Source: Betaproteobacteria bacterium
Lineage (GTDB): Bacteria > Pseudomonadota > Gammaproteobacteria > Burkholderiales > CAIKXV01
DNA length: 64,000 bases
Assembly (NCBI GenBank): GCA_947458265.1
Contig: CANGYF010000009.1
Coordinates: 66,544 to 130,543 of the forward strand
Direction: 5' to 3'
This document shows positions 1 to 64,000 of the stretch, one piece after another (position 1 is the first letter of the stretch; each line of letters starts with the position of its first letter). Both the position numbers and the translations under genes were made by a program. Below the pieces are notes generated by a model. That model was not told the origin of the DNA, ran no database searches, and saw only the letters and a list, made by a program, of their open reading frames with translations.

Positions 1-950
1 ACTTCCGTATCCCAGTACTGATCGCGCTCCTGGGTGGTGGCGATGAAGTGCTCGCGCCGGTCCTCGATCCACTTCACCGGCCGGCCGCACAGGCGCGCGG
101 CGAGCGTCACGCAGATCTCCTCCGGATAGGTGACCAGCTTCGGTCCGAAGCCGCCGCCGACATCCGGCGTCGCCACGCGGATCTGGTTCTCGTGCAGGCC
201 GAGGATCTCGCAGATCACGCGCATCGCTGCATGCGGCATCTGGGTGGAGCTCCACAGCGTCGTACGGTCTTCCAGCGCATCATGGCGCGCGACGCAGCCC
301 CGGCATTCGATCGAATGGCTGCCGCCGCGGTGCTGCCAGAACGATTCGCTGAACACGTGCTTCGCCTCGGCGAACACGCGCTCGGTCTCGCCGTAGGTCA
401 TGTCGAACTCGGCAAGCAGGTTGTGCGGCGACTCGCGATGCACCAGCGGTGCATCGGCCGCGAGCGCAGCCCGGCAGTCCGACACAGCCGGCAGCGGATC
501 GAAGTCGACATCGACCAGAGTCGCCGCATCCTCGGCGATGTAGCGCGTATCGGCGAGCACGATCGCGACCGGTTCGCCGACATGGACCGCTTCGTCGGCG
601 GCAAGCACCTGCCGGTTGTGGTCCTGCTTGTAGTGCGAGCTCGGCAGGCCGACCACCAGACGGTCGGTGGCGAAATGCGGCTTGAAGTCTTCGTAGGTGT
701 AGACCGCATGCACGCCGGGCAGCGCGAGCGCAGCCGAGGCATCGATGCTGCGGATCGCCGCATGGGCATGCGGGCTGCGCACGAACGCCGCCTGCAGCAG
801 GCCGGGCATGTGGATGTCGTCGACGAAGCGGCCGCGGCCGGTGATCAGTGCATCGTCTTCCAGGCGCGGGATGCTGGCACCGATCAGGCTGTCGCCCGGG
901 CGCGAAGGATCGACGATCGGCGGCATGGCAGTCGTAGCAGTCGTGCTCAT
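1..950 (-). CDS. Molybdopterin-binding large subunit of a xanthine-dehydrogenase/CoxL-family hydroxylase (set 1). Only the N-terminal ~316 aa are present; the 3' end runs off the window.
   Basis: Absent from the ORF track because it has no stop in the window. Manual reverse translation from the ATG at 950-948 gives MSTTATTAMPPIVDPSRPGDSLIGASIPRLEDDALITGRGRFVDDIHMPG..., a typical CoxL/XdhB-family N-terminus. ATGA overlap with the stop of the upstream 2Fe-2S subunit (947). Confidence 0.85.
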   Translation of the reverse strand, partial: MSTTATTAMPPIVDPSRPGDSLIGASIPRLEDDALITGRGRFVDDIHMPGLLQAAFVRSPHAHAAIRSIDASAALALPGVHAVYTYEDFKPHFATDRLVVGLPSSHYKQDHNRQVLAADEAVHVGEPVAIVLADTRYIAEDAATLVDVDFDPLPAVSDCRAALAADAPLVHRESPHNLLAEFDMTYGETERVFAEAKHVFSESFWQHRGGSHSIECRGCVARHDALEDRTTLWSSTQMPHAAMRVICEILGLHENQIRVATPDVGGGFGPKLVTYPEEICVTLAARLCGRPVKWIEDRREHFIATTQERDQYWDTE

Positions 951-1456
951 CGCACACCTCCTGCCGCGGCCGTACCGCGCATCGTCTTCGCAGCGGCCAG
1001 CGTCGCATCGACGATCGCCTGGTAGCCGGTGCAGCGGCACAGGTTGCCCGAGATCGCAACCCGGACCTCGGCCTCGGTCGGGTCCGGGGTGTCGTTCAGC
1101 AGTTCAACCAGCGTGGTCAGCATGCCCGGCGTGCAGAAGCCGCACTGCAGGCCGTGCAGGTCCTTGAACGCCTGCTGCAGCGGATGCAGCGTGCCATCGG
1201 CGGCCGCGATGCCTTCGACTGTCGTCACCTCGCGGCCGTTAGCCTGTACCGCGAGCATCAGGCAGCCGCGGGCGGAGCGCCCGTCCACCAGTACGGTGCA
1301 GGCGCCGCACACGCCGTGTTCGCAGCCCAGGTGGGTACCGGTCAGCTCCAGCTGGTGGCGCAGGAAGTCGGCCAGCGTATGCCGGACATCCACCGTCGCC
1401 TGCACGGCGCGGCCGTTGATCTTCAGCGAGATGCTGCGGGAAAGCGTCGAGTCCAT
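947..1456 (-). CDS. (2Fe-2S)-binding small subunit of Mo-hydroxylase set 1 (CoxS-like)
   Basis: ORF 947..1516 trimmed to the internal MDSTLSRSISLKINGR start. Contains GCEHGVCGACTV and CGFCTPG...CRCTGY, the two 2Fe-2S motifs of CoxS/XdhC-type subunits. Confidence 0.9.
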   Translation of the reverse strand: MDSTLSRSISLKINGRAVQATVDVRHTLADFLRHQLELTGTHLGCEHGVCGACTVLVDGRSARGCLMLAVQANGREVTTVEGIAAADGTLHPLQQAFKDLHGLQCGFCTPGMLTTLVELLNDTPDPTEAEVRVAISGNLCRCTGYQAIVDATLAAAKTMRGTAAAGGVR

Positions 1457-1469
1457 TCGTCTGCCTTGT

Positions 1470-2342
1470 TCAGTGTCCGGCCGGGGCGATGCTGGCCAGC
1501 GCCGCATCGAGCGCACGCCGCGACATCACGACGGCCAACTGCTGCCGGTACGACGCCGGCGCATGGATGTCTTCCATCGCCTCCAGCGCGCGGCAGGCCT
1601 CGGTCACCTGCCGGAACAGTGCCGGCGAGGCAACGTGCCCTACCAGCGCCTGCTCGACCGCAGCCACTCGGACCGGGGCCGGCCCGATGCCACCCAAGGT
1701 CAGCGAGGCCCGCGTGATCGTGCCGGCCGCGTCGGTCACCAGCAGCGCGGCAGCAAGCACCACCGCATAGTCACCATGCCTGCGCGCGAACTCGACGAAG
1801 CCATGTCCGTGGCCACGGGGCCAGTCGGGCAGTTCGATGTGCGTGAGCAGCTCGTCCGGCTCGAGCGACGGCGTCATGTAGCCGGCCGGGAACTCGGCGA
1901 ACGGCATCGTCCGGGTGCCGCGCGCGCTCTGCACGGTGATCGTCGCATCCAGCGCCGCGCACACCGACGGCAATTCCGCCGCCGGGTCGAGCTGGCAGAG
2001 CGAGCCGCCGATCGTGCCGCGATTGCGCGTCTGGCGATGGCCGACCCACTGGATCGCATCGACCAGCAGGGGGCAACGCGCACGCACCACCGCGGAATGC
2101 TCCAGGTCGCGCTGGCGCGTCATCGCGCCGATGCGCAGCGCCCCCGGGCGCTCCTCGATCGTGGACAGCGCGGCGATGCGCCCGAGGTCGACCAGGTGGT
2201 CGGGCATCACGAAGCGCATGTTGAGCATCGGCATCATCGACTGCCCGCCGGCGAGCAGGCGGGCATTGTCGAGGGATGCCATCAGGCTGCAGGCTTCCTC
2301 GACGGTGCCGGGGTCATGGTAGGCGAAGGCGGGCGGTTTCAT
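1470..2342 (-). CDS. FAD-binding medium subunit of Mo-hydroxylase set 1 (CoxM-like)
   Basis: 290 aa. AGGQSMMPMLNMR and RNRGTIGGSL motifs are typical of the FAD_binding_5/CO_deh_flav_C medium subunits. Lies directly upstream of the small and large subunits. Confidence 0.88.
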   Translation of the reverse strand: MKPPAFAYHDPGTVEEACSLMASLDNARLLAGGQSMMPMLNMRFVMPDHLVDLGRIAALSTIEERPGALRIGAMTRQRDLEHSAVVRARCPLLVDAIQWVGHRQTRNRGTIGGSLCQLDPAAELPSVCAALDATITVQSARGTRTMPFAEFPAGYMTPSLEPDELLTHIELPDWPRGHGHGFVEFARRHGDYAVVLAAALLVTDAAGTITRASLTLGGIGPAPVRVAAVEQALVGHVASPALFRQVTEACRALEAMEDIHAPASYRQQLAVVMSRRALDAALASIAPAGH

Positions 2343-2379
2343 CGTGGGTGCTCGGCAGCGCGCCCCGGGGGCGCATCGT

Positions 2380-3369
2380 TCATTGCGGGTCGAGCCGGAT
2401 GTTGGCTTCGCGCGTGAGCTTGACCCAGCGCGCGAAGTCGACCTTGAGGAAGGCGGTGAACGGCTCGAGCGGGGAGAAGTTGGCTTCCGAGCCCAGCTTG
2501 GCGAGCGCTTCCCTGGCTTCGGGCTGGGCGAGCGAGGCCTCGATCTCCCGGCCGTACTGGGCGACGATCTCCTTCGGCGTGCCGGTCGGCGCGAACACGC
2601 CGGTCCACAGCGTCACTTCATAGCCGGGCACACCCGACTCGGACACGGTGGGCACCTCGGGCAGCAGCGGCGAGCGGCGCGGCGTGGTGATCGCCAGCAC
2701 GCGCAGGCGGCCGCTCTTCACGAACGGCAGCGCTGCCGGCATCGTGTTGGTGCCGGCCTGCAGCATGCCGCCGACCAGGTCGGTGGTCGCCTGCACGCTG
2801 CCCTTGTAGGGGACGTGCACCATATTCGTGCCGGTGACGGAATTGAACAGCGCCATCGACAGGTGCGAGGTCGACCCGTTGCCGGCCGACCCGTAGTTGA
2901 TGTCGCCCGGACGCTTGCGCGCGAGTTCGATCAGGTCGCGCGTGCTCTTCACCGGTAGTGCCGGATGGGTCACCAGCAGCAGCGGCACGTCGGCCACGCG
3001 CGCGATCGCGACGAAGTCCTTCAGCGGATCGAAGCTGAGCTTGCTCGCCACCGCGGGCAGCATCACGATCTCGGAGGCCGAGCCGAGCAGGATGGTGTAG
3101 CCGTCGGGCGCAGCCCGGGCGGCGAACTCGGTGCCGATCGCGCCGCCGGCGCCGGTGCGGTTCTCGACGATGATCTGCTGCTTCAACCGGTCCTGCAGCC
3201 GCTGGCTGAGGATGCGCGCGGTGGAGTCGGAACCGCCGCCCACCGGGAACGGCACCACCATGCGGATCGGCTTCGCTGGCCAGGCCTGTGCGACCGCCCC
3301 GCCCGCAGCCATCGCGCCGGCCAGCGCCACCACCCCAAGCATCGACACACGTGCGTTCGACATCTTCAT
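2380..3369 (-). CDS. Bug-family (TctC-like) tripartite tricarboxylate transporter substrate-binding protein
   Basis: 329 aa with a signal peptide, then WPAKPIRMVVPFPVGGGSDSTAR...ENRTGAGG, the characteristic Bug/TctC N-terminal signature. Confidence 0.88.
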   Translation of the reverse strand: MKMSNARVSMLGVVALAGAMAAGGAVAQAWPAKPIRMVVPFPVGGGSDSTARILSQRLQDRLKQQIIVENRTGAGGAIGTEFAARAAPDGYTILLGSASEIVMLPAVASKLSFDPLKDFVAIARVADVPLLLVTHPALPVKSTRDLIELARKRPGDINYGSAGNGSTSHLSMALFNSVTGTNMVHVPYKGSVQATTDLVGGMLQAGTNTMPAALPFVKSGRLRVLAITTPRRSPLLPEVPTVSESGVPGYEVTLWTGVFAPTGTPKEIVAQYGREIEASLAQPEAREALAKLGSEANFSPLEPFTAFLKVDFARWVKLTREANIRLDPQ

Positions 3370-3443
3370 CCTGGATCTCCGTTCAGGGCCGGGCGAATGC
3401 CCGGACAGACAGTGGATTGCGGAGCCGCCCCGCGCGGCAGGTG

Positions 3444-5819
3444 CTACGCAGGGACGGCGCCGCGCTGCTTCAGAAGGGCCTTCAGCCGCTGCGGCGTCAC
3501 CGGCAACCGCGTGATCGCATTCGGGATGCCGATCGCGTCGTCGATCGCCGCTGCGATCGCCGCACCGACGCCGGTGATGCCTGCCTCGCCAGCACCTTTC
3601 ATGCCGAGTGCGTTGTTGGGGCTGGGTGCATCCTCGGTCAGCAGCACATCGACCGGCGGCATTTCGTTGGCGGTCGGCATCAGGTAGTCGGCAAAGGTCA
3701 CCGACAGTGGCTCGCCGCGCTCGTCGTAGACGAACTCCTCGAACAGTGCGCCGCCCAGGCCCTGCGCGACGCCGCCGACGATCTGCCCTTCGACCAGCAT
3801 CGGGTTGATCGCGCAGCCGATGTCGTAGGCGACATGGAATCGCTCGACCTTCGTCTCGCCGGTATCGGGATCGACCTTCACCAGCGCGGTATGGATGCCG
3901 TACGGATGGGTCATGCCGGCGGTCTCGAACCAGCCCTCGGCGGTCAGGCCGGGATTGCCGAACTCGACCGTGGCGGGGCTGGGCGCAAGCGCTGCAGCCA
4001 CCTTGCCGATCGGGATGCCGGGCTCGCCCGGCCGGTCGATGCGCACCACCTGCCCGTCGACGATGTCGAGCATCTCGACCGGTGCCTCGACCAGGTGCCG
4101 CGACGCGAACTCGAGCGCCTTGCGCCGCACGTTCAGTGCCGCCATGCGCGTGGCGCCACCGGTCATCACCGTCGCGCGCGAGGCATGCGAACCGATGCCG
4201 TACTCGAGCACGTCGGTGCGGCCGTGGATCACCTTCACGTCGCGGTACTCGACGCCAAGCGCATCGGCGGCGATCTGCGCCATCACGGTCTCGACGCCCT
4301 GCCCGATCGAGGACGCACCCGTGATCACCTGCACCTTGCCCTTCGTGTCGACCGTGACCTTCGCGCCGTCCACCGGCCCCAGGCCGCCCTTCTCCATGAA
4401 GAAGCCCATGCCGACGCCGACCAGCTCACCCTTTGCACGCCGCGCGGCGACCTGCGCCTGCAATTCGTCCCAGCGGATGTCCACCAGCGTCTTTTCGAGC
4501 AGGCCGGCGAAATCGCCGGAGTCGAGTTCGACCGCATGGTCCAGGATCTCCATCGCCCGCGCGTAGGGGTAGGCTTCCTTCGGGATCAGGTTGCGCCGCC
4601 GGATCTCGATGCGCGACAGCCCGAACTGTTCCGCCGCCGCATCCATCAGTCGTTCGCAGGCGTAGGTGGATTCGAAGCGCCCCGGCGATCGATAGGTGGC
4701 CGCCGGCGTCTTGTTGGTCATGCGCACGTAACCGACCGTACGATAGGACGGCACATGGTAGGCGCCGATCAGCGTACCCATCGCCATGTCGGGCACGCGC
4801 GCACCGTGGGTGCGCACATAGGCACCCTGGTCGTGCCAGAGCTTCGCGTCGATCCCCAGCAACCGGCCGTCCTTGTCGAACGCGCCGCGTACCACGTGGC
4901 GCTGTTCACGCGAGTGGTTGCAGGCGAGCAGGTTCTCGCGCCGGTCCTCGACCCATTTCACGGGACGGTCGAAGCGCTGGGCCGCGAGGCAGGTCAGCAC
5001 GTCCTCCGGGTAGATCTCGCCACGCACGCCGAAGCCGCCGCCGATGTGGCCTTCATAGAAGTGCATGCTGGCCGGGCTGCGCCCGATCAGCGTCGCCACC
5101 GCATCGCGGTGCGCATGCGGCCGCTTGCCCTGGCCGTAGCACTCGAGCACGTCGCGCGAGTGGTCGATGCGCGCGAGCGCGCCGCGGTTCTCCATCGGCA
5201 CGCCGGAATGGCGACCGACCTGCACGTCGACCTCGACGACCTTGAACGCGCTGCTCAGCGCCGACTCGATGTCGCCGAAGTTCTTGCGCAGCACCAGCGC
5301 CTCGGTGGACAGGCCGGGGGCGAATTCACCCGGCGCCGTGTCGGCCGACAGGATCACCGGCAATGCCTCGCCATCCATCGTCACCAGGTCGGCGATGTCC
5401 TCGGCGACATACGGATCATCGGCGAACACCACGGCGATCGGCTCGCCCACATAGCGCACCCGGTCACGCGCGAGGATGTACTGCCGGTAGGGCTCCAGCC
5501 CCTGGATGCTGGTCGGCCGGAAGGTGATCGGCGGGATGTCGGCGACGTCGGCGCCGGTCCACACGCCACGGCAGCCCGGGTGCGCCAGCGCAGCCGAGGT
5601 GTCGATCGAGCGGATGATCGCGTTCGCATACGTCGAGCGCACCACGCGCATGTGCAGCTGGTGCGGGAAGTTCAGGTTGCCGACATAGGTGCCGCGGCCG
5701 GTGACCAGCGGCGGATCCTCGAGCCGGGTGACGCGCTGGCCGACGAACTTGCGGCGCGGGTTGACGTCGCCGTTGTGGCGCTCGCCATGCTTCAGGCTGG
5801 ACGGTCCGTGGTCGCTCAT
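3444..5819 (-). CDS. Molybdopterin-binding large subunit of Mo-hydroxylase set 2 (xanthine dehydrogenase/aldehyde oxidase/CoxL family)
   Basis: 791 aa. N-terminus GQRVTRLEDPPLVTGRGTYVGN. Active-site-loop region reads ATYRSPGRFE, not the VAYRCSFR of true CO dehydrogenase. 4-nt overlap with the upstream small subunit. Confidence 0.9.
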   Translation of the reverse strand: MSDHGPSSLKHGERHNGDVNPRRKFVGQRVTRLEDPPLVTGRGTYVGNLNFPHQLHMRVVRSTYANAIIRSIDTSAALAHPGCRGVWTGADVADIPPITFRPTSIQGLEPYRQYILARDRVRYVGEPIAVVFADDPYVAEDIADLVTMDGEALPVILSADTAPGEFAPGLSTEALVLRKNFGDIESALSSAFKVVEVDVQVGRHSGVPMENRGALARIDHSRDVLECYGQGKRPHAHRDAVATLIGRSPASMHFYEGHIGGGFGVRGEIYPEDVLTCLAAQRFDRPVKWVEDRRENLLACNHSREQRHVVRGAFDKDGRLLGIDAKLWHDQGAYVRTHGARVPDMAMGTLIGAYHVPSYRTVGYVRMTNKTPAATYRSPGRFESTYACERLMDAAAEQFGLSRIEIRRRNLIPKEAYPYARAMEILDHAVELDSGDFAGLLEKTLVDIRWDELQAQVAARRAKGELVGVGMGFFMEKGGLGPVDGAKVTVDTKGKVQVITGASSIGQGVETVMAQIAADALGVEYRDVKVIHGRTDVLEYGIGSHASRATVMTGGATRMAALNVRRKALEFASRHLVEAPVEMLDIVDGQVVRIDRPGEPGIPIGKVAAALAPSPATVEFGNPGLTAEGWFETAGMTHPYGIHTALVKVDPDTGETKVERFHVAYDIGCAINPMLVEGQIVGGVAQGLGGALFEEFVYDERGEPLSVTFADYLMPTANEMPPVDVLLTEDAPSPNNALGMKGAGEAGITGVGAAIAAAIDDAIGIPNAITRLPVTPQRLKALLKQRGAVPA

Positions 5820-6313
5820 CGCGCCCCTCCCTGGCCGGCATCGCGCACCTGGCGTACCGCGCGCAGGATGTTCTGGTAGCCGGTGCAGCGACAGAGGTTG
5901 GAGGACAGCACCTCGCGCAGCGATTCATCGTCGATGTCGGGCTGCTGTTCGAGCGTGCCTGCGGCCAGCATCAGGAAGCCGGAGGTGCAGAAGCCGCACT
6001 GCAGCGCATGGTTGTCGATGAACGCCTGCTGCAACGCATGCAGCTTGCCGCCATCCTTCGACGAGGCTGCCAGGCCCTCGACCGTGCGCAGCTCGCGGCC
6101 CTGCGCCTGCACCGCGAACATCAGGCAGGAGCGCACCGGCGCGCCGTCCATCAGGACGGTGCAGGCACCGCAGACACCGTGCTCGCAGCCCACGTTGGTG
6201 CCGGTGAGCCCGCACTCGCCGCGCAGCGCGTCAGACAGCGTCTTGCGCGGTTCGACGCGGATCTCGTGCTCGGTTCCGTTCACGTTGAGCGTGATCGCCA
6301 TCTTCGATGCCAT
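5816..6313 (-). CDS. (2Fe-2S)-binding small subunit of Mo-hydroxylase set 2
   Basis: ORF 5816..6682 trimmed to the MASKMAITLNVNG start (ATG at 6313-6311). Contains GCEHGVCGACTV and CGFCTSG...CRCTGY motifs. Confidence 0.9.
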   Translation of the reverse strand: MASKMAITLNVNGTEHEIRVEPRKTLSDALRGECGLTGTNVGCEHGVCGACTVLMDGAPVRSCLMFAVQAQGRELRTVEGLAASSKDGGKLHALQQAFIDNHALQCGFCTSGFLMLAAGTLEQQPDIDDESLREVLSSNLCRCTGYQNILRAVRQVRDAGQGGAR

Positions 6314-6317
6314 CGGA

Positions 6318-7175
6318 TCAGTCCCCTGCCTGCGCATACGCGCGCCGCACCGCCGTGCCGACCAGGTCGCGGCGATAGTCGGCGGTGGTATGGATATCCT
6401 CGAGCGGATCGACGTCCGCCGACACCGCTGCCGCTGCGGCGGCGATCGCATCCGGGCTGGCGACGCGTCCCTCGAGCAGGGCTTCGGCCACCGTGATGCG
6501 CCGTGGCTGCACCTCGACGCTGCCGGTGCCGATGCGCACCTCGCGCATCGTGCCGCCGTCGTCGCGCCACGCCACCAGCGCCATCGCCAGCGCGTAGTCG
6601 CCTGCACGCCGGCTGAATTCATAGAACCCGGCGCGGCTACCGGCGGGCAGCAGCGGCAATCGCACTTCGGCAAGCAGTTCATCTTCTTCGAGCGCGGTGG
6701 TCATGATGCCCTGGAACCATTCGGACGCTTCGATCACCCGTTCGCCGCGCACACTGCGCGCGACCATGCGCGCGCCGAGGGTTGCCGCGACCAGGCACCA
6801 CTCCGAGGCCGGATCGGCATTGGCCAAGCTGCCGCAGAAGGTGCCGCGCTGGCGTATCGGATAGTGCGCGATGTTGTGCACGACCTGCGTCAGCAGCCGT
6901 CCGAGCGGGCCGGGTTCGACCGGCGCATGGAAAGCGGCATGGCGCACGCAGGCGCCGATCACCAGGTCGCCACCTTCGACGCGCACGCGCGAGAATTCCT
7001 CGACGCCGTTGATGTCGATCAGGTGCGACGGGAAGGCCAGGCGCAGCGCCATGCTGGGCACCAGGCTCTGCCCGCCGGCGATCACCCGGCCGTCCTGCGG
7101 CGCGTACTCGGCCAGCAGCGCGACCGCTTCATCGGCGCTGCGCGCCGGGTGCCACTCGAACGACCCTGCCTTCAT
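6318..7175 (-). CDS. FAD-binding medium subunit of Mo-hydroxylase set 2
   Basis: 285 aa. AGGQSLVPSMALR and RQRGTFCGSLANADP motifs. Syntenic with the small and large subunits. Confidence 0.88.
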   Translation of the reverse strand: MKAGSFEWHPARSADEAVALLAEYAPQDGRVIAGGQSLVPSMALRLAFPSHLIDINGVEEFSRVRVEGGDLVIGACVRHAAFHAPVEPGPLGRLLTQVVHNIAHYPIRQRGTFCGSLANADPASEWCLVAATLGARMVARSVRGERVIEASEWFQGIMTTALEEDELLAEVRLPLLPAGSRAGFYEFSRRAGDYALAMALVAWRDDGGTMREVRIGTGSVEVQPRRITVAEALLEGRVASPDAIAAAAAAVSADVDPLEDIHTTADYRRDLVGTAVRRAYAQAGD

Positions 7176-7852
7176 GGTTTCTTTCCGCCGAACAGGTTGC
7201 GCAACGACGCGAGCAGTGCGCCGAACAGCAGCGAGAAGCCGGAGATCGGCTTCACCGCCTGGGTCGCTGCCGGTGCCGGCCGGGTTGCCGCTGCTGCAGC
7301 CGTATCGGCCGCCGGAGCAGGGGCGCTCGCTCCCGCAGGGGCATCGGCCGCCATCGCGGCAGCGGGCGAGGTGACGACTTGCGCCGCCGCCCTGCTCTCG
7401 AGGATGCGTGCACGCAGGCAGTCGCCGAACTGGCCGATCAGCTGCGCGGCGACGCTCTGGATCATGCCCGAGCCACGGCCATACTGGGCGACCGATCCGG
7501 TCAGCGTGACGTTGCTGTGGATGTCGACGCGGGTGCTGGATCCATCGCCGATCGGCTGCAGCGAGAAATCGATCAGCGCCGAGGTGCTGCCGCGGCCCTT
7601 GGAATCGGCACCGGTCGCACGCATGCGGGCGCGATGCGCGGCGGCATCGGTTTCCTCCAGCTTGGCCTGGCCGACGAAGGACAGCGCGACCGGACCCAGG
7701 CGTACGCCGACCTTGCCCTTGTACGTCTGCGCATCGACCACTTCGGTGAGCTCGGCGCCCGGCAGGCAGGTGGCGATGCGCTCGATGTCGAGCAGCCAGG
7801 TCCAGGCCTCGGCAGGCGGCAGCGGTACATCGAACGCGTTGTCGAATTCCAT
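7172..7852 (-). CDS. CoxG-like SRPBCC-family protein with an Ala/Pro-rich C-terminal tail
   Basis: 226 aa. MEFDNAFDVPLPPAEAWTWLLDIERIATCLPGAEL... resembles carbon monoxide dehydrogenase subunit G (COXG) family proteins. 4-nt overlap with the FAD subunit. Confidence 0.75.
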   Translation of the reverse strand: MEFDNAFDVPLPPAEAWTWLLDIERIATCLPGAELTEVVDAQTYKGKVGVRLGPVALSFVGQAKLEETDAAAHRARMRATGADSKGRGSTSALIDFSLQPIGDGSSTRVDIHSNVTLTGSVAQYGRGSGMIQSVAAQLIGQFGDCLRARILESRAAAQVVTSPAAAMAADAPAGASAPAPAADTAAAAATRPAPAATQAVKPISGFSLLFGALLASLRNLFGGKKP

Positions 7853-7910
7853 GGATGCTCGTGCGCGGCCAGCGCGCGCTGTTGGGGTTGCTCGGTGGGC
7901 GCCCGCGCGG

Positions 7911-8987
7911 TCAGCTGCCCGTGTCGGTCACCCGCCACTCGATCTGTTCACCGCCACGATAGACCAGCGCACGCCCGTCCGGACCGTCGATCTTTATCTC
8001 TTCCGGCGCGGTCCAGGTGCTGCGCTCGAGGGTGATCGTGCCAGCGTTGACCGGCAGGCCATAGTGCAGCGGCCCGTTCAGCGAGGTGAAGCCTTCCAGC
8101 TTGTCGAGTGCCCCCGCCTGTTCGAACACCTTCGTGTACTGCTCGATCGCCACCGGCGAGTTGAACAGCCCTGCCGACCCGACCACGGCCAGCTTGCGCT
8201 CGACCGGATGCGGTGCAGAGTCGGTGCCGAGGAAGAAGCACTTGTCGCCGGAGGTCGCAGCCTCGACCAGCGCGCGCCGGTCGGCTTCGGTCTTGATCAC
8301 CGGCATGCAGTAGAGGTACGGACGGTTGCCCCAGCCGAGCCAGTCGGTGCGGTTGTGCGTGAGATGGTAGGGCGTGATCGTGGCGCCGACCTGCGGCGCT
8401 GCGCTGCGGATGTAGTCGACCGCGATCTTCGAGCTGATGTGCTCGAGCACGAACTTCAGCCCCGGGAAATCCTTGGTCCAGGGCTGCAGCCGGCGCTCGA
8501 TCCAGACCGCCTCGCGGTCGAACACGTCGACCTCGGGATCGACTTCCTCGCCATGCATCAGCAGCGGGATGCCGATCTTCTCCATGCGCGCCATCACCGG
8601 CCGGATCTTCCGGTAGTCGGTGACGCCCGCCGCCGAGTTCGTGGTGGCATTGGCGGGATACAGCTTGACCGCCGTGAACACGCCATCGCGGAAGCCTGCC
8701 TCGACCTCGTCCGGATCGGTCATGTCGTGCAGGTAGCAGGTCATCATCGGCTGGAACGTCGACCCCTCGGGCAGCGCCTGGTGGATGCGCTCGCGGTAGG
8801 CGATCGCATCCTTCACCGTGGTCACCGGCGGCAACAGGTTGGGCATGATGATCGCCCGTCCGAAGTTGCGCGCGGTGAACGGCAGCGACGCCTTGAGCAT
8901 CGCGCCGTCGCGCACATGCAGGTGCCAGTCGTCCGGCTTGCGGATGGTGATGCGGTCGACGGAAGGAGCAGGAGTGTTCTGTGCCAT
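7911..8987 (-). CDS. pyrC: Dihydroorotase, homodimeric type II (E. coli PyrC-like)
   Basis: 358 aa, collinear with E. coli PyrC. Conserved motifs: DDWHLHVRD, AVKLYPANATTNS (carboxylated Lys plus substrate loop), LLMHGE, LEHIS, FLGTDSAPH. Confidence 0.9.
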   Translation of the reverse strand: MAQNTPAPSVDRITIRKPDDWHLHVRDGAMLKASLPFTARNFGRAIIMPNLLPPVTTVKDAIAYRERIHQALPEGSTFQPMMTCYLHDMTDPDEVEAGFRDGVFTAVKLYPANATTNSAAGVTDYRKIRPVMARMEKIGIPLLMHGEEVDPEVDVFDREAVWIERRLQPWTKDFPGLKFVLEHISSKIAVDYIRSAAPQVGATITPYHLTHNRTDWLGWGNRPYLYCMPVIKTEADRRALVEAATSGDKCFFLGTDSAPHPVERKLAVVGSAGLFNSPVAIEQYTKVFEQAGALDKLEGFTSLNGPLHYGLPVNAGTITLERSTWTAPEEIKIDGPDGRALVYRGGEQIEWRVTDTGS

Positions 8988-9000
8988 CGTGGCCTCGCGT

Positions 9001-9948
9001 TCAGCTGATGCCCATCATACCGGCCTCGTAGGTATCGCGCGGCGGGTGGTCGATCATCGACCCCGTGAGCTCCGACACCTTCGCCACGCCATGCGCCTCG
9101 CACCACTTCTCGATGCCATCGATCATCGCGATCATCGCCGTCGGGTTGCGGAAGCTGGCATAGCCGACCTGTACCGCACTGGCACCGGCCATCATGTACT
9201 CGATCACGTCTTCCGCGCGCGAGATGCCGCCGACGCCGATGATCGGAATCTGCACGCACTTCGAGCACTGGTGGACCATGCGCATGATGATCGGGCGCAC
9301 GCCCGGGCCGGAGATGCCGCCATAGCCGTTGCCGATGTGCGACAACCGGCTCTCGATGTTGATCTTCAACCCGAGGATGGTGTTGGACACGGTGATCGCG
9401 TTCGCACCGCCCTTCTCGGCGGCCTCCGCCACGGCGCCGATCTCGCCGGCGTTGGGTGAGAGCTTGGCCCAGATCGGCAGCTGCGTCGCCTCGCGGCAGA
9501 GCTTCACGACCTTGTAGGTGTGCTCTTCATTCAGTGCGAAGTTGCCGCCGCCGGGGGCACGCGTCGGGCACGAGATGTTGATCTCGATCGCATCGACGCC
9601 CGGCACCGACACGTCGCGCGCCATCGCCGCGAAGTCCTCGATGCTCTCGGCCGAGATCGAGCACACCAGCGGCGGCGTGAAGCGCTTGTACTCGGCGACC
9701 TGCACGTCCTGGAAGTACTTCAGCCCCTTGGTCGGCAGGCCGATGGAGTTGATCATGCCGGAGTCGATCTCCGACACCCGTGGCGGCGGGTTGCCCGCAC
9801 GATAGCCGCGCGAGACGGTCTTGGCCACCAGCGCGCCGAGGCGGTTGAGGTCGATGATCTGCGAGAACTCGACCGAGAAGGTGCCCGAGGCGGGCATCAC
9901 CGGGTTGGCCAGCTTCACGCTGCCGATGTTGACCGAGAGATCTACCAT
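9001..9948 (-). CDS. pyrD: Dihydroorotate dehydrogenase catalytic subunit, class 1B-like (PyrD B type)
   Basis: ORF 9001..10413 trimmed to the MVDLSVNIGSVKLANPVMPASG start (ATG at 9948-9946). Motifs NSIGLPTKG, EINISCPT (class-1 catalytic Cys), GGISGPGVRP and IIGVGGI match L. lactis PyrDb-type enzymes. Confidence 0.85.
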   Translation of the reverse strand: MVDLSVNIGSVKLANPVMPASGTFSVEFSQIIDLNRLGALVAKTVSRGYRAGNPPPRVSEIDSGMINSIGLPTKGLKYFQDVQVAEYKRFTPPLVCSISAESIEDFAAMARDVSVPGVDAIEINISCPTRAPGGGNFALNEEHTYKVVKLCREATQLPIWAKLSPNAGEIGAVAEAAEKGGANAITVSNTILGLKINIESRLSHIGNGYGGISGPGVRPIIMRMVHQCSKCVQIPIIGVGGISRAEDVIEYMMAGASAVQVGYASFRNPTAMIAMIDGIEKWCEAHGVAKVSELTGSMIDHPPRDTYEAGMMGIS

Positions 9949-10808
9949 CCCAGGCACTCCTGCAGGTCGAAAACGGGGCCTTCCACGCACACCCGGCGCA
10001 TCTCCTTCTGGCCGTTGCGTTCGAAGGTACGCACGCAGATGTAGCAGGGGCCCAGGCCGCAGGCCATGATCTGCTCCATCGCCATCTGGCCGGGGATGTC
10101 GAACTCGCGGCCCAGCTTCTTCATCAGCTGCATCAGCCGGTTCGAGCCGCAGGTGAAGAACGCATCGGCGCGCTTCTCGGCGATCAGCTGGCGCAGGATC
10201 TTCTCGACGTTGTCGATGTTGCTGGTGCCGTCGGTGTCGAGCACCTTCACCACGCTGCCCACGCTCTCGAACAGGTCGGCTGCCAGCGCGAGGTCGGGAC
10301 TGCGCGCCGACAGGATGGCGGTGACGCGCACCCCCTTCTCGCCAGCGAACTGCGAGATCGGCGCCATCGTCGCCAGGCCCACGCCGCGGCCAAGCACGAC
10401 GATGTTCTTCCACTCGGGCTTCAGGTGGAAGCCGACGCCCAGCGGGCCGACCATGTTCAGCTCGTCACCGGGCTTGAGCGTCGCCAGACCCTTGGTGCCG
10501 CGGCCGACGACCTTGTAGAGGAACTCGAGGCGGCCGCTGGAGCGCTGGATGCGGTACACCGACTGCGGGCGGCGGAACCACAGCTCACCCTCGTCCGGCG
10601 ACGGGCACAGCAGGTGGAAGAACTGGCCGGGCTGGGCGGCGAGCGCCTTCGGCGTGGCCTTCACCACCAGGTGCTTGTATTCCTCGTTCACCCACTCGTG
10701 CGCGACGACTGGGACGATCGATTCCTCGGCCGGGCACTGCGGCGGCGAATGGCCGGTCCCGGGTTCGCCCACCTTCACGGCGGCGGTGGCAAACATACCT
10801 TGTGACAT
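9942..10808 (-). CDS. pyrK: Dihydroorotate dehydrogenase electron-transfer subunit-like (PyrK-type FAD/NAD plus 2Fe-2S)
   Basis: ORF trimmed to MSQGMFATAAVKV (ATG at 10808, GGAGGA Shine-Dalgarno sequence upstream). C-terminus MACGLGPCYICV...RVCVEGPVF is the PyrK 2Fe-2S motif. 7-nt overlap with pyrD. Confidence 0.8.
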   Translation of the reverse strand: MSQGMFATAAVKVGEPGTGHSPPQCPAEESIVPVVAHEWVNEEYKHLVVKATPKALAAQPGQFFHLLCPSPDEGELWFRRPQSVYRIQRSSGRLEFLYKVVGRGTKGLATLKPGDELNMVGPLGVGFHLKPEWKNIVVLGRGVGLATMAPISQFAGEKGVRVTAILSARSPDLALAADLFESVGSVVKVLDTDGTSNIDNVEKILRQLIAEKRADAFFTCGSNRLMQLMKKLGREFDIPGQMAMEQIMACGLGPCYICVRTFERNGQKEMRRVCVEGPVFDLQECLGW

Positions 10809-10846
10809 CGACTGTCCTCCTGGGGCGCGGTGGGTGAACGCGTGTC

Positions 10847-10904
10847 GAAACTCGTCTCTGACCCGCATTTCTTCGAAAAGAAATTCGGGTCAGAGACGAG
10901 TTTC
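10847..10904 (-). promoter_or_regulatory. 58-nt near-perfect inverted repeat (19 bp, one mismatch, then 7 bp of stem; 4-nt loop) in the leader/promoter region of the pyrK-pyrD-pyrC operon
   Basis: Checked base by base: 10847-10865 pairs with 10886-10904, 10867-10873 pairs with 10878-10884, and the loop is CGAA. No U-tract on either strand. The centre is AT-rich in a GC-rich genome. Confidence 0.7.
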
Positions 10905-10917
10905 TCGCGGACCCCGA

Positions 10918-10946
10918 ATTAGACGAGGCGCATGTCCAAAAAGCAA
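10918..10946 (-). promoter_or_regulatory. Candidate sigma70-type promoter for the pyrK-like operon (TTGCTT-N17-TCTAAT on the minus strand)
   Basis: Hexamers read on the minus strand: -35 at 10946-10941 and -10 at 10923-10918, with 17-nt spacing. The predicted start would place the 58-nt hairpin at the 5' end of the mRNA. Confidence 0.35.
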
Positions 10947-10983
10947 GGCTTTTCCAAAAAAAGAGACGGTTCGTGACGCCCGG

Positions 10984-11865
10984 TCAGCGGTGCTTCGCGA
11001 TCAGCCCGCGCAGGAACTTCGCGGCGGCAGCCCCCTTCAGCGCCCGGCTCCACATTTCCTCGGCCGCCTTCTGGTGCAGGGCCAGGGCCTCGGGCGCGGA
11101 GGTGATCATCGCCACGCCGATGCGCACGTTCGGCTGTTCGCCCAGGCGGAACGGCGACAGCACCAGCACCTGCCGGTCCGGCTGGCGCAGGATCTGGAAG
11201 CTGGCATGCGGCAGCGTGTCGGGCACGATGCCTATCTGGATGCCGATCGGCTGCTCCTCGGTCAGCTTCGCGAAGCGCGTGACCTCTCGCACCGCCTGGG
11301 CGCGGCGCTCGGCACGGACCGCCTCGTCGAGGTCGAGGCGGCCGACCAGGCCGTTGTGCAGGAAGCGTTCGATCTCGCTCGCCGAGATCAGGTTGACCAC
11401 CGCCGGTTGGCGCCGCTGGTACTGAGCCTTGCGCGCATGCAGGATCGCCATGATCTCGCCGACCTCGGCGATCGCCCGCTCCCGGCCGGGCAGGTCGGCC
11501 GGGATGCTCTCGGTCAGCACCTCGGCGAGTGTGGCGTCGAAAGCGTCCGACGCGAGCAGGTAGGAGATCGGCCCGGCCAGCACGATGATCTGCTCGGCGG
11601 TCTCTTCGTTCTGGCGCAGCCGCTCGAAGTAGGCCACGGCCGAGGCAATGTACTCGACGCCGACGCCGAGCAGCGTCGGCACCGACACGCCGAGCAGTTC
11701 CGACAACCGGCCGAGCGTCTCGATCTTTGCCAGTTCGCCCTTCTCGAAGCGATAGAGCGCCGCGCGCGAGATCTCGAGCCGGCGCGCGATCTCGTCGGCC
11801 GACAGCCCGGAGCCGAGGCGGAAGGCACGCAGCCGGTTTCCGATGTCGTCGAATCGAATGGCCAT
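10984..11865 (-). CDS. XRE-family helix-turn-helix transcriptional regulator with a ~220-aa uncharacterised C-terminal domain
   Basis: MAIRFDDIGNRLRAFRLGSGLSADEIARRLEISRAALYRFEKGELAKIETLGRLSELLGVS is a classic HTH_XRE domain. ATG at 11865 is preferred over the GTG at 11877. Confidence 0.8.
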   Translation of the reverse strand: MAIRFDDIGNRLRAFRLGSGLSADEIARRLEISRAALYRFEKGELAKIETLGRLSELLGVSVPTLLGVGVEYIASAVAYFERLRQNEETAEQIIVLAGPISYLLASDAFDATLAEVLTESIPADLPGRERAIAEVGEIMAILHARKAQYQRRQPAVVNLISASEIERFLHNGLVGRLDLDEAVRAERRAQAVREVTRFAKLTEEQPIGIQIGIVPDTLPHASFQILRQPDRQVLVLSPFRLGEQPNVRIGVAMITSAPEALALHQKAAEEMWSRALKGAAAAKFLRGLIAKHR

Positions 11866-12158
11866 CGAGCAGAGCACTGTTGCAGGTCGCGCCGATGGTA
11901 CTCGATTGCATGCGCCGCTCCGGCAGCCTGATCGCGCATCCGCCGGTGCCGGTGAAGACGGTGAAGGTACGGGTCGCCCATGCCAGGGACAACCCGGGGC
12001 GGCCTGGTCATCGCGCTCCCCGGGAGGTGTCGAACCGGTGTCTAATTTCTGATACCGTTCTCACAAAGCAAACAGATCGATCCAGGCGTAGCACTGCGCC
12101 GCCGGGCTCGGCACGGCGCTATCCTCGGCGCTGCACCGCCACGAACGTCACGGGAGAG

Positions 12159-13598
12159 ATGTCGATGGAAAACCAGGACCTCCGGAGCTGGCTCGCACGC
12201 ATGGAAGCCGCGGGCGAACTGCAGCATGTGAGCGGCGCCGAGCGGATGGAAGAGATCGGCGGCATCGTCGACATCTACCAGCGCAAGATGGGTCGCCAGG
12301 CGCTGCTGTTCGACGACGTGCCGGGCTATCCGCGCGGCTACCGCGTGCTGGCCAACGTGCTGACCTCGGTGCGCCGCATCGCGATGACGCTCGGCCTGCC
12401 CGACGATTCCACCGAGATGGACCTGGTGCGCTACTGGCGCAACTACATCGGCGGCGCGAACACGCACAAGCCCGAGGTCGTGAAGACCGGCAAAGTGCTC
12501 GAGAACGTGCTCTACGGCAAGGACATCGACCTGCTGAAGATCCCGACGCCCAAGTGGCACGAGGACGACGGCGGCCCGTACATCGGCACCGGCTGCATGG
12601 TGATCATGAAGGATCCGGACTCGGGCTGGATCAACTACGGCGCATACCGTGGGCAGGTATTCGACAAGGCCATCGCCACCGTGATGTGCTCGAAGGGCAA
12701 GCACGGCGACCTGCTGATGCAGAAGTACTTCGCGCGCGGCGAGCGCTGCCCGATCGCGGTGGTGGTCGGCGTGCATCCGGCACTGTTCATGGTCGCCGGC
12801 CTGGAGATCCCGTACGGCAAGAACGAGTACGAGGCAGCCGGAGCGCTGATCGGTGAACCGGTGCAGGTGATCGAGGGCCCGATCACCGGGTTGCCGATCC
12901 CGGCACATGCCGAGATCGCCTACGAAGGCTTCGTGTCGCCGGATGACCGGATCGACGAAGGCCCGCTCGGCGAATGGACCGGCTACTACTGCAGCGGCAA
13001 GTCGCCGCAGCCGGTGATCCGGGTCGAGTCGATGCTGCATCGAAACGACCCGGTGCTGCTGGGCGTGGTGCCGGCGGTACCGCCGAACGACGACAGCTAC
13101 TACCGCGGCCACTTCCGCGCAGGGGCGGTGTGGCGCCAGCTCGAGGGCGCCGGCATCCCCGGGGTCACCGGGGTCTGGTCGCACGAGGCCGGCGGCGGAC
13201 GCTACTGGCTCACGGTGGCGGTGAAGCAGATGTATCCCGGCCACTCGAAGCAGGTCGGGCTGGTCGCAGGCCAGGTGCATGCCGCCGCCTACTGCAACCG
13301 CTACGTGGTCGTGGTGGACGACGACATCAACCCGGCCAACATGGACGAGGTGGTCTGGGCGATGTGCACCCGGGTCGACCCGCGCGAGGACGTCGAGATC
13401 CTGAAGGGCTGCTGGAGCACGCGCCTGGACCCGATGTCCTATCCGGCGGAAGAGCCGGTGCTCAACTCGCGCATGGTCATCGATGCCTGCCGGCCGTGGA
13501 TCAAGCGCGCGACCTTCCCGGCGGTGGCACGCTCCAGCCCGGGGCTGGACGCACGCATCCGCGAGAAGTTCGGCGACGTGCTGCCCAAGGGGTTCTGA
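12159..13598 (+). CDS. UbiD-family (prFMN-dependent) aromatic/heteroaromatic acid decarboxylase
   Basis: ORF 11727..13598 trimmed to MSMENQDLRSWL (ATG at 12159, GGGAGA Shine-Dalgarno sequence). 479 aa. Shows UbiD hallmarks: LLFDDVPGYP, GGPYIGTG and EGPLGEWTGYY (the E-x-P-x-G-E-x-x-G-Y motif). Confidence 0.85.
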   Translation: MSMENQDLRSWLARMEAAGELQHVSGAERMEEIGGIVDIYQRKMGRQALLFDDVPGYPRGYRVLANVLTSVRRIAMTLGLPDDSTEMDLVRYWRNYIGGANTHKPEVVKTGKVLENVLYGKDIDLLKIPTPKWHEDDGGPYIGTGCMVIMKDPDSGWINYGAYRGQVFDKAIATVMCSKGKHGDLLMQKYFARGERCPIAVVVGVHPALFMVAGLEIPYGKNEYEAAGALIGEPVQVIEGPITGLPIPAHAEIAYEGFVSPDDRIDEGPLGEWTGYYCSGKSPQPVIRVESMLHRNDPVLLGVVPAVPPNDDSYYRGHFRAGAVWRQLEGAGIPGVTGVWSHEAGGGRYWLTVAVKQMYPGHSKQVGLVAGQVHAAAYCNRYVVVVDDDINPANMDEVVWAMCTRVDPREDVEILKGCWSTRLDPMSYPAEEPVLNSRMVIDACRPWIKRATFPAVARSSPGLDARIREKFGDVLPKGF

Positions 13599-13608
13599 CG
13601 GTCGAACG

Positions 13609-14856
13609 ATGCAAACCATGAGCCGATCCTCCCGGGCCACTGCCCCGCTGTCCCGGCCGGCGCTGCTCGTGCTGGCATTGCTGCTGTCGGCTGCGCCGGC
13701 GTCCGCCAACGAATGGCTGTCCTGCGTGAAGGAGCTGCGCACGATCGCCACCAGCAAAGGGGTGAGCGCGCAGGTGTTCGACACCGCCTTCGCCGGCGTC
13801 GAGCCGGACGCGGACATCCTGAAGGCGTTCGACAACCAGCCAGAGTTCACCATCCCGATCTGGGACTACCTCTCGGGGCTGGTCGACGACGAGCGCGTGG
13901 CCGACGGGCGCGCGCTGATGGAGAAATGGGCGGCGGTGCTGGCCCAGGCGGAAGAGAAGTTCGGCGTCGACCGGTTCGTGATCGCCGCCGTCTGGGGCGT
14001 GGAGTCCGACTACGGTCGCATCATGGGCAAGCGCGAACTCGTGCGTTCGCTGGCGACGCTCTCGTGCTCGAGCCGGCGCCAGGCATTCTTCCGGGGCGAG
14101 CTGCTGGCGACGTTGCGCATCCTGCAGAGCGGCGACATCCCCGCAGAGGCGCTGGTCGGCTCCTGGGCGGGCGCGTTCGGGCAGACGCAGTTCATGCCGT
14201 CGACCTACCAGCGGCTGGCGATCGATTTCGACGGCGACGGCCGGCGCGACATCGTCGCCTCGGTGCCCGACGCACTGGGCTCGACCGCGAACTACCTGAA
14301 GCGTGCCGGCTGGATCACCGGACAGCCCTGGGGCTACGAAGTGCGCCTGCCGGCGAACTACGGTGGCCCCTCCGGGCGCCGCACGAAACAGTCGATCGCC
14401 CAGTGGAACGAGCTGGGCATCCGCCAGGTCGATGGCAGCCCGCTCGCCGGCAACGGCCCGGCCGGCCTGCTGCTGCCCTCGGGCGCGAAGGGTCCGGCGT
14501 TCATCGTGTTGCGCAACTTCGATGCGATCTTCGCCTACAACGCAGCGGAATCGTATGCGCTGGCGATCGCCCATCTGGCCGACCGGCTGCGCGGCGCGGG
14601 CACCTTCCAGACGCCCTGGCCGACCGACGATCCCGGCATCGGCCGCGCGCAGCGGCGCGAGGTGCAGCAGCGACTGCTCGACCGGGGCTTCGACGTGGGC
14701 ACGCCAGACGGCATCGTCGGCGCGCGCACGCGAACCGCCATCCGCGCGTTCCAGGCCTCGGCCGGGCTCGCCCAGGACGGACGCGCCGGCCTGCGGGTGC
14801 TGCAGGCGCTGCGCACGTCGACGCCGAATCCACCGATGGCACCAGCGCAGAAATAG
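13609..14856 (+). CDS. Lytic murein transglycosylase (MltB/Slt family 3) with a C-terminal peptidoglycan-binding domain
   Basis: Signal peptide, then AVWGVESDYG and GAFGQTQFMPSTY...DFDGDGRRDI motifs of MltB-like enzymes. C-terminus VQQRLLDRGFDVGTPDGIVGARTRTAIRAFQ is PG_binding_1-like. Confidence 0.85.
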   Translation: MQTMSRSSRATAPLSRPALLVLALLLSAAPASANEWLSCVKELRTIATSKGVSAQVFDTAFAGVEPDADILKAFDNQPEFTIPIWDYLSGLVDDERVADGRALMEKWAAVLAQAEEKFGVDRFVIAAVWGVESDYGRIMGKRELVRSLATLSCSSRRQAFFRGELLATLRILQSGDIPAEALVGSWAGAFGQTQFMPSTYQRLAIDFDGDGRRDIVASVPDALGSTANYLKRAGWITGQPWGYEVRLPANYGGPSGRRTKQSIAQWNELGIRQVDGSPLAGNGPAGLLLPSGAKGPAFIVLRNFDAIFAYNAAESYALAIAHLADRLRGAGTFQTPWPTDDPGIGRAQRREVQQRLLDRGFDVGTPDGIVGARTRTAIRAFQASAGLAQDGRAGLRVLQALRTSTPNPPMAPAQK

Positions 14857-14898
14857 GCGTACGTTGGGTGCCATGACAGGCTCGCCCGCAGACTACCG

Positions 14899-15348
14899 AT
14901 GATCACCGACGGCATCTCGCACGCGATCCAGCTCGCCGTCGCACCGGTGTTCATGCTGACCGCCATCGCCGGACTGATCGGCGCGCTTGCCACGCGCCTC
15001 GGTCGCATCATCGACCGTGCACGCAGCCTGGAAGAACGCGTCCACGAAGGCCGGCTGGTCGACCAGCCGGCGGTGGAGGCGACCTACCTTGAACTGCGCC
15101 GGCTGAAGGTACGCGGCCGGGTCGTCAATGCGTCGGTCGGACTGCTGGCGCTGGCGGCGATGATGATCGGCGCGACCGTGCTGTCGCTGTTCCTCGGCGA
15201 GACGACCACCTCGAGGGTGAGCCCGCTGGTGTCGGTCACCTTCCTGTCCGGCGTCGTCTGCTTCGTGCTCGCGCTGGTCGGCTTCCTGCTGGAGACCCTG
15301 CTCGCCGGCTACACCCTGCAGTTCCGCGACCAGCCGCCGCCCCGCTGA
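14899..15348 (+). CDS. Small membrane protein, DUF2721-like
   Basis: 149 aa with three hydrophobic helices. The N-terminus ISHAIQLAVAPVFMLTAIAGLIGALATRLGRIIDRAR resembles DUF2721 family members. Confidence 0.55.
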   Translation: MITDGISHAIQLAVAPVFMLTAIAGLIGALATRLGRIIDRARSLEERVHEGRLVDQPAVEATYLELRRLKVRGRVVNASVGLLALAAMMIGATVLSLFLGETTTSRVSPLVSVTFLSGVVCFVLALVGFLLETLLAGYTLQFRDQPPPR

Positions 15349-15357
15349 GCCCTGCGC

Positions 15358-16383
15358 TCACCGCCTGGCGCGCGCCAGGTCGTACCAGGTCGGGTCGTAG
15401 TACTTCGACGGTGGCCCCATCTTCTTCTGCGGCACGCCATAGCGCTCGCGCAGCATGATCACGTTGCGAAGGCCCTGCAGATCCATCTCGCCGTTGCGCT
15501 GGAGCGCGGACTGTCCCCGGGTCATGCCTTCGACGGCACCGCGCGCGGCCGCTTCGTCCACCTTGACCCGCGCAGCGAGGATGCGCACCGCTTCGTCCCG
15601 GTTCGCAGGATCGTAGATCCAGTCGATCGCCGAACGCAGCGCGCGGATGTAGCCGACCACCGCCTTCGGATTCTCGTTCGCCCAGGCACGGTTGACGATG
15701 CGCACGTTGGCCTGGTAGCCACCCAGCGCGGACACGCCCTCGCCCAGCAGCGTGAACCCTTCCTGCCGGGCCACGCCGGTGAACGGCTCCGTGATCAGCG
15801 CCGCCGCGAACTTGCCGTCGCGCAGTGACTGCAGCCGGGCGCGCGAGTTGCCCACCGCGACGAAGCGCACGTCATCCGGACCGAGGCCGCCTTTCTCGAG
15901 CAGGTAGCGCAGCACGAACGCATATCCGGTGGTCAGCGAGTCGAGCGCCAGGTCGCGGCCCTTGAGGTCGGCGATCGAGCGCACGCCGGGGACCGCGAAC
16001 ATCGACAGTTCGGCCGAAGAGATGCCCATGATGGCCACCATGTCCGGCTCGCGATCGAGCTTCGCCGTGCCCTGCCCTTCCTGGTAGGCGATCAGGTTGT
16101 CGATGGCGGTGCTGGCGATCTGGAACTTGCCGGACACCAGGCTGCTGATCTGGAAACCGGAGTTGGGCGTCGCCGTGAGGTTCACCGCCAGCCCCTCGCG
16201 CGCGAAGAAGCCCTTGTCCTGGGCCACGTACGACGGCATCGCGTTGGCACCCGCGAAGACGATTGCCTCGATCGGTTGCAACGGCGCCGCCGCCCTCGCC
16301 AGGCTGGCCGGGAATGGCGCCAGTCCCGGCAACAGACCGAGGGCCAGGCTGAACATCCTTCTGCGTCGAATCGGTTCGATCAT
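15358..16383 (-). CDS. ABC-transporter substrate-binding protein, NMT1/THI5-SsuA/TauA-like (orphan)
   Basis: 341 aa with an RRRRMF twin-arginine-like signal. Overall similarity to nitrate/sulfonate/bicarbonate-family binding proteins. No permease or ATPase gene nearby. Confidence 0.7.
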   Translation of the reverse strand: MIEPIRRRRMFSLALGLLPGLAPFPASLARAAAPLQPIEAIVFAGANAMPSYVAQDKGFFAREGLAVNLTATPNSGFQISSLVSGKFQIASTAIDNLIAYQEGQGTAKLDREPDMVAIMGISSAELSMFAVPGVRSIADLKGRDLALDSLTTGYAFVLRYLLEKGGLGPDDVRFVAVGNSRARLQSLRDGKFAAALITEPFTGVARQEGFTLLGEGVSALGGYQANVRIVNRAWANENPKAVVGYIRALRSAIDWIYDPANRDEAVRILAARVKVDEAAARGAVEGMTRGQSALQRNGEMDLQGLRNVIMLRERYGVPQKKMGPPSKYYDPTWYDLARARR

Positions 16384-16418
16384 CGTTCCTCCATCTGGCG
16401 CTGCTGCGCCCTCTCCAC

Positions 16419-17441
16419 TCAGCGGTCGACACGCACCCCGGCAGCCTTGATCACGCGGCCCCAGCGAACGATCTCGTCCTTGATGAACGCGCTGAACTGC
16501 TCCGGCGTCGACGATCGGGCCTCGCCGCCAGCGGCAGTGATCCGTTCACGGACCTCCGGCGACTCGACCGCGGCGATCGTTTCCTTGCTGAGCCTCGCCA
16601 CCACGGCCTTCGGCAGGCCGGCGGGCCCGCCGATGCCGGCCCAGCTGGTGGAGCGGAAACCCTTGTAGCCCGACTCTTCCATCGTCGGCACGTCGGGCAG
16701 TTGCGGCGAACGCTTCTCGCTGCCTACCGCCAGCGCCTGGATGCGCCCGCCCTTGATGTGTCCGAGGCTGGCCGGCATGTTCACGAACATGAAGTCGAGT
16801 CGGCCGCCCAGCATGTCGGCGATCGCCGGACCACTGCCGTTGAACGGCACATGGGTCGGATCGATCTTCGCCACGCTCTTGAACAGCTCGAGGGTCAGGT
16901 GCGGCGTGGAGCCGATGCCGGTCGATGCGGCATTGGTCGCGCCCGGCTTCGAGCGCACCGTCGCCACCAGTTCGGCGACGGTCTTCGCGCCCTTGCTGCC
17001 GGTGACCAGCACATTGGGCGTGGTGCCGATCATGCCGATCGGGATGAAATCGCGATCGGTATCGAAAGGCAGCTTCACCCCCAGGTTCAGGTTCAGCGAG
17101 AACCCGGTGGACAGCGTGACCAGGGTGTGGCCATCCGGCACCGCCTTGGCGGCGATGCTGTAGGCCAGCGCTCCGGCCGCTCCGGGCCGGTTGTCCATCA
17201 CCATCGGCTGGCCGAGCGCCTCGCTCATCTTCGGCGCCACCGCCCGCACCAACTGGTCGGACAGGCCGCCGGCGGAGAAGTCGACGATCATCCGGATCGG
17301 CCGGCTCGGATAACCGTCGCCACTGCGTGGCTGGGCCTGCGCGATCGCCTGGGGTGCAACGACCGCCAGCGCGGCCACCAATGGCAGGCCCGCCGCGGTC
17401 CAGGACCGCCTGCCATGCTTTGCTGCGCGGGTCGGTTGCAT
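16419..17441 (-). CDS. Bug-family (TctC-like) substrate-binding protein
   Basis: 340 aa with a signal peptide, then YPSRPIRMIVDFSAGGLSDQLVR...DNRPGAAG, the Bug/TctC signature. Confidence 0.88.
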   Translation of the reverse strand: MQPTRAAKHGRRSWTAAGLPLVAALAVVAPQAIAQAQPRSGDGYPSRPIRMIVDFSAGGLSDQLVRAVAPKMSEALGQPMVMDNRPGAAGALAYSIAAKAVPDGHTLVTLSTGFSLNLNLGVKLPFDTDRDFIPIGMIGTTPNVLVTGSKGAKTVAELVATVRSKPGATNAASTGIGSTPHLTLELFKSVAKIDPTHVPFNGSGPAIADMLGGRLDFMFVNMPASLGHIKGGRIQALAVGSEKRSPQLPDVPTMEESGYKGFRSTSWAGIGGPAGLPKAVVARLSKETIAAVESPEVRERITAAGGEARSSTPEQFSAFIKDEIVRWGRVIKAAGVRVDR

Positions 17442-17458
17442 TGCGCTGTCCTCCGGGA

Positions 17459-17962
17459 TCAGAACGGAATATCGTCCTCGAAATCGTCGAAACCCGGGCC
17501 GCCGCCCTTGGCGGCTGCCGGCGCCGGCTTGCCGCGGGCTGCGCCGCCGCCGGACGAGCGCGGCGAATCGCCATCGCCCATCGAATCGCCGCCACCCATG
17601 CGGTCAGCGCCGGGTGCGCCGGCACCGCCGCGGCTGCCCAGCAGTTGCATGCTGTCGGCGACGATCTCGGTCGTGTAGCGCTCGATGTTCTCCTTGTCGG
17701 TCCACTTGCGGGTGCGCAGGCGGCCCTCGACGTAGACCGGCGAACCCTTCTTCAGGTATTCGCCCGCAATCTCGGCCAGCCGGTTGCGCAGCGTGACCCG
17801 ATGCCACTCGGTCTCTTCCTTCTTGTCGCCGGACGCCTTGTCCTTCCACGAATAAGTCGTGGCCAGGTTCAGGTTGCACAGCGCATTGCCGTCGGGCATG
17901 TAGCGCACTTCAGGGTCGCGACCGAGGTTGCCGACCAGGATGACCTTGTTCACAGATGCCAT
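17459..17962 (-). CDS. ssb: Single-stranded DNA-binding protein
   Basis: [36 protein letters not shown]... OB-fold domain, a Gly-rich linker and the acidic tail DDFEDDIPF. Confidence 0.97.
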
Positions 17963-17996
17963 TCGATACCTCCGCTACGGGCGTGGTGCTTGGTAC

Positions 17997-19250
17997 TCAA
18001 GCCTTGGATGGATGGGCGTTCCCGGTGTCGCCTGCCGCCGGCGCATCGCCGGGCCGGCCCGGTGAGCGCATGTCGGCCGCGATGGCCAGCCAGGCCACCG
18101 TCAGCAGCACGCAGAACCAGAGCACGGCGGCCAGACCGGCAGTCTGCGCAAGGATGCCGCCGACCGCGCCGCCGAGAAAGATCCCGAGAAACTGGATACT
18201 GCTGTATACCCCGATCGCAGTGCCGCGCAAGTGGCGCGGCGCGAGTCGAGAGACGAGGGAGGGCAGCAGCGCCTCCAGCACGTTGAATGCGATGAAGAAA
18301 GCCGCCAGCGCGGCGCCGGTGCCGACGACCGAATCGAGGGTCAGCAGGAAGGCACCGAACGCACCCAGCGTCAGCACGATGCAGGCCAGGAACACCTGCT
18401 TCAGGCGGTGCCGGCCCTCGGCATAGCCGATCGCCGGCACCAGGACCGCAAAGCTCGCGAGCATCGCCGGCCAGTAGACATGCCAGTGGTCGGCCACCGG
18501 CATCCCGGCGTCGCGCAGGGACACCGGCACCACCAGGAACAGCGCGGTCAGCAGCGCATGCAGCACAAGCACGCCGAAGTTCAGGCGGCGCAGCTCCGGT
18601 TCGGCCAGCACCGCGGCCAGATCGGCACGGAAGCGGCCGCGCACCGGCCGCCGGTCGCCGTCGCCCGCTGCCGCCCGGCCTTCCCCCGGTGCTGGCGGTT
18701 CCGGCACCAGCCAGCGCACCACGCCGATGGCAAGCAGGGCCAGCACGCCGGTCATCGCGAAGATGCCGCCCACGCCGATCGCGGCGTTGAGCGGCGGGCC
18801 CGAGATCAGCGACACCGCGAACGCGATGCCGATGGTGGAGCCGATGATCGCCATGGCCTTCGAGCGCTGGCTGTCGCGGGTGAGGTCGGCGGTGAGGGCG
18901 ATCACCACCGCCGAGATCGCGCCAGCGCCCTGCAGCATTCGCCCGAGGATCACTATCCAGATGTCGCTGGCCGAGGCGGCGACGAAACTGCCCAGCGCGA
19001 ACAGCGCCAGGCCGAAGTAGATGACCGTCTTGCGTCCGAAGCGGTCGGAGGCCCAGCCGAACGGAACCTGCAGCAGGGCCTGGGTCAGCCCGTAGATGCC
19101 GATCGCAATGCCGATCAGGAAACGGTTGTCGCCGCCGGACAGGCGGTCCGCGTACACGGCGAACACCGGCAGGATGATGAACAGCCCGAGCATGCGCAGC
19201 CCGTAGAGGGCGGACAGCGCGAGGCTTGCGCGCCATTCGAGGGCGTTCAT
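17997..19250 (-). CDS. MFS transporter
   Basis: 417 aa with about 12 hydrophobic helices. [13 protein letters not shown] is the MFS loop 2-3 motif. It sits in the uvrA-MFS-ssb arrangement common in Burkholderiales. Confidence 0.85.
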
Positions 19251-19366
19251 CGACGGGGCGCCGCGGCGGCAGGCTGGACGGGAACGGTCACTGGGGACTT
19301 GTGGACAGGTGTCTCGGTTATAGTAACAGGTTGCCTTTTTTACACGGCGTGGCTGGCAGGGCGGGC

Positions 19367-22273
<2,907 letters not shown>

Positions 22274-22317
22274 GTCGCCCGACGGAGCAACGCGGGCGCC
22301 CAGTGCGCGCCGCGAAC

Positions 22318-24723
22318 TCAGCGTCGCGCGTAGTCGAGGAACTTCTCCGGCGTCACCCGGATCGCCGCGCCGGTGGGGCAGGCGCGCACGCAGGCCGGCC
22401 CGCCGCGCAGGTCGGTGCACATGTCGCACTTCACCGCATGCTTGGCCCCATCCTTCGCCGCAGCCAGCGTCTCGCACCCTGGCTCGTCGGTCAGGCCGGT
22501 GAGCAGCCAGGAAAGCAGGCTCGGCCGGCGCCGCTTCTCCACCACCGGCACCAGCTGGATCACGCCGTACGGGCAGTTCTTCTCGCAGTTGCCGCAACCG
22601 ATGCAGGTGTCGAGGATCGTTACCTCGCCTTCGGGGCTGCGCTGGATCGCGTCCGGCGGGCAGTCCTTCATGCAGTGCGGGTTCTCGCAATGGCGGCAGG
22701 ACGTGGGCACGTGAATGCTGGCGAAGGTGGGCCCGGCCTCGCGGTCGAGCCGCGAATTGCCGTCGTGGGTATCCGCGCAGGCCTTCTCGCAGTTGTCGCA
22801 GCGGATGCACAGGCTCTCGTCGATCAGCAGCACGTCGGTGGCCTCGCCGACCCCCTGCTTCATCAGGAAGCTGATCAGGTTGCCCGGGTCCGGCTCGCTC
22901 TCGCGCGCTGCATTGGCGGCGATGCGCTCGAGCACGCGCGCCTCGACGCTCCCACGCAGCGTGTTGTTGCGCATCAGCACTTCGTTGAACGTGCGCGCAT
23001 CCAAGACGATGCTCTCGGTGGACACCGCCGCGCGCACGGTCGCCGATCGCGGCGCGTCGGACAGCAGCGCCATCTCGCCCACGTAGTTCCCGGCAGCGAC
23101 ATACGACAGCACCACCTCGCGCCCGCCCAGGGTGCGCGACACCGTCACCGAGCCGCGGCGGATCAGGTGCAGCCCATCGGCCTTGTCGCCTTCGTGGAAC
23201 AGCACCTCGCCGGCATTGAACACGCTGATGCGCGCATTGGCCACCATCTCGTCGAGGTCGGCCGCGCTGATCCACGGGGCGATATTCGCGCGCACCGCGC
23301 GCTTGAGGAACACCTCGTCGACGCGCCGGCGCACCGACTCCACGCTGCCGATCAGCTTGAGCATCGTGCGCCGCGGCGTCTCGAGCAGCACGCAACCCGG
23401 GCCCGCACGCACCGTGCTCGCGCGCCGGCGGCCCGACACCAGCCCCATCTCGCCGAAGAACTCGCCGGTACGCAGGCGCACGTCGCTGCGCTTGCCTTCC
23501 TTGTCCAGCACCTCGATCAGCACCTCGCCTGCGACGATGACGAAGAACGAATTGGAGTAGTCGCCCTTGGCGAACACCACCGCGCCGGCGGCAGGCTGCT
23601 GCATCTCGCTCTCCAGCAGCACCTCGCGCAGTTGCAGCGTGGACAGCCCGGAGAACACCGGCACGGTGCGCTGGATGCGCGCGAGCGCTCCGGCAACATC
23701 CGTCGCCGCGTGCCAGCCCGCCAGGCGTCGCTTGAGCAGCGGCTCGTCGGCGGGTTCCACCGGAAAGCCCAGGATCGACTCGACCACCTCGTAGCCCTGG
23801 TTCATCGCCTGCTTGATCAGCGGGTAGCCCCCCAGGGCACCGACGATATACAGGCCGGGCACGTTGGACTCGTAGGTCGGAGACAGTTCGGGCACCGCGT
23901 TCGGGTCGTCGTTCGGAAAGGTGACGCCGAAGCTTTCGACGAGGCGGCGCGGAGGCGTTGCGCCCAGCCGGGCGATCACCCGGTCGCAATCGATGCTGTC
24001 CGAGCCGTCGCGCGTCTGCACCCGTACGCGCAGCGCACCGGCATCCACCGCCTCGACCGCCTCGGGCCGGGTGCTGAAGCGACACTCGATCACGCCGTCG
24101 CGGATCGCGCTGGTGACCAGGTCTAGGTTGCCCTGCTTGCAACGCGTGAACTCCTCGTTGCGGTTTAGCAGTACCACCCGGTTGCCATTGGCCAGTGCCA
24201 GCGCGTTCTCGATCGCCGCATCACCGGCGCCGACCACCACGATGGTCTCGCCGACATGGGCGCCGGGATCGTCGAGCTGGTACTGCACGCGCTCGAGGTC
24301 CTCGCCTGGCACGCCCAGCCGCCGCAGGTTGCCCTGCAGGCCGATTGCCAGCACCACATGCTCGGCGTGCACCGGCTCCTGGCCCTCGATGCCGAGCACG
24401 AACGCGCCGCGGCTGCCGGTGATCGAGACCACGGTGGCGCGATGGCGCACCACGACCCCAAGCGTCGCCACCTGCTCATCCCAGGTCTGCAGGATGCGCT
24501 CGCGCTTCCCGGCAGCGAACGACAGGTCGCTGCGCAACGGCAGGATGGCCGGCTCGGCCATCACGTGCTTGCCTTTCTGGTAGCGGAAGATGGTGTGCGA
24601 GAGATGCGACTCGGATTCGAGCAGCACGTGCGACACCCCGCGGTGCGCGGCGCGCGCAGCGCACGACAGGCCGCCCGGGCCAGAGCCGACGACGGCGATC
24701 TTCACCGACACGGGGGGGCTCAC
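22318..24723 (-). CDS. Cytoplasmic fusion protein: FAD/NAD(P)H pyridine-nucleotide-disulfide-type oxidoreductase, two cyclic-nucleotide-binding domains and an NrfC/DmsB-like four-cluster [4Fe-4S] ferredoxin
   Basis: KIAVVGSGPGG and TIVVVGAGDAA are dinucleotide folds. FGEMGLVSGRRRASTVRA and VGEMALLSDAPRSATVRA are cNMP motifs. There are four Cys groups: CIRCDNCEKAC, CRHCENPHCMKDCP, CIGCGNCEKNCP and CDMCTDLRGGPACVRACP. GTG start at 24723 in a GTGA overlap with the upstream stop (alternative GTG at 24711). No signal peptide. Confidence 0.8.
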   Translation of the reverse strand: MSPPVSVKIAVVGSGPGGLSCAARAAHRGVSHVLLESESHLSHTIFRYQKGKHVMAEPAILPLRSDLSFAAGKRERILQTWDEQVATLGVVVRHRATVVSITGSRGAFVLGIEGQEPVHAEHVVLAIGLQGNLRRLGVPGEDLERVQYQLDDPGAHVGETIVVVGAGDAAIENALALANGNRVVLLNRNEEFTRCKQGNLDLVTSAIRDGVIECRFSTRPEAVEAVDAGALRVRVQTRDGSDSIDCDRVIARLGATPPRRLVESFGVTFPNDDPNAVPELSPTYESNVPGLYIVGALGGYPLIKQAMNQGYEVVESILGFPVEPADEPLLKRRLAGWHAATDVAGALARIQRTVPVFSGLSTLQLREVLLESEMQQPAAGAVVFAKGDYSNSFFVIVAGEVLIEVLDKEGKRSDVRLRTGEFFGEMGLVSGRRRASTVRAGPGCVLLETPRRTMLKLIGSVESVRRRVDEVFLKRAVRANIAPWISAADLDEMVANARISVFNAGEVLFHEGDKADGLHLIRRGSVTVSRTLGGREVVLSYVAAGNYVGEMALLSDAPRSATVRAAVSTESIVLDARTFNEVLMRNNTLRGSVEARVLERIAANAARESEPDPGNLISFLMKQGVGEATDVLLIDESLCIRCDNCEKACADTHDGNSRLDREAGPTFASIHVPTSCRHCENPHCMKDCPPDAIQRSPEGEVTILDTCIGCGNCEKNCPYGVIQLVPVVEKRRRPSLLSWLLTGLTDEPGCETLAAAKDGAKHAVKCDMCTDLRGGPACVRACPTGAAIRVTPEKFLDYARR

Positions 24724-26210
24724 TTCGCGCCCCCACGGCGCGCCGCCTGCAGCGTCGCCGCGAACTCGCGCAGCCCGGCCTGGAACGCGACAGGCTGGTA
24801 CTTCTCGTCGTCGGCCACCAGCGCGAGCAGCCGCCTGAGCCCGGGCCCGAGCTGGTCCGGCGCCACCGCCTTCTGCCGCGCAAGGAAGTCGCCAAGACTC
24901 TGCAGCGCGAACACCGCCTGTTCGGCACCGGCGTAGTCGGTGTACTGGCTGGCCAGCCCGTCGGCCACCAGGGCCTCCATCATCGCCTGCAGATCGGCGG
25001 CCGCGAAACGGTGGGCAGCGATGCGCGGCAACAGGCCGTCGATCGCCTCGTACACGGCACGCGCCTGCGCGATCGGGTCGCCGGCGCCGGCGATCGCCTG
25101 GTGCAGGCGGTCGATCTGCTTCGCCAGCGCGGCCCCGGCGTCGGCATCGACGCGACGCGCCACCAGCCGCAGCATCAGCAGGTTCGAGTCGTTCAGTCGC
25201 ACGATCCCGGGGCCGGCCTTGAGCCGGGCCGCGAGGTAGCGGTTGCCGCGCATCGACTGGTGGCACGCATGGCAGTCGAACAGCACCAGTTCCGGGAACA
25301 ACCCGTCGCGACCGCGCTGCGGGTGCAGGAAGATCGCCAGCTGCTCCTGCGAGGCCACCGCCTGGCCGATCGCCCAGGCACGCACGCCGTCCCACGTACC
25401 CTTGCGCTCGCGCCAGTCGGCGTCGATGCGGAAATGCGCCGGTCCGAGCAGGGTGAACGTGTCGAGCTCGAAGCTCATCCTCGGATGCCCGGCCGCCATG
25501 ATCCTGTGGGTGACCAGCTTCTGCGCGTTGCCGAAGTGACAGGACACGCACAGGCGTGCGCGGTCGATGTCGTTGCTGGTCGGGTACAGCCCGTGGGCGA
25601 TGTTGTCGCGGTGGCTCGCGCCGCTCTCGACGTGGCGCCGCAGCCAGCGCTCGGCCGGCCCGTGGCAGGACTCGCAGGTCACGCCCTCGGTGATCGAGAA
25701 CTCCGGTGCGCGGCGCGCCGCCGGCGCGTTGTGCGCGTGGCAGTCCAGGCATACCGCAGCGCGGTGCGCAGGTTCAGTCAGACCCATCCGCTTGACGATC
25801 GCCTGCGACTTGTCGCTGAGCAGCGTGCGATAGGCGCGCGCGTGGCGGTCGCTGCGCTGCCAGACATGGAACTCGGTCTGCAGCACGTTCGAGCCGGGCC
25901 ACGCCTCCGCCGAGCCGTGACACAGGCTGTTCGCGCAACTGGCCACGCCGAGCGTGCGCTCGGCCGCGTACTGGGGGAGCCCGCGGGCCGGGGCGGCGAC
26001 GCCCGGGACGGCTGCCACTGCACGGCCTGGCCCTGGCAGGCCACCCCACAGCGCACCCGCCACGATGCAGCCAACGATAGCCGCGGCGAACGCCAGGGCG
26101 AGCGCTCGGCTGCGGCGCGCGCCGGCAGGCAGCGCCTGTGCGCCGGGCTGTGCCGTGGTAGACGATGGTACGGGGACGGATCGACGCAATATGCGCACGG
26201 GGAACCTCAT
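24720..26210 (-). CDS. Multihaem c-type cytochrome (4 CxxCH plus 1 Cx4CH) with an N-terminal anchor/signal and a helical C-terminal domain
   Basis: Start at 26210 in an ATGA overlap with the upstream stop. Haem motifs: CANSLCH (Cx4CH), CLDCH, CESCH, CVSCH, CHACH. The N-terminal part looks cytochrome c554-like. Confidence 0.8.
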   Translation of the reverse strand: MRFPVRILRRSVPVPSSTTAQPGAQALPAGARRSRALALAFAAAIVGCIVAGALWGGLPGPGRAVAAVPGVAAPARGLPQYAAERTLGVASCANSLCHGSAEAWPGSNVLQTEFHVWQRSDRHARAYRTLLSDKSQAIVKRMGLTEPAHRAAVCLDCHAHNAPAARRAPEFSITEGVTCESCHGPAERWLRRHVESGASHRDNIAHGLYPTSNDIDRARLCVSCHFGNAQKLVTHRIMAAGHPRMSFELDTFTLLGPAHFRIDADWRERKGTWDGVRAWAIGQAVASQEQLAIFLHPQRGRDGLFPELVLFDCHACHQSMRGNRYLAARLKAGPGIVRLNDSNLLMLRLVARRVDADAGAALAKQIDRLHQAIAGAGDPIAQARAVYEAIDGLLPRIAAHRFAAADLQAMMEALVADGLASQYTDYAGAEQAVFALQSLGDFLARQKAVAPDQLGPGLRRLLALVADDEKYQPVAFQAGLREFAATLQAARRGGAK

Positions 26211-29200
26211 CGCCGGAACAGCGTGCGATCGACCTGGTCGCGCACGCGCCACGGATCGCCTTCAGGGCGCAGGTAGAGCCGTCGCTGCTCGGCCAGGTCG
26301 AGCGGGCGCGAGCCGATTCGGCCGAACACCGCCACCTGCCCGCCAGTCTCGTCGACCGCGCGGTCGCGCTCCAGCCCGCGCGACAGGGCAAGCGCAGGAC
26401 TGCGCGTGGGCCGCCAGGCAATCAGCTGCGGCCTGGGCTCCGGGCTGAAGCCGTAGAACTTCGGCTGCGTGTCCGGTGCAGTGAGCTGCACCACCTTCAG
26501 CCCGTTACGCCCGTCCGCGACGTATGCGAACAGCGACGCGTTGGTCGAGCCGACCACCACGTCGCGGGCGTCGTTCAACACACCGCCGGCAGTGAAGCGC
26601 TGGACCACCCGCGGCTGCTCCGGATTCTCGACGTCTACGATCACCAGCCCCTCGCGCCCGGCCGCGACATAGGCGTAGGTGCGCGCGACATACACGCGGT
26701 TGGCCTCTGCCATCGGCACGGTGGCGCCCTCGACGCGCCGCGGGCGCTTCACATCGGTGACATCGAGCACAACCAGCCCATCGCGCGCGGCGACGAACAG
26801 GTAGCGAAACTGCAGCGTCGCCGCGCGTGCGCCTTCGACCGGCACCACGGTGACCAGTTGCGGCTTGAGCGGGTCGTCGAGGTCGACCACCGCGATGCCG
26901 CGCTCGACGGCGACGTAGGCGTAGTGGCCGCCCATCGTGATATGCCGCGCGCCGCGCAGCGCACCGCCCGCGTCCCAGGTAAGTGCCCGGCGCAGGAAGT
27001 TGTTGCGCGGCTCGCCGTCCTGCAGCGTGTCCACGTTGACCACGATCAGGCCCTCGCGCGCATCGGAGATGAACGCGTAGTGGTAGATCGGGTGGAACGG
27101 CTGTTCCTGGTTGACCCGGCGCATCAGGTCGCCCTGGTTCTTGAACGGGGCCACCGGCTGGTTGGTGGGCAGCGCGACGCAGGTCGCCTCCGCCGAGCGC
27201 ACCCGCGTGTCCTGCCCGAGCGGCGAGAACGGCGCGCTGACGATGCGCTGCGAGAAGCCCTTGTTCGCGATCGAGGCGACGTCGTACACCACCATGCCGC
27301 CCGGGCCCTCGGCCGCGTAGAGGTATTCGCCACGCATTTGCAGGCACTCCACCCGGCCGCGGGTGCGCTGGTCGTGCGCCTCGCGCAGGCGCCTGCCTCG
27401 ATTGTCGTGCGCGGCGAACCAGTCCGGGTACGCGTAGCGGTGCAGGTAGCTGCCGATCACCGCCTGCGGCTCCTCCCACTCGGTGACCTGCACCGCCTCG
27501 ACATGGCGCTCGCTGCCGACCCACGCGTTGAAGCCGACGAAGTTCACGAAGCCAGTGCCGTGCAGCAGCAGCTGCGCCATGATGGCGTTGTTGTCGTTGG
27601 CGGCCGACAGGTGGCAATCGGTGCAGGTCTTGGTCTCGGTCTTGCGCTCGGTGTGCGCATAGTGCGGCGCGAACGCCTGGCTGGAGAAGCCGGCGGAGGA
27701 AACGGGCGGCTGCTGGATGTAGATGCGCTCGCGGTTGCTGTTGGTCGAGGACAGCAGCAGCGCCGAGCTGGAGCGGATCGGCACGATCTTGCCCTGCTTG
27801 ACCGGGCCGTGGCGGCCGAGCTGGAACACGTCGTCGCGCACCACCTGCGGGTTATAGGTGGCGTAGTTGCGCGTCGCACCACCCTCGTAGTGGAGGCGAT
27901 CGGTCTTCCAGTTCGCCTCGATCGGCAGGTGGCAGCCCGAGCAACTCGTCGTCCACGAGGTGTGGCAGGTCTGGCAGGCCATCTTGTCGTCGCCGTGCGC
28001 ACGCTCCTGCGCGGGCACGCCCGGCCCCCAGGACTGGCGATAGCTGTCGAAAGCGCCGCGCGCGGTGAGCTTGGACCGCGCCGCCTTCTCGTTGTAATTC
28101 CGGTGCCCGGGGGTGACGGTATCGCGCACCAGCGACATCTCCCACTCCAGCCCGGGGGTGAGGGTGGAGCGCTGGTAGAGCCGGCCGCCACGCCACTCGA
28201 AGCGCGCCCGCCCGTCGGGCACGCGCATCAGCGAGAGGTTGTTGCCGCCCGGGCGCGCCGCCGGGCCCGAGGTGAACAGCGTCGGGTAGCGGTCTGCGGT
28301 GCCGTGGCAGTCGGCGCACTCGATCTCGATCGCCGCCGCGACCTCGCCATAAATGTGGCCGTTGCCGTGGGCGTCCTGGGAGAAGTGGCAGTCCACGCAG
28401 TGCATGCCCACGTCGAGATGGATCGAGGACATGTGTACCGACTTGCTGAACTTCTTGGGGTCGTCGTCGGCGACGATGCGCCCGTCCTTGTCGAGCAGGT
28501 TGCCCCTGCGGTCGCGCTTGAAGACCGCGCGGAAGTTCCAGCCGTGGCCGTGGTAGTCGGCGAACTGGGTGTCCTTCAGCTTCGGGTTGAGGTCCCACAC
28601 CCGCTTCAGGAACTCGAGCGAGCCCCAGTTGCCGAGTACCGCCGCGCCCTCCGGGTTGCGGTCAAGGATGCGGCGGCGTTCGGTGTGCGACGGGTGGCGC
28701 TGCTTCTCGGGCCACATGAACGGCGCATCGGCCTCGTAGTCCCACATCGTGTAGCCGAAGAAACTGTTCACGAACACGTTCGGCTGGTGCATGTGGCACA
28801 CCATGCACTGCGAGGACGGAATCGCGCGGGTGAACTCATGCCGCAGCGGGTGGCCGCTGCGGTCGCGCGGGATCGTCGGATCGGCGCTTACGCTGGTGCC
28901 CGAGTGGCCGTGCTGTGCGTAGGGCCCGGAATGGCGCGGCTCGCGGTCGTTCGCGTAAACGACGTGGCAGCTCGCGCAGCCGGAGGAGCGGTAATCGCCC
29001 GGCTGGTCGTTGCTGCCGAGGAACCAGGTGAACGGGTCGTTCAACCGCGTCTTGGTGATGTTGATCAACGGCACCGCGATGCGCTGGCCGGTACCCGGGC
29101 CGCGCACCGACTGGCGGATATCCGGCCGCCCCGGCTCGTCCAATGTCTGCAGCCGGCCGAGCACGTTGGGCAGTCCGATCTCCGGGAACAGGCTCTGGAT

Positions 29201-29998
29201 CACCCGGCCGCCGCGCTCGAACACCCGGAACACGTCGCCCGGGGGCATCGTCTCCCAGGCCGGCAGCGGAAACAGCTGCGCGAGCACGCCCTTGGCGAGG
29301 AGGAAGGCATCGGGCTTGACCGGGTTGACAATGGTCGCGCCGATGCCGTCGCGGGTATAGGCCTCGCCGAACAAGCCGCGCTTGAACGCGAACTCCGGCG
29401 GCAGGACGCCGTTGTTGTAGGCCGCACCATTCCACAGCATCGCGCCAGTGGCCATCAGGCTGCGCTCGGCCGCCTGGATGATCGGCAGGTGGCAGGCACC
29501 GCAGGCTTCGCGCGCGACCCGGTAGTCCGACGGATTGGTGAAGCGGATGAACTCGGGGCTCTCGCGGTTGAGCAGGGTGTAGCTGCGCTCGGGCGTGGCC
29601 GAGGACGGGTAGTTCCACTCGTTCGCAAAGCGCGGCATCACGTGAGCGCGATCGAGCGCTGCACGGTAGTCGCGCATCCGGTCACCCCGGTAGTCCGAAC
29701 CTGTCGGCCGCTGCACCATCGCATCCCCGCCGTGGCAGTCGGTGCAGCCAAGAGCCACCGCCGGATTGCGATGCATGGTCGCATGGTCGGTGGCGGTGTG
29801 GCAGGACACGCAGCCGGCGGACTTGGAATACGCCTCGGCATGGGACTGCTTCGCCGGCGCGGGCGGCGCGCCGGTGAACATGATGTCCGGAGGGCTCACC
29901 GTCGGACGCGCGGTGAGGCTGCCCGCAGCCTGCGAGGCGGTCACGCCGCCGGCCAGGGCCACCGCGATGCCGACCCACAGCAGCGCCAGGGCAGCCAT
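26207..29998 (-). CDS. Decahaem c-type cytochrome fused to a C-terminal LVIVD-repeat (beta-propeller-like) domain, ~1263 aa, secreted
   Basis: Start MAALALLWVGIAVALAGGVTASQAAG (signal) at 29998. Ten CxxCH motifs: CVSCH, CTDCH, CGACH, CASCH, CMVCH, CVDCH, CADCH, CQTCH, CSGCH, CTDCH. Six LVIVD-like repeats: GMVVYDV, GLIVVNV, GIAVVDL, GLVVLDV, GLVIVDV, GLKVVQL. Confidence 0.85.
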   Translation of the reverse strand: MAALALLWVGIAVALAGGVTASQAAGSLTARPTVSPPDIMFTGAPPAPAKQSHAEAYSKSAGCVSCHTATDHATMHRNPAVALGCTDCHGGDAMVQRPTGSDYRGDRMRDYRAALDRAHVMPRFANEWNYPSSATPERSYTLLNRESPEFIRFTNPSDYRVAREACGACHLPIIQAAERSLMATGAMLWNGAAYNNGVLPPEFAFKRGLFGEAYTRDGIGATIVNPVKPDAFLLAKGVLAQLFPLPAWETMPPGDVFRVFERGGRVIQSLFPEIGLPNVLGRLQTLDEPGRPDIRQSVRGPGTGQRIAVPLINITKTRLNDPFTWFLGSNDQPGDYRSSGCASCHVVYANDREPRHSGPYAQHGHSGTSVSADPTIPRDRSGHPLRHEFTRAIPSSQCMVCHMHQPNVFVNSFFGYTMWDYEADAPFMWPEKQRHPSHTERRRILDRNPEGAAVLGNWGSLEFLKRVWDLNPKLKDTQFADYHGHGWNFRAVFKRDRRGNLLDKDGRIVADDDPKKFSKSVHMSSIHLDVGMHCVDCHFSQDAHGNGHIYGEVAAAIEIECADCHGTADRYPTLFTSGPAARPGGNNLSLMRVPDGRARFEWRGGRLYQRSTLTPGLEWEMSLVRDTVTPGHRNYNEKAARSKLTARGAFDSYRQSWGPGVPAQERAHGDDKMACQTCHTSWTTSCSGCHLPIEANWKTDRLHYEGGATRNYATYNPQVVRDDVFQLGRHGPVKQGKIVPIRSSSALLLSSTNSNRERIYIQQPPVSSAGFSSQAFAPHYAHTERKTETKTCTDCHLSAANDNNAIMAQLLLHGTGFVNFVGFNAWVGSERHVEAVQVTEWEEPQAVIGSYLHRYAYPDWFAAHDNRGRRLREAHDQRTRGRVECLQMRGEYLYAAEGPGGMVVYDVASIANKGFSQRIVSAPFSPLGQDTRVRSAEATCVALPTNQPVAPFKNQGDLMRRVNQEQPFHPIYHYAFISDAREGLIVVNVDTLQDGEPRNNFLRRALTWDAGGALRGARHITMGGHYAYVAVERGIAVVDLDDPLKPQLVTVVPVEGARAATLQFRYLFVAARDGLVVLDVTDVKRPRRVEGATVPMAEANRVYVARTYAYVAAGREGLVIVDVENPEQPRVVQRFTAGGVLNDARDVVVGSTNASLFAYVADGRNGLKVVQLTAPDTQPKFYGFSPEPRPQLIAWRPTRSPALALSRGLERDRAVDETGGQVAVFGRIGSRPLDLAEQRRLYLRPEGDPWRVRDQVDRTLFRR

Positions 29999-30077
29999 AC
30001 GCGATGCAAGCCCGGCAGGCCGGGCACCTGGCCTCTGGTTCACCGCTGCAGGGACGTGATTGGGCACCGTGGCGGCC

Positions 30078-32819
30078 TCAATAGGTGAGGATAAGGTTGG
30101 CGATGGCCGAGTACTGCCGGCTGTCGAGCGCATTGCCGTAGAGCTCGCGCAGGCCAGCCCCAGGGAACAGAACCGCGAGCGAGACGTTGATCACCACGTT
30201 CTGGATGAACAGCGGCCGGTACTGCACCGCCACCGATGCATCGTGGCCGATCATATTCGAATGCAGGCGCTGGTTACGCAGCGTCGCCAGCGACGACAGG
30301 TTGTCGAAAGCGAGCCGGTTGAGGTTGCCGATCAGCCGCACCTGCGGCGTGAGGTCCACGTCGGCACCGATGCCGATCAGGCGCAGCCCGGGGTTGGTGA
30401 AGTTCGCCTGGCCGTGCTCGCGCGAGGTGCGCAACGAAGCAAGCAGGCCGTTGCGCATCGACAGCGTGGTACCGCCCCCGCCCACCAGCGGCACCGCCTG
30501 GCGGATCCAGTAGCTGGTATCGGCGCCGGCGAACAGCGGGTTCTCCAGCACCGCGTCGAAGCCCTGCGCCTTCGCATCGAAAGGGTTGCGGTCGCCGGAG
30601 GCGTAGAGCGCGCTGGTGCGCAGCCGGATCCAGGAGAAGTCGCGCGAGACTTCGGCCGCGCCGAACCGTGCTTCGACCCGCTCGGGCTGGCCTGAGAGCT
30701 GGCCGCGGCTCACGTTACCGCTCGCCAGGTAGCCCGACAGGGACAGGTTCCAGCGGTTGTAGTGGCCGTCAGCGTTGAGGCCCAGCCAGGTAACGTCGTA
30801 GTCGTAGGGCCGACCCGAGCCGAACACCGCCGGCCGCTCGAGGAAGCCGTTGCCGTTGAAGAAGCGCGGGTTCGATCCCTCGCGGTTGCTGTTGCGCAGG
30901 ATGGTCCCCTGGGTGGTCACCCCAAGCACCGGGAAGTCCTGCCGGTAAAGATTGAACACGAACACGTCATCGTCGCGGGGGCGCTGCAGGATGTCGTTCA
31001 ACCCGCTGTTGGTGTCTTTCTCGAAGCGGCGGAACCACGCGAGGTTGTACTGGTACTGGTTATTGTCGCGGGTGCCGAACAGGCGAACCCCGAACGGCTG
31101 GTCGACGAACAGGAAACCGCGGAAATCGGAGGTGAACGGCTGCACGCCGACGCGCAGGCTGTCGAAGTCGTAGCGCTCGGACACGTCGCGCAGGTGCTTG
31201 TCGAAGAACAACTCCTGGAAGCCGACAAAGCCGTCGTTGCGGTTCGGACCGCTCACCGGGTCGATGTTGGTCAGCCGCACCTCTTCGGTCATCGTGCGGT
31301 TGAAGTTGACCACCGGCACGATCCGGTACTCGTAGTCGGGCGGCCGGAACACGGTGTTGCCCTTGATCAGGCCAAAGTTGAGGATGAGGGTCTGCGCGAA
31401 GGTCGCCTGGCGGCCGTTGCCAAACGAGCCCAGCGCACCGGGGCGCAGGGCGGACTGCGACCCGACCGGCACAGGCAGGCTGCGCGACTCGTAGAGCGAG
31501 TCCGAGATCGCGCTCACGTTGACGAACCACTCTGGCCCGAGCAGGTCCTCGAACACCGGCAGGTCGCCGCGCAGAGGGTTCGGGTTGTACGGATCCCATC
31601 GGTTGTACGGCAGCACGCCCAGTGCCTGCACGATGCGCCAGCGATCACGCACCGGGATCGAATCGCGCGGCGCCGACGGCGCGGGGCGGGCAGCCTGCGT
31701 CGGGTCGATCAGTGCGCGCCGCGGTTCGAGCGCACCGGCACCACCAGTCGGGCGACGCCGCTCGAGCGCGAGCGCCACTGGCGGGAGGTCTGGGCCACCC
31801 TGCGCCGGCGCGACACCGGGGCGCAGTGCCTCAGCCAGCCCGGCGGCGGACGCCGCGTCCGGGGCGGCTGGCTCGAGCGGCCCTCCGAGGTCGACCGGCT
31901 CCAGCGCCTGCCCGCTGCGCCGGCGGTCCACCGCCAGAACGTCCGCAGCGCCCTCGCGCCGCTGCCGTACCCAGGCCTGGTCGCCGTTGGCCCGCTGCAC
32001 GCGATACCAGTCGCCGAGGCGGCGGTCAGCCACCAGCAGCACGCCGATCTCCACCTGCGCCACGACCTCGGCGTCATCGGCCGCACGCGCCTGAAGTGCG
32101 AGCAGCGGCACCATCACCTGCAGCAGGAACGGCGCATCCTCGGGCGCTGGCAACGGTGCCGCCGGCACCGGGGCCGCTGCCGCGGCCACCGCCGAGGTCA
32201 CCCCCAGCGCGCGCGCATCCACCCAGCCGCGGCTGCGCGTCGCCGCCTTGCCTTGGCGCTCGACCTGCACCCAACTGCCTTCGCGCTGCGACGCCTGCAG
32301 CGGCTCGCCCACGACCAACCGGTCCAGTACACGGAAGCGCTCGCCGGCACCGGCGCGCAGGAGCGCCGGCTGCATCGCCTGCACCTCGACAGCCACCGCG
32401 CCAGGCAGCTCCGGGGGCAGCGCGACCAGCGCCGCCTCGCCGGTAGCGGGCGGGCCCGCCGCCGGAGCCTTTGCCCGGAGGCTACCGGGCGCAGGCCCTG
32501 AAGGCGTGGCTGCCACCCGCAAGCCGTCGGCAAACACCCAGCCCTGGGTGGCGCGACCGTCCTGCAGCCGTACCTGTGCCCAGCGGCCCTGCCGCTGCAT
32601 CACCACCGCCGGCACACCAGGCGCCCAGCCCGCGGTCTCGGGAGCGTCCTCCGAAGGTCGCTCGCGCAGCGGGGTCGGGCGCTCCACCCGCACCCGCTCG
32701 CTGGTGCCAGCCGGCGGCTGCGGCTGCGGCTGCGTCCAGGCTGGCGGCGCAACGAGCACCGCCCCGGCCAACGCAGCCGCAGCGGCAAGGCGCACGTGCT
32801 CAGAGGCCGTCGCAGACAT
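30078..32819 (-). CDS. Outer-membrane protein: signal peptide, three SH3b-like repeats and a ~560-aa predicted beta-barrel
   Basis: Start MSATASEHVRLAAAAALAGAVLV at 32819 (alternative GTG at 32795). The SH3b-like segments end in GWVFADGLRV, GWVDARALGV and AWVRQRREG. The C-terminal half has alternating amphipathic segments and ends ...AIANLILTY (terminal aromatic residue). Confidence 0.6.
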   Translation of the reverse strand: MSATASEHVRLAAAAALAGAVLVAPPAWTQPQPQPPAGTSERVRVERPTPLRERPSEDAPETAGWAPGVPAVVMQRQGRWAQVRLQDGRATQGWVFADGLRVAATPSGPAPGSLRAKAPAAGPPATGEAALVALPPELPGAVAVEVQAMQPALLRAGAGERFRVLDRLVVGEPLQASQREGSWVQVERQGKAATRSRGWVDARALGVTSAVAAAAAPVPAAPLPAPEDAPFLLQVMVPLLALQARAADDAEVVAQVEIGVLLVADRRLGDWYRVQRANGDQAWVRQRREGAADVLAVDRRRSGQALEPVDLGGPLEPAAPDAASAAGLAEALRPGVAPAQGGPDLPPVALALERRRPTGGAGALEPRRALIDPTQAARPAPSAPRDSIPVRDRWRIVQALGVLPYNRWDPYNPNPLRGDLPVFEDLLGPEWFVNVSAISDSLYESRSLPVPVGSQSALRPGALGSFGNGRQATFAQTLILNFGLIKGNTVFRPPDYEYRIVPVVNFNRTMTEEVRLTNIDPVSGPNRNDGFVGFQELFFDKHLRDVSERYDFDSLRVGVQPFTSDFRGFLFVDQPFGVRLFGTRDNNQYQYNLAWFRRFEKDTNSGLNDILQRPRDDDVFVFNLYRQDFPVLGVTTQGTILRNSNREGSNPRFFNGNGFLERPAVFGSGRPYDYDVTWLGLNADGHYNRWNLSLSGYLASGNVSRGQLSGQPERVEARFGAAEVSRDFSWIRLRTSALYASGDRNPFDAKAQGFDAVLENPLFAGADTSYWIRQAVPLVGGGGTTLSMRNGLLASLRTSREHGQANFTNPGLRLIGIGADVDLTPQVRLIGNLNRLAFDNLSSLATLRNQRLHSNMIGHDASVAVQYRPLFIQNVVINVSLAVLFPGAGLRELYGNALDSRQYSAIANLILTY

Positions 32820-34695
32820 TGGTGGCACTGGTGTCGAGGAACGGGGCGACCGGACACTGCACGTAGCGCAGGCGGGTGCCGGCGGCGCCGGGGACGATGG
32901 TGTCGGCGCGGATGCCCGCTGGCGCATTACCGATGCCGGTGGCGAGCCGAGTGCCGGCATTGGCCACGCCGAGGAAGGCGATCATGTCGTCCTGGTCCAC
33001 GCCGTCGCCGGAAATGCCGATCGCGCCTACCAGCGCCGCGCCACGGTAGATGGGCACGCTGCCGGGGAAGATCTGGATGCCGTTCTGCGCGCGCGGCAGG
33101 CCGGTACAACCGACCACGGCCGAGCCAGTCGCCGCGGCGACGATGTTGTTGAAAGACAGGTCGAGCTGCAGGCCGACGGTGAACGGACTCCACTGCGCGA
33201 ACGGCTTCGACAGCGGGCCGCTGGCCGAGCCGTTGATCCCATCGGGGAAGAACGGGCGAGCCAGGTTGCCGACCGCGCGGTTGCTGTAGGCGACGCCGTC
33301 GGACAGCGCCGCCGGATTGGCAACGAAGGCTCGCAACTGCGTGACATACGCCCCGATCGGCGAGGCCGGGTTGGGCGCGAGATAGGCGGCATCGGGCAGC
33401 GCCGCAAGGTCGGTCGCGGTGTTCGGATGCGAGAACAGCAGCGCGGTGCGCGCCTTCTGCAGCGACACATCGGTGCCGAATACCGGTGCATCGGCGGTGC
33501 GTACCAGCCCGAGCACCTCGCCGGCGGTGTCCACGATCGAGATCGTCACCTGCGCCGGCGAGCCGAGCGGGCGGCGGATCTGTGCGCGGGTGCGGTTGGC
33601 CACCCTTAGCGCCTCGGCAAGCAGCGCGACCACCTCCGCCTGGGCGAGCAGCCCGTCGGTGCCGGCACGCGGCGCGAAGCGATTGGCGTTGGCGCCGTCG
33701 ACCAGCACATAGGCACCCAGCGCCGCCAGCTCGGGCTGCGTGTCGGGCCGGTAGCCAGAGGCCGGCGTGCCGTAGGCCTCGCCGGCCACGAGCGCGGCGG
33801 CGGCGTAGCCGGCCACCGCCACCAGCGTGCCGGCGGTGCCGTTGATGCTGGCGAAGGCAGGCGCGGCGGCGGGGTTGGACAACAGCGCCTCGGAGTCGAC
33901 GAAGCGCAGGGTGCGCCCGTCAGCGGTGATCCGGTCGGCGCGCCGGTCAGCCGGCGCGGCGAAGCCGCTCGACCCAGCCACCGCGATCAGCTCGTCCAGG
34001 GCGGCGTCGACGTCATTGATGTCGAGGTCGATGCCGTAGGTGCCATCGGCGATCACGCCGATGCCACCGACCACCGTACCGTTCTTGTACAGCGGCAGGC
34101 CGCCGGGATCGGCGGCAAGCCCGAGCGGCGAGCGCTTGGGGCCGATGCTGCCGTCGGCCTGCCGGCGCATCAGGTCGGAGCAGGACAGCTGCGAGAACTG
34201 CACGCCGAACAGCGGGCCGCCCGGCTGGCCGGTCTCGCCCGGGTTGAAGTTCTGCTGCACGATCTGGCCGGCGGTGCGGGTGGTGAACGCATTGCCCTCG
34301 GATGACAGGTAGGCGCCGGTGAGTGCCTTGCTGATCGCAGCGAAGGTCGCCGGCAGCACGTTCACGCCTTCCAGCCCGCCGGAGACGCCACGCCCGCCGG
34401 AGATGTTGAACGTGGCGGCCGCGCCGCCCATGCTGAACACTGCCAGCACGTTGCCCACGCGGTCGACCACGGCGATGGTGGCGCTGGCGCCGCGCGCCTG
34501 CGCCTCGGCCACCGCCTGGCTCAGGATGCGCCCGACCTCGGCAGTGCTCAATGCGGTGGGCGTGGCGAAGCAGCCGCCCGTGCAGCCGCCGGAGGCACCC
34601 GGCGTGCCGCCGTCACCACCGCCACCGCCGCCACAGCCGGCGAGCAGGACAAACAGCAGCACAGACAGCATCCGACGTAGACCGGTCGCACTCAT
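32800..34695 (-). CDS. Lipoprotein with two tandem GlcG/HbpS-like (DUF336, haem-binding/'haem-degrading') domains
   Basis: Start MSATGLRRMLSVLLFVLLAGCGGGGGG (lipobox LAGC) at 34695 in an ATGA overlap with the upstream stop. Domain 1: ATIAVVDRVGNVLAVFSM...GGLPLYKNGTVVGGIGV. Domain 2: ISIVDTAGEVLGLVRT...SLQKARTALLFS...VPIYRGAALVGAIGISGDGVDQDD. Confidence 0.7.
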   Translation of the reverse strand: MSATGLRRMLSVLLFVLLAGCGGGGGGDGGTPGASGGCTGGCFATPTALSTAEVGRILSQAVAEAQARGASATIAVVDRVGNVLAVFSMGGAAATFNISGGRGVSGGLEGVNVLPATFAAISKALTGAYLSSEGNAFTTRTAGQIVQQNFNPGETGQPGGPLFGVQFSQLSCSDLMRRQADGSIGPKRSPLGLAADPGGLPLYKNGTVVGGIGVIADGTYGIDLDINDVDAALDELIAVAGSSGFAAPADRRADRITADGRTLRFVDSEALLSNPAAAPAFASINGTAGTLVAVAGYAAAALVAGEAYGTPASGYRPDTQPELAALGAYVLVDGANANRFAPRAGTDGLLAQAEVVALLAEALRVANRTRAQIRRPLGSPAQVTISIVDTAGEVLGLVRTADAPVFGTDVSLQKARTALLFSHPNTATDLAALPDAAYLAPNPASPIGAYVTQLRAFVANPAALSDGVAYSNRAVGNLARPFFPDGINGSASGPLSKPFAQWSPFTVGLQLDLSFNNIVAAATGSAVVGCTGLPRAQNGIQIFPGSVPIYRGAALVGAIGISGDGVDQDDMIAFLGVANAGTRLATGIGNAPAGIRADTIVPGAAGTRLRYVQCPVAPFLDTSATNVCDGL

Positions 34696-36428
34696 CGGTG
34701 AACTCCCTTCGCGCGCAGCGCCGCCAGCACCTCTGCCGCCGCGCTCTCGCGGGTGCCGTGGAAACCGTGGCACAGCGCGCACTCGGACCGTACCTTGCCC
34801 TTCTCCGCACGCGCGCCCACATGGCACTCGCGGCATTCGCGCACGCCAGGCATCGCCACATCGGCGGCACTGCGCGAGCGCTCGACCTGGTGGCAGTCCC
34901 CGCACTTGGCCGTCGCATGGCTCGCATGCGTGAAGCTTGAGTACGGCATCCACGCCTGCGTGACCCGCACAGGCGCGACGTCCCAGCGCGTGGGCCCGCC
35001 AGCCGGATCGCGCGCGCGCAGCACCTCGTGGCATGTGGAACACACCGCGCGCGTCTCGAACAGCTCGCGCAGCGCCAGCTCGGCGCGGCGGTCGGCCGAG
35101 CCAAGCGACGCAGAACGCTCCAGCGGCGTGGAGTCGGCGCCCGGCCGGGCGCGCGCCGTCGCACGTTCCTCGGTCAGCGTGCCGGCGTAGAGGTGGCGCG
35201 CGTAGTAGTCGCGCAGCATCGGCAGCATCGCCTCGACCCTGCCGTGCGGCACCTGCCGCGTCGCCCCCGGCTCGAAGGTGAGGGCGTGGCAGGACTGGCA
35301 GTGTCGCTCCATGGTGACCGGCGCGAAGCGCCGCCCGTCGCGTTCCGGTTCGTGACAGCTCGCGCACTCGAGGACCTCGCGCCGCTGCGGCCCGCGGATG
35401 CCTTTCGCATCAAGGTGGATCTCGTGGTTGAACTTCAGGTTGGAGCGCTCGCGCGGCGGCGGGACGTCATTCAGGCGCACGCGGCGCACCTGCGGCGGCT
35501 CGCCCGGGTCGAGCAGCGACAGCCGGAACTCCGGATGGTCGCGCGCGAAGTCGACCACCTTGCCCGACTGTGCCTGCCCGGCCGTGCGGCGGATATCGCG
35601 ATGGCAGTCGGCACAGAACGCCTGCGAGAACGGCTGCGCCTGCGGGCCCTTGTGGTCGCGATGGCACTCGGCGCAGCGGGTCGCAGCGAAGCGCTCTCCA
35701 TCCGGGCCGGTGAGTTCAGGGTGCGGCACGTGGTCGCGGATGCCCTTGTGGCACTCGAGGCAGGCGCGGTCACGCACCTGTACGAACGGCAACTCGTGGC
35801 AGGCGCGGCACTCGAAGGCCGCGGCCTGGTGCGCGTTCATGAGCGGGCCCGGGTCCCATGACTGCTGCATGCGATCCGCCCCCTCCCGCAAGCGCTGCGC
35901 GTCGGCGGCCGAGGGCGTACCGACCCAGGCCGCCGCGATCCCGCCGGGGCCGAACAGGTCGGGCGCGGCAGGCAGCAGCAGGAACGGCACCAGGATGCCG
36001 AAGAACATCAGGTAGGACAGCGTCCGGCGCCACGATCTCGCCGGCGGCAGCAGCACCTGCTGCGCCTCGCGGCCAGCGTCGGCGGCCAGCCGCGACGAGG
36101 GCTCGATACGCAGCGCGAGCGCGGCGGCGTCGGGCGGCGGATCGACGGTGATGCGAAACGGCCCGATGTCGATACGGTCGCCGGGCACGATACGCTGCGC
36201 ATTGACCACCCGGCCGTTGACCTCGAGCTCGCCGGAGAGGCTGGCGATCGTCGCCTCGTCCCCCGATACCGTGATGCGCGCATGCTCGAGCAGCACGCGC
36301 GGATCGGGCAGGTGCACCTGGCAGCCGGTACCGCGCCCCACCAACAGCACCGCCCCGGCGACACGGCGCGCGACACGCACCGGCTGGCCGTGTCGTCCGG
36401 GGGTGACGTAGGTGAGCTGGGTCTCCAT
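34692..36428 (-). CDS. FHA-like domain, single TM helix and periplasmic decahaem cytochrome c
   Basis: The N-terminus LLVGRGTGCQVHLPDPRVLLEHARITV...LEVNGRVV...GDRIDIGPFRITV is FHA-like. TM helix: LSYLMFFGILVPFLLLPAAP. Ten CxxCH motifs: CRACH, CLECH, CAECH, CADCH, CASCH, CQSCH, CSTCH, CGDCH, CRECH, CALCH. Confidence 0.8.
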   Translation of the reverse strand: METQLTYVTPGRHGQPVRVARRVAGAVLLVGRGTGCQVHLPDPRVLLEHARITVSGDEATIASLSGELEVNGRVVNAQRIVPGDRIDIGPFRITVDPPPDAAALALRIEPSSRLAADAGREAQQVLLPPARSWRRTLSYLMFFGILVPFLLLPAAPDLFGPGGIAAAWVGTPSAADAQRLREGADRMQQSWDPGPLMNAHQAAAFECRACHELPFVQVRDRACLECHKGIRDHVPHPELTGPDGERFAATRCAECHRDHKGPQAQPFSQAFCADCHRDIRRTAGQAQSGKVVDFARDHPEFRLSLLDPGEPPQVRRVRLNDVPPPRERSNLKFNHEIHLDAKGIRGPQRREVLECASCHEPERDGRRFAPVTMERHCQSCHALTFEPGATRQVPHGRVEAMLPMLRDYYARHLYAGTLTEERATARARPGADSTPLERSASLGSADRRAELALRELFETRAVCSTCHEVLRARDPAGGPTRWDVAPVRVTQAWMPYSSFTHASHATAKCGDCHQVERSRSAADVAMPGVRECRECHVGARAEKGKVRSECALCHGFHGTRESAAAEVLAALRAKGVHR

Positions 36429-36434
36429 CGCCGG

Positions 36435-37289
36435 CTACCAGAAGTAGAACACCGACACCACGTGCGCAATCAGCGCAGCGATGGCACCGAAGGACAGCGG
36501 CACGTGCAACAACAGCCATACCCGCATCGCCGCGCGCAGCTGCAGGTCGCGGCGCGCGCGCGCCAGCAGTTCGCGCTTGCGCACCATCGCCGCGAGCAGC
36601 CGCTCGCCCAGTCGTACCTGCTCTGTCGAGAGCTTCGGCGCGAGTGCGGCGGGCAACCGGGTACAGGCCTCGCGCGTGGGGCAGCGCACGCGCTCGCCGC
36701 GCAGCTCGCGCAGCAGCCCGCCGCCCACGCGCGACTGGCGCGCCCGCATCACCAGCGCGTTGACCTCATCGGGCAGGTTCATCGCCAGCGCCTCGCACTC
36801 GCGGTCGATCTCGCCGACCTTCAGGACGAGCGTGTCGATGGTGTCGTCGCCGAGGTTGGCGGTCACCAGCGCCGGGTAACGCAGGTAGACGAGCACCCCG
36901 TACACGCCGCTCGCCGATACCGCCAGAACCAGTACCCAGGCGAGCGTATGTACGTTCCAGCCCAGTTCGAAGCCGGCGTGCAGGGTGGCAACCACCAGGA
37001 CGGCACCGCCGAGGTACACGTGAGCGGAGGTCCAGCCCTGCACGGTGCCGAGTCTGGAGCCGTAGCGACGCTTGCGGATGCCCAGCAGCATCAGCCACAG
37101 CATCAGCAGCGCGGCGATAGTGCCCAGCGTGTAGCCAAGCCAGGTGCCGCCGTAGTGCTTGGGGTAGCGCGGCGTCGGGTCGATCCAGAGATACGCGACC
37201 GTGGCAACCACGACCAGACACAGCGCCAGCTTCAGATAGCGGGCGCGCCGGTACTCGAGCAGCGACTGGTGGTGGCGCGAGGCGAGCAT
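36435..37289 (-). CDS. Integral membrane protein (5 predicted TM helices) with two H-x13-H helices; putative di-haem b-type transmembrane electron carrier
   Basis: TM3 is SAHVYLGGAVLVVATLHAGF and TM5 is LLLHVPLSFGAIAALIAHVV. Each has two His exactly 13 residues apart. ATG at 37289 is preferred; the longest ORF starts at 37361. The stop lies 6 nt before the FHA-cytochrome start. Confidence 0.6.
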   Translation of the reverse strand: MLASRHHQSLLEYRRARYLKLALCLVVVATVAYLWIDPTPRYPKHYGGTWLGYTLGTIAALLMLWLMLLGIRKRRYGSRLGTVQGWTSAHVYLGGAVLVVATLHAGFELGWNVHTLAWVLVLAVSASGVYGVLVYLRYPALVTANLGDDTIDTLVLKVGEIDRECEALAMNLPDEVNALVMRARQSRVGGGLLRELRGERVRCPTREACTRLPAALAPKLSTEQVRLGERLLAAMVRKRELLARARRDLQLRAAMRVWLLLHVPLSFGAIAALIAHVVSVFYFW

Positions 37290-37412
37290 TTTTCGCACGG
37301 GTGACCGCTTCGACGGCGACGCGGCTGCAACCCAGCATGACGACATCAAGCGGACGATCATACTCGATCAATATGACAGGCCAGAAGGCCGCGCGAAGGC
37401 CCCCGAGGGCGC

Positions 37413-38225
37413 TCAGCGCGATGGCCTGGCAGCCGTCGCCGCTTCGAGCGGGGCCACCGGGGTGCATCCGGGGCATCCCGGCAGGGCGAACTCGAACATG
37501 CCAGGCGCGCGCTCGACGCCCGTCTCGCGCAGCAGCGGCAGCAACTGCTCGCGCACCCCCGGCGCCACCGACGCGCGCAGGTACGCCTGCTCCAGCCGCG
37601 CCTCCCGCCACGCAGCCTCCCCCGCCAGTTCGAGGTCCCCTCCGCGCGTGACCAGCCGCGCACGCGCCGAACCACCGTGCGCATCGACCTCGATCCGGTA
37701 ATCGCCGAGGACGATACCCGGCAGGTGGCGCGACCGCGCTTCGGACCAGTCGATACTCGCCTGCACCCGCCAGCCGCCGCGCTCGTGCGCGAGCGCCTGC
37801 ACCTGGAGCCGCGGCCGCCCGGCCAACGCGAGCGCCGCGGTATGCGGCCACAGCGCCACCAGCGCTTCAGCCGGGAGTGCCAGCTCGAACGGTGCTGCGG
37901 TCAGCGTGCCCACGCCCAGTTCGACCGCGACGTCCCGCGCGTCGAGCTGCAGGACGAGCGCCAGCACCGGGCGCAGGCCCGGCAGCGGGCGTACGCGCCA
38001 TTGCACTGGCCAGGAAGCGATCGGGACACCCGCGGGCGAGCGCCACTGCAGTCGGCCCGCGCCGTGCCAGAGGCCACCGCGCGCCTCCAGCAGCCGCAGC
38101 TGACCGGCAGAACGCGTGGCCAGCGCGCGATCGAGCCAGGTGGCCGGCGCGAGCAGGACCAGGGCCAGCGCCAGCACGACGATGGCGCAGCCCGCGCGCA
38201 GCAGCAGGCGATCCACGGTCAGCAA
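37413..38225 (-). CDS. gspN: Type II secretion system protein N
   Basis: 270 aa with an N-terminal TM helix, then LEARGGLWHGAGRLQW, typical of GspN. It is the last gene of the gspG-N string. Confidence 0.75.
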   Translation of the reverse strand: MLTVDRLLLRAGCAIVVLALALVLLAPATWLDRALATRSAGQLRLLEARGGLWHGAGRLQWRSPAGVPIASWPVQWRVRPLPGLRPVLALVLQLDARDVAVELGVGTLTAAPFELALPAEALVALWPHTAALALAGRPRLQVQALAHERGGWRVQASIDWSEARSRHLPGIVLGDYRIEVDAHGGSARARLVTRGGDLELAGEAAWREARLEQAYLRASVAPGVREQLLPLLRETGVERAPGMFEFALPGCPGCTPVAPLEAATAARPSR

Positions 38226-38240
38226 CCCTCGCCCGGCGCT

Positions 38241-38747
38241 TCAGCGGGTTGCAGCGGAGCGCACCAGCACCGCCTCGATGCGCACGGCGCCCCCGGGCAG
38301 GCGCTCGACCCGCGCCTGCAGGAGCGCCACGCGCTGCTCACGCAGCGCCTGCACCAGCATCAGCCAGTCGCGGAAGACGGCCGCGTCGGCAACCAGCCGC
38401 ACGCGATCCGGCGTCGCCCGGTCACCCTGCACCGCAGCCCGCGCGAGTCCAGCCGCCTGCGCCTGCCGCTGCACCAGCGCCGCGAGGTCGTCCGCGCTGG
38501 CGGGCACGACGCGCGCACGCAGGCGCGCGACCTCGTCGGCGTGCGCGTCCACCGTGGTGGCGGCGGCGCGCAGCTCCGGCAGACGGGCCTCCAGCCGCCC
38601 CCGCTCGCGCTCGGCATCCAGGGCCCATGCACCATAGACGATCAGCGCGGCGGCCGCGGCAAGCGCGAGCAGCCACGGTCGCCGCCATCCCGGGCGCCCC
38701 GGTGCGGCCGCCGGCCGTACTGCAGCGGTGCTCGTACGCGCGCTCAC
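38241..38747 (-). CDS. gspM: Type II secretion system protein M
   Basis: GTG start at 38747 in a GTGA overlap with the gspL stop. 168 aa with a single TM helix (WLLALAAAAALIVYGAWAL) and then a coiled region. Position between gspL and gspN supports the call. Confidence 0.7.
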   Translation of the reverse strand: MSARTSTAAVRPAAAPGRPGWRRPWLLALAAAAALIVYGAWALDAERERGRLEARLPELRAAATTVDAHADEVARLRARVVPASADDLAALVQRQAQAAGLARAAVQGDRATPDRVRLVADAAVFRDWLMLVQALREQRVALLQARVERLPGGAVRIEAVLVRSAATR

Positions 38748-39922
38748 CAGCGCCGCTCCGCCACGCGCAGGACGCCTGCGCCAGCCGCGCGCTGTACCTC
38801 CAGGCCAGCCTCGGTCAGGCGTGCGGCCAGCCGCGACAGCATCGCCGCATCGCCGGGCTCGAACGCAACCTCCAGCCGTGAGGCCTCGTACACCAACGCG
38901 CGGATGCGTGCCCGGTCGGCCGGGTCGAGGGCAGCGGCCACCGCCTCGACCAACGAGGGGAAATCGCCCGGATCGGCCACCCCGGCCGCCGCGCGCGTCT
39001 GCGCGAGCTGACGCCGCATCTGCACGGCTGGATCGGCCACCGCCACCGCCTCGGGAAAGGCGTCGCGGAAGCGGGCGGTCATCGCCGACTCCAGCGTACG
39101 CACCTGCGTGCGCAGCCGCCAGCCGTCCCATGCGAGGAACATGCCGTGCGCGGCCAGCGCCACCAGCACCACGGCCAGCGCCCAGCGCACGCCGGAAGCC
39201 CCGACCCTTGCGGCAGCGGTCGCCGGCGTGGCGCGCCAGAGGACCGGGGCGTGATCGACCGGGACGACGGCCGGGTCGAACGCATCTGCGGCGTGCACCG
39301 GCAGTCCGAGCGTGCGTGCCCAGACTTGCAGGTCGGGCAACGCCGCCGCCGCGACCGGGTGTAGCCAAAGCGCCGTCGGCGCGCGGCGCTCGCGCCGGGC
39401 GGCGGCCAGGCGAGCCGCCAGCGCCACCGGGGCGCAGCCGGCGTCGCCGGCGTCGATCCACTGCCCCGCATGGTCGCCAGTGCGAACGCAGCCCTCGTCG
39501 CCGCGCCAACCCAGGTGCCAGCCGTCGACCGGCGGCGGCAGCAGCAACGTCTCGACGTACACCGCCACCTCGTGCAGACCGCAAGCCGCGAGCCTTTCGA
39601 GCCACGCATCGATGCCGGCGCGATCGACGGCGGCAAGGGTGCTGTGTGCGCCGTCGCGGCCCAGTTCGACCACCCGATCGCCATCGGGATCGCCGGCGAG
39701 CCGGTCCTCGATCGCATAGCCGAGCGCGGCGCCGGTATCCCGGCGCGCCGCCGCCGGTAGCTGCGCTGCAACCAGCAGAACGTCGGCAGACCTCAGCACC
39801 AGTTCCACCCGGCTCGCCCCCGACCACGCCGGGGACTGTCCCCGGCCGCGGCGCGCGCCGAGCATCCAGTCGCAGGCCACGACGGGGTCGTGCAGCGCCA
39901 CGACCAGGCGCAACGTGCTCAT
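38744..39922 (-). CDS. gspL: Type II secretion system protein L
   Basis: Start MSTLRLVVAL at 39922 (ATGA overlap with the gspK stop). Cytoplasmic actin-like domain, mid-protein TM helix (WALAVVLVALAAHGMFLAW) and periplasmic domain. Syntenic position supports the call. Confidence 0.78.
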   Translation of the reverse strand: MSTLRLVVALHDPVVACDWMLGARRGRGQSPAWSGASRVELVLRSADVLLVAAQLPAAARRDTGAALGYAIEDRLAGDPDGDRVVELGRDGAHSTLAAVDRAGIDAWLERLAACGLHEVAVYVETLLLPPPVDGWHLGWRGDEGCVRTGDHAGQWIDAGDAGCAPVALAARLAAARRERRAPTALWLHPVAAAALPDLQVWARTLGLPVHAADAFDPAVVPVDHAPVLWRATPATAAARVGASGVRWALAVVLVALAAHGMFLAWDGWRLRTQVRTLESAMTARFRDAFPEAVAVADPAVQMRRQLAQTRAAAGVADPGDFPSLVEAVAAALDPADRARIRALVYEASRLEVAFEPGDAAMLSRLAARLTEAGLEVQRAAGAGVLRVAERRW

Positions 39923-40863
39923 CCGCGCCGGCGCCATACGATGCTGGGCGCGCCCGTCGCGGCGCGCGACAGCAGCGCCTCGGCCGACACGACCACCTCG
40001 CCTGCGCGCACCCGTACCTGCGCGATGAACCACGCCGAGCCCACCGCCAGCCCATCGAGGGAATCCGGTCCACGGTCGCCGGCGCGCGCGGCGAAGTCAG
40101 CGAGGCTGCGGAACGGCCGGCGCTCGCGCTCGAGCACGAGCGCGCGTGCAGCGCCAAGATCGCTGCCGGGCAGCAGCGCGCACAGGACTTCAGGTGTGGC
40201 TGTATTCACGTTCACGGCAGTGGCTACTGGCAGCGCAACGACATGCGGCCGCAGCCGCTCGAGGACCTGCGCATCATAGCCGCGTACGCGCGCGAGTTCG
40301 CCGCGTTCGGCCAGCGGCTGGTTGGCGGCGAGATACGGCGCTGCCAGCGCGAGGTAGAACGCGTCCTCTGCGCCATCGGGCCCGGATGCGCGCGCATCCG
40401 AGTCGAGCCAGTCGGCCAGCGCGTCGGCCAGTCCCGCGGGCAGGCCCAGGACTGCCAGCAGCCGGCGATAGCGGTCGAGCTGCGCCGGCAGCACCCGTCC
40501 CTGCGGCGCGATGCCGTTGAGGTTGAAGGCGCCCTGCGCATCGTCCAGCCAGCCGGAGACGGTGGCACCCTCGACCTCCAACGGGCCGATGTGCGCCGCC
40601 CAGGGCTCCAGCCGGTGGTCGACTCCGGTGGCGCGCGCCTCGCGCGCCAGCGCCGCGCGCGCCCAGTCCAGTGCAGCATCGGCCGCCGCCAGCGCCTGCG
40701 CACGGTCACTGCGCAGCGATTCGACCCGCAACCAGCCCGATTGCGCGTGCAGGATGGCGCTGGCCGCGGCGGCGGCCAGCGCCACCACCGCCAGCGCCAG
40801 CACCAGTGCGACGCCGTGCTGGCGCCCGCGGCAGACCGGCGCGGCGCGCGCGCGCCCGATCAA
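39919..40863 (-). CDS. gspK: Type II secretion system minor pseudopilin K
   Basis: Probable TTG start at 40863 (TTGA overlap with the gspJ stop). QHGVALVLALAVVAL hydrophobic N-terminus. GspK motifs: GAFNLNG, DSDARASGPDGAED and VNVNTA. Confidence 0.75.
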   Translation of the reverse strand: MIGRARAAPVCRGRQHGVALVLALAVVALAAAAASAILHAQSGWLRVESLRSDRAQALAAADAALDWARAALAREARATGVDHRLEPWAAHIGPLEVEGATVSGWLDDAQGAFNLNGIAPQGRVLPAQLDRYRRLLAVLGLPAGLADALADWLDSDARASGPDGAEDAFYLALAAPYLAANQPLAERGELARVRGYDAQVLERLRPHVVALPVATAVNVNTATPEVLCALLPGSDLGAARALVLERERRPFRSLADFAARAGDRGPDSLDGLAVGSAWFIAQVRVRAGEVVVSAEALLSRAATGAPSIVWRRRG

Positions 40864-41501
40864 GGGGCCACCGCCACGATACGCTCGACCAGCCGCGCCG
40901 CCGCCGGCGGTGACGCTGCCGCGCCCGGGCGCTCGCTGTCGGGTACGGACGGCCCGACGAGCGCGAGCCGCAGGCGCACCGCGCGCGGCAGCGCCGCTTC
41001 CCCGTCGACCGGCCAGCTCGGCCACCAGCGCCCGTCGCCGCCGAGATAGTCGATGCCCAGCCAGGCCACGCCAGACAGGGCCAGTTGGTCGACCGCGTCG
41101 CTATCGCGCGCGTCCAGCGCCGGCCAGGCCCGGCGCAGCAGCGTGCCATCGGCCGCCAGCAGGTAGGCGACGCGGGCGGCTGCCCCGCCGGCCGCATCGC
41201 TCGCGCCGCGGCTGAACGAGACACCCGTCGCAGCGTCGCCCTCCCACGCCGGTCTCGGACCGCCAGTGGCGCGCACCGGGCGCTCCAGCGCGCGCCCGGC
41301 CTCGTGAGCGAAGCGGTCGAAGAACGCCGCCACCGCCTGCCAGCGCGCCGCCTCGGCGGCCAGCCGCTCTCGGGCTTCGAGCACCGCGGCGAGGCTGCGC
41401 CAGCCCACCGTCGACAGCAGCGCGAGGATCGCCAGTGCCACCAGAACCTCGACCAGGGTGTAGCCGGCCAGGGTAGCGCGGCAGCAACGATCGCCGCTCA
41501 C
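40860..41501 (-). CDS. gspJ: Type II secretion system minor pseudopilin J
   Basis: GTG start (GTGA overlap with the gspI stop). Prepilin motif AGYTLVEVLVALAILALL. Confidence 0.8.
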   Translation of the reverse strand: MSGDRCCRATLAGYTLVEVLVALAILALLSTVGWRSLAAVLEARERLAAEAARWQAVAAFFDRFAHEAGRALERPVRATGGPRPAWEGDAATGVSFSRGASDAAGGAAARVAYLLAADGTLLRRAWPALDARDSDAVDQLALSGVAWLGIDYLGGDGRWWPSWPVDGEAALPRAVRLRLALVGPSVPDSERPGAAASPPAAARLVERIVAVAP

Positions 41502-41872
41502 GGTCGACGCAGTACGCCAGCGAGCCGTACCTCCCCGCCGCGACCGCCGTCCACCCGCACGGCGATCTCGACGCGCCGGAACGCGGAATCAGGCAATGCG
41601 TCGACCGTCTCGCGCCAGCGCAGCCGTACTCCCGCCTGCTCGGCGATGCCTTCGCTCACGCCGAGGTCAGGCCAGGCGCGCCGGGCGCGCAGTTCGGCCA
41701 GCCGGTTCTCCGCCTCCCAGGTGGCAAACAGCCGCGTGCGCAGCACCTCGGCTGAGACGGTCGACTGCGTGGCGGTCCCGATCGCCGCCAGCAACGCGAC
41801 AGCGACCACCGCCAGCGCCACCAGCACCTCGAGCAGCGTGAAGCCGGCCGCCGGCCGTTCAGCGCGGGACAT
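41498..41872 (-). CDS. gspI: Type II secretion system minor pseudopilin I
   Basis: 124 aa. MSRAERPAAGFTLLEVLVALAVVAVALLA prepilin motif. Size and position fit GspI. Confidence 0.8.
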   Translation of the reverse strand: MSRAERPAAGFTLLEVLVALAVVAVALLAAIGTATQSTVSAEVLRTRLFATWEAENRLAELRARRAWPDLGVSEGIAEQAGVRLRWRETVDALPDSAFRRVEIAVRVDGGRGGEVRLAGVLRRP

Positions 41873-42332
41873 CGTACGGTCCCGCCACGCCGCCGTCGAC
41901 ACCGGTGGACACCCGCCAGCGCGCGGCCGCATCGGCCAGCTCGACCTCGAGCCGCGGCGGCCATGCACCCGCGAACTCGACCGGCGTCGCGACCGCCACC
42001 GGGTGGCCGTCCACGCGCAGCGCCACCACCCGCACGCCCTGCGCCAGACGGCGCGTGCGCAGCGGCTCGGCGGGGCCGATCGCCTTCCAGTGCCCGGTGC
42101 CATCGGTGCGCGCGAAGCCGTAGCCACCGCCATCGCTGCGCCAGCGCAGCCCCACCCCCGACAGGCGCGCCTCGTCGTGGGCGAGCCGCAGCAACTGCGC
42201 AAGACGCACCGCCTCGCCGCGTGCATCGTCGTCGCCCGCACCGCGCCAGACAGGCAGCGCCAGCCCGGCGAACAGTGCCGCGACCAGCAGCACCAGCAGC
42301 AGTTCGACCAGCGTCGCACCGCGCCCGCGCAT
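41859..42332 (-). CDS. gspH: Type II secretion system minor pseudopilin H
   Basis: ORF trimmed to MRGRGATLVELLLVLLVAALFAGLALP (prepilin-like). Position between gspG and gspI. The start is uncertain. Confidence 0.7.
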   Translation of the reverse strand: MRGRGATLVELLLVLLVAALFAGLALPVWRGAGDDDARGEAVRLAQLLRLAHDEARLSGVGLRWRSDGGGYGFARTDGTGHWKAIGPAEPLRTRRLAQGVRVVALRVDGHPVAVATPVEFAGAWPPRLEVELADAAARWRVSTGVDGGVAGPYDVPR

Positions 42333-42396
42333 GCCGCCGCAATCGTGGCCGCAACCGTGGCCGAACTCGTGACCGAACTCGGGGCGCAGGCGCCGC

Positions 42397-42852
42397 TCAG
42401 GATGCCCAGGAACCGATATCCGCATTGCGACCCTCGCCTCCAGGTGCCCCATCGGCGCCGAGACTGAAGACATCGATGTCGCCGCGCAAGCCCGGGTTGA
42501 GGTAGCGGTAGGGCTGGCCCCAGGGGTCGAGCGGCAATCGCTCCAGGTAACCGCCGCTGCGCCAGTTCGACGGCAGCGGGCCGGTCTCGGGCCGGCGCAC
42601 CAGCGCCTCCAGGCCCTGCTCGGTACTCGGATAGTCGCGATTGTCGAGGCGATACATGCGCAGCGCCTGCACCAGCGTGGCGATGTCGTGGCGCGCAGCG
42701 GTGGCGCGTGCCTCGTCCGGCCGGTCGGCCACGCGTGGCACCACCAGTGCGGCGAGCACGCCGATGATCAGCACCACCACCATCAGTTCGAGCAGCGTGA
42801 AGCCGCTCGGGCGCCGCGCAGGACGGCTGGGCATTCGATTGCAGCTTCGCAT
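42397..42852 (-). CDS. gspG: Type II secretion system major pseudopilin G
   Basis: GFTLLELMVVVLIIGVLAALVVP prepilin motif plus the conserved GspG core (DIATLVQALRMYRLDNRDYPSTEQGLEALV...DPWGQPYRY...DIDVFSLGADGAPGGEG). ATG at 42852 has a GGATGGA Shine-Dalgarno sequence; alternative start at 42834. Confidence 0.9.
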   Translation of the reverse strand: MRSCNRMPSRPARRPSGFTLLELMVVVLIIGVLAALVVPRVADRPDEARATAARHDIATLVQALRMYRLDNRDYPSTEQGLEALVRRPETGPLPSNWRSGGYLERLPLDPWGQPYRYLNPGLRGDIDVFSLGADGAPGGEGRNADIGSWAS

Positions 42853-43047
42853 CGGTCCATCCATGATCGACAGAGTGTCCCCCATCCTTCGCACGGCAGT
42901 CAAAGCGGGCAGGCGCGCCACACACGCTCAGCGCGCGCGCCTCGGCGCGCAGGCAAACCGCTATACACTATCCGAGGGCAAAGCATGTGCGTGCGATCGC
43001 CACCGCGTCGCGACGCGCGCAAACGATGCGGGACACGTGGGGGGGAC

Positions 43048-43539
43048 ATGCGCGAGCAGGGCACGCGGCGGGAGCGCTGGCTGGAAGAGGCAGTCTGGCT
43101 CGGCGCGCTGGCGCTGGCAGCGGTCATCCTCGCGGTGTGGGCCCTGCGGATCACCGCCCCGGCATCGGTCGCCGCCGTGCCCGCCGCCGCAGCCGAGCCG
43201 GCGCGACTGGACCGTGCGTTCACCCTGTTCGGGTCCGATGCCACGGCTGCGTCGGGGGATGCCAGCGCCGCGCTGCCACGTCTGCTCGGTACCGTGCAGA
43301 CCGGCACCGGCCGTGGCTATGCCGTGGTCCGCGATACCGGCGGCAGCGTGCGCACTGTCGTCCCGGGCGAACGCTACGCCGCCGACTGGACGCTGGAAAC
43401 GGTGGAGCGCGATCGCGTGCTGCTGCGCGGCACCGACGGGCTGCACGAACTGCCACTGCCGGCGCGTACGCCAGTTGCGCGTGCATCCGAGATATCTGCC
43501 CCGACGGGCGCAATACGCGCCGGAGCGCTCCGGCCATGA
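43048..43539 (+). CDS. gspC: Type II secretion system protein C-like (short form; no recognisable PDZ domain)
   Basis: 163 aa with a TM helix (AVWLGALALAAVILAVWAL), then an HR-like segment (LLGTVQTGTGRGYAVVRDTGGSVRTVVPGERYAADWTLETVERDRVLLRG). ATGA overlap with the gspD start. Confidence 0.6.
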   Translation: MREQGTRRERWLEEAVWLGALALAAVILAVWALRITAPASVAAVPAAAAEPARLDRAFTLFGSDATAASGDASAALPRLLGTVQTGTGRGYAVVRDTGGSVRTVVPGERYAADWTLETVERDRVLLRGTDGLHELPLPARTPVARASEISAPTGAIRAGALRP

Positions 43540-45812
43540 CGCCTGTATCGTCCCTGCAGCCTCGACGAGGACTGCAGATAGCCACCCGCCTGTACGCCAC
43601 CGCCCTGATCGCCCTGGTCGCCCTGGTTGGCGTCGGCGCGCACGCTGCGAGCGCACAGCCGGCCGCATCCCCGCTGCCCGCGGCAGGCCCGGGAACGCCC
43701 CCGGCGGCGCCAGCCGCTATCCCATCCGCCGTGTCGACGGGTACTGCCACTGGCACTGCCGTCATCGCCCCGGTAGCGCCACTCCCGGACCGGCGCGGTC
43801 AGCGCCCTGGCAACGCCCGCCCCGCTGAGCTGGCGGTCGCCGACCTCGTAACGCTCAACTTCTCCAACGCCGACATCGAGGGCGTGCTGAAGGCAGTCAG
43901 CGAGATCACCGGCCGCAACTTCCTCGTCGACCCGCGGGTAAAGGGCACCGTCAACATCGTCTCGGCGCGACCGGTGCCGCGGGCGCAGGTGTACGACCTG
44001 TTGCTGTCGGCGCTGCGCATGCAGGGCTTCGCCACCATCGACGACCGCAACCTGGTCCGGGTAGTACCCGAGGCCGACGCCCGCCTGCTGTCCACGCGCA
44101 CGGTGGACGCCGGCGAGCGCGCGCGCGATCCCGGCGATGCGATCGTCACCCGCGTGTTCTCGCTGTCGCACGAGGCCGCAGCCCAGTTGCTGCCAGTACT
44201 GCGGCCGCTGATCTCGCCCAACAACGCAATCGCCGCCCTGCCCGGAAGCAACGCGCTGGTGGTCACCGATTACGCCTCGAACATGCAGCGCATCGAACGG
44301 ATCATCGAGCGTGTCGACCGCCCGGCCGGCGGCAGCGATCCGGTGGTGATCCCGCTGCGCCACGTCTCCGCAGTCGATCTGGCGCAGACGATCACCCGCC
44401 TGTTCAGCGAGCCTGCGGCGGCGGCCGACCCTCTGCAGCGCCTGGTGGTAGTGCCCGACGTCCGATCGAACACGCTGCTGGTGCGATCGGGCGACCCGGC
44501 GCGCCTGACCCGGGTACGCAATGTCGTTGCGTCGCTGGATGCCCCGGGCCGTGCCGGCGGTAACGCCCATGTGGTCTACCTGCGCAACGCCGATGCGGTG
44601 CGGGTGGCTGAGACGCTGCGCGCGATCTACGCCACCGAGTCCCCGGGCGCGCCGCGCCGCGCGGGGGCGCTCGCCGATGCCGGGCTGCCGCAGGCGACAC
44701 CGGCCGGCCCTCCCGGCGGCAGCGGCACCTCGCCGATGCCCGCCCCACGTCCGGCGACCGCACCGCAGGCTGCCGGCGGCGGCGCCGACGGGGTGAGCAT
44801 CCAGGCCGACCCGGCCACCAACTCGGTGCTGATCGTCGCACCCGACCCGGTGTACAACGACCTGCGCGCGATCCTGGACAAGCTCGACCTGCGTCGTGCC
44901 CAGGTCTACGTCGAGGCGCTGATCGCAGAAGTCACGGCCAGCCGCGCCGCCGAGTTCGGCGTGCAGTGGCAGGATCTGGGCAACGTCGGCAGCTCGGCGG
45001 GCGAGGCGCGCGGTTTCGGCGGCACCAACTTCGGCGGTGCCGGACAGAATATCGTCGGCATCGCGCGCAACGCCGCCAGCGTCGGCCGCGGCCTGAACGT
45101 CGGCGTGCTGCATGGGCAGGTGAGCATCCCGGGACTGGCCGGCCCGACGCTCAGCATCAACGCGCTGGTACGCGCGCTGGAGACGGACGCCAACGCCAAC
45201 ATCCTCTCGACGCCGACGCTGCTCACCCTTGACAACGAGGAGGCACGTATCGTGATCGGCCAGAACGTGCCGTTCATCACCGGCCAGTACGCGCTGTCGG
45301 GGGCGGCCGCCACCCCGACGCCGTTCCAGACGATCGAGCGGCGCGACGTCGGACTGACACTTCGCATCCGCCCGCAGATTTCGGCCGGCGGTGCGGTGCG
45401 CCTGCAGCTCTACCAGGAAGTGTCGAGCGTGCAGGACGCGACCAATGCGGCGGGTGTGATCACCAACAAGCGGGCGGTGGAGTCGAACGTCGTGGTCGAC
45501 GACGGGCGCATCGTGGTGATCGGCGGCCTGATCCAGGACACGCTCACCGACAGTGTCGAGCGGGTGCCGCTGCTCGGCGAACTGCCGGTGATCGGTTCGC
45601 TGTTCCGGTACACCAGCCGTTCGCGGGTGAAGACCAACCTGATGGTGTTCCTGCGGCCGACGCTGGTGCGCGACGAGCGCGGCGCCGAGGCGCTTTCGGG
45701 CGAACGCTACGAGTACATCCTCGGCGAGCAGAGGGCCGCGCAGCCGCCCTCGCGCCCGCTGTTGCCCGACATGACCGGCCCGCAGTTGCCGCCGCGCAAG
45801 CCCGCGCCATGA
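43536..45812 (+). CDS. gspD: Type II secretion system secretin
   Basis: 758 aa with a signal peptide, an Ala/Pro-rich linker and an N0 domain (LNFSNADIEGVLKAVSEITGRNFLVDPRVKG). Secretin core: SIQADPATNSVLI...VPLLGELPVIGSLFR. Confidence 0.93.
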   Translation: MTPVSSLQPRRGLQIATRLYATALIALVALVGVGAHAASAQPAASPLPAAGPGTPPAAPAAIPSAVSTGTATGTAVIAPVAPLPDRRGQRPGNARPAELAVADLVTLNFSNADIEGVLKAVSEITGRNFLVDPRVKGTVNIVSARPVPRAQVYDLLLSALRMQGFATIDDRNLVRVVPEADARLLSTRTVDAGERARDPGDAIVTRVFSLSHEAAAQLLPVLRPLISPNNAIAALPGSNALVVTDYASNMQRIERIIERVDRPAGGSDPVVIPLRHVSAVDLAQTITRLFSEPAAAADPLQRLVVVPDVRSNTLLVRSGDPARLTRVRNVVASLDAPGRAGGNAHVVYLRNADAVRVAETLRAIYATESPGAPRRAGALADAGLPQATPAGPPGGSGTSPMPAPRPATAPQAAGGGADGVSIQADPATNSVLIVAPDPVYNDLRAILDKLDLRRAQVYVEALIAEVTASRAAEFGVQWQDLGNVGSSAGEARGFGGTNFGGAGQNIVGIARNAASVGRGLNVGVLHGQVSIPGLAGPTLSINALVRALETDANANILSTPTLLTLDNEEARIVIGQNVPFITGQYALSGAAATPTPFQTIERRDVGLTLRIRPQISAGGAVRLQLYQEVSSVQDATNAAGVITNKRAVESNVVVDDGRIVVIGGLIQDTLTDSVERVPLLGELPVIGSLFRYTSRSRVKTNLMVFLRPTLVRDERGAEALSGERYEYILGEQRAAQPPSRPLLPDMTGPQLPPRKPAP

Positions 45813-45819
45813 CTGCGCC

Positions 45820-47319
45820 ATGACCGCGCCGCCAGTGCACCTGCCGTGGGCGTTCAGCGCGGCGCACGGGGTCGTCGCCGAGCCGGCGCGCCCCGAGGCG
45901 ATTGCCGCCGGCCCTGCGGCCGCGCTGGCAGTGGCTGTGCGGGCTGGCACCGACCCGCTGGCACTGGCCGAGGCGCGGCGTGCGTTGCGCCGGCCGCTGA
46001 GTGTGCGCGTGGTCGACGGCCCGCGCTTCGAGACGTTGCTGGCGCAGGCGCGCGAGGGCGCGGGAGAGGATGCCCACCACGTCGCCGACGAGATCGCGAT
46101 CGGCGCCGAACTGGCCAGCCTGCCGCTGGAGTTGCCGGCGGCGGCGGAACTGCTTGACGACGAGCACGACGCGCCGGTGATCCGGCTGGTCAACGCGCTG
46201 CTGGCCCGCGCTGCTCGCGACGGCGCCTCCGACATCCATGTCGAGCCGTTCGAGGAACGCTCCGTGGTGCGGCTGCGCCTCGATGGCACGCTGCGCGACC
46301 TGGTGGAGCCGCACCGCGCGCTGCACGCGGCACTGGTGTCGCGGGTGAAGATCATGGCCCGGCTCGACATCGCCGAGCGTCGCCTGCCGCAGGACGGTCG
46401 CATCGCACTGCGGGTGGCGGGCCGGCCCCTCGACGTGCGCGTATCCACCATCCCCACCGCGCACGGCGAACGGGTGGTGCTGCGCCTGCTCGACCGGCAG
46501 GCCGCCCGGCTCGACCTCGCCACGCTGGGCATGGACGCAGCGACCCTCGCACGTCTGGACAGGCTGATCCGCGCACCGCACGGAATCGTGCTCGTGACCG
46601 GTCCTACCGGATCGGGCAAGACCACAACGCTGTACGCTGCGCTGCGCCGGCTCGACGCGCGGTCGCTCAACATCATGACCGTCGAGGATCCGGTCGAATA
46701 CGACCTCGACGGTATCAGCCAGACGCCGGTGCATGGACGCATCGAGATGAGCTTCGCGCGCGCGCTGCGCGGCATCCTGCGCCAGGACCCCGACGTGGTG
46801 ATGGTCGGCGAGATCCGCGACCTGGAGACGGCGCAGGTCGCGGTGCAGGCGGGCCTGACCGGCCACCTCGTGTTCTCCACGCTGCACACGCAGGACAGCA
46901 CCTCGGCGGTGACCCGGCTGGTGGACATGGGAGTGGAACCCTTCCTGCTTGCCTCCGGCCTGACCGGCGTGGTGGCGCAGCGGCTGGTGCGCTGCCTGTG
47001 TACCGAATGCCGGCGCGAAATCGCGCTATCGCCGCAGCAGGCCGCGGAGGCGGGGCTGCCAGCAGGCACGTCCAGAGTCTGGCGCGCCGGCGGCTGCACC
47101 GCCTGCGGCGGCACTGGCTACCGGGGCCGTACCGGCCTGTACGAGCTGATGCCGATGGACGATGCACTGCGCGCGCGTATTCACGACCGCGCGCCCGAGG
47201 CGCGCCTGCGCGAGCAGGCGGTGGCATCGGGCATGGTGACCCTGCGCGAGGACGGCGTGCGCCGCGTGCTCGCCGGCGACACCAGCCTCGAGGAACTGCT
47301 GCGGGTCAGCCGGGAGTAG
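45820..47319 (+). CDS. gspE: Type II secretion system ATPase
   Basis: 499 aa. Walker A VTGPTGSGKTTTLYA, Asp/His boxes (MVGEIRDLETA, GHLVFSTLHT) and a tetra-Cys motif (CTEC...CTACGGTGY). Confidence 0.95.
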   Translation: MTAPPVHLPWAFSAAHGVVAEPARPEAIAAGPAAALAVAVRAGTDPLALAEARRALRRPLSVRVVDGPRFETLLAQAREGAGEDAHHVADEIAIGAELASLPLELPAAAELLDDEHDAPVIRLVNALLARAARDGASDIHVEPFEERSVVRLRLDGTLRDLVEPHRALHAALVSRVKIMARLDIAERRLPQDGRIALRVAGRPLDVRVSTIPTAHGERVVLRLLDRQAARLDLATLGMDAATLARLDRLIRAPHGIVLVTGPTGSGKTTTLYAALRRLDARSLNIMTVEDPVEYDLDGISQTPVHGRIEMSFARALRGILRQDPDVVMVGEIRDLETAQVAVQAGLTGHLVFSTLHTQDSTSAVTRLVDMGVEPFLLASGLTGVVAQRLVRCLCTECRREIALSPQQAAEAGLPAGTSRVWRAGGCTACGGTGYRGRTGLYELMPMDDALRARIHDRAPEARLREQAVASGMVTLREDGVRRVLAGDTSLEELLRVSRE

Positions 47320-47326
47320 CGCGGCC

Positions 47327-48517
47327 ATGTCGGCGTTCCAGTACCGGGCCTTCGCGCCCGACGGCGGCGAGGTGCGCGGCATCGTGCATGCCGACAGCGC
47401 GCGCCAGGCGCGTGCCGCGCTGCGCTCGCGTGGACTGCTGCCTGCAGCGGTGGACCGCCTCGGGCCGCAGGCGCAGGGGCGTCGCATCCCGGACGAGGCC
47501 CTGCCGCTGGTCACGCGCGAACTGGCGACCCTGCTCGACGCCGGCGTCGCGCTCGATCTCGCGCTAGCCGGCATGGAAGCGCAGGCCGCCTCAGCCACCC
47601 TGCGCGAAGTCCTCGGCGGGCTGCGCGAAGCGTTGCGAGGCGGCGCGTCGCTCGCCGCGGCGATGGCGCAGTGGCCGGCGAGCTTCCCGCAGCACTACCG
47701 CGAAGTCGTAGACGGCGGCGAGCGCGCCGGCGCGCTCCCGGCGGTGCTCGAACACCTCGCCGATTACCTCGATGCGCGGCGCGCGCTGCGCCAGCGCGTG
47801 CAACTCGCGCTGCTGTACCCGGCGATCGTCACCACGGTCGCGCTGCTGGTCACTGCCGGCCTGCTGGCGTGGGTGGTGCCACAGGTGGTCGAGGTGTACC
47901 GCGGCACCGGGCAAGCGTTGCCACTGCCTACGCGCGTGCTGATCGGCGCGAGCGATCTGCTGCGCAGCGGCTGGCCGCTGCTGCTGGCCGCACTGGCCGG
48001 CGGCGCGCTGGCGGTGCGCGCTGCCTGGGTACTGCCTTCCTGGCGGCTGCGGCTGGACCGCGCGCTGCTGCGCGTGCCAGCGCTTGCGCCGATGCTGCGC
48101 GCAGCCGATACAGCACGGCTGGCATGGACGCTGTCGGTCCTGCTGCGCGGCGGCGTGCCGCTGCTCGCCGCGCTGGACACCGCTGCGGGCACGCTGGCCA
48201 ACCGCGCACTGGGCGAGGCGGTGCGCGCCGCGGCGGAACGGGTGCGCGATGGCGCCAGCCTGTCAGCCGCGCTCGCCGAAGGACGCGCCTACCCGCCGGC
48301 GCTGGTGCACCTGTGCGCGAGCGGCGAGGCGAGCGGTCGGCTCGACACGATGCTTGCGCGTGCAGCCGGTATCGAGAAGCGCGCGCTGGAGCAGCGGCTG
48401 TCGGCTTGGCTGGCCGCTTTCGAGCCTGCGCTGGTGCTGGCGATGGGCGCGCTGGTGGTGGCCATCCTGCTGGCGGTGATGCTGCCCATCCTCGAACTCA
48501 ATCGCATCGTGCGCTGA
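47327..48517 (+). CDS. gspF: Type II secretion system inner-membrane platform protein
   Basis: 396 aa with duplicated GspF/PilC-type domains and three TM segments. Follows gspE. Confidence 0.92.
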   Translation: MSAFQYRAFAPDGGEVRGIVHADSARQARAALRSRGLLPAAVDRLGPQAQGRRIPDEALPLVTRELATLLDAGVALDLALAGMEAQAASATLREVLGGLREALRGGASLAAAMAQWPASFPQHYREVVDGGERAGALPAVLEHLADYLDARRALRQRVQLALLYPAIVTTVALLVTAGLLAWVVPQVVEVYRGTGQALPLPTRVLIGASDLLRSGWPLLLAALAGGALAVRAAWVLPSWRLRLDRALLRVPALAPMLRAADTARLAWTLSVLLRGGVPLLAALDTAAGTLANRALGEAVRAAAERVRDGASLSAALAEGRAYPPALVHLCASGEASGRLDTMLARAAGIEKRALEQRLSAWLAAFEPALVLAMGALVVAILLAVMLPILELNRIVR

Positions 48518-48596
48518 TCGAACCCCAAGCCACGCACCCCGACCGGACTTCACGGGTCTGCTCGATGCACGATTCGCGTAACCGACCCACGCTGCC

Positions 48597-48623
48597 ATGC
48601 AAAAGGGAGGCTCACGGCCTCCC
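48597..48623 (-). terminator. Rho-independent terminator downstream of rplQ (possibly bidirectional with gspF)
   Basis: GGGAGGC (48605-48611), loop TCACG, GCCTCCC (48617-48623). On the minus strand the stem is followed by TTTTG (48604-48600). Lies about 60 nt after the rplQ stop. Confidence 0.7.
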
Positions 48624-48685
48624 TCTGCTGCTGCAGCCCGCACCGCGACCAGCGCGCGTGCGCGCCGATCCGGACGTAGTGGGAC

Positions 48686-49078
48686 TCAGGCAGTCTCGCT
48701 GCCGGATGCTGCGGCCTGATCAGGCTGGTCCATCAGCATCACGAGGGCCATCGGCGCGTTGTCGCCCTGACGGAACCCTGCCTTCAGGATGCGCAGGTAG
48801 CCGCCATTGCGGGTGGCATAGCGCGGGCCGAGTTCATCAAACAGCTTGACCACCATGTCGCGATCACGCAGGCGGTTGAACGCGAGGCGGCGATTGGCCA
48901 CCGTTGCGGTCTTGGCGAGGGTGATCAGCGGCTCTGCCACCCGGCGCAGTTCCTTCGCCTTCGGCAGGGTCGTCTGGATGGTCTCGTGCTTGAGCAGCGA
49001 GTTGGTCATGTTCCGGAGCATCGCCAGCCGGTGGCTGGTGGTACGGTTCAGTTTTCGCAGGCCTTGACGGTGACGCAT
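48686..49078 (-). CDS. rplQ: 50S ribosomal protein L17
   Basis: [24 protein letters not shown]... is a canonical L17 sequence. Confidence 0.97.
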
Positions 49079-49121
49079 GGCGATACCTCAGTACGGCAAA
49101 TGACGTTGTTTTGAAGCCGGC

Positions 49122-50105
49122 TCAGTGCCCGGCAACCTTCTCGAGCCCGACCGGCGGCCAGTTCTCGAGCTTCATGCCGAGCATCAGGCCACGCGAGGCA
49201 AGGACTTCCTTGATCTCGTTGAGCGACTTGCGACCCAGGTTCGGCGTCTTCAGCAGTTCGGTTTCGGTGCGCTGGATCAGGTCACCGATGTAATAGATGT
49301 TCTCGGCCTTCAGGCAGTTGGCCGAACGCACCGTGAGCTCCAGGTCGTCGACCGGACGCAGCAGGATCGGATCGACTGCCGGCTCCTTGCGATCGTCGCG
49401 AGCACCCGGGGTGCCCTGCAGGTCGGCGAACACAGCCAGTTGGTCGACCAGCACGCGCGCGGCGTAGCGGATCGCTTCTTCCGGCTCGATGACGCCGTTG
49501 GTCTCGATGTCGATGATCAGCTTGTCGAGGTCCGTGCGCTGCTCGACGCGCGCGCTCTCGACCGCATAGCTCACCCGGTGCACCGGGCTGAACGAGGCGT
49601 CCAGGAGGATGCTTCCGATCGCACGACCTTCGCGTGCAGCCGGCCGGGCCGACGCCGGCACGTAGCCGCGGCCCGTCTCGACCTTGATCGTCATCTCGAG
49701 CTTGCCACCCGGCGTCAGGTGGGCAATCACGTGCTGCGGATTGATGATCTCGACATCGTGGCCAGCCTCGATGTCGGCCGCCGTGACGGCGCCAGCGCCG
49801 GTCTTGTTCAGCGTCAGCGTCACTTCATCGCGGTTGTGCAGCTTGAACACGATGCCCTTCAGGTTCAGCAGGATGTCAACCAGGTCTTCCTGCACGCCGT
49901 CGAGGGCCGAGTACTCGTGCAACACGCCGGTGATGTGGACTTCGGTCGCGGCATAGCCAGGCATGCTCGACAGCAGGACGCGACGCAGCGCGTGGCCGAG
50001 CGTATGGCCATAGCCACGCTCGAACGGCTCCATCGTGATCTTCGCCTGCACGGCCGACACCGGTTGTACATCGATGATGCGCGGCTTCAGGAAGCTGCTT
50101 TGCAT
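49122..50105 (-). CDS. rpoA: DNA-directed RNA polymerase subunit alpha
   Basis: 327 aa. [28 protein letters not shown] in the N-terminal domain and a C-terminal domain with [21 protein letters not shown]. Confidence 0.98.
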
Positions 50106-50266
50106 GAATTGACCTCTCGACCGGGAAAGATGGCGACGGAAATGCCTGCGTGATCACGCAGGGTCTTCGCCGCGAACTGGAGCTGTAGGTTCGGTACTTC
50201 GGTGCTGCGGGTACGGCAACGCGCAACAGGCGGGAGTGACCCCTGCCCGCTGCGCGCGCGGGTCGA

Positions 50267-50893
50267 TTACTTGGAGTAGAGCTCGACGATCAGCGATTCG
50301 TTGATCGTGCTGGGCAGGTCAGTACGCGCCGGAACGCTCTTGAACACGCCCTTGCCTTCCTTGGCATCGAGCGACAGCCATTCGGGCACGCCACGCTGCT
50401 CGACCGCTTCCATCGCCGCTTTCACGCGCAGCTGCTCGCGCGCTCCGGCCGACAGGCCAACCACGTCGCCCGGACGAACCTGGAACGAGGGAATGTTCAC
50501 CCGGCGGCCGTTGACGGTGACGCCGTTGTGGCGCACGACCTGGCGCGCTTCGCTGCGCGAAGCACCGAAGCCCATGCGGAAGGCGACGTTGTCGAGGCGG
50601 CACTCGAGCAGGGCGAGCAGGTTCTGGCCGGTGATCCCCTTGCGGCGATCGGCTTCCGCGTAAGTGCGGCGGAACTGGCGCTCGAGGATGCCGTAGATCC
50701 GGCGCACCTTCTGCTTTTCACGCAGCTGGAGCGCATAGTCGGACATGCGGTTCTGCTTCTGCCCATGCTGGCCGGGCGGGTTCGTGCGGCGCTCGATCGA
50801 GCACTTGTCGGTGAAGCACTTTTCGCCCTTGAGGAAGAGCTTTTCGCCTTCGCGACGGCACTGGCGGCATTTCGGATCGGTATTGCGGGCCAC
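50267..50893 (-). CDS. rpsD: 30S ribosomal protein S4
   Basis: 208 aa. [18 protein letters not shown] and an S4 RNA-binding domain. Confidence 0.97.
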
Positions 50894-50909
50894 GGTATGT
50901 GTCTCCTGG

Positions 50910-51299
50910 TCAGACGCGACGGCGCTTGGGCGGGCGGCAACCGTTGTGCGGCACCGGAGTCACGTCCGAGATGCTGAGGATCTTGAAGCCGACGGCGTTG
51001 AGCGCACGCACGGCGGACTCGCGGCCCGGTCCCGGGCCCTTGATGCGGACTTCGAGGTTCTTCACGCCACACTCCTGCGCGGCACGGCCCGCAGCCTCGG
51101 CTGCGATCTGTGCAGCGAACGGCGTGCTCTTGCGCGAGCCCTTGAAGCCCGAGCTGCCGGTGCTTGACCAGGACAGAGCATTGCCCTGCCGGTCGGTGAT
51201 CGTGACGATCGTGTTGTTGAACGACGCGTGGATGTGCGCGATACCCTCGGCGATGTTCTTCTTGACCTTCTTGCGGGTCCGCGTTGCGGTCTTAGCCAT
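50910..51299 (-). CDS. rpsK: 30S ribosomal protein S11
   Basis: 129 aa. [24 protein letters not shown]... is a canonical S11 sequence. Confidence 0.97.
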
Positions 51300-51314
51300 G
51301 TCTATCGAATCCTT

Positions 51315-51689
51315 TTAACCCGGCTTGCCGGACGTCGCCCGGATTGCCTTGCGCGGACCCTTGCGGGTACGGGCGTTGGTGCGGGTACGCTGTCCGCGAA
51401 CCGGCAGGCCGCGGCGATGCCGCAGGCCGCGGTAGCAGCCCAGGTCCATCAGCCGCTTGATGCTCATGTTCACCTCGCGGCGAAGATCGCCCTCGACGGT
51501 GAACTTTCCGACGTGGTCACGGAGCTTGTCCATTTCCGTGTCGGTGAGTTCTTTCATCTTGGTGGTGGGCTTGATCCCCGAAGCTTCGCAGATGGCTTTC
51601 GACCGGGAGGGGCCGATGCCATAAATGGAAGTCAGGGCGATCACCACGTGCTGATGATTGGGGATGTTTACGCCAGCAATACGAGCCAT
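51315..51689 (-). CDS. rpsM: 30S ribosomal protein S13
   Basis: 124 aa. [26 protein letters not shown] is a canonical S13 sequence. Confidence 0.97.
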
Positions 51690-51806
51690 GCGATTGTGCT
51701 CAGAACGAAAAACCGCTGATTATATCCGCCGGAAGCACTGGAGGCAACCTCGAAAGGTCTGGCCTTGTGCCCCGGTCGGGACTGAGGGTGGATCCGATGG
51801 TCCGGA

Positions 51807-51920
51807 TCAGCCCTGGCGCTGCTTGTGCCGCGGATCGGCGCAGATGACACGCACCACTCCGTGGCGGCGAATCACCTTGCACTTGCGGCAAATCTTCTTG
51901 ACTGAAGCCTGTACTTTCAT
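51807..51920 (-). CDS. rpmJ: 50S ribosomal protein L36
   Basis: Too short for the ORF track. Manual reverse translation gives [37 protein letters not shown] (37 aa, zinc-ribbon C-x2-C...C...H). Canonical position between infA and rpsM. Confidence 0.93.
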
Positions 51921-52027
51921 GATGACCCCTGGATAGTGCTGTCTTTACTGCGGGCCGCCGGGGCGGCCACCTGCGGATCTGTCTGCCAGCAACCCGGGAA
52001 ACCCTCACCCGGCGCCGCCAGCCTGTC

Positions 52028-52246
52028 TCAACGTGCGCGGAACGTGATCCGTGCGCGCGAAAGGTCGTAGGGACTGACTTCGACCGTCACCTTGTCGCCC
52101 GGAAGGATCCGGATGTAGTGCATCCGCATCTTTCCGGAGATGTGCGACAGCACCACGTGCCCGTTCTCGAGCTTTACGCGGAACGTCGCATTGGGCAGAG
52201 TCTCAAGGACTTCGCCCTGCATCTGAATTGTTTCTTCCTTCGCCAT
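52028..52246 (-). CDS. infA: Translation initiation factor IF-1
   Basis: 72 aa. [41 protein letters not shown] is a canonical IF-1 sequence. Confidence 0.97.
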
Positions 52247-52292
52247 CCGGTCGGAGCGCCTGTCTGGGAATTACGGTGGTATGCGGCAGCTA

Positions 52293-53618
52293 CTAGCGGG
52301 TCGGGAACATCCCGCCGCCCTTGAGGTTGGCCTTCTTGAGAAGGCTCTCGTACTGATGCGTCATCATGTAGGCCTGGACCTGCTGCATGAAGTCCATCGT
52401 CACCACGACGATGATGAGCAGGCTGGTGCCACCGAAGTAGAACGGCACGTTGAAGCGCACGATCAGGAACTCGGGGATCAGGCAGACGATGGTGATGTAG
52501 ATGGCACCGATCAGCGTGAGCCGGGTGGTGATGTCGCCGATGTACTTCGCAGTCTGGTCACCCGGGCGGATGCCGGGGACGAAGGCGCCGCTCTTCTTCA
52601 GGTTGTCCGCGGTTTCCTTCGGGTTGTACATCAGCGCGGTGTAGAAGAAGCAGAAGAAGATGATCGCCGCGGCGTAGAGCATCACGTACACCGGCTGCCC
52701 GGGATGCAGCATGCCGGAGAGGTCCTTCAGCCAGTTCATCCCTTCGCTTGCCCCGAACCACCCCGAGATCGTCGCCGGGAACAGGATGATCGACGAGGCG
52801 AAGATCGGCGGGATCACCCCTGCCATGTTCAGCTTCAGCGGCAGGTGCGAGCTCTGACCGCCATACACCTTCCGTCCCACCTGGCGCTTCGCGTAGTTGA
52901 CCAGGATCTTGCGCTGACCGCGCTCGACGAATACCACGAAGCAGGTGATGCCGATCGCGAGCACCAGGAGGATCACCACGAAGGCGATCGAGAAGGAACC
53001 CGTTCGCGCCAACTCGAGCGTGCCGCCGATGGCCTGGGGCAGGCCGGCGACGATGCCAGCGAAGATGATCAGCGAGATGCCGTTGCCGATGCCACGCTCG
53101 GTGATTTGCTCGCCGAGCCACATCAGGAACATCGTTCCGGCAACCAGGGTCACCACCGTCACGAACATGAACATCGCGCCAGGGGCGATCACCAGGCCGG
53201 GCTGCGCCTGAAGGGCGACCGAGATGCCGATGGCCTGGAACAGCGCGAGCACCGCGGTGCCGTAGCGGGTGTACTGCGTGATCTTGCGCCGCCCCGCCTC
53301 GCCTTCCTTCTTCAGGGCCTCGAGATGCGGGGAGACCACCGTCATCAGCTGCATGATGATCGAGGCAGAGATGTACGGCATGATGCCGAGGGCGAAGATG
53401 GAGAACCGCGACAGCGCACCGCCCGAGAACATGTTGAACATGTCGAGGATGCCGCCGCGCTGCTGGTTGAACAACTGCGCCAGCTGGTCGGGGTCGATCC
53501 CCGGCACCGGCACATGGGTGCCGATCCGGTACACGACCAATGCGCCCAGCAGGAACAGGAGACGCCGTTTCAGGTCCCCCATCTTGCCGCCGCCGATTGC
53601 CGATGCTGCTGTAGCCAC
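52293..53618 (-). CDS. secY: Preprotein translocase subunit SecY
   Basis: 441 aa with 10 TM helices. [14 protein letters not shown] and the rest of the sequence match SecY. Confidence 0.97.
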
Positions 53619-53674
53619 GCGCTATCCCTTGTAGACCGGCCGCATGCGACCGATATCGCCCAAACTGACCGGGG

Positions 53675-54130
53675 TTACTCCGAAGCCGGCGCTTCCGGCA
53701 TCGTCACCGAACCACCCAGTGCTTCGATCGCACTTTTCGCGCCCTTGGTGACGCCCAATCCGGACACCGACACTTTCTTCTCGAGCTTGCCGCACAGGAA
53801 CACCTTGGCGGTCTTCGCACCCGACGGAACCAGCTTGGCCGCCACCAGCGCTGCGAAGTCGATCACTTCGGCGTCGATCTGTGCCAGGTCACCCAGTCGC
53901 ACCTGCGCAATCGCGTTGGGATGCAGCGGCGTGAAACCGCGCTTCGGCAGGCGACGCTGGAACGGCATCTGGCCGCCCTCGAAACCGACCTTGTGGAAAC
54001 CGCCAGCGCGCGACTTCTGACCCTTGTGGCCACGACCACCGGTCTTGCCCGTGCCGCTGCCGATACCGCGGCCGACGCGCTTGCGTTTGCTCTTCGACCC
54101 GATTCCCGGGCTCAGTTCATTCAGGCGCAT
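53675..54130 (-). CDS. rplO: 50S ribosomal protein L15
   Basis: 151 aa. [24 protein letters not shown] motif. Confidence 0.96.
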
Positions 54131-54134
54131 GGTC

Positions 54135-54323
54135 TCAGCCCTCGCACTTCAGGAGATAGGACACCTTGTTGATCATCCCGCGCACTGCCGGGGTGTCCTC
54201 GACCTCGACCGTGTGTTGCCGGTGCTTCAGGCCGAGCCCGCGCACGCAGGCGCGATGCGACTCGCGCGTGCCGATCACGCTCTTCACCAGCGTGACCTTC
54301 AGTTTCTTTGCTGTCGTCGACAT
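54135..54323 (-). CDS. rpmD: 50S ribosomal protein L30
   Basis: 62 aa. [26 protein letters not shown]. Confidence 0.95.
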
Positions 54324-54392
54324 GGCAGTACTCTCGTTCTATCCGTTTGCAGCGCGACGGGACCCACAGGGCCCGCCGAACCCAGGCAGCCG

Positions 54393-54929
54393 TCAGGCGC
54401 CGGTGACCTCGGCCACCGTCTTGCCACGCTTGGCAGCGATCTCGGCCGGGGTGTTCATCGATGCGAGCCCGTTGAGGGTGGCGCGCACGACGTTGTAGGG
54501 GTTGGTCGACCCGAGGCACTTGGCCAGCACGTTGGTCACGCCCATCACCTCGAAGATCGCGCGCATCGGGCCGCCGGCGATGATGCCGGTACCGTCAGAG
54601 GCCGGGAGCATCAGAACCACCGACGCGCCATGGCGACCGACCACCGAGTGCTGCAGGGTGCCGTTCTTCAGATTGACCTTGACCAGCTTGCGCCGTGCCT
54701 CGTCCATGGCCTTCTGCACGGCCACCGGCACTTCGCGTGCCTTGCCCTTGCCCATGCCGATGCCGCCGTCGCCGTCGCCGACCACCGTGAGTGCAGCAAA
54801 ACCGAGGATCCGACCACCCTTGACCACCTTGGTCACGCGGTTGATCGCGATCATCTTCTCGCGCATGCCCTCGGTGTCGTCCTGCTTTTCCTGCCGGCGG
54901 TTATCGCGCCGGTTGCTGTTTTGCGCCAT
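54393..54929 (-). CDS. rpsE: 30S ribosomal protein S5
   Basis: 178 aa. [27 protein letters not shown]. Confidence 0.97.
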
Positions 54930-54992
54930 TCGAGTCTCTCGCTTGGTCTTGAGTCGGTCAGTGTTTCAGTGACGTTGTTTCAGTACGCCAGG

Positions 54993-55349
54993 TCAGAACT
55001 TCAGGCCGGCTTCGCGCGCGGCCTCGGCCACTGCCTTCACCCGCCCGTGGTAGCGGAAACCGGAACGGTCGAACGCAACCGCCTCGATTCCGAGTCCCTT
55101 GGCCTTCTCGGCGATCGCCTTGCCCACCAGGCTGGCGGCGGCAACGGTCGACGTCTTCGGGTTGGCGGTACGGATCGCCTCGTCGAGCGTCGATGCGGTG
55201 GCCAACACCCGGTCGCCGGTTGCAGCGATGACCTGTGCGTAAATATGGTTGTTGGAGCGGTACACCGCGAGGCGCACGGCACGCGCCAGCGCGACCTTGC
55301 GCCGGGTCTGCTTCGACCTGCGCAGGCGGGAGAGTTTGCGATCGAACAT
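54993..55349 (-). CDS. rplR: 50S ribosomal protein L18
   Basis: 118 aa. [16 protein letters not shown]...[14 protein letters not shown]. Confidence 0.96.
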
Positions 55350-55364
55350 GGTGTCGGCCTCGCC

Positions 55365-55898
55365 TTATTTCTTCTTCGTTTCTTTGATCACGACGACTTC
55401 GTCGGAATAGCGCACGCCCTTGCCCTTGTAGGGCTCCGGCGGACGGTAGCTGCGCACTTCCGCGGCGACCTGTCCGACGACCTGCTTGTCGATACCCTTG
55501 ATCAGGATCTCGGTCTGCGTCGGGGTCGCGACCGTGATGCCCTGGGGCATCTGGTGCACGACCGGGTGCGAGAAGCCGAGGGTCAGGTTGAGCTTGTCAC
55601 CCTGCGCCTGCGCCCGGTAACCGACGCCCACGAGCTGCAGCTTGCGCTCGAAGCCCTTGGTGACGCCCGTGACCATGTTGCTCACCAGCGCACGCAGCGT
55701 GCCGGACATCGCAGCGGCCTGGGAAGAGTCGTCGAGCACCTTGATGCGCAGCTCGTTGCCTTCCTTCTCCACCGCCACGCCGCCAGTCACCGCCTGCTGC
55801 GCGGTGCCCAGCGGGCCCTTGATGCTGATCGAGTCCGGCGCGATGGCGACTTCGACGCCAGCGGGCACCGCGACAGGAGACTTACCGATTCGAGACAT
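55365..55898 (-). CDS. rplF: 50S ribosomal protein L6
   Basis: 177 aa. [17 protein letters not shown]...[11 protein letters not shown]. Confidence 0.97.
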
Positions 55899-55925
55899 TT
55901 GCCGACTCCGTCCGCTCTATCAGGG

Positions 55926-56321
55926 TCAGTGCACTACGCACAGGACTTCGCCGCCGATACCGTGCTGGCGCGCCTGGCGGTCGGTCATCACGCCCTTGGA
56001 CGTGGACACGATCGCAACCCCGAGGTTGTTCATCACGCGAGGCAGGTCCTGCGTGCCGCGATAGACGCGCAGCCCGGGACGGCTCACGCGCTCGATCTTC
56101 TCGATGACCGGCTCGCCTGCGTAGTAACGCAGCGCGATATCCAGCACCGGCTTGCCATCATTCGGGCGCACCGCAAAGTCGTCGACGTAGCCTTCGTCCT
56201 TCAACACCTTGGCAATCGAAACCTTGAGCTTGCTCGACGGCATCTCAACGGACGTCTTCCCCGCCATCTGCGCGTTACGAATACGCGTCAGCATGTCGGC
56301 GATCGGATCACTCATGCTCAT
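55926..56321 (-). CDS. rpsH: 30S ribosomal protein S8
   Basis: 131 aa. [20 protein letters not shown]. Confidence 0.97.
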
Positions 56322-56331
56322 ACGAAAGCTC

Positions 56332-56637
56332 CTACCAGCTTGCCTTGGTCACGCCCGGAACTTCTCCGCGCATGGCGATTTCACGAAGCTTGTTGCGGCC
56401 GAGGCCGAACTTGCTGAACACGCCGCGCGGACGCCCGGTCAGCGCGCACCGGTTACGCACCCGCACCGGCGAGGCATCACGCGGCATGCGCTGCAGCTTC
56501 TCGCGAGCGGCCATGCGCTCTTCGTCAGACAGCTGCGGATCGCGCGCCTGCGCCATCAGTTCCTTGCGCTTGGCGGAAAACTTCTCCACGGTCGCGATAC
56601 GCTTCTGGTTGCGATTGATCAGGGACAGCTTTGCCAT
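56332..56637 (-). CDS. rpsN: 30S ribosomal protein S14
   Basis: 101 aa, long non-zinc form. ...[41 protein letters not shown]. Confidence 0.96.
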
Positions 56638-56647
56638 CTCTTGGTCC

Positions 56648-57187
56648 TCAGTTCCGGAACGGAAATTGGAAGGCGGCCAGCAGCGCGCGACCTTCCTCGT
56701 CGGTACGCGCAGTGGTGGTGATCGTGATGTTCATCCCGCGCACCGCATCGACCTTGTCGTAGTCGATCTCGGGGAAGATGATCTGCTCGCGCACGCCCAT
56801 GTTGTAGTTGCCACGGCCATCGAACGCCTTGCCGGAAATACCGCGGAAATCGCGGATACGCGGCATCGCGATGGTCACCAGGCGATCCAGGAATTCATAC
56901 ATGTGCTCGCCGCGCAGCGTGACCATGCAGCCGATCGGATAGCCTTCGCGGATCTTGAACCCGGCGATCGACTTGCGCGACTTGGTCGCAACCGGCTTCT
57001 GGCCGGCGATCTTCTGCATGTCGCCGATCGCGTTCTCGAGGACTTTCTTGTCCGCGACCGCTTCGCCGACACCCATGTTCAACGTGATCTTGAGGATCCG
57101 CGGGACCTGCATCTGCGTCTTGTAGCCGAACTTGGCAATAAGGTCGGGGACGACTTTCTCGCGGTAGTGTTCTTTGAGCCGAGCCAT
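56648..57187 (-). CDS. rplE: 50S ribosomal protein L5
   Basis: ATG at 57187 gives the canonical [12 protein letters not shown]... N-terminus. The track ORF starts at an upstream TTG (57196). Confidence 0.96.
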
Positions 57188-57249
57188 TTTTCGCAAAACC
57201 TCTTCGGGGGCGGATCACGCCGGGCGCAGGCGCCCGTGGATCCCGTGGA

Positions 57250-57564
57250 TCAGGCGCTTACCAGTTCGCCGTTGGACTTGTAGAACCGGACCTTGCGGCC
57301 GTCTTCCAGCACGCGGAAACCAACCCGGTCAGCCTTCTGGGTGGCCGGATTGAATACCGCCACGTTCGAGGCATTGATCGGCATCTCTTTCTCGACGATG
57401 CCGCCGGTCGTACCCTTCATCGGGTTCGGCTTCTGGTGCTTCTTGACGCGGTTGATGCCTTCGACGACGAGGTGCTCTGCGAGCACCTTGAGCACCGTGC
57501 CACGCTTGCCGCGGTCGCGGCCGGTCAGCACAATGACGTCATCACCCTTCTTGATCTTGTTCAT
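57250..57564 (-). CDS. rplX: 50S ribosomal protein L24
   Basis: 104 aa. [24 protein letters not shown] (KOW motif). Confidence 0.96.
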
Positions 57565-57588
57565 CGCTGGGTCTCCTGACCGAACGTC

Positions 57589-57957
57589 CTAGATGACTTC
57601 CGGCGCAAGCGAGACGATCTTCATGAATCGCTCGGTGCGCAGTTCGCGGGTGACCGGCCCGAAGATACGGGTGCCGATCGGCTCCAGCTTCGCATTCAGC
57701 AGAACGGCAGCGTTCTTGTCGAAGCGCACGCGCGACCCGTCCTGGCGACGCACGCCATGGGCGGTGCGCACGACGACGGCGCTGTAGACCTCGCCCTTCT
57801 TCACGCGCCCGCGCGGTGCCGCATCCTTGATGCTGACCTTGATCACGTCACCGATGCCGGCATAACGCCGCTTCGAGCCACCGAGCACCTTGATGCACAT
57901 GACCGACCGTGCACCGGTGTTGTCGGCCACGTCGAGGACCGACTGCATCTGGATCAT
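57589..57957 (-). CDS. rplN: 50S ribosomal protein L14
   Basis: ORF 57589..58203 trimmed to the canonical [17 protein letters not shown] start (ATG at 57957). 122 aa. Confidence 0.97.
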
Positions 57958-58406
57958 CTCATTCTCCTGTCCGACCGGGCCGCGTCGTGCGGCCGGGGAT
58001 TCGCCAGGCCCGTCCGGACAACGCCCGGGCGGGCACAACCTGACTGCCGAAGCGCCGCCACCCGCGGGCGCCGGCACTTCCGTGCTGCTGTTCGATGCAC
58101 CGGCGTAGCGCCGGTCCTGTCCGTGTATCCAACTTTTACCGCGGGTGCTGCCGGCTCGCGCCGACCAACTCTGCACCGACCGGCTCGCGCCGCGCCCGTG
58201 CAATCCACCTCACGGTCAGTCTTGGACCCCGCCCACGCGGGGAGTGCCGCCCGGCTGCTGGAACGTGTCTTTAACACTGAAGGTTGCGCTGTTGAACTGT
58301 CGCAACCACAGGCCTGCCACGTTCCACCCTGTGCAGCGCCAAACTTCTGGCGCTGCTGCCGGTCCCTGGTTCCGGACCGATAGATCCGAACTCAGGATAG
58401 CCGCAA

Positions 58407-58435
58407 AGTATGCACCTTTATCGCGTCGTTGCCAA
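58407..58435 (-). promoter_or_regulatory. Candidate sigma70 promoter of the spc operon (TTGGCA-N17-CATACT on the minus strand)
   Basis: -35 at 58435-58430 and -10 at 58412-58407, read on the minus strand just after the rpsQ stop. Implies a ~440-nt leader before rplN. Confidence 0.4.
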
Positions 58436-58458
58436 GCGATAAATGAAGCGGCGCAAAC

Positions 58459-58728
58459 TCAGGCCGTACGAGCCTTCTCGACCAGGCGTGCAACCTTCCA
58501 TGCCTTGGTCTTGGAGATCGGCCGGGTCTCGGCGATCTCGACCAGGTCGCCTTCGGCGACTTCGTTGGTCTCGTCGTGCGCGTGATACTTCTTCGAACGG
58601 ACCATCACCTTGCCGTAGAGCGGGTGCTTGACCTTGCGCTCCACCAGCACGGTGACCGTCTTGTCCATCTTGTCGCTGACCACGCGTCCGGTGAGGACGC
58701 GTGCGGTCGACGCTTCGGTTTCGGTCAT
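58459..58728 (-). CDS. rpsQ: 30S ribosomal protein S17
   Basis: 89 aa. [29 protein letters not shown]. Confidence 0.96.
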
Positions 58729-58751
58729 GGGAACTGTCCCTGGGATTGGTT

Positions 58752-58973
58752 TCAGGCCTCGCCGGCCGGCTTGTCGGCCGGCGCAGCGTTGGCGAGTTCG
58801 GTTGCGATGGTCCGCACGCGGGCGATATCACGCTTCACCTTGCGCAGCTCGCTCGTCTTGCCGAGCTGCTGGGTGGCATGCTGCATGCGCAGGTTGAACT
58901 GTGCGCGAAGGAGGCTCTTGACCTCGTCGCCCAGTTCAGCCGGCGTGCGTTGACGCAGTTCCTTGGATTTCAT
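58752..58973 (-). CDS. rpmC: 50S ribosomal protein L29
   Basis: ORF trimmed to [31 protein letters not shown] (ATG at 58973). 73 aa with an Ala/Pro-rich tail. Confidence 0.93.
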
Positions 58974-58974
58974 C

Positions 58975-59391
58975 TCAACCTCCGACCTGGCGCGCGACGA
59001 ACGCCGTGCGCAGCGGCAGCTTGGCCGATGCCAGGCGGAATGCCTCGCGGGCCAGCGTCTCATCGACCCCGTCCATCTCGTACAGCATCTTGCCGGGCTG
59101 AATCTCGGCGACGTAGTACTCGGGGTTGCCCTTGCCGTTACCCATCCGCACCTCGGCAGGCTTCTGCGAGATCGGCTTGTCCGGGAATATACGGATCCAG
59201 ATCCGGCCACCGCGCTTGATGTGACGGGTCATCGCCCGGCGAGCGGCTTCGATCTGGCGGGCAGTCAGGCGGCCGCGGTCCAGTGCCTTCAGGCCGAATT
59301 CGCCGAAGCTCACCTTGTTGCCACGGGTGGCGATGCCGCGATTGCGGCCCTTCTGCTCTTTACGGTATTTTCTTCTAGCTGGCTGCAGCAT
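58975..59391 (-). CDS. rplP: 50S ribosomal protein L16
   Basis: 138 aa. [19 protein letters not shown]. Confidence 0.97.
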
Positions 59392-60100
59392 TTCTCACTC
59401 CGGACTTGCGCGGCTTGCGTTCCGGCTCGATCGCGGGCGACGGTGCAACTTCCGGCGCCACTTCGTTCTTGCCAAGGACATCGCCCTTGTAGACCCAGAC
59501 CTTGATGCCGATGACACCATAGGTCGTCTTGGCTTCCGACACGCCGTACTCGATGTTGGCGCGCAGCGTGTGCAGCGGGACGCGACCCTCGCGATACCAC
59601 TCGCGACGGGCGATCTCGATGCCGTTCAGCCGCCCCGAGCTCATGATCTTGATGCCCTGGGCGCCCAGGCGCATCGCGTTCTGCATCGCGCGCTTCATCG
59701 CGCGGCGGAACATGATGCGCTTCTCGAGCTGGGAGGAGATCGAATCGGCGATCAGTTGCGCGTCGAGTTCCGGCTTGCGGATCTCCTCGATGTTCACGTG
59801 GACGTTCTGCACGCCCATGAACTTGCGCAGGGCGCTGCGCAGCGCCTCGATGTCCTCGCCCTTCTTGCCGATGACCACGCCGGGACGCGCGCTGAAAATG
59901 GTGATCTTCGCGTCGCGCGCCGGGCGCTCGATCAGCACGCGGCCGACCGCTGCATGCGCAAGCTTCTTCTTCAGGAAGTCGCGCACCTTGATGTCTTCCG
60001 CCAGCATCCCGGCGAAATTCTTGTGATTGGCGTACCAGCGCGAGGTCCAGTTGCGCTGGACCGCGAGCCGAAAGCCGATCGGATGGATCTTCTGTCCCAT
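59375..60100 (-). CDS. rpsC: 30S ribosomal protein S3
   Basis: ORF trimmed to [14 protein letters not shown] (ATG at 60100). KH and S3-C domains. The 3' end overlaps the rplP start by 17 nt. Confidence 0.96.
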
Positions 60101-60143
60101 ATGTGCCCTCTTTGCCCCGTCGTTCAGTCCATGGAGGCGGCGG

Positions 60144-60479
60144 CTACTTGCCGTCGCCCACTGCCAGATAGACGTGGCAGGTCGGTTTGGTGATGCTGGA
60201 CGCACGCCCCTTGGCGCGCGGCATGAAACGCTTGAGGCTGGTGCCGCGCTCGACGTGGATGAGCGTGACCTTCAGCTCGTCGATGTCCGCCGCATCGTTG
60301 TGCTCGGCGTTGGCGATCGCCGACTCGAGCACCTTCTTGATGATGACGGCACCCTTCTTCGGGCTGAAGGTGAGCAGGTTGAGCGCACGCTCGACCGGCA
60401 GGCCGCGGATCTGGTCGGCGACCAGGCGGCCCTTCTGCGCCGAGAGGCGTACACCACGCAATGTGGCCTTGGTCTGCAT
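60144..60479 (-). CDS. rplV: 50S ribosomal protein L22
   Basis: 111 aa. [26 protein letters not shown]. Confidence 0.96.
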
Positions 60480-60491
60480 GTGTATGGCTCC

Positions 60492-60779
60492 TTACCTGCC
60501 CGGGCCCTTGGCGGCCTTGCGGTCGCCAGAGTGCCCCTTGAACGTGCGCGTGTGCGCAAACTCACCCAGCTTGTGACCGACCATGTTCTCGGAGACGAAC
60601 ACCGGGATGTGCTGACGCCCGTTGTGCACCGCGATGGTGAGGCCGACGAAATCCGGGAGGATCGTCGAACGACGCGACCAGGTCTTGATCGGACGCTTGT
60701 CGTTGTTGGAACGCGCTTTTTCCACCTTGCCGAACAGGTGATGATCGACGAAGGGGCCTTTCTTAACTGAACGTGCCAT
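60492..60779 (-). CDS. rpsS: 30S ribosomal protein S19
   Basis: 95 aa. [15 protein letters not shown]...[16 protein letters not shown]. Confidence 0.97.
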
Positions 60780-60785
60780 CTCGCT

Positions 60786-61616
60786 TTACCCCTTGGTCGA
60801 GTTGCGGCGCCGCACGATCATGCTGCTCGTGCGCTTGTTCTTGCGGGTCTTGTAGCCCTTGGTCAACTGACCCCACGGGCTCACCGGATGACGGCCAGCG
60901 GCGGTCTTGCCCTCGCCACCACCGTGCGGGTGATCGACCGGGTTCATCGCCACGCCACGTACCGTCGGGCGCACGCCGCGCCAGCGCATCGCACCGGCCT
61001 TGCCGATCGAACGCAGGTTGTGCTCGGAGTTGCCGACTTCGCCGATGGTCGCGCGGCAGTCAACATGCACCTTGCGGATCTCGCCGGAACGCAACCGCAG
61101 CTGTGCGTAGCTGCTCTCGCGGGCCAGCAACTGGACCGATGCACCGGCAGAACGCGCAAGCTGCGCACCCTTCCCAGGCTGCATCTCGATGCAGTGGATC
61201 GTCGTGCCGACCGGGATGTTGCGGATCGGCAGGGTGTTGCCGGCCTTGATCGGGGCCTCCGATCCGCTCATCAGCTTCGCGCCCACCGCCACGCCGTTGG
61301 GCGCAATGATGTAACGGCGCTCGCCGTCGGCATAGCACAGCAGTGCGATGTTTGCGCTGCGGTTCGGGTCGTACTCAAGCCGCTCGACCTTCGCCTCGAT
61401 GCCGTCCTTGTTGCGCTTGAAGTCGACCACGCGGTAGTGATGCTTGTGCCCACCGCCCTTGTGACGGGTGGTGATATGGCCCTTGCTGTTACGGCCCGCG
61501 TTCTGGATCTGCTTCTCGAGCAGGGGCGCGAACGGCGAGCCCTTGTGCAGCTCGGGATTGACGACCTTGACGACGGCGCGTCGGCCGGCGGATGTGGGTT
61601 TTACCTTGACCAGCAT
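60786..61616 (-). CDS. rplB: 50S ribosomal protein L2
   Basis: 276 aa. [14 protein letters not shown]...[10 protein letters not shown]. Confidence 0.97.
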
Positions 61617-61617
61617 T

Positions 61618-61950
61618 TCAGCGCGCCTCCAGACCAGCGAACACGATTTCCTGGCCTTCCTTGATCTGCACGTAGGCCTTCTTCCAGCCCCGGCGACGGC
61701 CGACGAAACGCCCGAAGCGCTTCTCCTTGCCGTCGTAGTTCAACGTACGCACCGACACGACTTCGATCTTCTTGTCCTTGGTGCTGAACATCATCTCGAC
61801 CGCAGCCTTGATTTCCGGCTTGGTCGCGTTCTTCACCACTTCGAACACGATCTGGTTGTGCTTGTCGGCCACCATCGTGCTTTTCTCCGACACCAGCGGC
61901 GCCAGGAGAATCTGCATCAACCGCTCTTCGCGGGTAGCGGGAAGGCTCAC
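61618..61950 (-). CDS. rplW: 50S ribosomal protein L23
   Basis: 110 aa. GTG start in a GTGA overlap with the rplD stop. [24 protein letters not shown]. Confidence 0.93.
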
Positions 61951-62567
61951 TTGAGGATCTCCTCGAGGCGGGCGATTGCGTTCCGGGTGAAGAGCACCTT
62001 GTCGAACTGCAACAGCGAAAGCGGGTCGGTCTGCTCGACGCGCAACACACCCACGTACGACAGGTTGCGCGAGGACAGGAACAGGTTTTCGTCCAGCTGG
62101 TCGGTGACGATCAGCACGTCGTCGAAGCCCATGCCCTTGACCTTGTCGGCCAGCATCTTGGTCTTCGGCGACTCGACGGTGAACGCGTCGACCACGCAGA
62201 GGCGGTCTTCGCGTGCGAGCTGCGAGAGGATCGCAGCCACGCCGGCGCGATACATCTTGCGGTTCACCTTCTGGGTGAAGTTCTCGTCAGTCTGCGACGC
62301 GAACACCTTGCCGCCGCCACGCCACAGCGGGCTCGACGCACGGCCTGCACGTGCACGGCCGGTGCCCTTCTGGCGCCACGGCTTCTTCGTGCTCTTGTTG
62401 ACCTGGCTGCGCTCTTTCTGGGCACGGGTACCCTGGCGTGCGTTGGCCTGGTAGGCCACGACCACCTGGTGCACCAGCGCTTCGTTGAACTCGCGCGCGA
62501 ACAGCTGGTCGCTGGCCGCCATCGTCGAGCTCGACTTGCCCTGCGAATCAATGAGTTTCAGTTCCAT
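61947..62567 (-). CDS. rplD: 50S ribosomal protein L4
   Basis: 206 aa. [26 protein letters not shown]. Confidence 0.97.
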
Positions 62568-63211
62568 CAGGCACCTGCCTTGACCGCAGCGCGGACGATC
62601 AGATGGCCACCCTTGGCGCCGGGAACGGCACCCTTGAGCAGCAGAAGCTTGCGCTCGGCGTCGATGCGCACGATCTCGAGGTTCTGCACCGTGCGGCGCA
62701 CGTCGCCGAGGTGGCCGGCCATGCGCTTGCCGGGGAACACGCGACCCGGATCCTGGTTCTGACCGATCGAACCCGGGCTGTTGTGCGAAACCGAGTTGCC
62801 GTGGCTGGCGCGGTTCGACGAGAAGTGGTGCCGCTTGATCGCGCCGGCGAAACCCTTGCCGTGGGTCGTACCCGACACGTCAACCAGCTGGCCGACCTTG
62901 AACAGGTCGACGTCGATGACCGATCCGGGCTTGATGTCGTCCGCCACCGGCGCTGCGAGCCGGAATTCCTTCAGCGCGGTGCCGGCCTGCACGCCAGCCT
63001 TCGCGAAGTGGCCGGCCGCCGGCTTGATCACGCGGCTGGCACGGCGCGAGCCGAAGACCACCTGCACCGCCGAGTAGCCGTCGTTCTCGACCGACTTCAC
63101 CTGCGCGACGCGGTTGTTCGATACATCGACGACCGTCACGGGAACCGAATCCCCGTCATCGGTGAAGATGCGAGTCATGCCGACCTTGCGGCCGACGAGT
63201 CCGATACTCAT
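62567..63211 (-). CDS. rplC: 50S ribosomal protein L3
   Basis: 214 aa. [16 protein letters not shown]...[11 protein letters not shown]. Confidence 0.97.
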
Positions 63212-63332
63212 CTTGTTTCTCCGTATGCCGGTTACGATTGACCGGCGAGGGTTTGGTGTATCTGCTACGGGTACTACCAGTGCTGCAACTTCGGTGCTGC
63301 TGCTTCCGCCACCAGGGCGGAGCCTGCTGCGA

Positions 63333-63641
63333 TCAGAGCTTGATCTCGACGTCCACGCCCGCCGGAAGGTCCAGCTTCATCAGCGCGTCGACCGTCTTGT
63401 CGGTCGGATCGATGATGTCCATCAGGCGCAGGTGGGTACGGATCTCGAACTGGTCGCGAGAGGTCTTGTTGACGTGCGGCGAACGCAGGAGGTCGAAGCG
63501 CTCGATGCGGGTGGGCAGGGGCACCGGGCCCTTGACCACTGCGCCGGTGCGCTTGGCGGTATCCACGATCTCGATCGCCGACTGATCGATCAGCCGGTAG
63601 TCGAACGCCTTGAGGCGAATCCTGATTTTCTGGTTTGACAT
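63333..63641 (-). CDS. rpsJ: 30S ribosomal protein S10
   Basis: 102 aa. [21 protein letters not shown]. Confidence 0.97.
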
Positions 63642-63660
63642 TTCTCGCCTGCTCGAAGTC

Positions 63661-64000
<340 letters not shown>

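Follow-up and report, generated by a model that had tools for sequence, protein, structure and literature searches.

What might an FHA domain in the cytoplasm be doing at the end of a periplasmic multihaem cytochrome? The question is raised by a gene in a 64,000-nucleotide stretch of Betaproteobacteria bacterium contig CANGYF010000009.1 (GenBank assembly GCA_947458265.1), referred to here as the window; all coordinates are window positions. The original prediction described the gene product as an FHA-like domain joined through a single TM helix to a periplasmic decahaem cytochrome, and Pfam, AF2, Foldseek, topology analysis and motif counts confirmed this fusion, which has the following parts:

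34692..36428, minus strand: FHA-TM-decahaem cytochrome gene, 578 aa
36099..36428, minus strand: FHA domain, residues 1-110, cytoplasmic (Pfam, AF2, Foldseek, profile alignment)
36027..36098, minus strand: cytoplasmic linker, residues 111-134, poorly conserved and ending in basic R-S-W-R-R
35949..36026, minus strand: single TM helix, residues 135-160, N-in/C-out, conserved to an unusual degree
34692..35948, minus strand: decahaem c-type cytochrome domain in the periplasm, residues 161-578 and stop codon (Pfam, motifs)

The N-terminal domain does indeed have the FHA fold. The Pfam FHA model (PF00498; gathering score 20.7), with which a check had been proposed, scored 29.0 bits against the whole protein and 33.0 bits against residues 1-115; the Yop-YscD_cpl model (PF16697) scored 23.8/27.7 bits for the window protein, below its cutoff of 33.2. 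AF2 also predicted an FHA fold for residues 1-110, with 11 strands and pLDDT of 89-97. When this model was searched against the PDB with Foldseek, all 47 matches at E≤1e-3, which were also the top 47, were FHA domains, including those of OdhI, GarA, FhaA, Ki67, DgcB, EmbR, and MDC1. Every motif quoted in the original prediction was found (G31-R32, V45-L-L-E-H49-A-R-I52, N71-G72, and G83-D-R-I-D-I-G89).

Residues 135-160 form the sole hydrophobic segment of the protein, and the AF2 model places a helix at residues 132-159; four K/R residues flank the segment on its N side and none on its C side, consistent with the positive-inside rule. No N-terminal signal peptide was found. Because the protein lacks such a signal and has one TM segment with these flanking charges, we place the FHA domain in the cytoplasm, as predicted, and the haem domain in the periplasm. 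The helix has a mean pairwise identity of 0.62, and R135, L137, Y139, L150, and P153 do not vary among 120 sequences; this level of conservation suggests specific helix packing. In the linker that precedes it, residues 125-130 have pLDDT <50 in the AF2 model.

Within the periplasmic domain, Cytochrome_C7, Cytochrom_c3_2, and Cytochrom_CIII all scored above Pfam cutoffs. Ten CxxCH motifs, at residues 207, 223, 252, 272, 355, 377, 463, 509, 532, and 550 (span 207-554), use 20 of the protein's 21 cysteines; shuffled sequences (n=20,000) held a mean of 0.035 such motifs and a maximum of 2. The ten motifs are invariant in alignments, each being intact in 143-147 of 147 representatives, and ten additional His residues, one per haem, are invariant across 27 homologues, a pattern that would fit bis-His ligation of the haems. 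The motifs had been described as closely spaced; all ten are present, but their spacing is uneven, with gaps of 16-86 residues and ~42 periplasmic residues per haem.

The cytochrome gene lies in a seven-gene operon shared by the window and about 50 species. The other six genes, with their presence among the 68 loci surveyed where it is given, are as follows:

36435..37289, minus strand: 5-TM inner-membrane protein, 284 aa, upstream partner of the cytochrome (gene call)
32800..34695, minus strand: HbpS-like repeat protein (PF03928), lipoprotein-type signal (Pfam; 60/68 loci)
30078..32819, minus strand: putative outer-membrane porin, 913 aa, N-terminal SH3_3/SH3_4 (Pfam SH3; 55/68 loci)
26207..29998, minus strand: large cytochrome, 1263 aa, 10 CxxCH (Pfam LVIVD, c3/c7; 54/68 loci)
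24720..26210, minus strand: cytochrome c554-like protein, 496 aa (Pfam Cytochrome_C554; 49/68 loci)
22318..24723, minus strand: flavo-FeS protein, 801 aa, soluble and cytoplasmic (Pfam, NCBIfam, regional PDB sequence matches)

Three gene junctions in the operon show 4-nt start/stop overlaps, and in the gene call the HbpS-like gene start overlaps the cytochrome stop by 4 nt. The two neighbours named in the original prediction, an H-x13-H membrane protein and a FAD/cNMP/FeS protein, both exist. The gene for the former adjoins the cytochrome gene in 65 of 68 loci; its product carries two W-x3-H-x13-H motifs (in TM3 and TM5) and a ~110-aa cytoplasmic helical insert. The window protein has no Pfam or NCBIfam match and no significant PDB relative by fold or profile, its model is of modest confidence in the TM region, and some homologues show a weak match to PF01292 (cytochrome b561). 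With its four His residues invariant in 44 homologues, it is probably a di-haem b cytochrome with two stacked b haems, an assignment based on these motifs. In the flavo-FeS protein, a YpdA/TrxR-like FAD/NAD(P)H domain is joined to tandem cNMP-binding domains and to a poly-[4Fe-4S] ferredoxin domain resembling HycB; no TM segment was found. Of the 68 loci, 49 contain the gene for this protein, and most of the others are on truncated contigs; in the minimal trio of four loci (L061, L064, L067, and L075) the gene lies directly upstream of the membrane protein gene. The c554-like protein has four CxxCH and one CX4CH, as well as an N-terminal hydrophobic anchor or signal, and the 1263-aa cytochrome ends in LVIVD beta-propeller repeats.

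The survey across genomes that had been called for showed that the family is conserved: at 50% identity, 1081 clusters match the cytochrome at E≤1e-30, 68 GTDB species carry the FHA-cytochrome fusion, and almost all of 313 matches span the full length and contain both FHA and c3 domains. Among the top representatives analysed, 140 of 147 keep the FHA domain. Its mean pairwise identity (0.59) is comparable to that of the haem domain (0.655) and far above that of the linkers (0.32-0.34; 0.34 for residues 111-134). The conserved FHA residues (G14, G31, R32, L40, D42, R44, H49, A50, and G89) sit in or beside loops at predicted strand ends, and most of them correspond to the peptide-binding loops of canonical FHA domains. 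With the invariant Arg and the conserved Arg-rich loops, a phosphate or acidic ligand could still be accommodated.

About 3% of diverse representatives (4/147) lack the FHA domain and keep the operon. Lineages without the FHA domain (L059/L060; P0348, a cluster of 20 members on contigs up to 597 kb; P0285, P0291, and P0379) retain the membrane protein, the flavoprotein, and all other operon genes; L060 and P0348/L073 have all seven, and the L073 flavoprotein is complete (812-aa FAD/cNMP/Fer4). Since the whole operon is retained in these lineages, the FHA domain is dispensable for holding the system together. Docking of the domain to the flavo-FeS protein, one of two roles originally proposed, is thus possible but not obligatory.

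The other proposed role was control by a Ser/Thr kinase, in which the FHA domain would bind the phosphothreonine of a partner phosphorylated by a Hanks-type kinase encoded elsewhere, placing the conduit under kinase/phosphatase control. The fold is a true one, G31 is kept in 140/140 and R32 in 133/140 representatives, H49 is present here and His is usually retained, and the apical loops are conserved and basic. GarA/OdhI and FhaA, which are kinase-linked, gave the best matches both by structure (Foldseek E 5e-6 to 2e-5) and by profile (E 1.6e-7 to 7e-6); however, these soluble regulators have an intact R/S/H/N pocket, whereas the cytochrome FHA domain is membrane-tethered and without the Ser and the Asn loop. 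Profile alignment matches V-S-R-R-H of FhaA/GarA with V-[A/L]-L-x-H of the cytochrome family. The canonical Ser had correctly been described as replaced: it is L46 in the window protein, and across 140 representatives the position holds Ala in 69, Pro in 14, Leu in 13, and Ser in only 10 (7%), the neighbouring residue being Leu. In the same alignments the cytochrome family lacks two residues of the canonical S-[T/L]-N-G loop, and with them the canonical Thr/Asn. The predicted "NG" is present as N71-G72, but in the AF2 model it occupies the two-residue turn of a hairpin formed by strands 68-70 and 73-75, and it is most probably the second "NG" (the structural beta7-beta8 "VNG" hairpin), with the canonical [T/L]-N falling in the two-residue deletion; unlike the profile alignments, a single-sequence alignment to DgcB puts N71 at the canonical Asn. 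The pocket is degenerate across the family. Pfam scans turned up neither a kinase nor a phosphatase (PP2C), whether in the seven genes of the operon or in the window ORFs that were scanned; upstream, only the ccm operon could be identified as a recurrent neighbour, and the regulatory domains visible in the system are cNMP-binding. Kinase control is therefore improbable, and we place it behind the next two alternatives.

Foremost among the alternatives, albeit unlikely, is that the cytochrome acts through its TM helix as a quinol dehydrogenase or quinone reductase like CymA, NapC, or NrfH, with the FHA domain as a side feature. The gross layout matches, with a single N-terminal TM anchor and a periplasmic multihaem domain, the helix is conserved, and this function has been argued for the Ferrigenium NHC (preprint 10.64898/2026.01.22.701106). 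The NapC/NirT HMM (PF03264), however, gave no match in the Pfam scan at E≤1; there are ten haems rather than four or five, an extra cytoplasmic domain is present, the first haem motif begins 47 residues past the helix after a poorly conserved segment (identity 0.32), and the membrane step is more plausibly assigned to the neighbouring membrane protein, which is always co-encoded and has four invariant His residues. Somewhat more doubtful is a role in which the FHA domain drives self-association or ring assembly, or binds an anionic lipid or nucleotide, rather than a partner encoded in the operon. YscD/PrgH/EscD (T3SS), GltG (gliding motility), and TagH (T6SS), scaffolds of trans-envelope machines, have the same order of cytoplasmic FHA domain, TM helix, and periplasmic domain, with weak N-terminal similarity to GltG and TagH. 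The FHA domains of YscD and PrgH are described as lacking the canonical phosphothreonine-binding residues, as does that of the cytochrome. All 28 family members tested match both the FHA and Yop-YscD_cpl models, the best E-value being better for the latter, and the conserved residues are Arg-rich; yet the window protein falls under the PF16697 cutoff, the periplasmic part is a decahaem cytochrome and not a ring-building domain, and the conserved operon holds no secretion or motility genes. Finally, the 4/147 representatives that lack the domain and keep the operon might suggest that it is decaying or merely topogenic, with no specific function; its retention in 140/147, its near-haem-domain conservation, and its invariant loop residues make this very improbable, the least probable reading of all.

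The cytochrome belongs to a large, uncharacterised family, and the fusion is not new, having already been noticed in papers on iron oxidisers (Hoover et al. 2023; preprint 10.64898/2026.01.22.701106; He et al. 2017). The original description of the coupling as unusual is thus fair, but not a first report. Published relatives include the Ferrigenium straubiae "NHC," an FHA-bearing nonahaem cytochrome (bioRxiv 10.64898/2026.01.22.701106); cluster 403, "Forkhead-associated protein," with 10 haem motifs in 27 of 87 Gallionellaceae FeOB genomes (Hoover et al. 2023, PMC9900912 Table 1); and MHC/IMP/redox-protein trios in Gallionella ES-2 and relatives (He et al. 2017, PMC5566968 Suppl. Table 6). Going by published descriptions, these resemble the window in having a cytoplasmic FHA domain, one TM helix, and 9-10 haem motifs in a protein of about 545-590 aa, a neighbouring 5-TM protein that carries two HX13H motifs, and an ~800-aa FeS redox protein. 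Our family profile also retrieved a subgroup with nine CxxCH and one CX4CH in a trio of FAD/cNMP/Fer4 (805 aa), IMP, and MHC genes. In the window, by contrast, the flavo-FeS gene is five genes away, and the HbpS-like protein, putative porin, LVIVD decahaem cytochrome, and c554-like cytochrome are added; He et al. 2017 (PMC5566968) classed the published trios as porin-less and on that account regarded a role in extracellular electron transfer as unlikely.

The two HX13H motifs of the trio membrane proteins have been noted as ferric-reductase-like (He et al. 2017, PMC5566968). As in NOX/FRE and MsrQ-Fre, they lie on TM3 and TM5, the genes are accompanied by one for a cytosolic NAD(P)H flavoprotein, and electrons could pass straight across the membrane; the window 5-TM protein, however, has no detectable relation to any solved structure, its flavoprotein companion is separate, with poly-FeS and cNMP-binding domains, and the acceptor or donor would be a multihaem cytochrome. 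The operon resembles PCC3 in its putative outer-membrane porin, large multihaem cytochromes, and HX13H inner-membrane protein, but its haem numbers (10, 10, and 4-5) are far under the PCC3 medians of 34 and 21, and the FHA, HbpS-like, LVIVD, and flavo-FeS components are not in PCC3. In the comparison with MtrCAB/MtoAB, the DmsE/MtrA model reached 24.9 bits in the window against a cutoff of 192.

We propose, with a probability of roughly 0.5, that the cytochrome is part of a transmembrane electron-transfer module in which the FHA domain serves phospho-independent docking or assembly. Such a non-essential cytoplasmic role is the most likely one for the domain because the phosphothreonine pocket is degenerate yet the apical loops are strongly conserved. 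Precedents would be the FHA-TM scaffolds of the YscD/PrgH/GltG type and GarA, whose FHA surface reportedly binds metabolic enzymes without their phosphorylation (Wagner et al. 2019). The partner may be the helical insert of the membrane protein or the flavo-FeS protein, in a contact on which the complex would not depend but by which it would be stabilised or modulated. Published accounts do not consider the phosphothreonine pocket, the FAD/cNMP domains of the flavoprotein, and the HX13H motifs jointly. The proposed module core comprises flavo-FeS protein, 5-TM HX13H protein (likely with two b haems), and decahaem cytochrome, the last as its inner-membrane-anchored, periplasm-facing ten-haem subunit. 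Electrons would move between cytoplasmic NAD(P)H, FAD, and FeS centres, with the poly-[4Fe-4S] domain as a "wire," the membrane haem b pair, the periplasmic decahaem wire, and a porin-cytochrome; outward would be the thermodynamically easy direction, as in NOX/FRE or MsrQ-Fre, and the path may run either way. In the seven-gene version, the HbpS-like lipoprotein, putative porin, and LVIVD and c554-like cytochromes would extend this core into a trans-envelope conduit.

A minus-strand ORF at 34692..36428 encodes a protein of 578 amino acids, the FHA-decahaem cytochrome. The GC3 of this ORF is 0.88 within a run of minus-strand genes, indicating that it is a real gene, and it contains all of the sequence motifs cited in the original prediction of an FHA domain fused to a decahaem cytochrome. 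Twenty of the 21 cysteines fall in ten CxxCH motifs (shuffled sequences average 0.035 motifs), and ten additional histidines, one per haem, are invariant in homologues, a pattern compatible with bis-His ligation. The Pfam models Cytochrome_C7, c3_2, and CIII exceed their cutoffs on the protein. The sole hydrophobic segment spans residues 135-160, with four flanking K/R on the N-terminal side and zero on the C-terminal side, and the protein has no signal peptide. Because haem attachment takes place outside the cytoplasm and there is one transmembrane (TM) segment, the predicted topology must place the FHA domain on the cytoplasmic side and the decahaem domain on the periplasmic side, as originally proposed. 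The AF2 model, with 120 homologues as input (mean pLDDT 79.7), also shows a helix at residues 132-159, following the FHA part.

Two described classes of multihaem cytochrome were rejected. A Pfam scan identified zero matches at E ≤ 1 to the NapC/NirT/CymA quinol dehydrogenases (PF03264), and NapC-type spacing is ruled out by the distance between the end of the TM helix at residue 160 and the first CxxCH at residue 207. Based on TIGR03508, the MtrA/DmsE decahaem class scores 24.9 bits against a cutoff of 192.2.

PF00498 matches residues 29-89 with 29.0 bits in the whole protein and 33.0 bits in residues 1-115 (gathering score, 20.7 bits), and 28/28 family members tested match this model. AF2 predicted an eleven-stranded beta-sandwich for residues 1-110 (11 strands; pLDDT 89-97). 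Using Foldseek against PDB, we identified 47 matches at E ≤ 1e-3, including OdhI, GarA, FhaA, Ki67, DgcB, EmbR, Rv1747, MDC1, and KIF13; all 47 are FHA domains with probability 1.00, and the target-side TM-score is ~0.6-0.78 for single-domain FHA chains. These results refute the possibility that the N-terminal domain does not fold as FHA. The Yop-YscD_cpl model (PF16697) scores 23.8 and 27.7 bits on the window protein, under its gathering score of 33.2, and other family members match it at E-values down to 3.5e-12. The FHA domain has a mean pairwise identity of 0.59, far nearer to that of the haem domain (0.655) than to that of the linkers (0.32-0.34), which shows that it is constrained. Its conserved residues sit in or beside loops at predicted strand ends, mostly those corresponding to the peptide-binding loops of canonical FHAs.

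The phosphothreonine pocket is degenerate across the family, as judged from aligned sequences. We aligned a profile of 28 N-terminal domains to FhaA and GarA (E 1.6e-7 to 7e-6); the equivalent pocket residues of Rad53 FHA1 are R70, S85, N86, T106, and N107. The family residues G31-R32 align with the G-R pair of FhaA/GarA; among 140 diverse representatives, this Gly-Arg of the beta3-beta4 loop is kept (G31 in 140/140, 100%; R32 in 133/140, 95%), as is the His of the beta4-beta5 loop (H49 in 109/140, 78%). The family pattern V-[A/L]-L-x-H lies opposite V-S-R-R-H of FhaA/GarA, so the phosphate-contacting Ser of S-x-x-H is lost. The window residue is L46, confirming the replacement noted in the original prediction, and most of the 140 representatives carry A (69), P (14), L (13), S (10), R (10), or G (8) at this position.

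The original prediction also cited an NG pattern; N71-G72 is indeed present, but it is probably not the peptide-contacting Asn. In the profile alignment, the beta6-beta7 loop of the family is two residues shorter than the canonical S-[T/L]-N-G loop of FhaA/GarA, whose [T/L]-N falls in this two-residue insertion; in the 140 representatives, G, A, or S faces the canonical Asn. N71-G72 lines up with the later V-N-x hairpin of FhaA/GarA, and DSSP analysis of the AF2 model identified it as a two-residue turn joining strands 68-70 and 73-75. This placement is only probable, because one single-sequence alignment, to DgcB, disagrees with the profile placement of N71.

The fusion is well above chance. 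A word-indexed search returned 313 matches with 45-52% identity over full length, nearly all of which bear the Pfam domains FHA, YscD_cpl, and c3; those that have a name are called “cytochrome c3 family protein” and come from Betaproteobacteria or Burkholderiales MAGs. Surveyed across genomes with an exhaustive profile search, the family comprises 1081 clusters (50% identity) at E ≤ 1e-30, and the FHA domain is present in 140 of the 147 top representatives analysed. The family profile also reached a 553-aa subgroup with a DUF1924 neighbour and the same trio as here, namely the cytochrome, a membrane protein, and a flavo-FeS protein. The cytochrome gene occurs in 68 GTDB species, nearly all of them uncultured Burkholderiales/Betaproteobacteria, with a minority in a few Vicinamibacteria and one Steroidobacteraceae. 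In one MAG (locus L056, 10140-11714), the FHA-coding part of the gene is out of frame, reflecting a frameshift or an assembly error.

Family members have either 10 CxxCH or 9 CxxCH plus one CX4CH. Ten CxxCH motifs were identified in 139 of the 147 top representatives and nine in 6, of which four (P0263, P0342, P0361, P0365) carry CQQS[GR]CH and two carry a different CX3CH or CX4CH; the locus L067 has CATGGCH. Judging by these motifs, the CX4CH of nine-CxxCH members is probably a tenth haem site, and published “nonahaem” cytochromes may for this reason bind ten haems. Only 4/147 representatives are truly FHA-less: in these, a short N-terminus leads into the TM helix and the ten-haem part. A 20-member cluster on contigs of ≤597 kb is among them. 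FHA-less variants occur at loci L059, L060, L073, and L074 and in proteins P0285, P0291, P0348, and P0379, and the short N-termini of three of them share E-I-x-x-L-x-x-P-x-x-G-R-R.

The cytochrome gene lies in a seven-gene operon directly downstream of gspN. In order of transcription, the genes are as follows, with the fraction of 68 cytochrome-bearing loci in which the product was identified in brackets:

37413-38225, minus strand: gspN, the final gene of the T2SS cluster (3/68)
36435-37289, minus strand: 284-aa 5-TM protein with two W-x3-H-x13-H motifs (65/68)
34692-36428, minus strand: FHA-decahaem cytochrome
32800-34695, minus strand: HbpS-like lipoprotein (60/68)
30078-32819, minus strand: 913-aa SH3-bearing putative porin (55/68)
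26207-29998, minus strand: 1263-aa 10-haem LVIVD protein (54/68)
24720-26210, minus strand: c554-like cytochrome (49/68)
22318-24723, minus strand: 801-aa soluble flavo-FeS protein with FAD, cNMP, and Fer4 domains (49/68)

Three gene junctions have 4-nt overlaps. By tblastn of the operon proteins against the 68 loci, the seven-gene order is the same wherever the contig is long enough, and the ordered operon (window 22318-37289, minus strand; loci L002-L058, L073) is present in ~50 GTDB species; literature searches found no description of this extended form. Since the porin part is absent from L001 and L003, and L061, L064, L067, and L075 hold only the trio, we regard the trio as the core and the porin-cytochrome part as an extension. 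Both neighbours named in the original prediction, the H-x13-H membrane protein and the FAD/cNMP/FeS protein, are therefore part of the core. The membrane protein is an orphan and the flavo-FeS protein is cytoplasmic and of NAD(P)H type; the family always occurs paired with the two. The putative porin has three N-terminal bacterial SH3 domains (SH3_3/SH3_4); at many other loci the tblastn match is confined to its C-terminal (barrel) portion. These SH3 domains vary independently of FHA loss, and the 706-aa porin of L073 shows none. Four stretches of the HbpS-like product match the HbpS-like/GlcG haem-binding domain (PF03928). A scan of 21.5-38.5 kb identified 0 promoter-like sites, and terminator-like sites did not clearly exceed the shuffle expectation. 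Long antisense ORFs, such as one of 1307 aa opposite the LVIVD cytochrome (26165-30088, plus strand), were rejected as artefacts of ~70% GC, because GC3 favours the minus-strand frames.

The region directly upstream on the operon's strand holds a complete T2SS cluster (37413-48517; minus-strand gspG-N and plus-strand gspD-E-F). In Shewanella, the T2SS is needed for placing outer-surface cytochromes. The adjacency is not constant, and because GspN is found in so few loci, and even there not always next to the operon, it may be lineage-specific; in other lineages (L073/L074; 21-27 of the loci), a cytochrome c maturation (ccm) operon takes the place of the T2SS. Assignment of the FHA domain to the YscD/PrgH type by gene context was rejected, as there are zero T3SS genes in the operon or the window and the secretion genes neighbouring the operon are type II.

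The 5-TM protein has two His pairs 13 residues apart, on TM3 and TM5, and all four His are invariant in 44 sequences. This is the motif of a di-haem b protein (FRD/cytochrome b561-like), and it hints at haem b binding and at a relation with FRD or cytochrome b561. The relation stays at the level of the motif, because the best Foldseek match to PDB has an E-value of 0.2 (not significant) and the profile search finds nothing. The window protein has no Pfam or NCBIfam match, and weak precomputed PF01292 matches occur on some homologues only. A cytoplasmic helical insert of ~110 aa lies between TM4 and TM5 (residues ~150-260), with pLDDT (87-97) higher than that of the TM helices, and the TM2-TM3 loop, R-K-R-R-Y-x-S...G-W-T-S-A-H, is almost invariant. 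The flavo-FeS protein combines a YpdA/TrxR-like domain (residues 7-298), tandem cNMP-binding domains in a PKA-R or PKG arrangement (~356-586), and a HycB-like poly-[4Fe-4S] ferredoxin (632-794), which is an unusual combination. The position of the tandem cNMP domains between the flavin domain and the poly-ferredoxin suggests that cAMP or cGMP gates the flow of electrons.

The FHA-decahaem cytochrome is a new member of a family whose earlier mentions are confined to tables and a single preprint. Inner-membrane proteins that adjoin multihaem cytochromes and carry two HX13H motifs were described by He et al. 2017 (PMC5566968), who compared them with ferric-reductase domains. In the trios of Suppl. 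Table 6 of that study, the cytochrome has 544-556 aa and 9 haems, the membrane protein 308-310 aa, and the redox protein 796-805 aa; they come from Gallionella ES-2, Gallionella sp. SCGC AAA018-N21, and the Gallionellaceae in an NDFO enrichment. The component sizes here agree with these, and the authors judged the trios to be porin-less and so unlikely to act in extracellular electron transfer. A “Forkhead-associated protein” with 10 haem motifs (cluster 403) is listed in 27/87 FeOB genomes (Hoover et al. 2023, PMC9900912, Table 1). In Ferrigenium straubiae, a cytochrome named NHC has a cytosolic FHA domain, one TM helix, and nine haems, adjoins a 5-TM protein and a [4Fe-4S] protein, and is expressed in all tested conditions; the authors stated that FHA with multihaem cytochromes was previously unreported and proposed a CymA-like role (2026 preprint, 10.64898/2026.01.22.701106). 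These proteins match our family by size, motifs, and neighbours: the Gallionellaceae cytochromes combine FHA and a single TM helix with 9-10 haem motifs in ~550 aa (here, ten CxxCH in 578 aa), and their neighbours, a 5-TM protein with two HX13H motifs and an FeS protein of ~800 aa, have counterparts in the window (36435-37289 and, with 801 aa, 22318-24723). To the published accounts we add the great size of the family (>1000 clusters at 50% identity, E ≤ 1e-30, mostly of uncultured bacteria), the family-wide degeneracy of the pocket, and the finding that in most species retrieved the trio forms part of a conserved seven-gene operon that also encodes a putative porin and large cytochromes.

The original prediction offered two roles for the FHA domain, Ser/Thr-kinase control or docking to the flavo-FeS protein, and this interpretation is half right. 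Kinase control is unlikely given the degenerate pocket and the lack of any kinase or phosphatase in the operon or in the window's major ORFs scanned with Pfam. We also clustered all ORFs upstream of the operon at 65 loci; the recognisable recurrent clusters are ccm genes and antisense artefacts of high-GC DNA, and none is a conserved kinase or phosphatase. Obligatory docking to the flavo-FeS protein is likewise unsupported, because the operon is intact in FHA-less lineages, its long membrane protein included, and the flavoprotein is complete in L073. We found no co-loss of another component or domain among the FHA-less lineages, so the FHA partner is not deducible in this way, and the FHA domain is accessory, not indispensable. 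We favour phospho-independent docking or assembly: besides the pocket and the missing kinase, all 28 members tested match the YscD model, and the layout of FHA, TM helix, and periplasmic part recurs in envelope-spanning machines. To our knowledge, no cytoplasmic protein-interaction module other than FHA has been described on a multihaem cytochrome.

Synteny and the conservation of the TM helix suggest that the HX13H protein and the flavo-FeS protein are working partners of the cytochrome. A plausible electron path would begin in the cytoplasm with NAD(P)H/FAD and the FeS wire, cross the membrane through a putative haem b pair of the HX13H protein, continue along the decahaem wire in the periplasm, and, in the seven-gene form only, reach the porin-cytochrome part. 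Electrons that leave NAD(P)H in the outward direction move downhill, with help from the membrane potential. In its boldest form, this reading would make the operon a quinone-independent, cyclic-nucleotide-gated conduit: electrons from cytoplasmic NAD(P)H would pass the poly-FeS flavoprotein, a di-haem b membrane protein of a novel kind, and the FHA-anchored decahaem wire to reach an outer-membrane porin-cytochrome, and the degenerate FHA domain would be the cytoplasmic clamp by which the soluble reductase is recruited to, or positioned on, the membrane module; we give it about one chance in five. If true, the conduit would be a bacterial “NOX-like” route of extracellular electron transfer.

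The family bears on the passage of electrons through inner membrane and periplasm in Betaproteobacteria that oxidise iron or are otherwise electroactive. Because a putative porin and large cytochromes are encoded in one operon with the trio in ~50 species, a complete trans-envelope pathway becomes a testable hypothesis, and isolates with the trio (Gallionella ES-2, Ferrigenium) make experiments feasible. Identifying the binding partner of the FHA domain would show how a conduit of this kind is put together or controlled.

Follow-up and report, generated by a model that had tools for sequence, protein, structure and literature searches.

The gene that follows gspN in the window (the whole 64,000-nucleotide stretch of DNA analysed here) probably encodes a five-helix inner-membrane cytochrome b that holds two haems and spans the membrane as one of the three subunits of a redox module. 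We call the protein IMP, after the class described by He et al. 2017 (Front Microbiol 8:1584, PMC5566968): proteins of ~300 aa, annotated as hypothetical, with five transmembrane (TM) segments, W-x3-H-x13-H on both TM3 and TM5, and SGxxG on TM4. The bis-haem prediction is itself not new: He et al. inferred two b-haems from HX13H, by an argument from the ferric-reductase domain and cytochrome b, and proposed a quinone-reactive cytochrome b in exchange with the quinone pool (PMC5566968). Our protein has the features of that class (five TM segments, 284 or 308 aa, W-x3-H-x13-H twice, and SGxxG) and also its context: the IMP gene has a multihaem cytochrome gene (G2) next to it in 75 of 75 loci and an Fe-S protein gene (G7) in 49 of 67, both of which belong to the same operon here. 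The triad listed for Gallionella ES-2 in their Supplementary Table 6 (an MHC of 544 aa with 9 haems, an IMP of 308 aa and a redox protein of 796 aa; PMC5566968) matches in size G2 (578 aa, 10 motifs), IMP (284 or 308 aa) and G7 (~800 aa). IMP therefore appears to be a new member of this predicted kind, matched by motifs, sizes and context rather than by their sequences.

The start codon, which the preliminary description had left ambiguous between 37289 and 37361, is more likely the one at 37289: homologues are ~285 aa long, the first residues are a conserved HQS motif, and a protein in ENA that is 99% identical to IMP is annotated with 284 aa. The 308-aa version was rejected, as its 24-aa extension is without conservation. 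A good Shine-Dalgarno sequence was found at neither start, nor was any promoter or terminator consensus found in the 123 nt between gspN and the IMP gene, which lie on the same strand. That IMP is the first gene of its operon, as had been proposed, agrees with the betaproteobacterial arrangement but is not general, for the flavo-FeS gene leads in the majority of loci from Alpha- and Gammaproteobacteria.

The coordinates of the gene, its motifs and its neighbours are collected in Table 1. In G2, a cytoplasmic FHA domain is followed by a single TM helix and then by the periplasmic cytochrome c part, and the protein weakly matches TmcA (E 8.6e-8). Its 10 haem motifs in 578 aa correspond to 58 aa per haem, and those of G5 (10 in 1308 aa) to 131 aa per haem. 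The C-terminal part of G4 is probably an outer-membrane barrel. G7, at the operon end 12 kb downstream of the IMP gene, combines a TrxR/YpdA-like module, which lacks CxxC but has Rossmann motifs for both FAD and NAD(P)H, with two cNMP-binding domains. Its C-terminal module carries four [4Fe-4S]-type Cys groups (CxxCxxCxxxC), G7 matches Fer4_11 (PF13247), and no signal peptide was found in it.

Table 1. The IMP gene, its sequence features and the surrounding genes in the window.
Feature	Position	Strand	Description
gspN	37413..38225	-	Last gene of type II secretion operon; precedes IMP gene by 123 nt
Alternative IMP start	37361	-	Upstream ATG; 308 aa
IMP	36435..37289	-	Predicted di-haem-b inner-membrane protein, 284 aa; start backed by ~285-aa homologues
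IMP TM3, residues 83-106	36972..37043	-	W86-x3-H90-x13-H104; hydropathy, AlphaFold2; codons H90 37020-37022, H104 36978-36980
IMP H114	36948..36950	-	Fifth near-invariant His (124/127 representatives); GWNxHT motif, periplasmic start of TM4
IMP SGxxG on TM4	36897..36911	-	S127-G128-V-Y-G131; G128 invariant, G131 at least 90% conserved
IMP TM4-TM5 insert, residues ~147-250	36540..36851	-	Cytoplasmic, charged, helical; hydropathy and AlphaFold2
IMP TM5, residues 251-282	36444..36539	-	W258-x3-H262-x13-H276; hydropathy, AlphaFold2; codons H262 36504-36506, H276 36462-36464
G2	34692..36428	-	FHA domain, TM (137-155), cytochrome c with 10 CxxCH, 578 aa; start 6 nt past IMP stop
G3	32800..34695	-	Lipoprotein, lipobox LLAGC, HbpS-like (PF03928) stretches; start overlaps G2 stop (ATGA)
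G4	30078..32819	-	Secreted, bacterial SH3 domains, large C-terminal part ending ...ANLILTY; longest ORF to 32960
G5	26207..30133	-	Cytochrome c, 10 CxxCH, C-terminal LVIVD repeats (beta-propeller); alternative start 29998
G6	24720..26210	-	Cytochrome c554-like, 4 CxxCH + 1 CxxxxCH; start overlaps G5 stop (ATGA)
G7	22318..24723	-	Cytoplasmic, ~800 aa; TrxR/YpdA-like FAD + NAD(P)H module, cNMP domains, Cys module

Translation of 36435-37289 (minus strand) gives SAH90-VYLGGAVLVVATL-H104 in TM3 and LLLH262-VPLSFGAIAALIA-H276 in TM5, with exactly 13 residues between the histidines of each helix, which confirms the pattern that first drew attention to this gene. Taken alone, the H-x13-H pattern is only suggestive: two such pairs arise by chance in 1.3% of shuffles of the IMP sequence. 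We regard it as real because the histidines are conserved, a point on which the preliminary description had made its reading depend. H90, H104, H262 and H276 are invariant in 26 close homologues and likewise in 100 diverse ones, for which the mean column identity is 32% and only 8 columns are invariant. Across 127 cluster representatives, H90 and H104 are each found in all 127 and H262 and H276 each in 121, the exceptions at the latter two positions being mostly gaps. Among the 100 diverse homologues, conservation of W86 and of W258 is at least 90%. An FeS cluster or other cofactor on the insert between TM4 and TM5 was considered and rejected, as the cysteines there are poorly conserved (C165 in 32/127, C203 in 37/127).

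Hydropathy gives five TM segments, to which long helices correspond in the AlphaFold2 model. The successive loops along the chain contain 4, 2, 5, 0, 23 and 0 K/R residues, implying an N-in topology by the positive-inside rule. Because of this topology TM3 and TM5 should run parallel, and the same rule predicts H90 and H262 to lie near the cytoplasmic face and H104 and H276 near the periplasmic face. The charged helical insert of ~100 aa that had been described between TM4 and TM5 is present: AlphaFold2 places helices at residues 151-169, 174-183, 192-200 and 204-216, and a further one at 222-282 that continues into TM5. When the loop is bounded by the hydropathy scan (residues 130-256), it holds 23 K/R and 16 D/E. 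Built on the diverse alignment, the model has a pLDDT of 95 and a pTM of 0.86, with long TM3, TM4 and TM5; it supersedes an earlier run with the 26 close homologues, in which the membrane part was poor (pLDDT 72.5). Two mean-field DCA attempts on the family (Meff 134-200) were too noisy, with gap and end artefacts dominating, and yielded a single weak TM3-TM5 pair, 102-273.

The family comprises 2892 clusters at 50% identity, annotated only as hypothetical, and the module occurs in at least 598 species genomes. Many of the hosts are aerobic heterotrophs (Sphingomonadales, Erythrobacteraceae, Lysobacterales, Burkholderiales), and cultured hosts include Aurantiacibacter marinus KCTC 23554, Rhizorhapis suberifaciens DSM 7465, Sphingomonas colocasiae JCM 31229 and Arenicella sp. 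4NH20-0111. Searched against Pfam and NCBIfam, IMP itself gave noise only and no match, and PF01292 did not match even at E <= 1. None of the profile families suggested at the outset thus claims the query, but its homologues weakly reach PF01292, DUF4405 and Ferric_reduct (PF01794), which we take to be members of the Pfam di-haem cytochrome clan. PF01292 matched 25 of the 26 close homologues (best E 6.7e-8) and, at E <= 1e-3, 29 of the 100 diverse members; three of five members scanned singly passed its cut-off of 30.1 bits (P0057 with 33.0, P0006 with 31.9, P0064 with 31.2). DUF4405 matched 13 of the 26, and Ferric_reduct matched 6 of them weakly, its best score of 19.8 bits (E 8.8e-4, P0003) falling below the 28-bit gathering threshold. 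The PF01292 matches span TM1-TM3, and the alignment probably does not place the ligands of that family on H90/H104; for these reasons we treat them as weak evidence of homology.

Comparisons with solved structures added little. Profile searches of PDB sequences from the close, the diverse and the TM1-TM4-only alignments returned nothing relevant, only coiled coils and designed helical bundles, and a search from a single homologue returned nothing. Foldseek, run with the pLDDT-95 model, found no match in the PDB at E <= 0.001; the top entries, sensor domains of TorS and McpS, were generic helical bundles, and STEAP1 ranked only 25th with a TM-score of 0.2. The hhalign alignments of the family profile to E. 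coli MsrQ, FdnI and YodB, each taken as one sequence, fell short of significance; that to FdnI pairs H262 with H155 and H276 with H169.

The gene neighbourhood is strongly conserved. The synteny behind the counts given above, in which G2 comes immediately after the IMP gene and G7 immediately before it on the same strand, spans Alpha-, Beta- and Gammaproteobacteria. In Aurantiacibacter marinus the stop codon of G7 and the start codon of IMP overlap (ATGA), and in a Magnetococcus MAG the two are joined in one G7-IMP polypeptide of 1110 aa (MEO5345780.1) in which both HX13H helices are present, a fusion that fits a cytoplasmic N-terminus for IMP. As a rule, translation of IMP is coupled to that of the cytoplasmic flavo-FeS protein. 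The constant presence of G2, this coupling and the one fusion speak for the membrane link that the preliminary description drew between the flavo-FeS protein and the periplasmic cytochromes, and from the synteny and the fusion it is plausible that IMP transfers electrons without quinones. The bis-haem-b reading on which the link depends likewise gains from the invariant histidines, the positive-inside topology and the ever-adjoining G2, although the query is without a Pfam match and its haems are predicted ones.

For this module we infer haem binding, contacts between subunits, the direction and final acceptor of the electron flow, and no dependence on quinones. With its N-terminus in the cytoplasm and TM3 and TM5 parallel, IMP would hold an inner haem between H90 and H262, near the cytoplasmic face, and an outer haem between H104 and H276, near the periplasmic face and four helical turns (~20 A) away, with room for the porphyrins provided by small residues (G56, G94 and S127-G128-x-x-G131). 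The helical insert, together with the extensions of TM4 and TM5, would dock G7 on the cytoplasmic side, where G7 is predicted to hold four [4Fe-4S] clusters as a wire, besides FAD, a site for NAD(P)H and two domains that sense cNMP. On the other side, the decahaem domain of G2, kept alongside by the TM helix of that protein, would take up electrons from the outer haem, and from there they would reach G3-G6 (the HbpS-like lipoprotein, the SH3/outer-membrane protein, the LVIVD decahaem protein and the c554-like cytochrome). The direction is most likely outward: NAD(P)H to FAD, FeS, haem b, haem b, c-haems and finally a periplasmic or extracellular acceptor. By reasoning, we rejected inward flow to NAD(P)+, for which electrons would have to climb in redox potential and also work against the membrane potential. 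The arrangement would amount to a split analogue of NOX/FRE and could bypass the quinone pool. Only tentatively, and with less than even confidence, we suggest that G7-IMP-G2 is a regulated, quinone-independent "split NOX" that delivers electrons by way of G2 to an outer-membrane or extracellular acceptor and whose flux is gated by cyclic nucleotides, through the cNMP domains of G7, and by phospho-threonine signalling, through the FHA domain of G2.

IMP could instead be a quinol dehydrogenase or quinone reductase, a quinone-reactive di-haem cytochrome b that joins the Q-pool to G2 in a role like that of CymA, CbcL and ImcH, or of FdnI and HyaC, with G7 accessory or regulatory. We consider this unlikely, but there are points in its favour: PF01292 is the only profile similarity that we count, and its characterised members FdnI, HyaC and CybB react with quinones; G7 does not adjoin the IMP gene in this window; and this is the model drawn by He et al. 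2017 in proposing exchange with the quinone pool (PMC5566968). The coupling of G7 to the IMP gene in most loci, with the ATGA overlap in one genome and the fusion in another, argues against it, as does the nature of G7, since an NAD(P)H flavoprotein with a four-cluster FeS wire is the expected donor to a haem on the cytoplasmic side, and no quinone-site motif was identified in IMP. The two models are not exclusive.

FdnI, HyaC and CybB also give the best profile similarity (up to 33 bits for homologues, with the query below every threshold), and they resemble IMP as we picture it in being di-haem b membrane subunits fed by a four-cluster FeS subunit (FdnH to FdnI). They have four TM segments with a 1+1+2 distribution of histidines (H18, H57, H155 and H169 in FdnI), have a periplasmic FeS partner and reduce quinones, whereas in IMP the candidate ligands are distributed 2+2 on TM3 and TM5 of five helices and the FeS partner is cytoplasmic. 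The transmembrane redox complexes of sulfate reducers, TmcABCD, HmcABCDEF and DsrMKJOP, offer a different likeness, a periplasmic multihaem cytochrome c combined with a membrane di-haem b and a cytoplasmic Fe-S protein. Their b subunits, however, are NarI-like (PF02665), a family that gave no match here; HdrD/CCG proteins take the cytoplasmic place that an NAD(P)H flavoprotein has in this module; and their electrons run inward, to sulfite reduction.

We think it highly unlikely that IMP is a NOX-like oxygen reductase, in which the outer haem, with a conserved pocket formed by N112 and H114, would convert O2 to periplasmic superoxide, leaving the cytochromes as secondary partners or as a sink. 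The histidine pattern on TM3 and TM5 is indeed that of the ferric-reductase domain, to which the weak PF01794 matches also point; the fifth conserved histidine lies beside the position of the outer haem, where NOX5 has a His/Arg pocket for O2; and aerobic heterotrophs such as Sphingomonadales and Erythrobacteraceae are frequent among the hosts. The presence of the membrane-anchored decahaem G2 beside the IMP gene in all 75 loci, however, argues that the physiological acceptor is c-haem, not O2. As a carrier of electrons from G7 to G2, the reading we prefer, IMP still has much in common with the PF01794 proteins (NOX/FRE/STEAP and MsrQ): the His pairs lie on parallel TM3 and TM5, two stacked b-haems that move electrons across the membrane from a cytoplasmic NAD(P)H-flavin module are predicted for IMP likewise, and in the one MAG dehydrogenase and membrane domain form a single chain, as they do in NOX. 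It differs in having five TM segments rather than six (and a best homologue score of 19.8 against 28 bits), in the 100-aa cytoplasmic insert between TM4 and TM5, in a putative donor that is normally a separate polypeptide with cNMP domains and a wire of four FeS clusters, and in the proposed acceptor, a decahaem cytochrome in place of O2, Fe(III) or MsrP.

The least probable reading makes IMP a non-haem protein whose conserved histidines serve a metal ion, transport or signalling (for example, as a sensor that cooperates with the FHA and cNMP domains): the FHA and cNMP-binding domains of the partners do suggest signalling, PDB searches gave no solved homologue and haem binding is a prediction, but two i/i+14 His pairs on parallel TM helices, accompanied by conserved Gly/Ser packing positions and flanked by Trp and Arg, agree with bis-His haem b sites, redox functions are predicted for the partners (10 + 10 + 5 c-haem motifs, FAD, 4 FeS clusters), and the weak profile matches all fall in di-haem families.

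He et al. (PMC5566968) find their IMPs in clusters labelled PCC3 and PCC4 and in MHC-IMP-redox-protein clusters; the operon as a whole is not PCC3 and differs from PCC4 as described. PCC3 has periplasmic and extracellular MHCs with medians of 21 and 34 haems at 22-39 aa per haem, and we rejected membership in it on haem density, which is wrong for both G2 (58) and G5 (131). PCC4 is described with 4, 5 and 10 haems, and, compared by that description, the counts here differ. A likely outer-membrane protein is present in this cluster, whereas the Table 6 clusters are without one. The FHA domain on a cytochrome, the cNMP domains, the LVIVD decahaem protein and the HbpS-like lipoprotein are all found here and are unmentioned by He et al.

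Beyond Shewanella and Geobacter, most pathways of extracellular electron transfer are least understood at the step where electrons cross the inner membrane, and the IMP family is a candidate for it: a large family without a Pfam or NCBIfam model or a solved relative, set inside a highly conserved module with a flavo-FeS protein that is cytoplasmic and predicted to use NAD(P)H. Should the coupling indeed be direct, cytoplasmic reducing equivalents would be exported without quinones, much as by eukaryotic NOX/FRE, with a bearing on iron acquisition, on the cycling of Mn and Fe, and on bacterial extracellular superoxide. Should the "split NOX" reading also be true, the module would represent a widespread and unrecognised export route for reducing power, which might serve, for example, iron or manganese reduction, the formation of extracellular superoxide, or redox detoxification.

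The predicted di-haem-b inner-membrane protein (hereafter IMP) is encoded by a minus-strand ORF at 36435-37361, in which initiation at the ATG at 37289 gives 284 aa. Upon translation, the two H-x13-H helices claimed in the preliminary description proved exact: 13 residues separate the His both in the third transmembrane helix (TM3; ...GW86TSAH90-VYLGGAVLVVATL-H104AGF...) and in the fifth (TM5; ...VW258LLLH262-VPLSFGAIAALIA-H276VV...). Since two i/i+14 pairs also arose in 1.3% of shuffles of this sequence, which contains 8 His, the pattern by itself is only suggestive. The start had been left ambiguous between 37289 and 37361; we favour 37289, because most relatives (among the best 120 of >3000) are ~285 aa long and an ENA protein 99% identical to IMP is called at 284 aa. 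The additional 24 aa that a start at 37361 would give are not conserved among 26 close homologues, and no convincing ribosome-binding site precedes either start.

A homologue search covering 5.8 billion proteins returned >3000 relatives, and every source-named one in the best 120 is a "hypothetical protein". A profile run exhaustively against 1.84 billion cluster representatives hit 2892 clusters at E <= 1e-3, of which 287 reached E <= 1e-30. The four candidate ligands are well kept: H90, H104, H262 and H276 are invariant across the 26 close homologues and also in an alignment of 100 diverse sequences (mean column identity 32%), where only eight columns are invariant, the others being G56, R74, G128 and P139. 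Among 127 representatives, H90 and H104 are each present in 127, and H262 and H276 each in 121, with mostly gaps in the exceptions. W86, W258, G94, G131, N112 and H114 are >=90% conserved. H114, a fifth His outside both pairs, is near-invariant (124/127), as is N112; it adjoins the predicted outer haem position, where it could be a hydrogen-bond partner of a haem propionate, touch a haem of the downstream cytochrome G2, or belong to a small-molecule site like that of NOX5.

Hydropathy delineates five TM segments (18-36, 53-71, 89-107, 111-129 and 257-275), and the successive loops carry 4, 2, 5, 0, 23 and 0 Lys/Arg. Read with the positive-inside rule, these charges place the N-terminus in the cytoplasm, together with the TM2-TM3 loop and the long TM4-TM5 loop. 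TM3 and TM5 would thus run parallel from inside to outside; H90 and H262 are predicted to lie roughly a turn in from the cytoplasmic face, and H104 and H276 close to the periplasmic one. AlphaFold2 given the 26 close sequences modelled the membrane part poorly (pLDDT 72.5); given 100 diverse sequences, it reached a pLDDT of 95.0 and a pTM of 0.86, with all five models at 94-95. The charged helical insert of ~100 aa described between TM4 and TM5 is seen in the AlphaFold2 model at residues ~147-250, as four short helices plus a cytoplasmic extension of the TM5 helix.

The profile searches that had been suggested gave a divided answer. The IMP query itself matches no Pfam or NCBIfam model, but its close homologues weakly match PF01292 (prokaryotic cytochrome b561 / Ni-hydrogenase cytochrome b; 25/26, best E 6.7e-8), DUF4405 (13/26, across the TM3 His-pair helix) and Ferric_reduct (6/26, across TM2-TM3), all of which belong to Pfam's di-haem cytochrome clan. 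PF01292 is matched above its gathering score (30.1 bits) by 3 of 5 individually scanned homologues and at E <= 1e-3 by 29 of 100 diverse family members; the alignments span TM1-TM3 of the homologues and probably do not superpose the PF01292 ligands on H90 and H104. We read these matches as hinting at remote kinship rather than membership. No related solved structure was detectable by sequence-profile searches. Parallel TM3 and TM5 carry two His each; this 2+2 placement, which is not the 1+1+2 pattern of FdnI and HyaC, is shared with the ferric-reductase domain and with helices B and D of cytochrome b.

Within the window the IMP gene does come first in the operon, as initially described: it heads seven minus-strand genes that overlap or lie <=6 nt apart, with two ATGA overlaps. 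A type II secretion system (T2SS) operon ends 123 nt upstream, and this gap contains no promoter or terminator consensus.

Features of the IMP operon and its upstream neighbour (window positions)
Feature	Position	Strand	Description
IMP	36435-37289	-	five-helix membrane protein, two HX13H helices
H114 codon of IMP	36948-36950		motif G110-W-N112-x-H114-T (GWNxHT), periplasmic start of TM4
G2	34692-36428	-	FHA domain in the cytoplasm, a single TM helix, 10 CxxCH in the periplasmic domain
G3	32800-34695	-	lipoprotein, HbpS-like domains (PF03928, haem-binding/degrading family)
G4	30078-32819	-	SH3 domains and probable outer-membrane barrel
G5	26207-30133	-	10 CxxCH and LVIVD propeller
G6	24720-26210	-	cytochrome c554-like, 4 CxxCH and 1 CxxxxCH
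G7	22318-24723	-	TrxR/YpdA-like FAD and NAD(P)H module without CxxC; two cNMP-binding domains; four [4Fe-4S]-type Cys groups
T2SS operon (gspK, L, M, N and others)	37413-38225 (gspN) and upstream to ~43000	-	same strand as IMP

A gspN-like gene also lies upstream of IMP in two further betaproteobacterial MAG loci. In Shewanella, the T2SS puts outer-membrane cytochromes onto the cell surface, and by analogy it might export G5 here. G5 (1308 aa, propeller repeats C-terminal) is 53-78% identical to its homologues across classes (one outlier, 40%), higher than for IMP, and partially matches ExtM, a cytochrome of the Geobacter selenite/tellurite-reduction ext cluster (E 2.9e-20, far under the cut-off). 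G4 has ~550 aa without a family match past its bacterial SH3 domains, and its C-terminus (...ANLILTY) resembles an outer-membrane beta-signal; G3 and G4 accompany the redox genes in most loci. The phospho-Thr-binding FHA domain of G2 is N-terminal, ahead of the TM anchor, and this FHA-TM-multihaem layout recurs in an Aurantiacibacter marinus homologue. G7 lacks a signal peptide. At 68.6% G+C, the window has very long spurious ORFs opposite real genes or in their alternative frames (e.g., 26165-30088 (+), 1307 aa, antisense to G5), and only ORFs with GC3 > 0.8 behave like genes.

Synteny was sampled at 80 loci of >=598 matches in GTDB species genomes (Burkholderiales, Lysobacterales, Arenicella, Steroidobacteraceae, Sphingomonadales and Erythrobacteraceae). 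Wherever a locus had enough sequence, G2 immediately followed the IMP gene (75/75 loci). G7 was the immediate upstream neighbour, on the IMP strand, in 49/67; the remainder mostly have the betaproteobacterial arrangement of the window, with G7 last. The G7 stop and IMP start form an ATGA overlap in A. marinus, and in a Magnetococcus sp. YQC-9 MAG the two proteins are a single 1110-aa polypeptide (MEO5345780.1, its sole annotation being "cyclic nucleotide-binding domain-containing protein") that retains both HX13H helices and carries the G7 part at the cytoplasmic N-terminus of the IMP part. A similar merged gene call was reported in Oceanospirillum beijerinckii (He et al., 2017; PMC5566968).

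The evidence best supports a model of a three-part transmembrane redox module, in which electrons would pass from G7 in the cytoplasm through the two b-haems of IMP to the ten c-haems of G2 in the periplasm, and G3-G6 would prolong the path towards the outer membrane. G7's four-cluster FeS module resembles FdnH, HybA, NrfC and HydN. Formate dehydrogenase-N uses a module of this type to supply a di-haem b subunit; G7 and IMP would follow the same logic but on the cytoplasmic face, where G7 would probably dock onto the insert and the TM4 and TM5 extensions. Transfer outward from NAD(P)H descends in redox potential with the membrane potential helping, whereas transfer inward to NAD(P)+ has to work against both; by reasoning, we therefore favour electron export. 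The cNMP domains of G7 and the FHA domain of G2 suggest regulation, and two signalling inputs would be unusual for an electron conduit of respiratory type. Electron transfer without quinones, as originally envisaged, is plausible. Its main rival, that IMP is a quinone-reactive cytochrome b, is the model of He et al. (2017; PMC5566968), and we consider it rather unlikely.

The same authors described "IMPs" in the cytochrome gene clusters PCC3 and PCC4 as proteins of ~300 aa with five TM helices, in which TM3 and TM5 each bear WX3HX13H and TM4 bears SGXXG; they likened them to cytochrome b and the ferric-reductase domain and predicted a pair of b-haems (PMC5566968). The window IMP has every one of these motifs. 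Their Supplementary Table 6 lists triads of multihaem cytochrome (MHC), IMP and redox protein; in Gallionella capsiferriformans ES-2, consecutive genes encode an MHC (544 aa, 9 haems), an IMP (308 aa) and a redox protein (796 aa) (PMC5566968), the architecture of G2, IMP and G7. We rejected a PCC3 identity for the window cluster, as the haem density is wrong; it resembles PCC4 in part only. In later Gallionellaceae papers the PCC3 inner-membrane protein is still unannotated, and in one it responds transcriptionally during iron oxidation. Literature searches found no biochemical work on IMP-type proteins.

The two-b-haem prediction for this class is thus not new. What we add is the depth of conservation, a confident predicted fold, the near-invariant H114, the coupling, universal in the loci sampled, to an FHA-anchored decahaem cytochrome, and the frequent translational coupling with the NAD(P)H flavo-FeS protein G7, plus one fusion. 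IMP is a further member of a published, uncharacterised protein class, and in silico evidence strongly supports its predicted role in carrying electrons across the membrane through two b-haems. The part of this interpretation that merits testing is its reading as a split NOX, in which G7, IMP and G2 would together carry out regulated, quinone-independent export of electrons from NAD(P)H.
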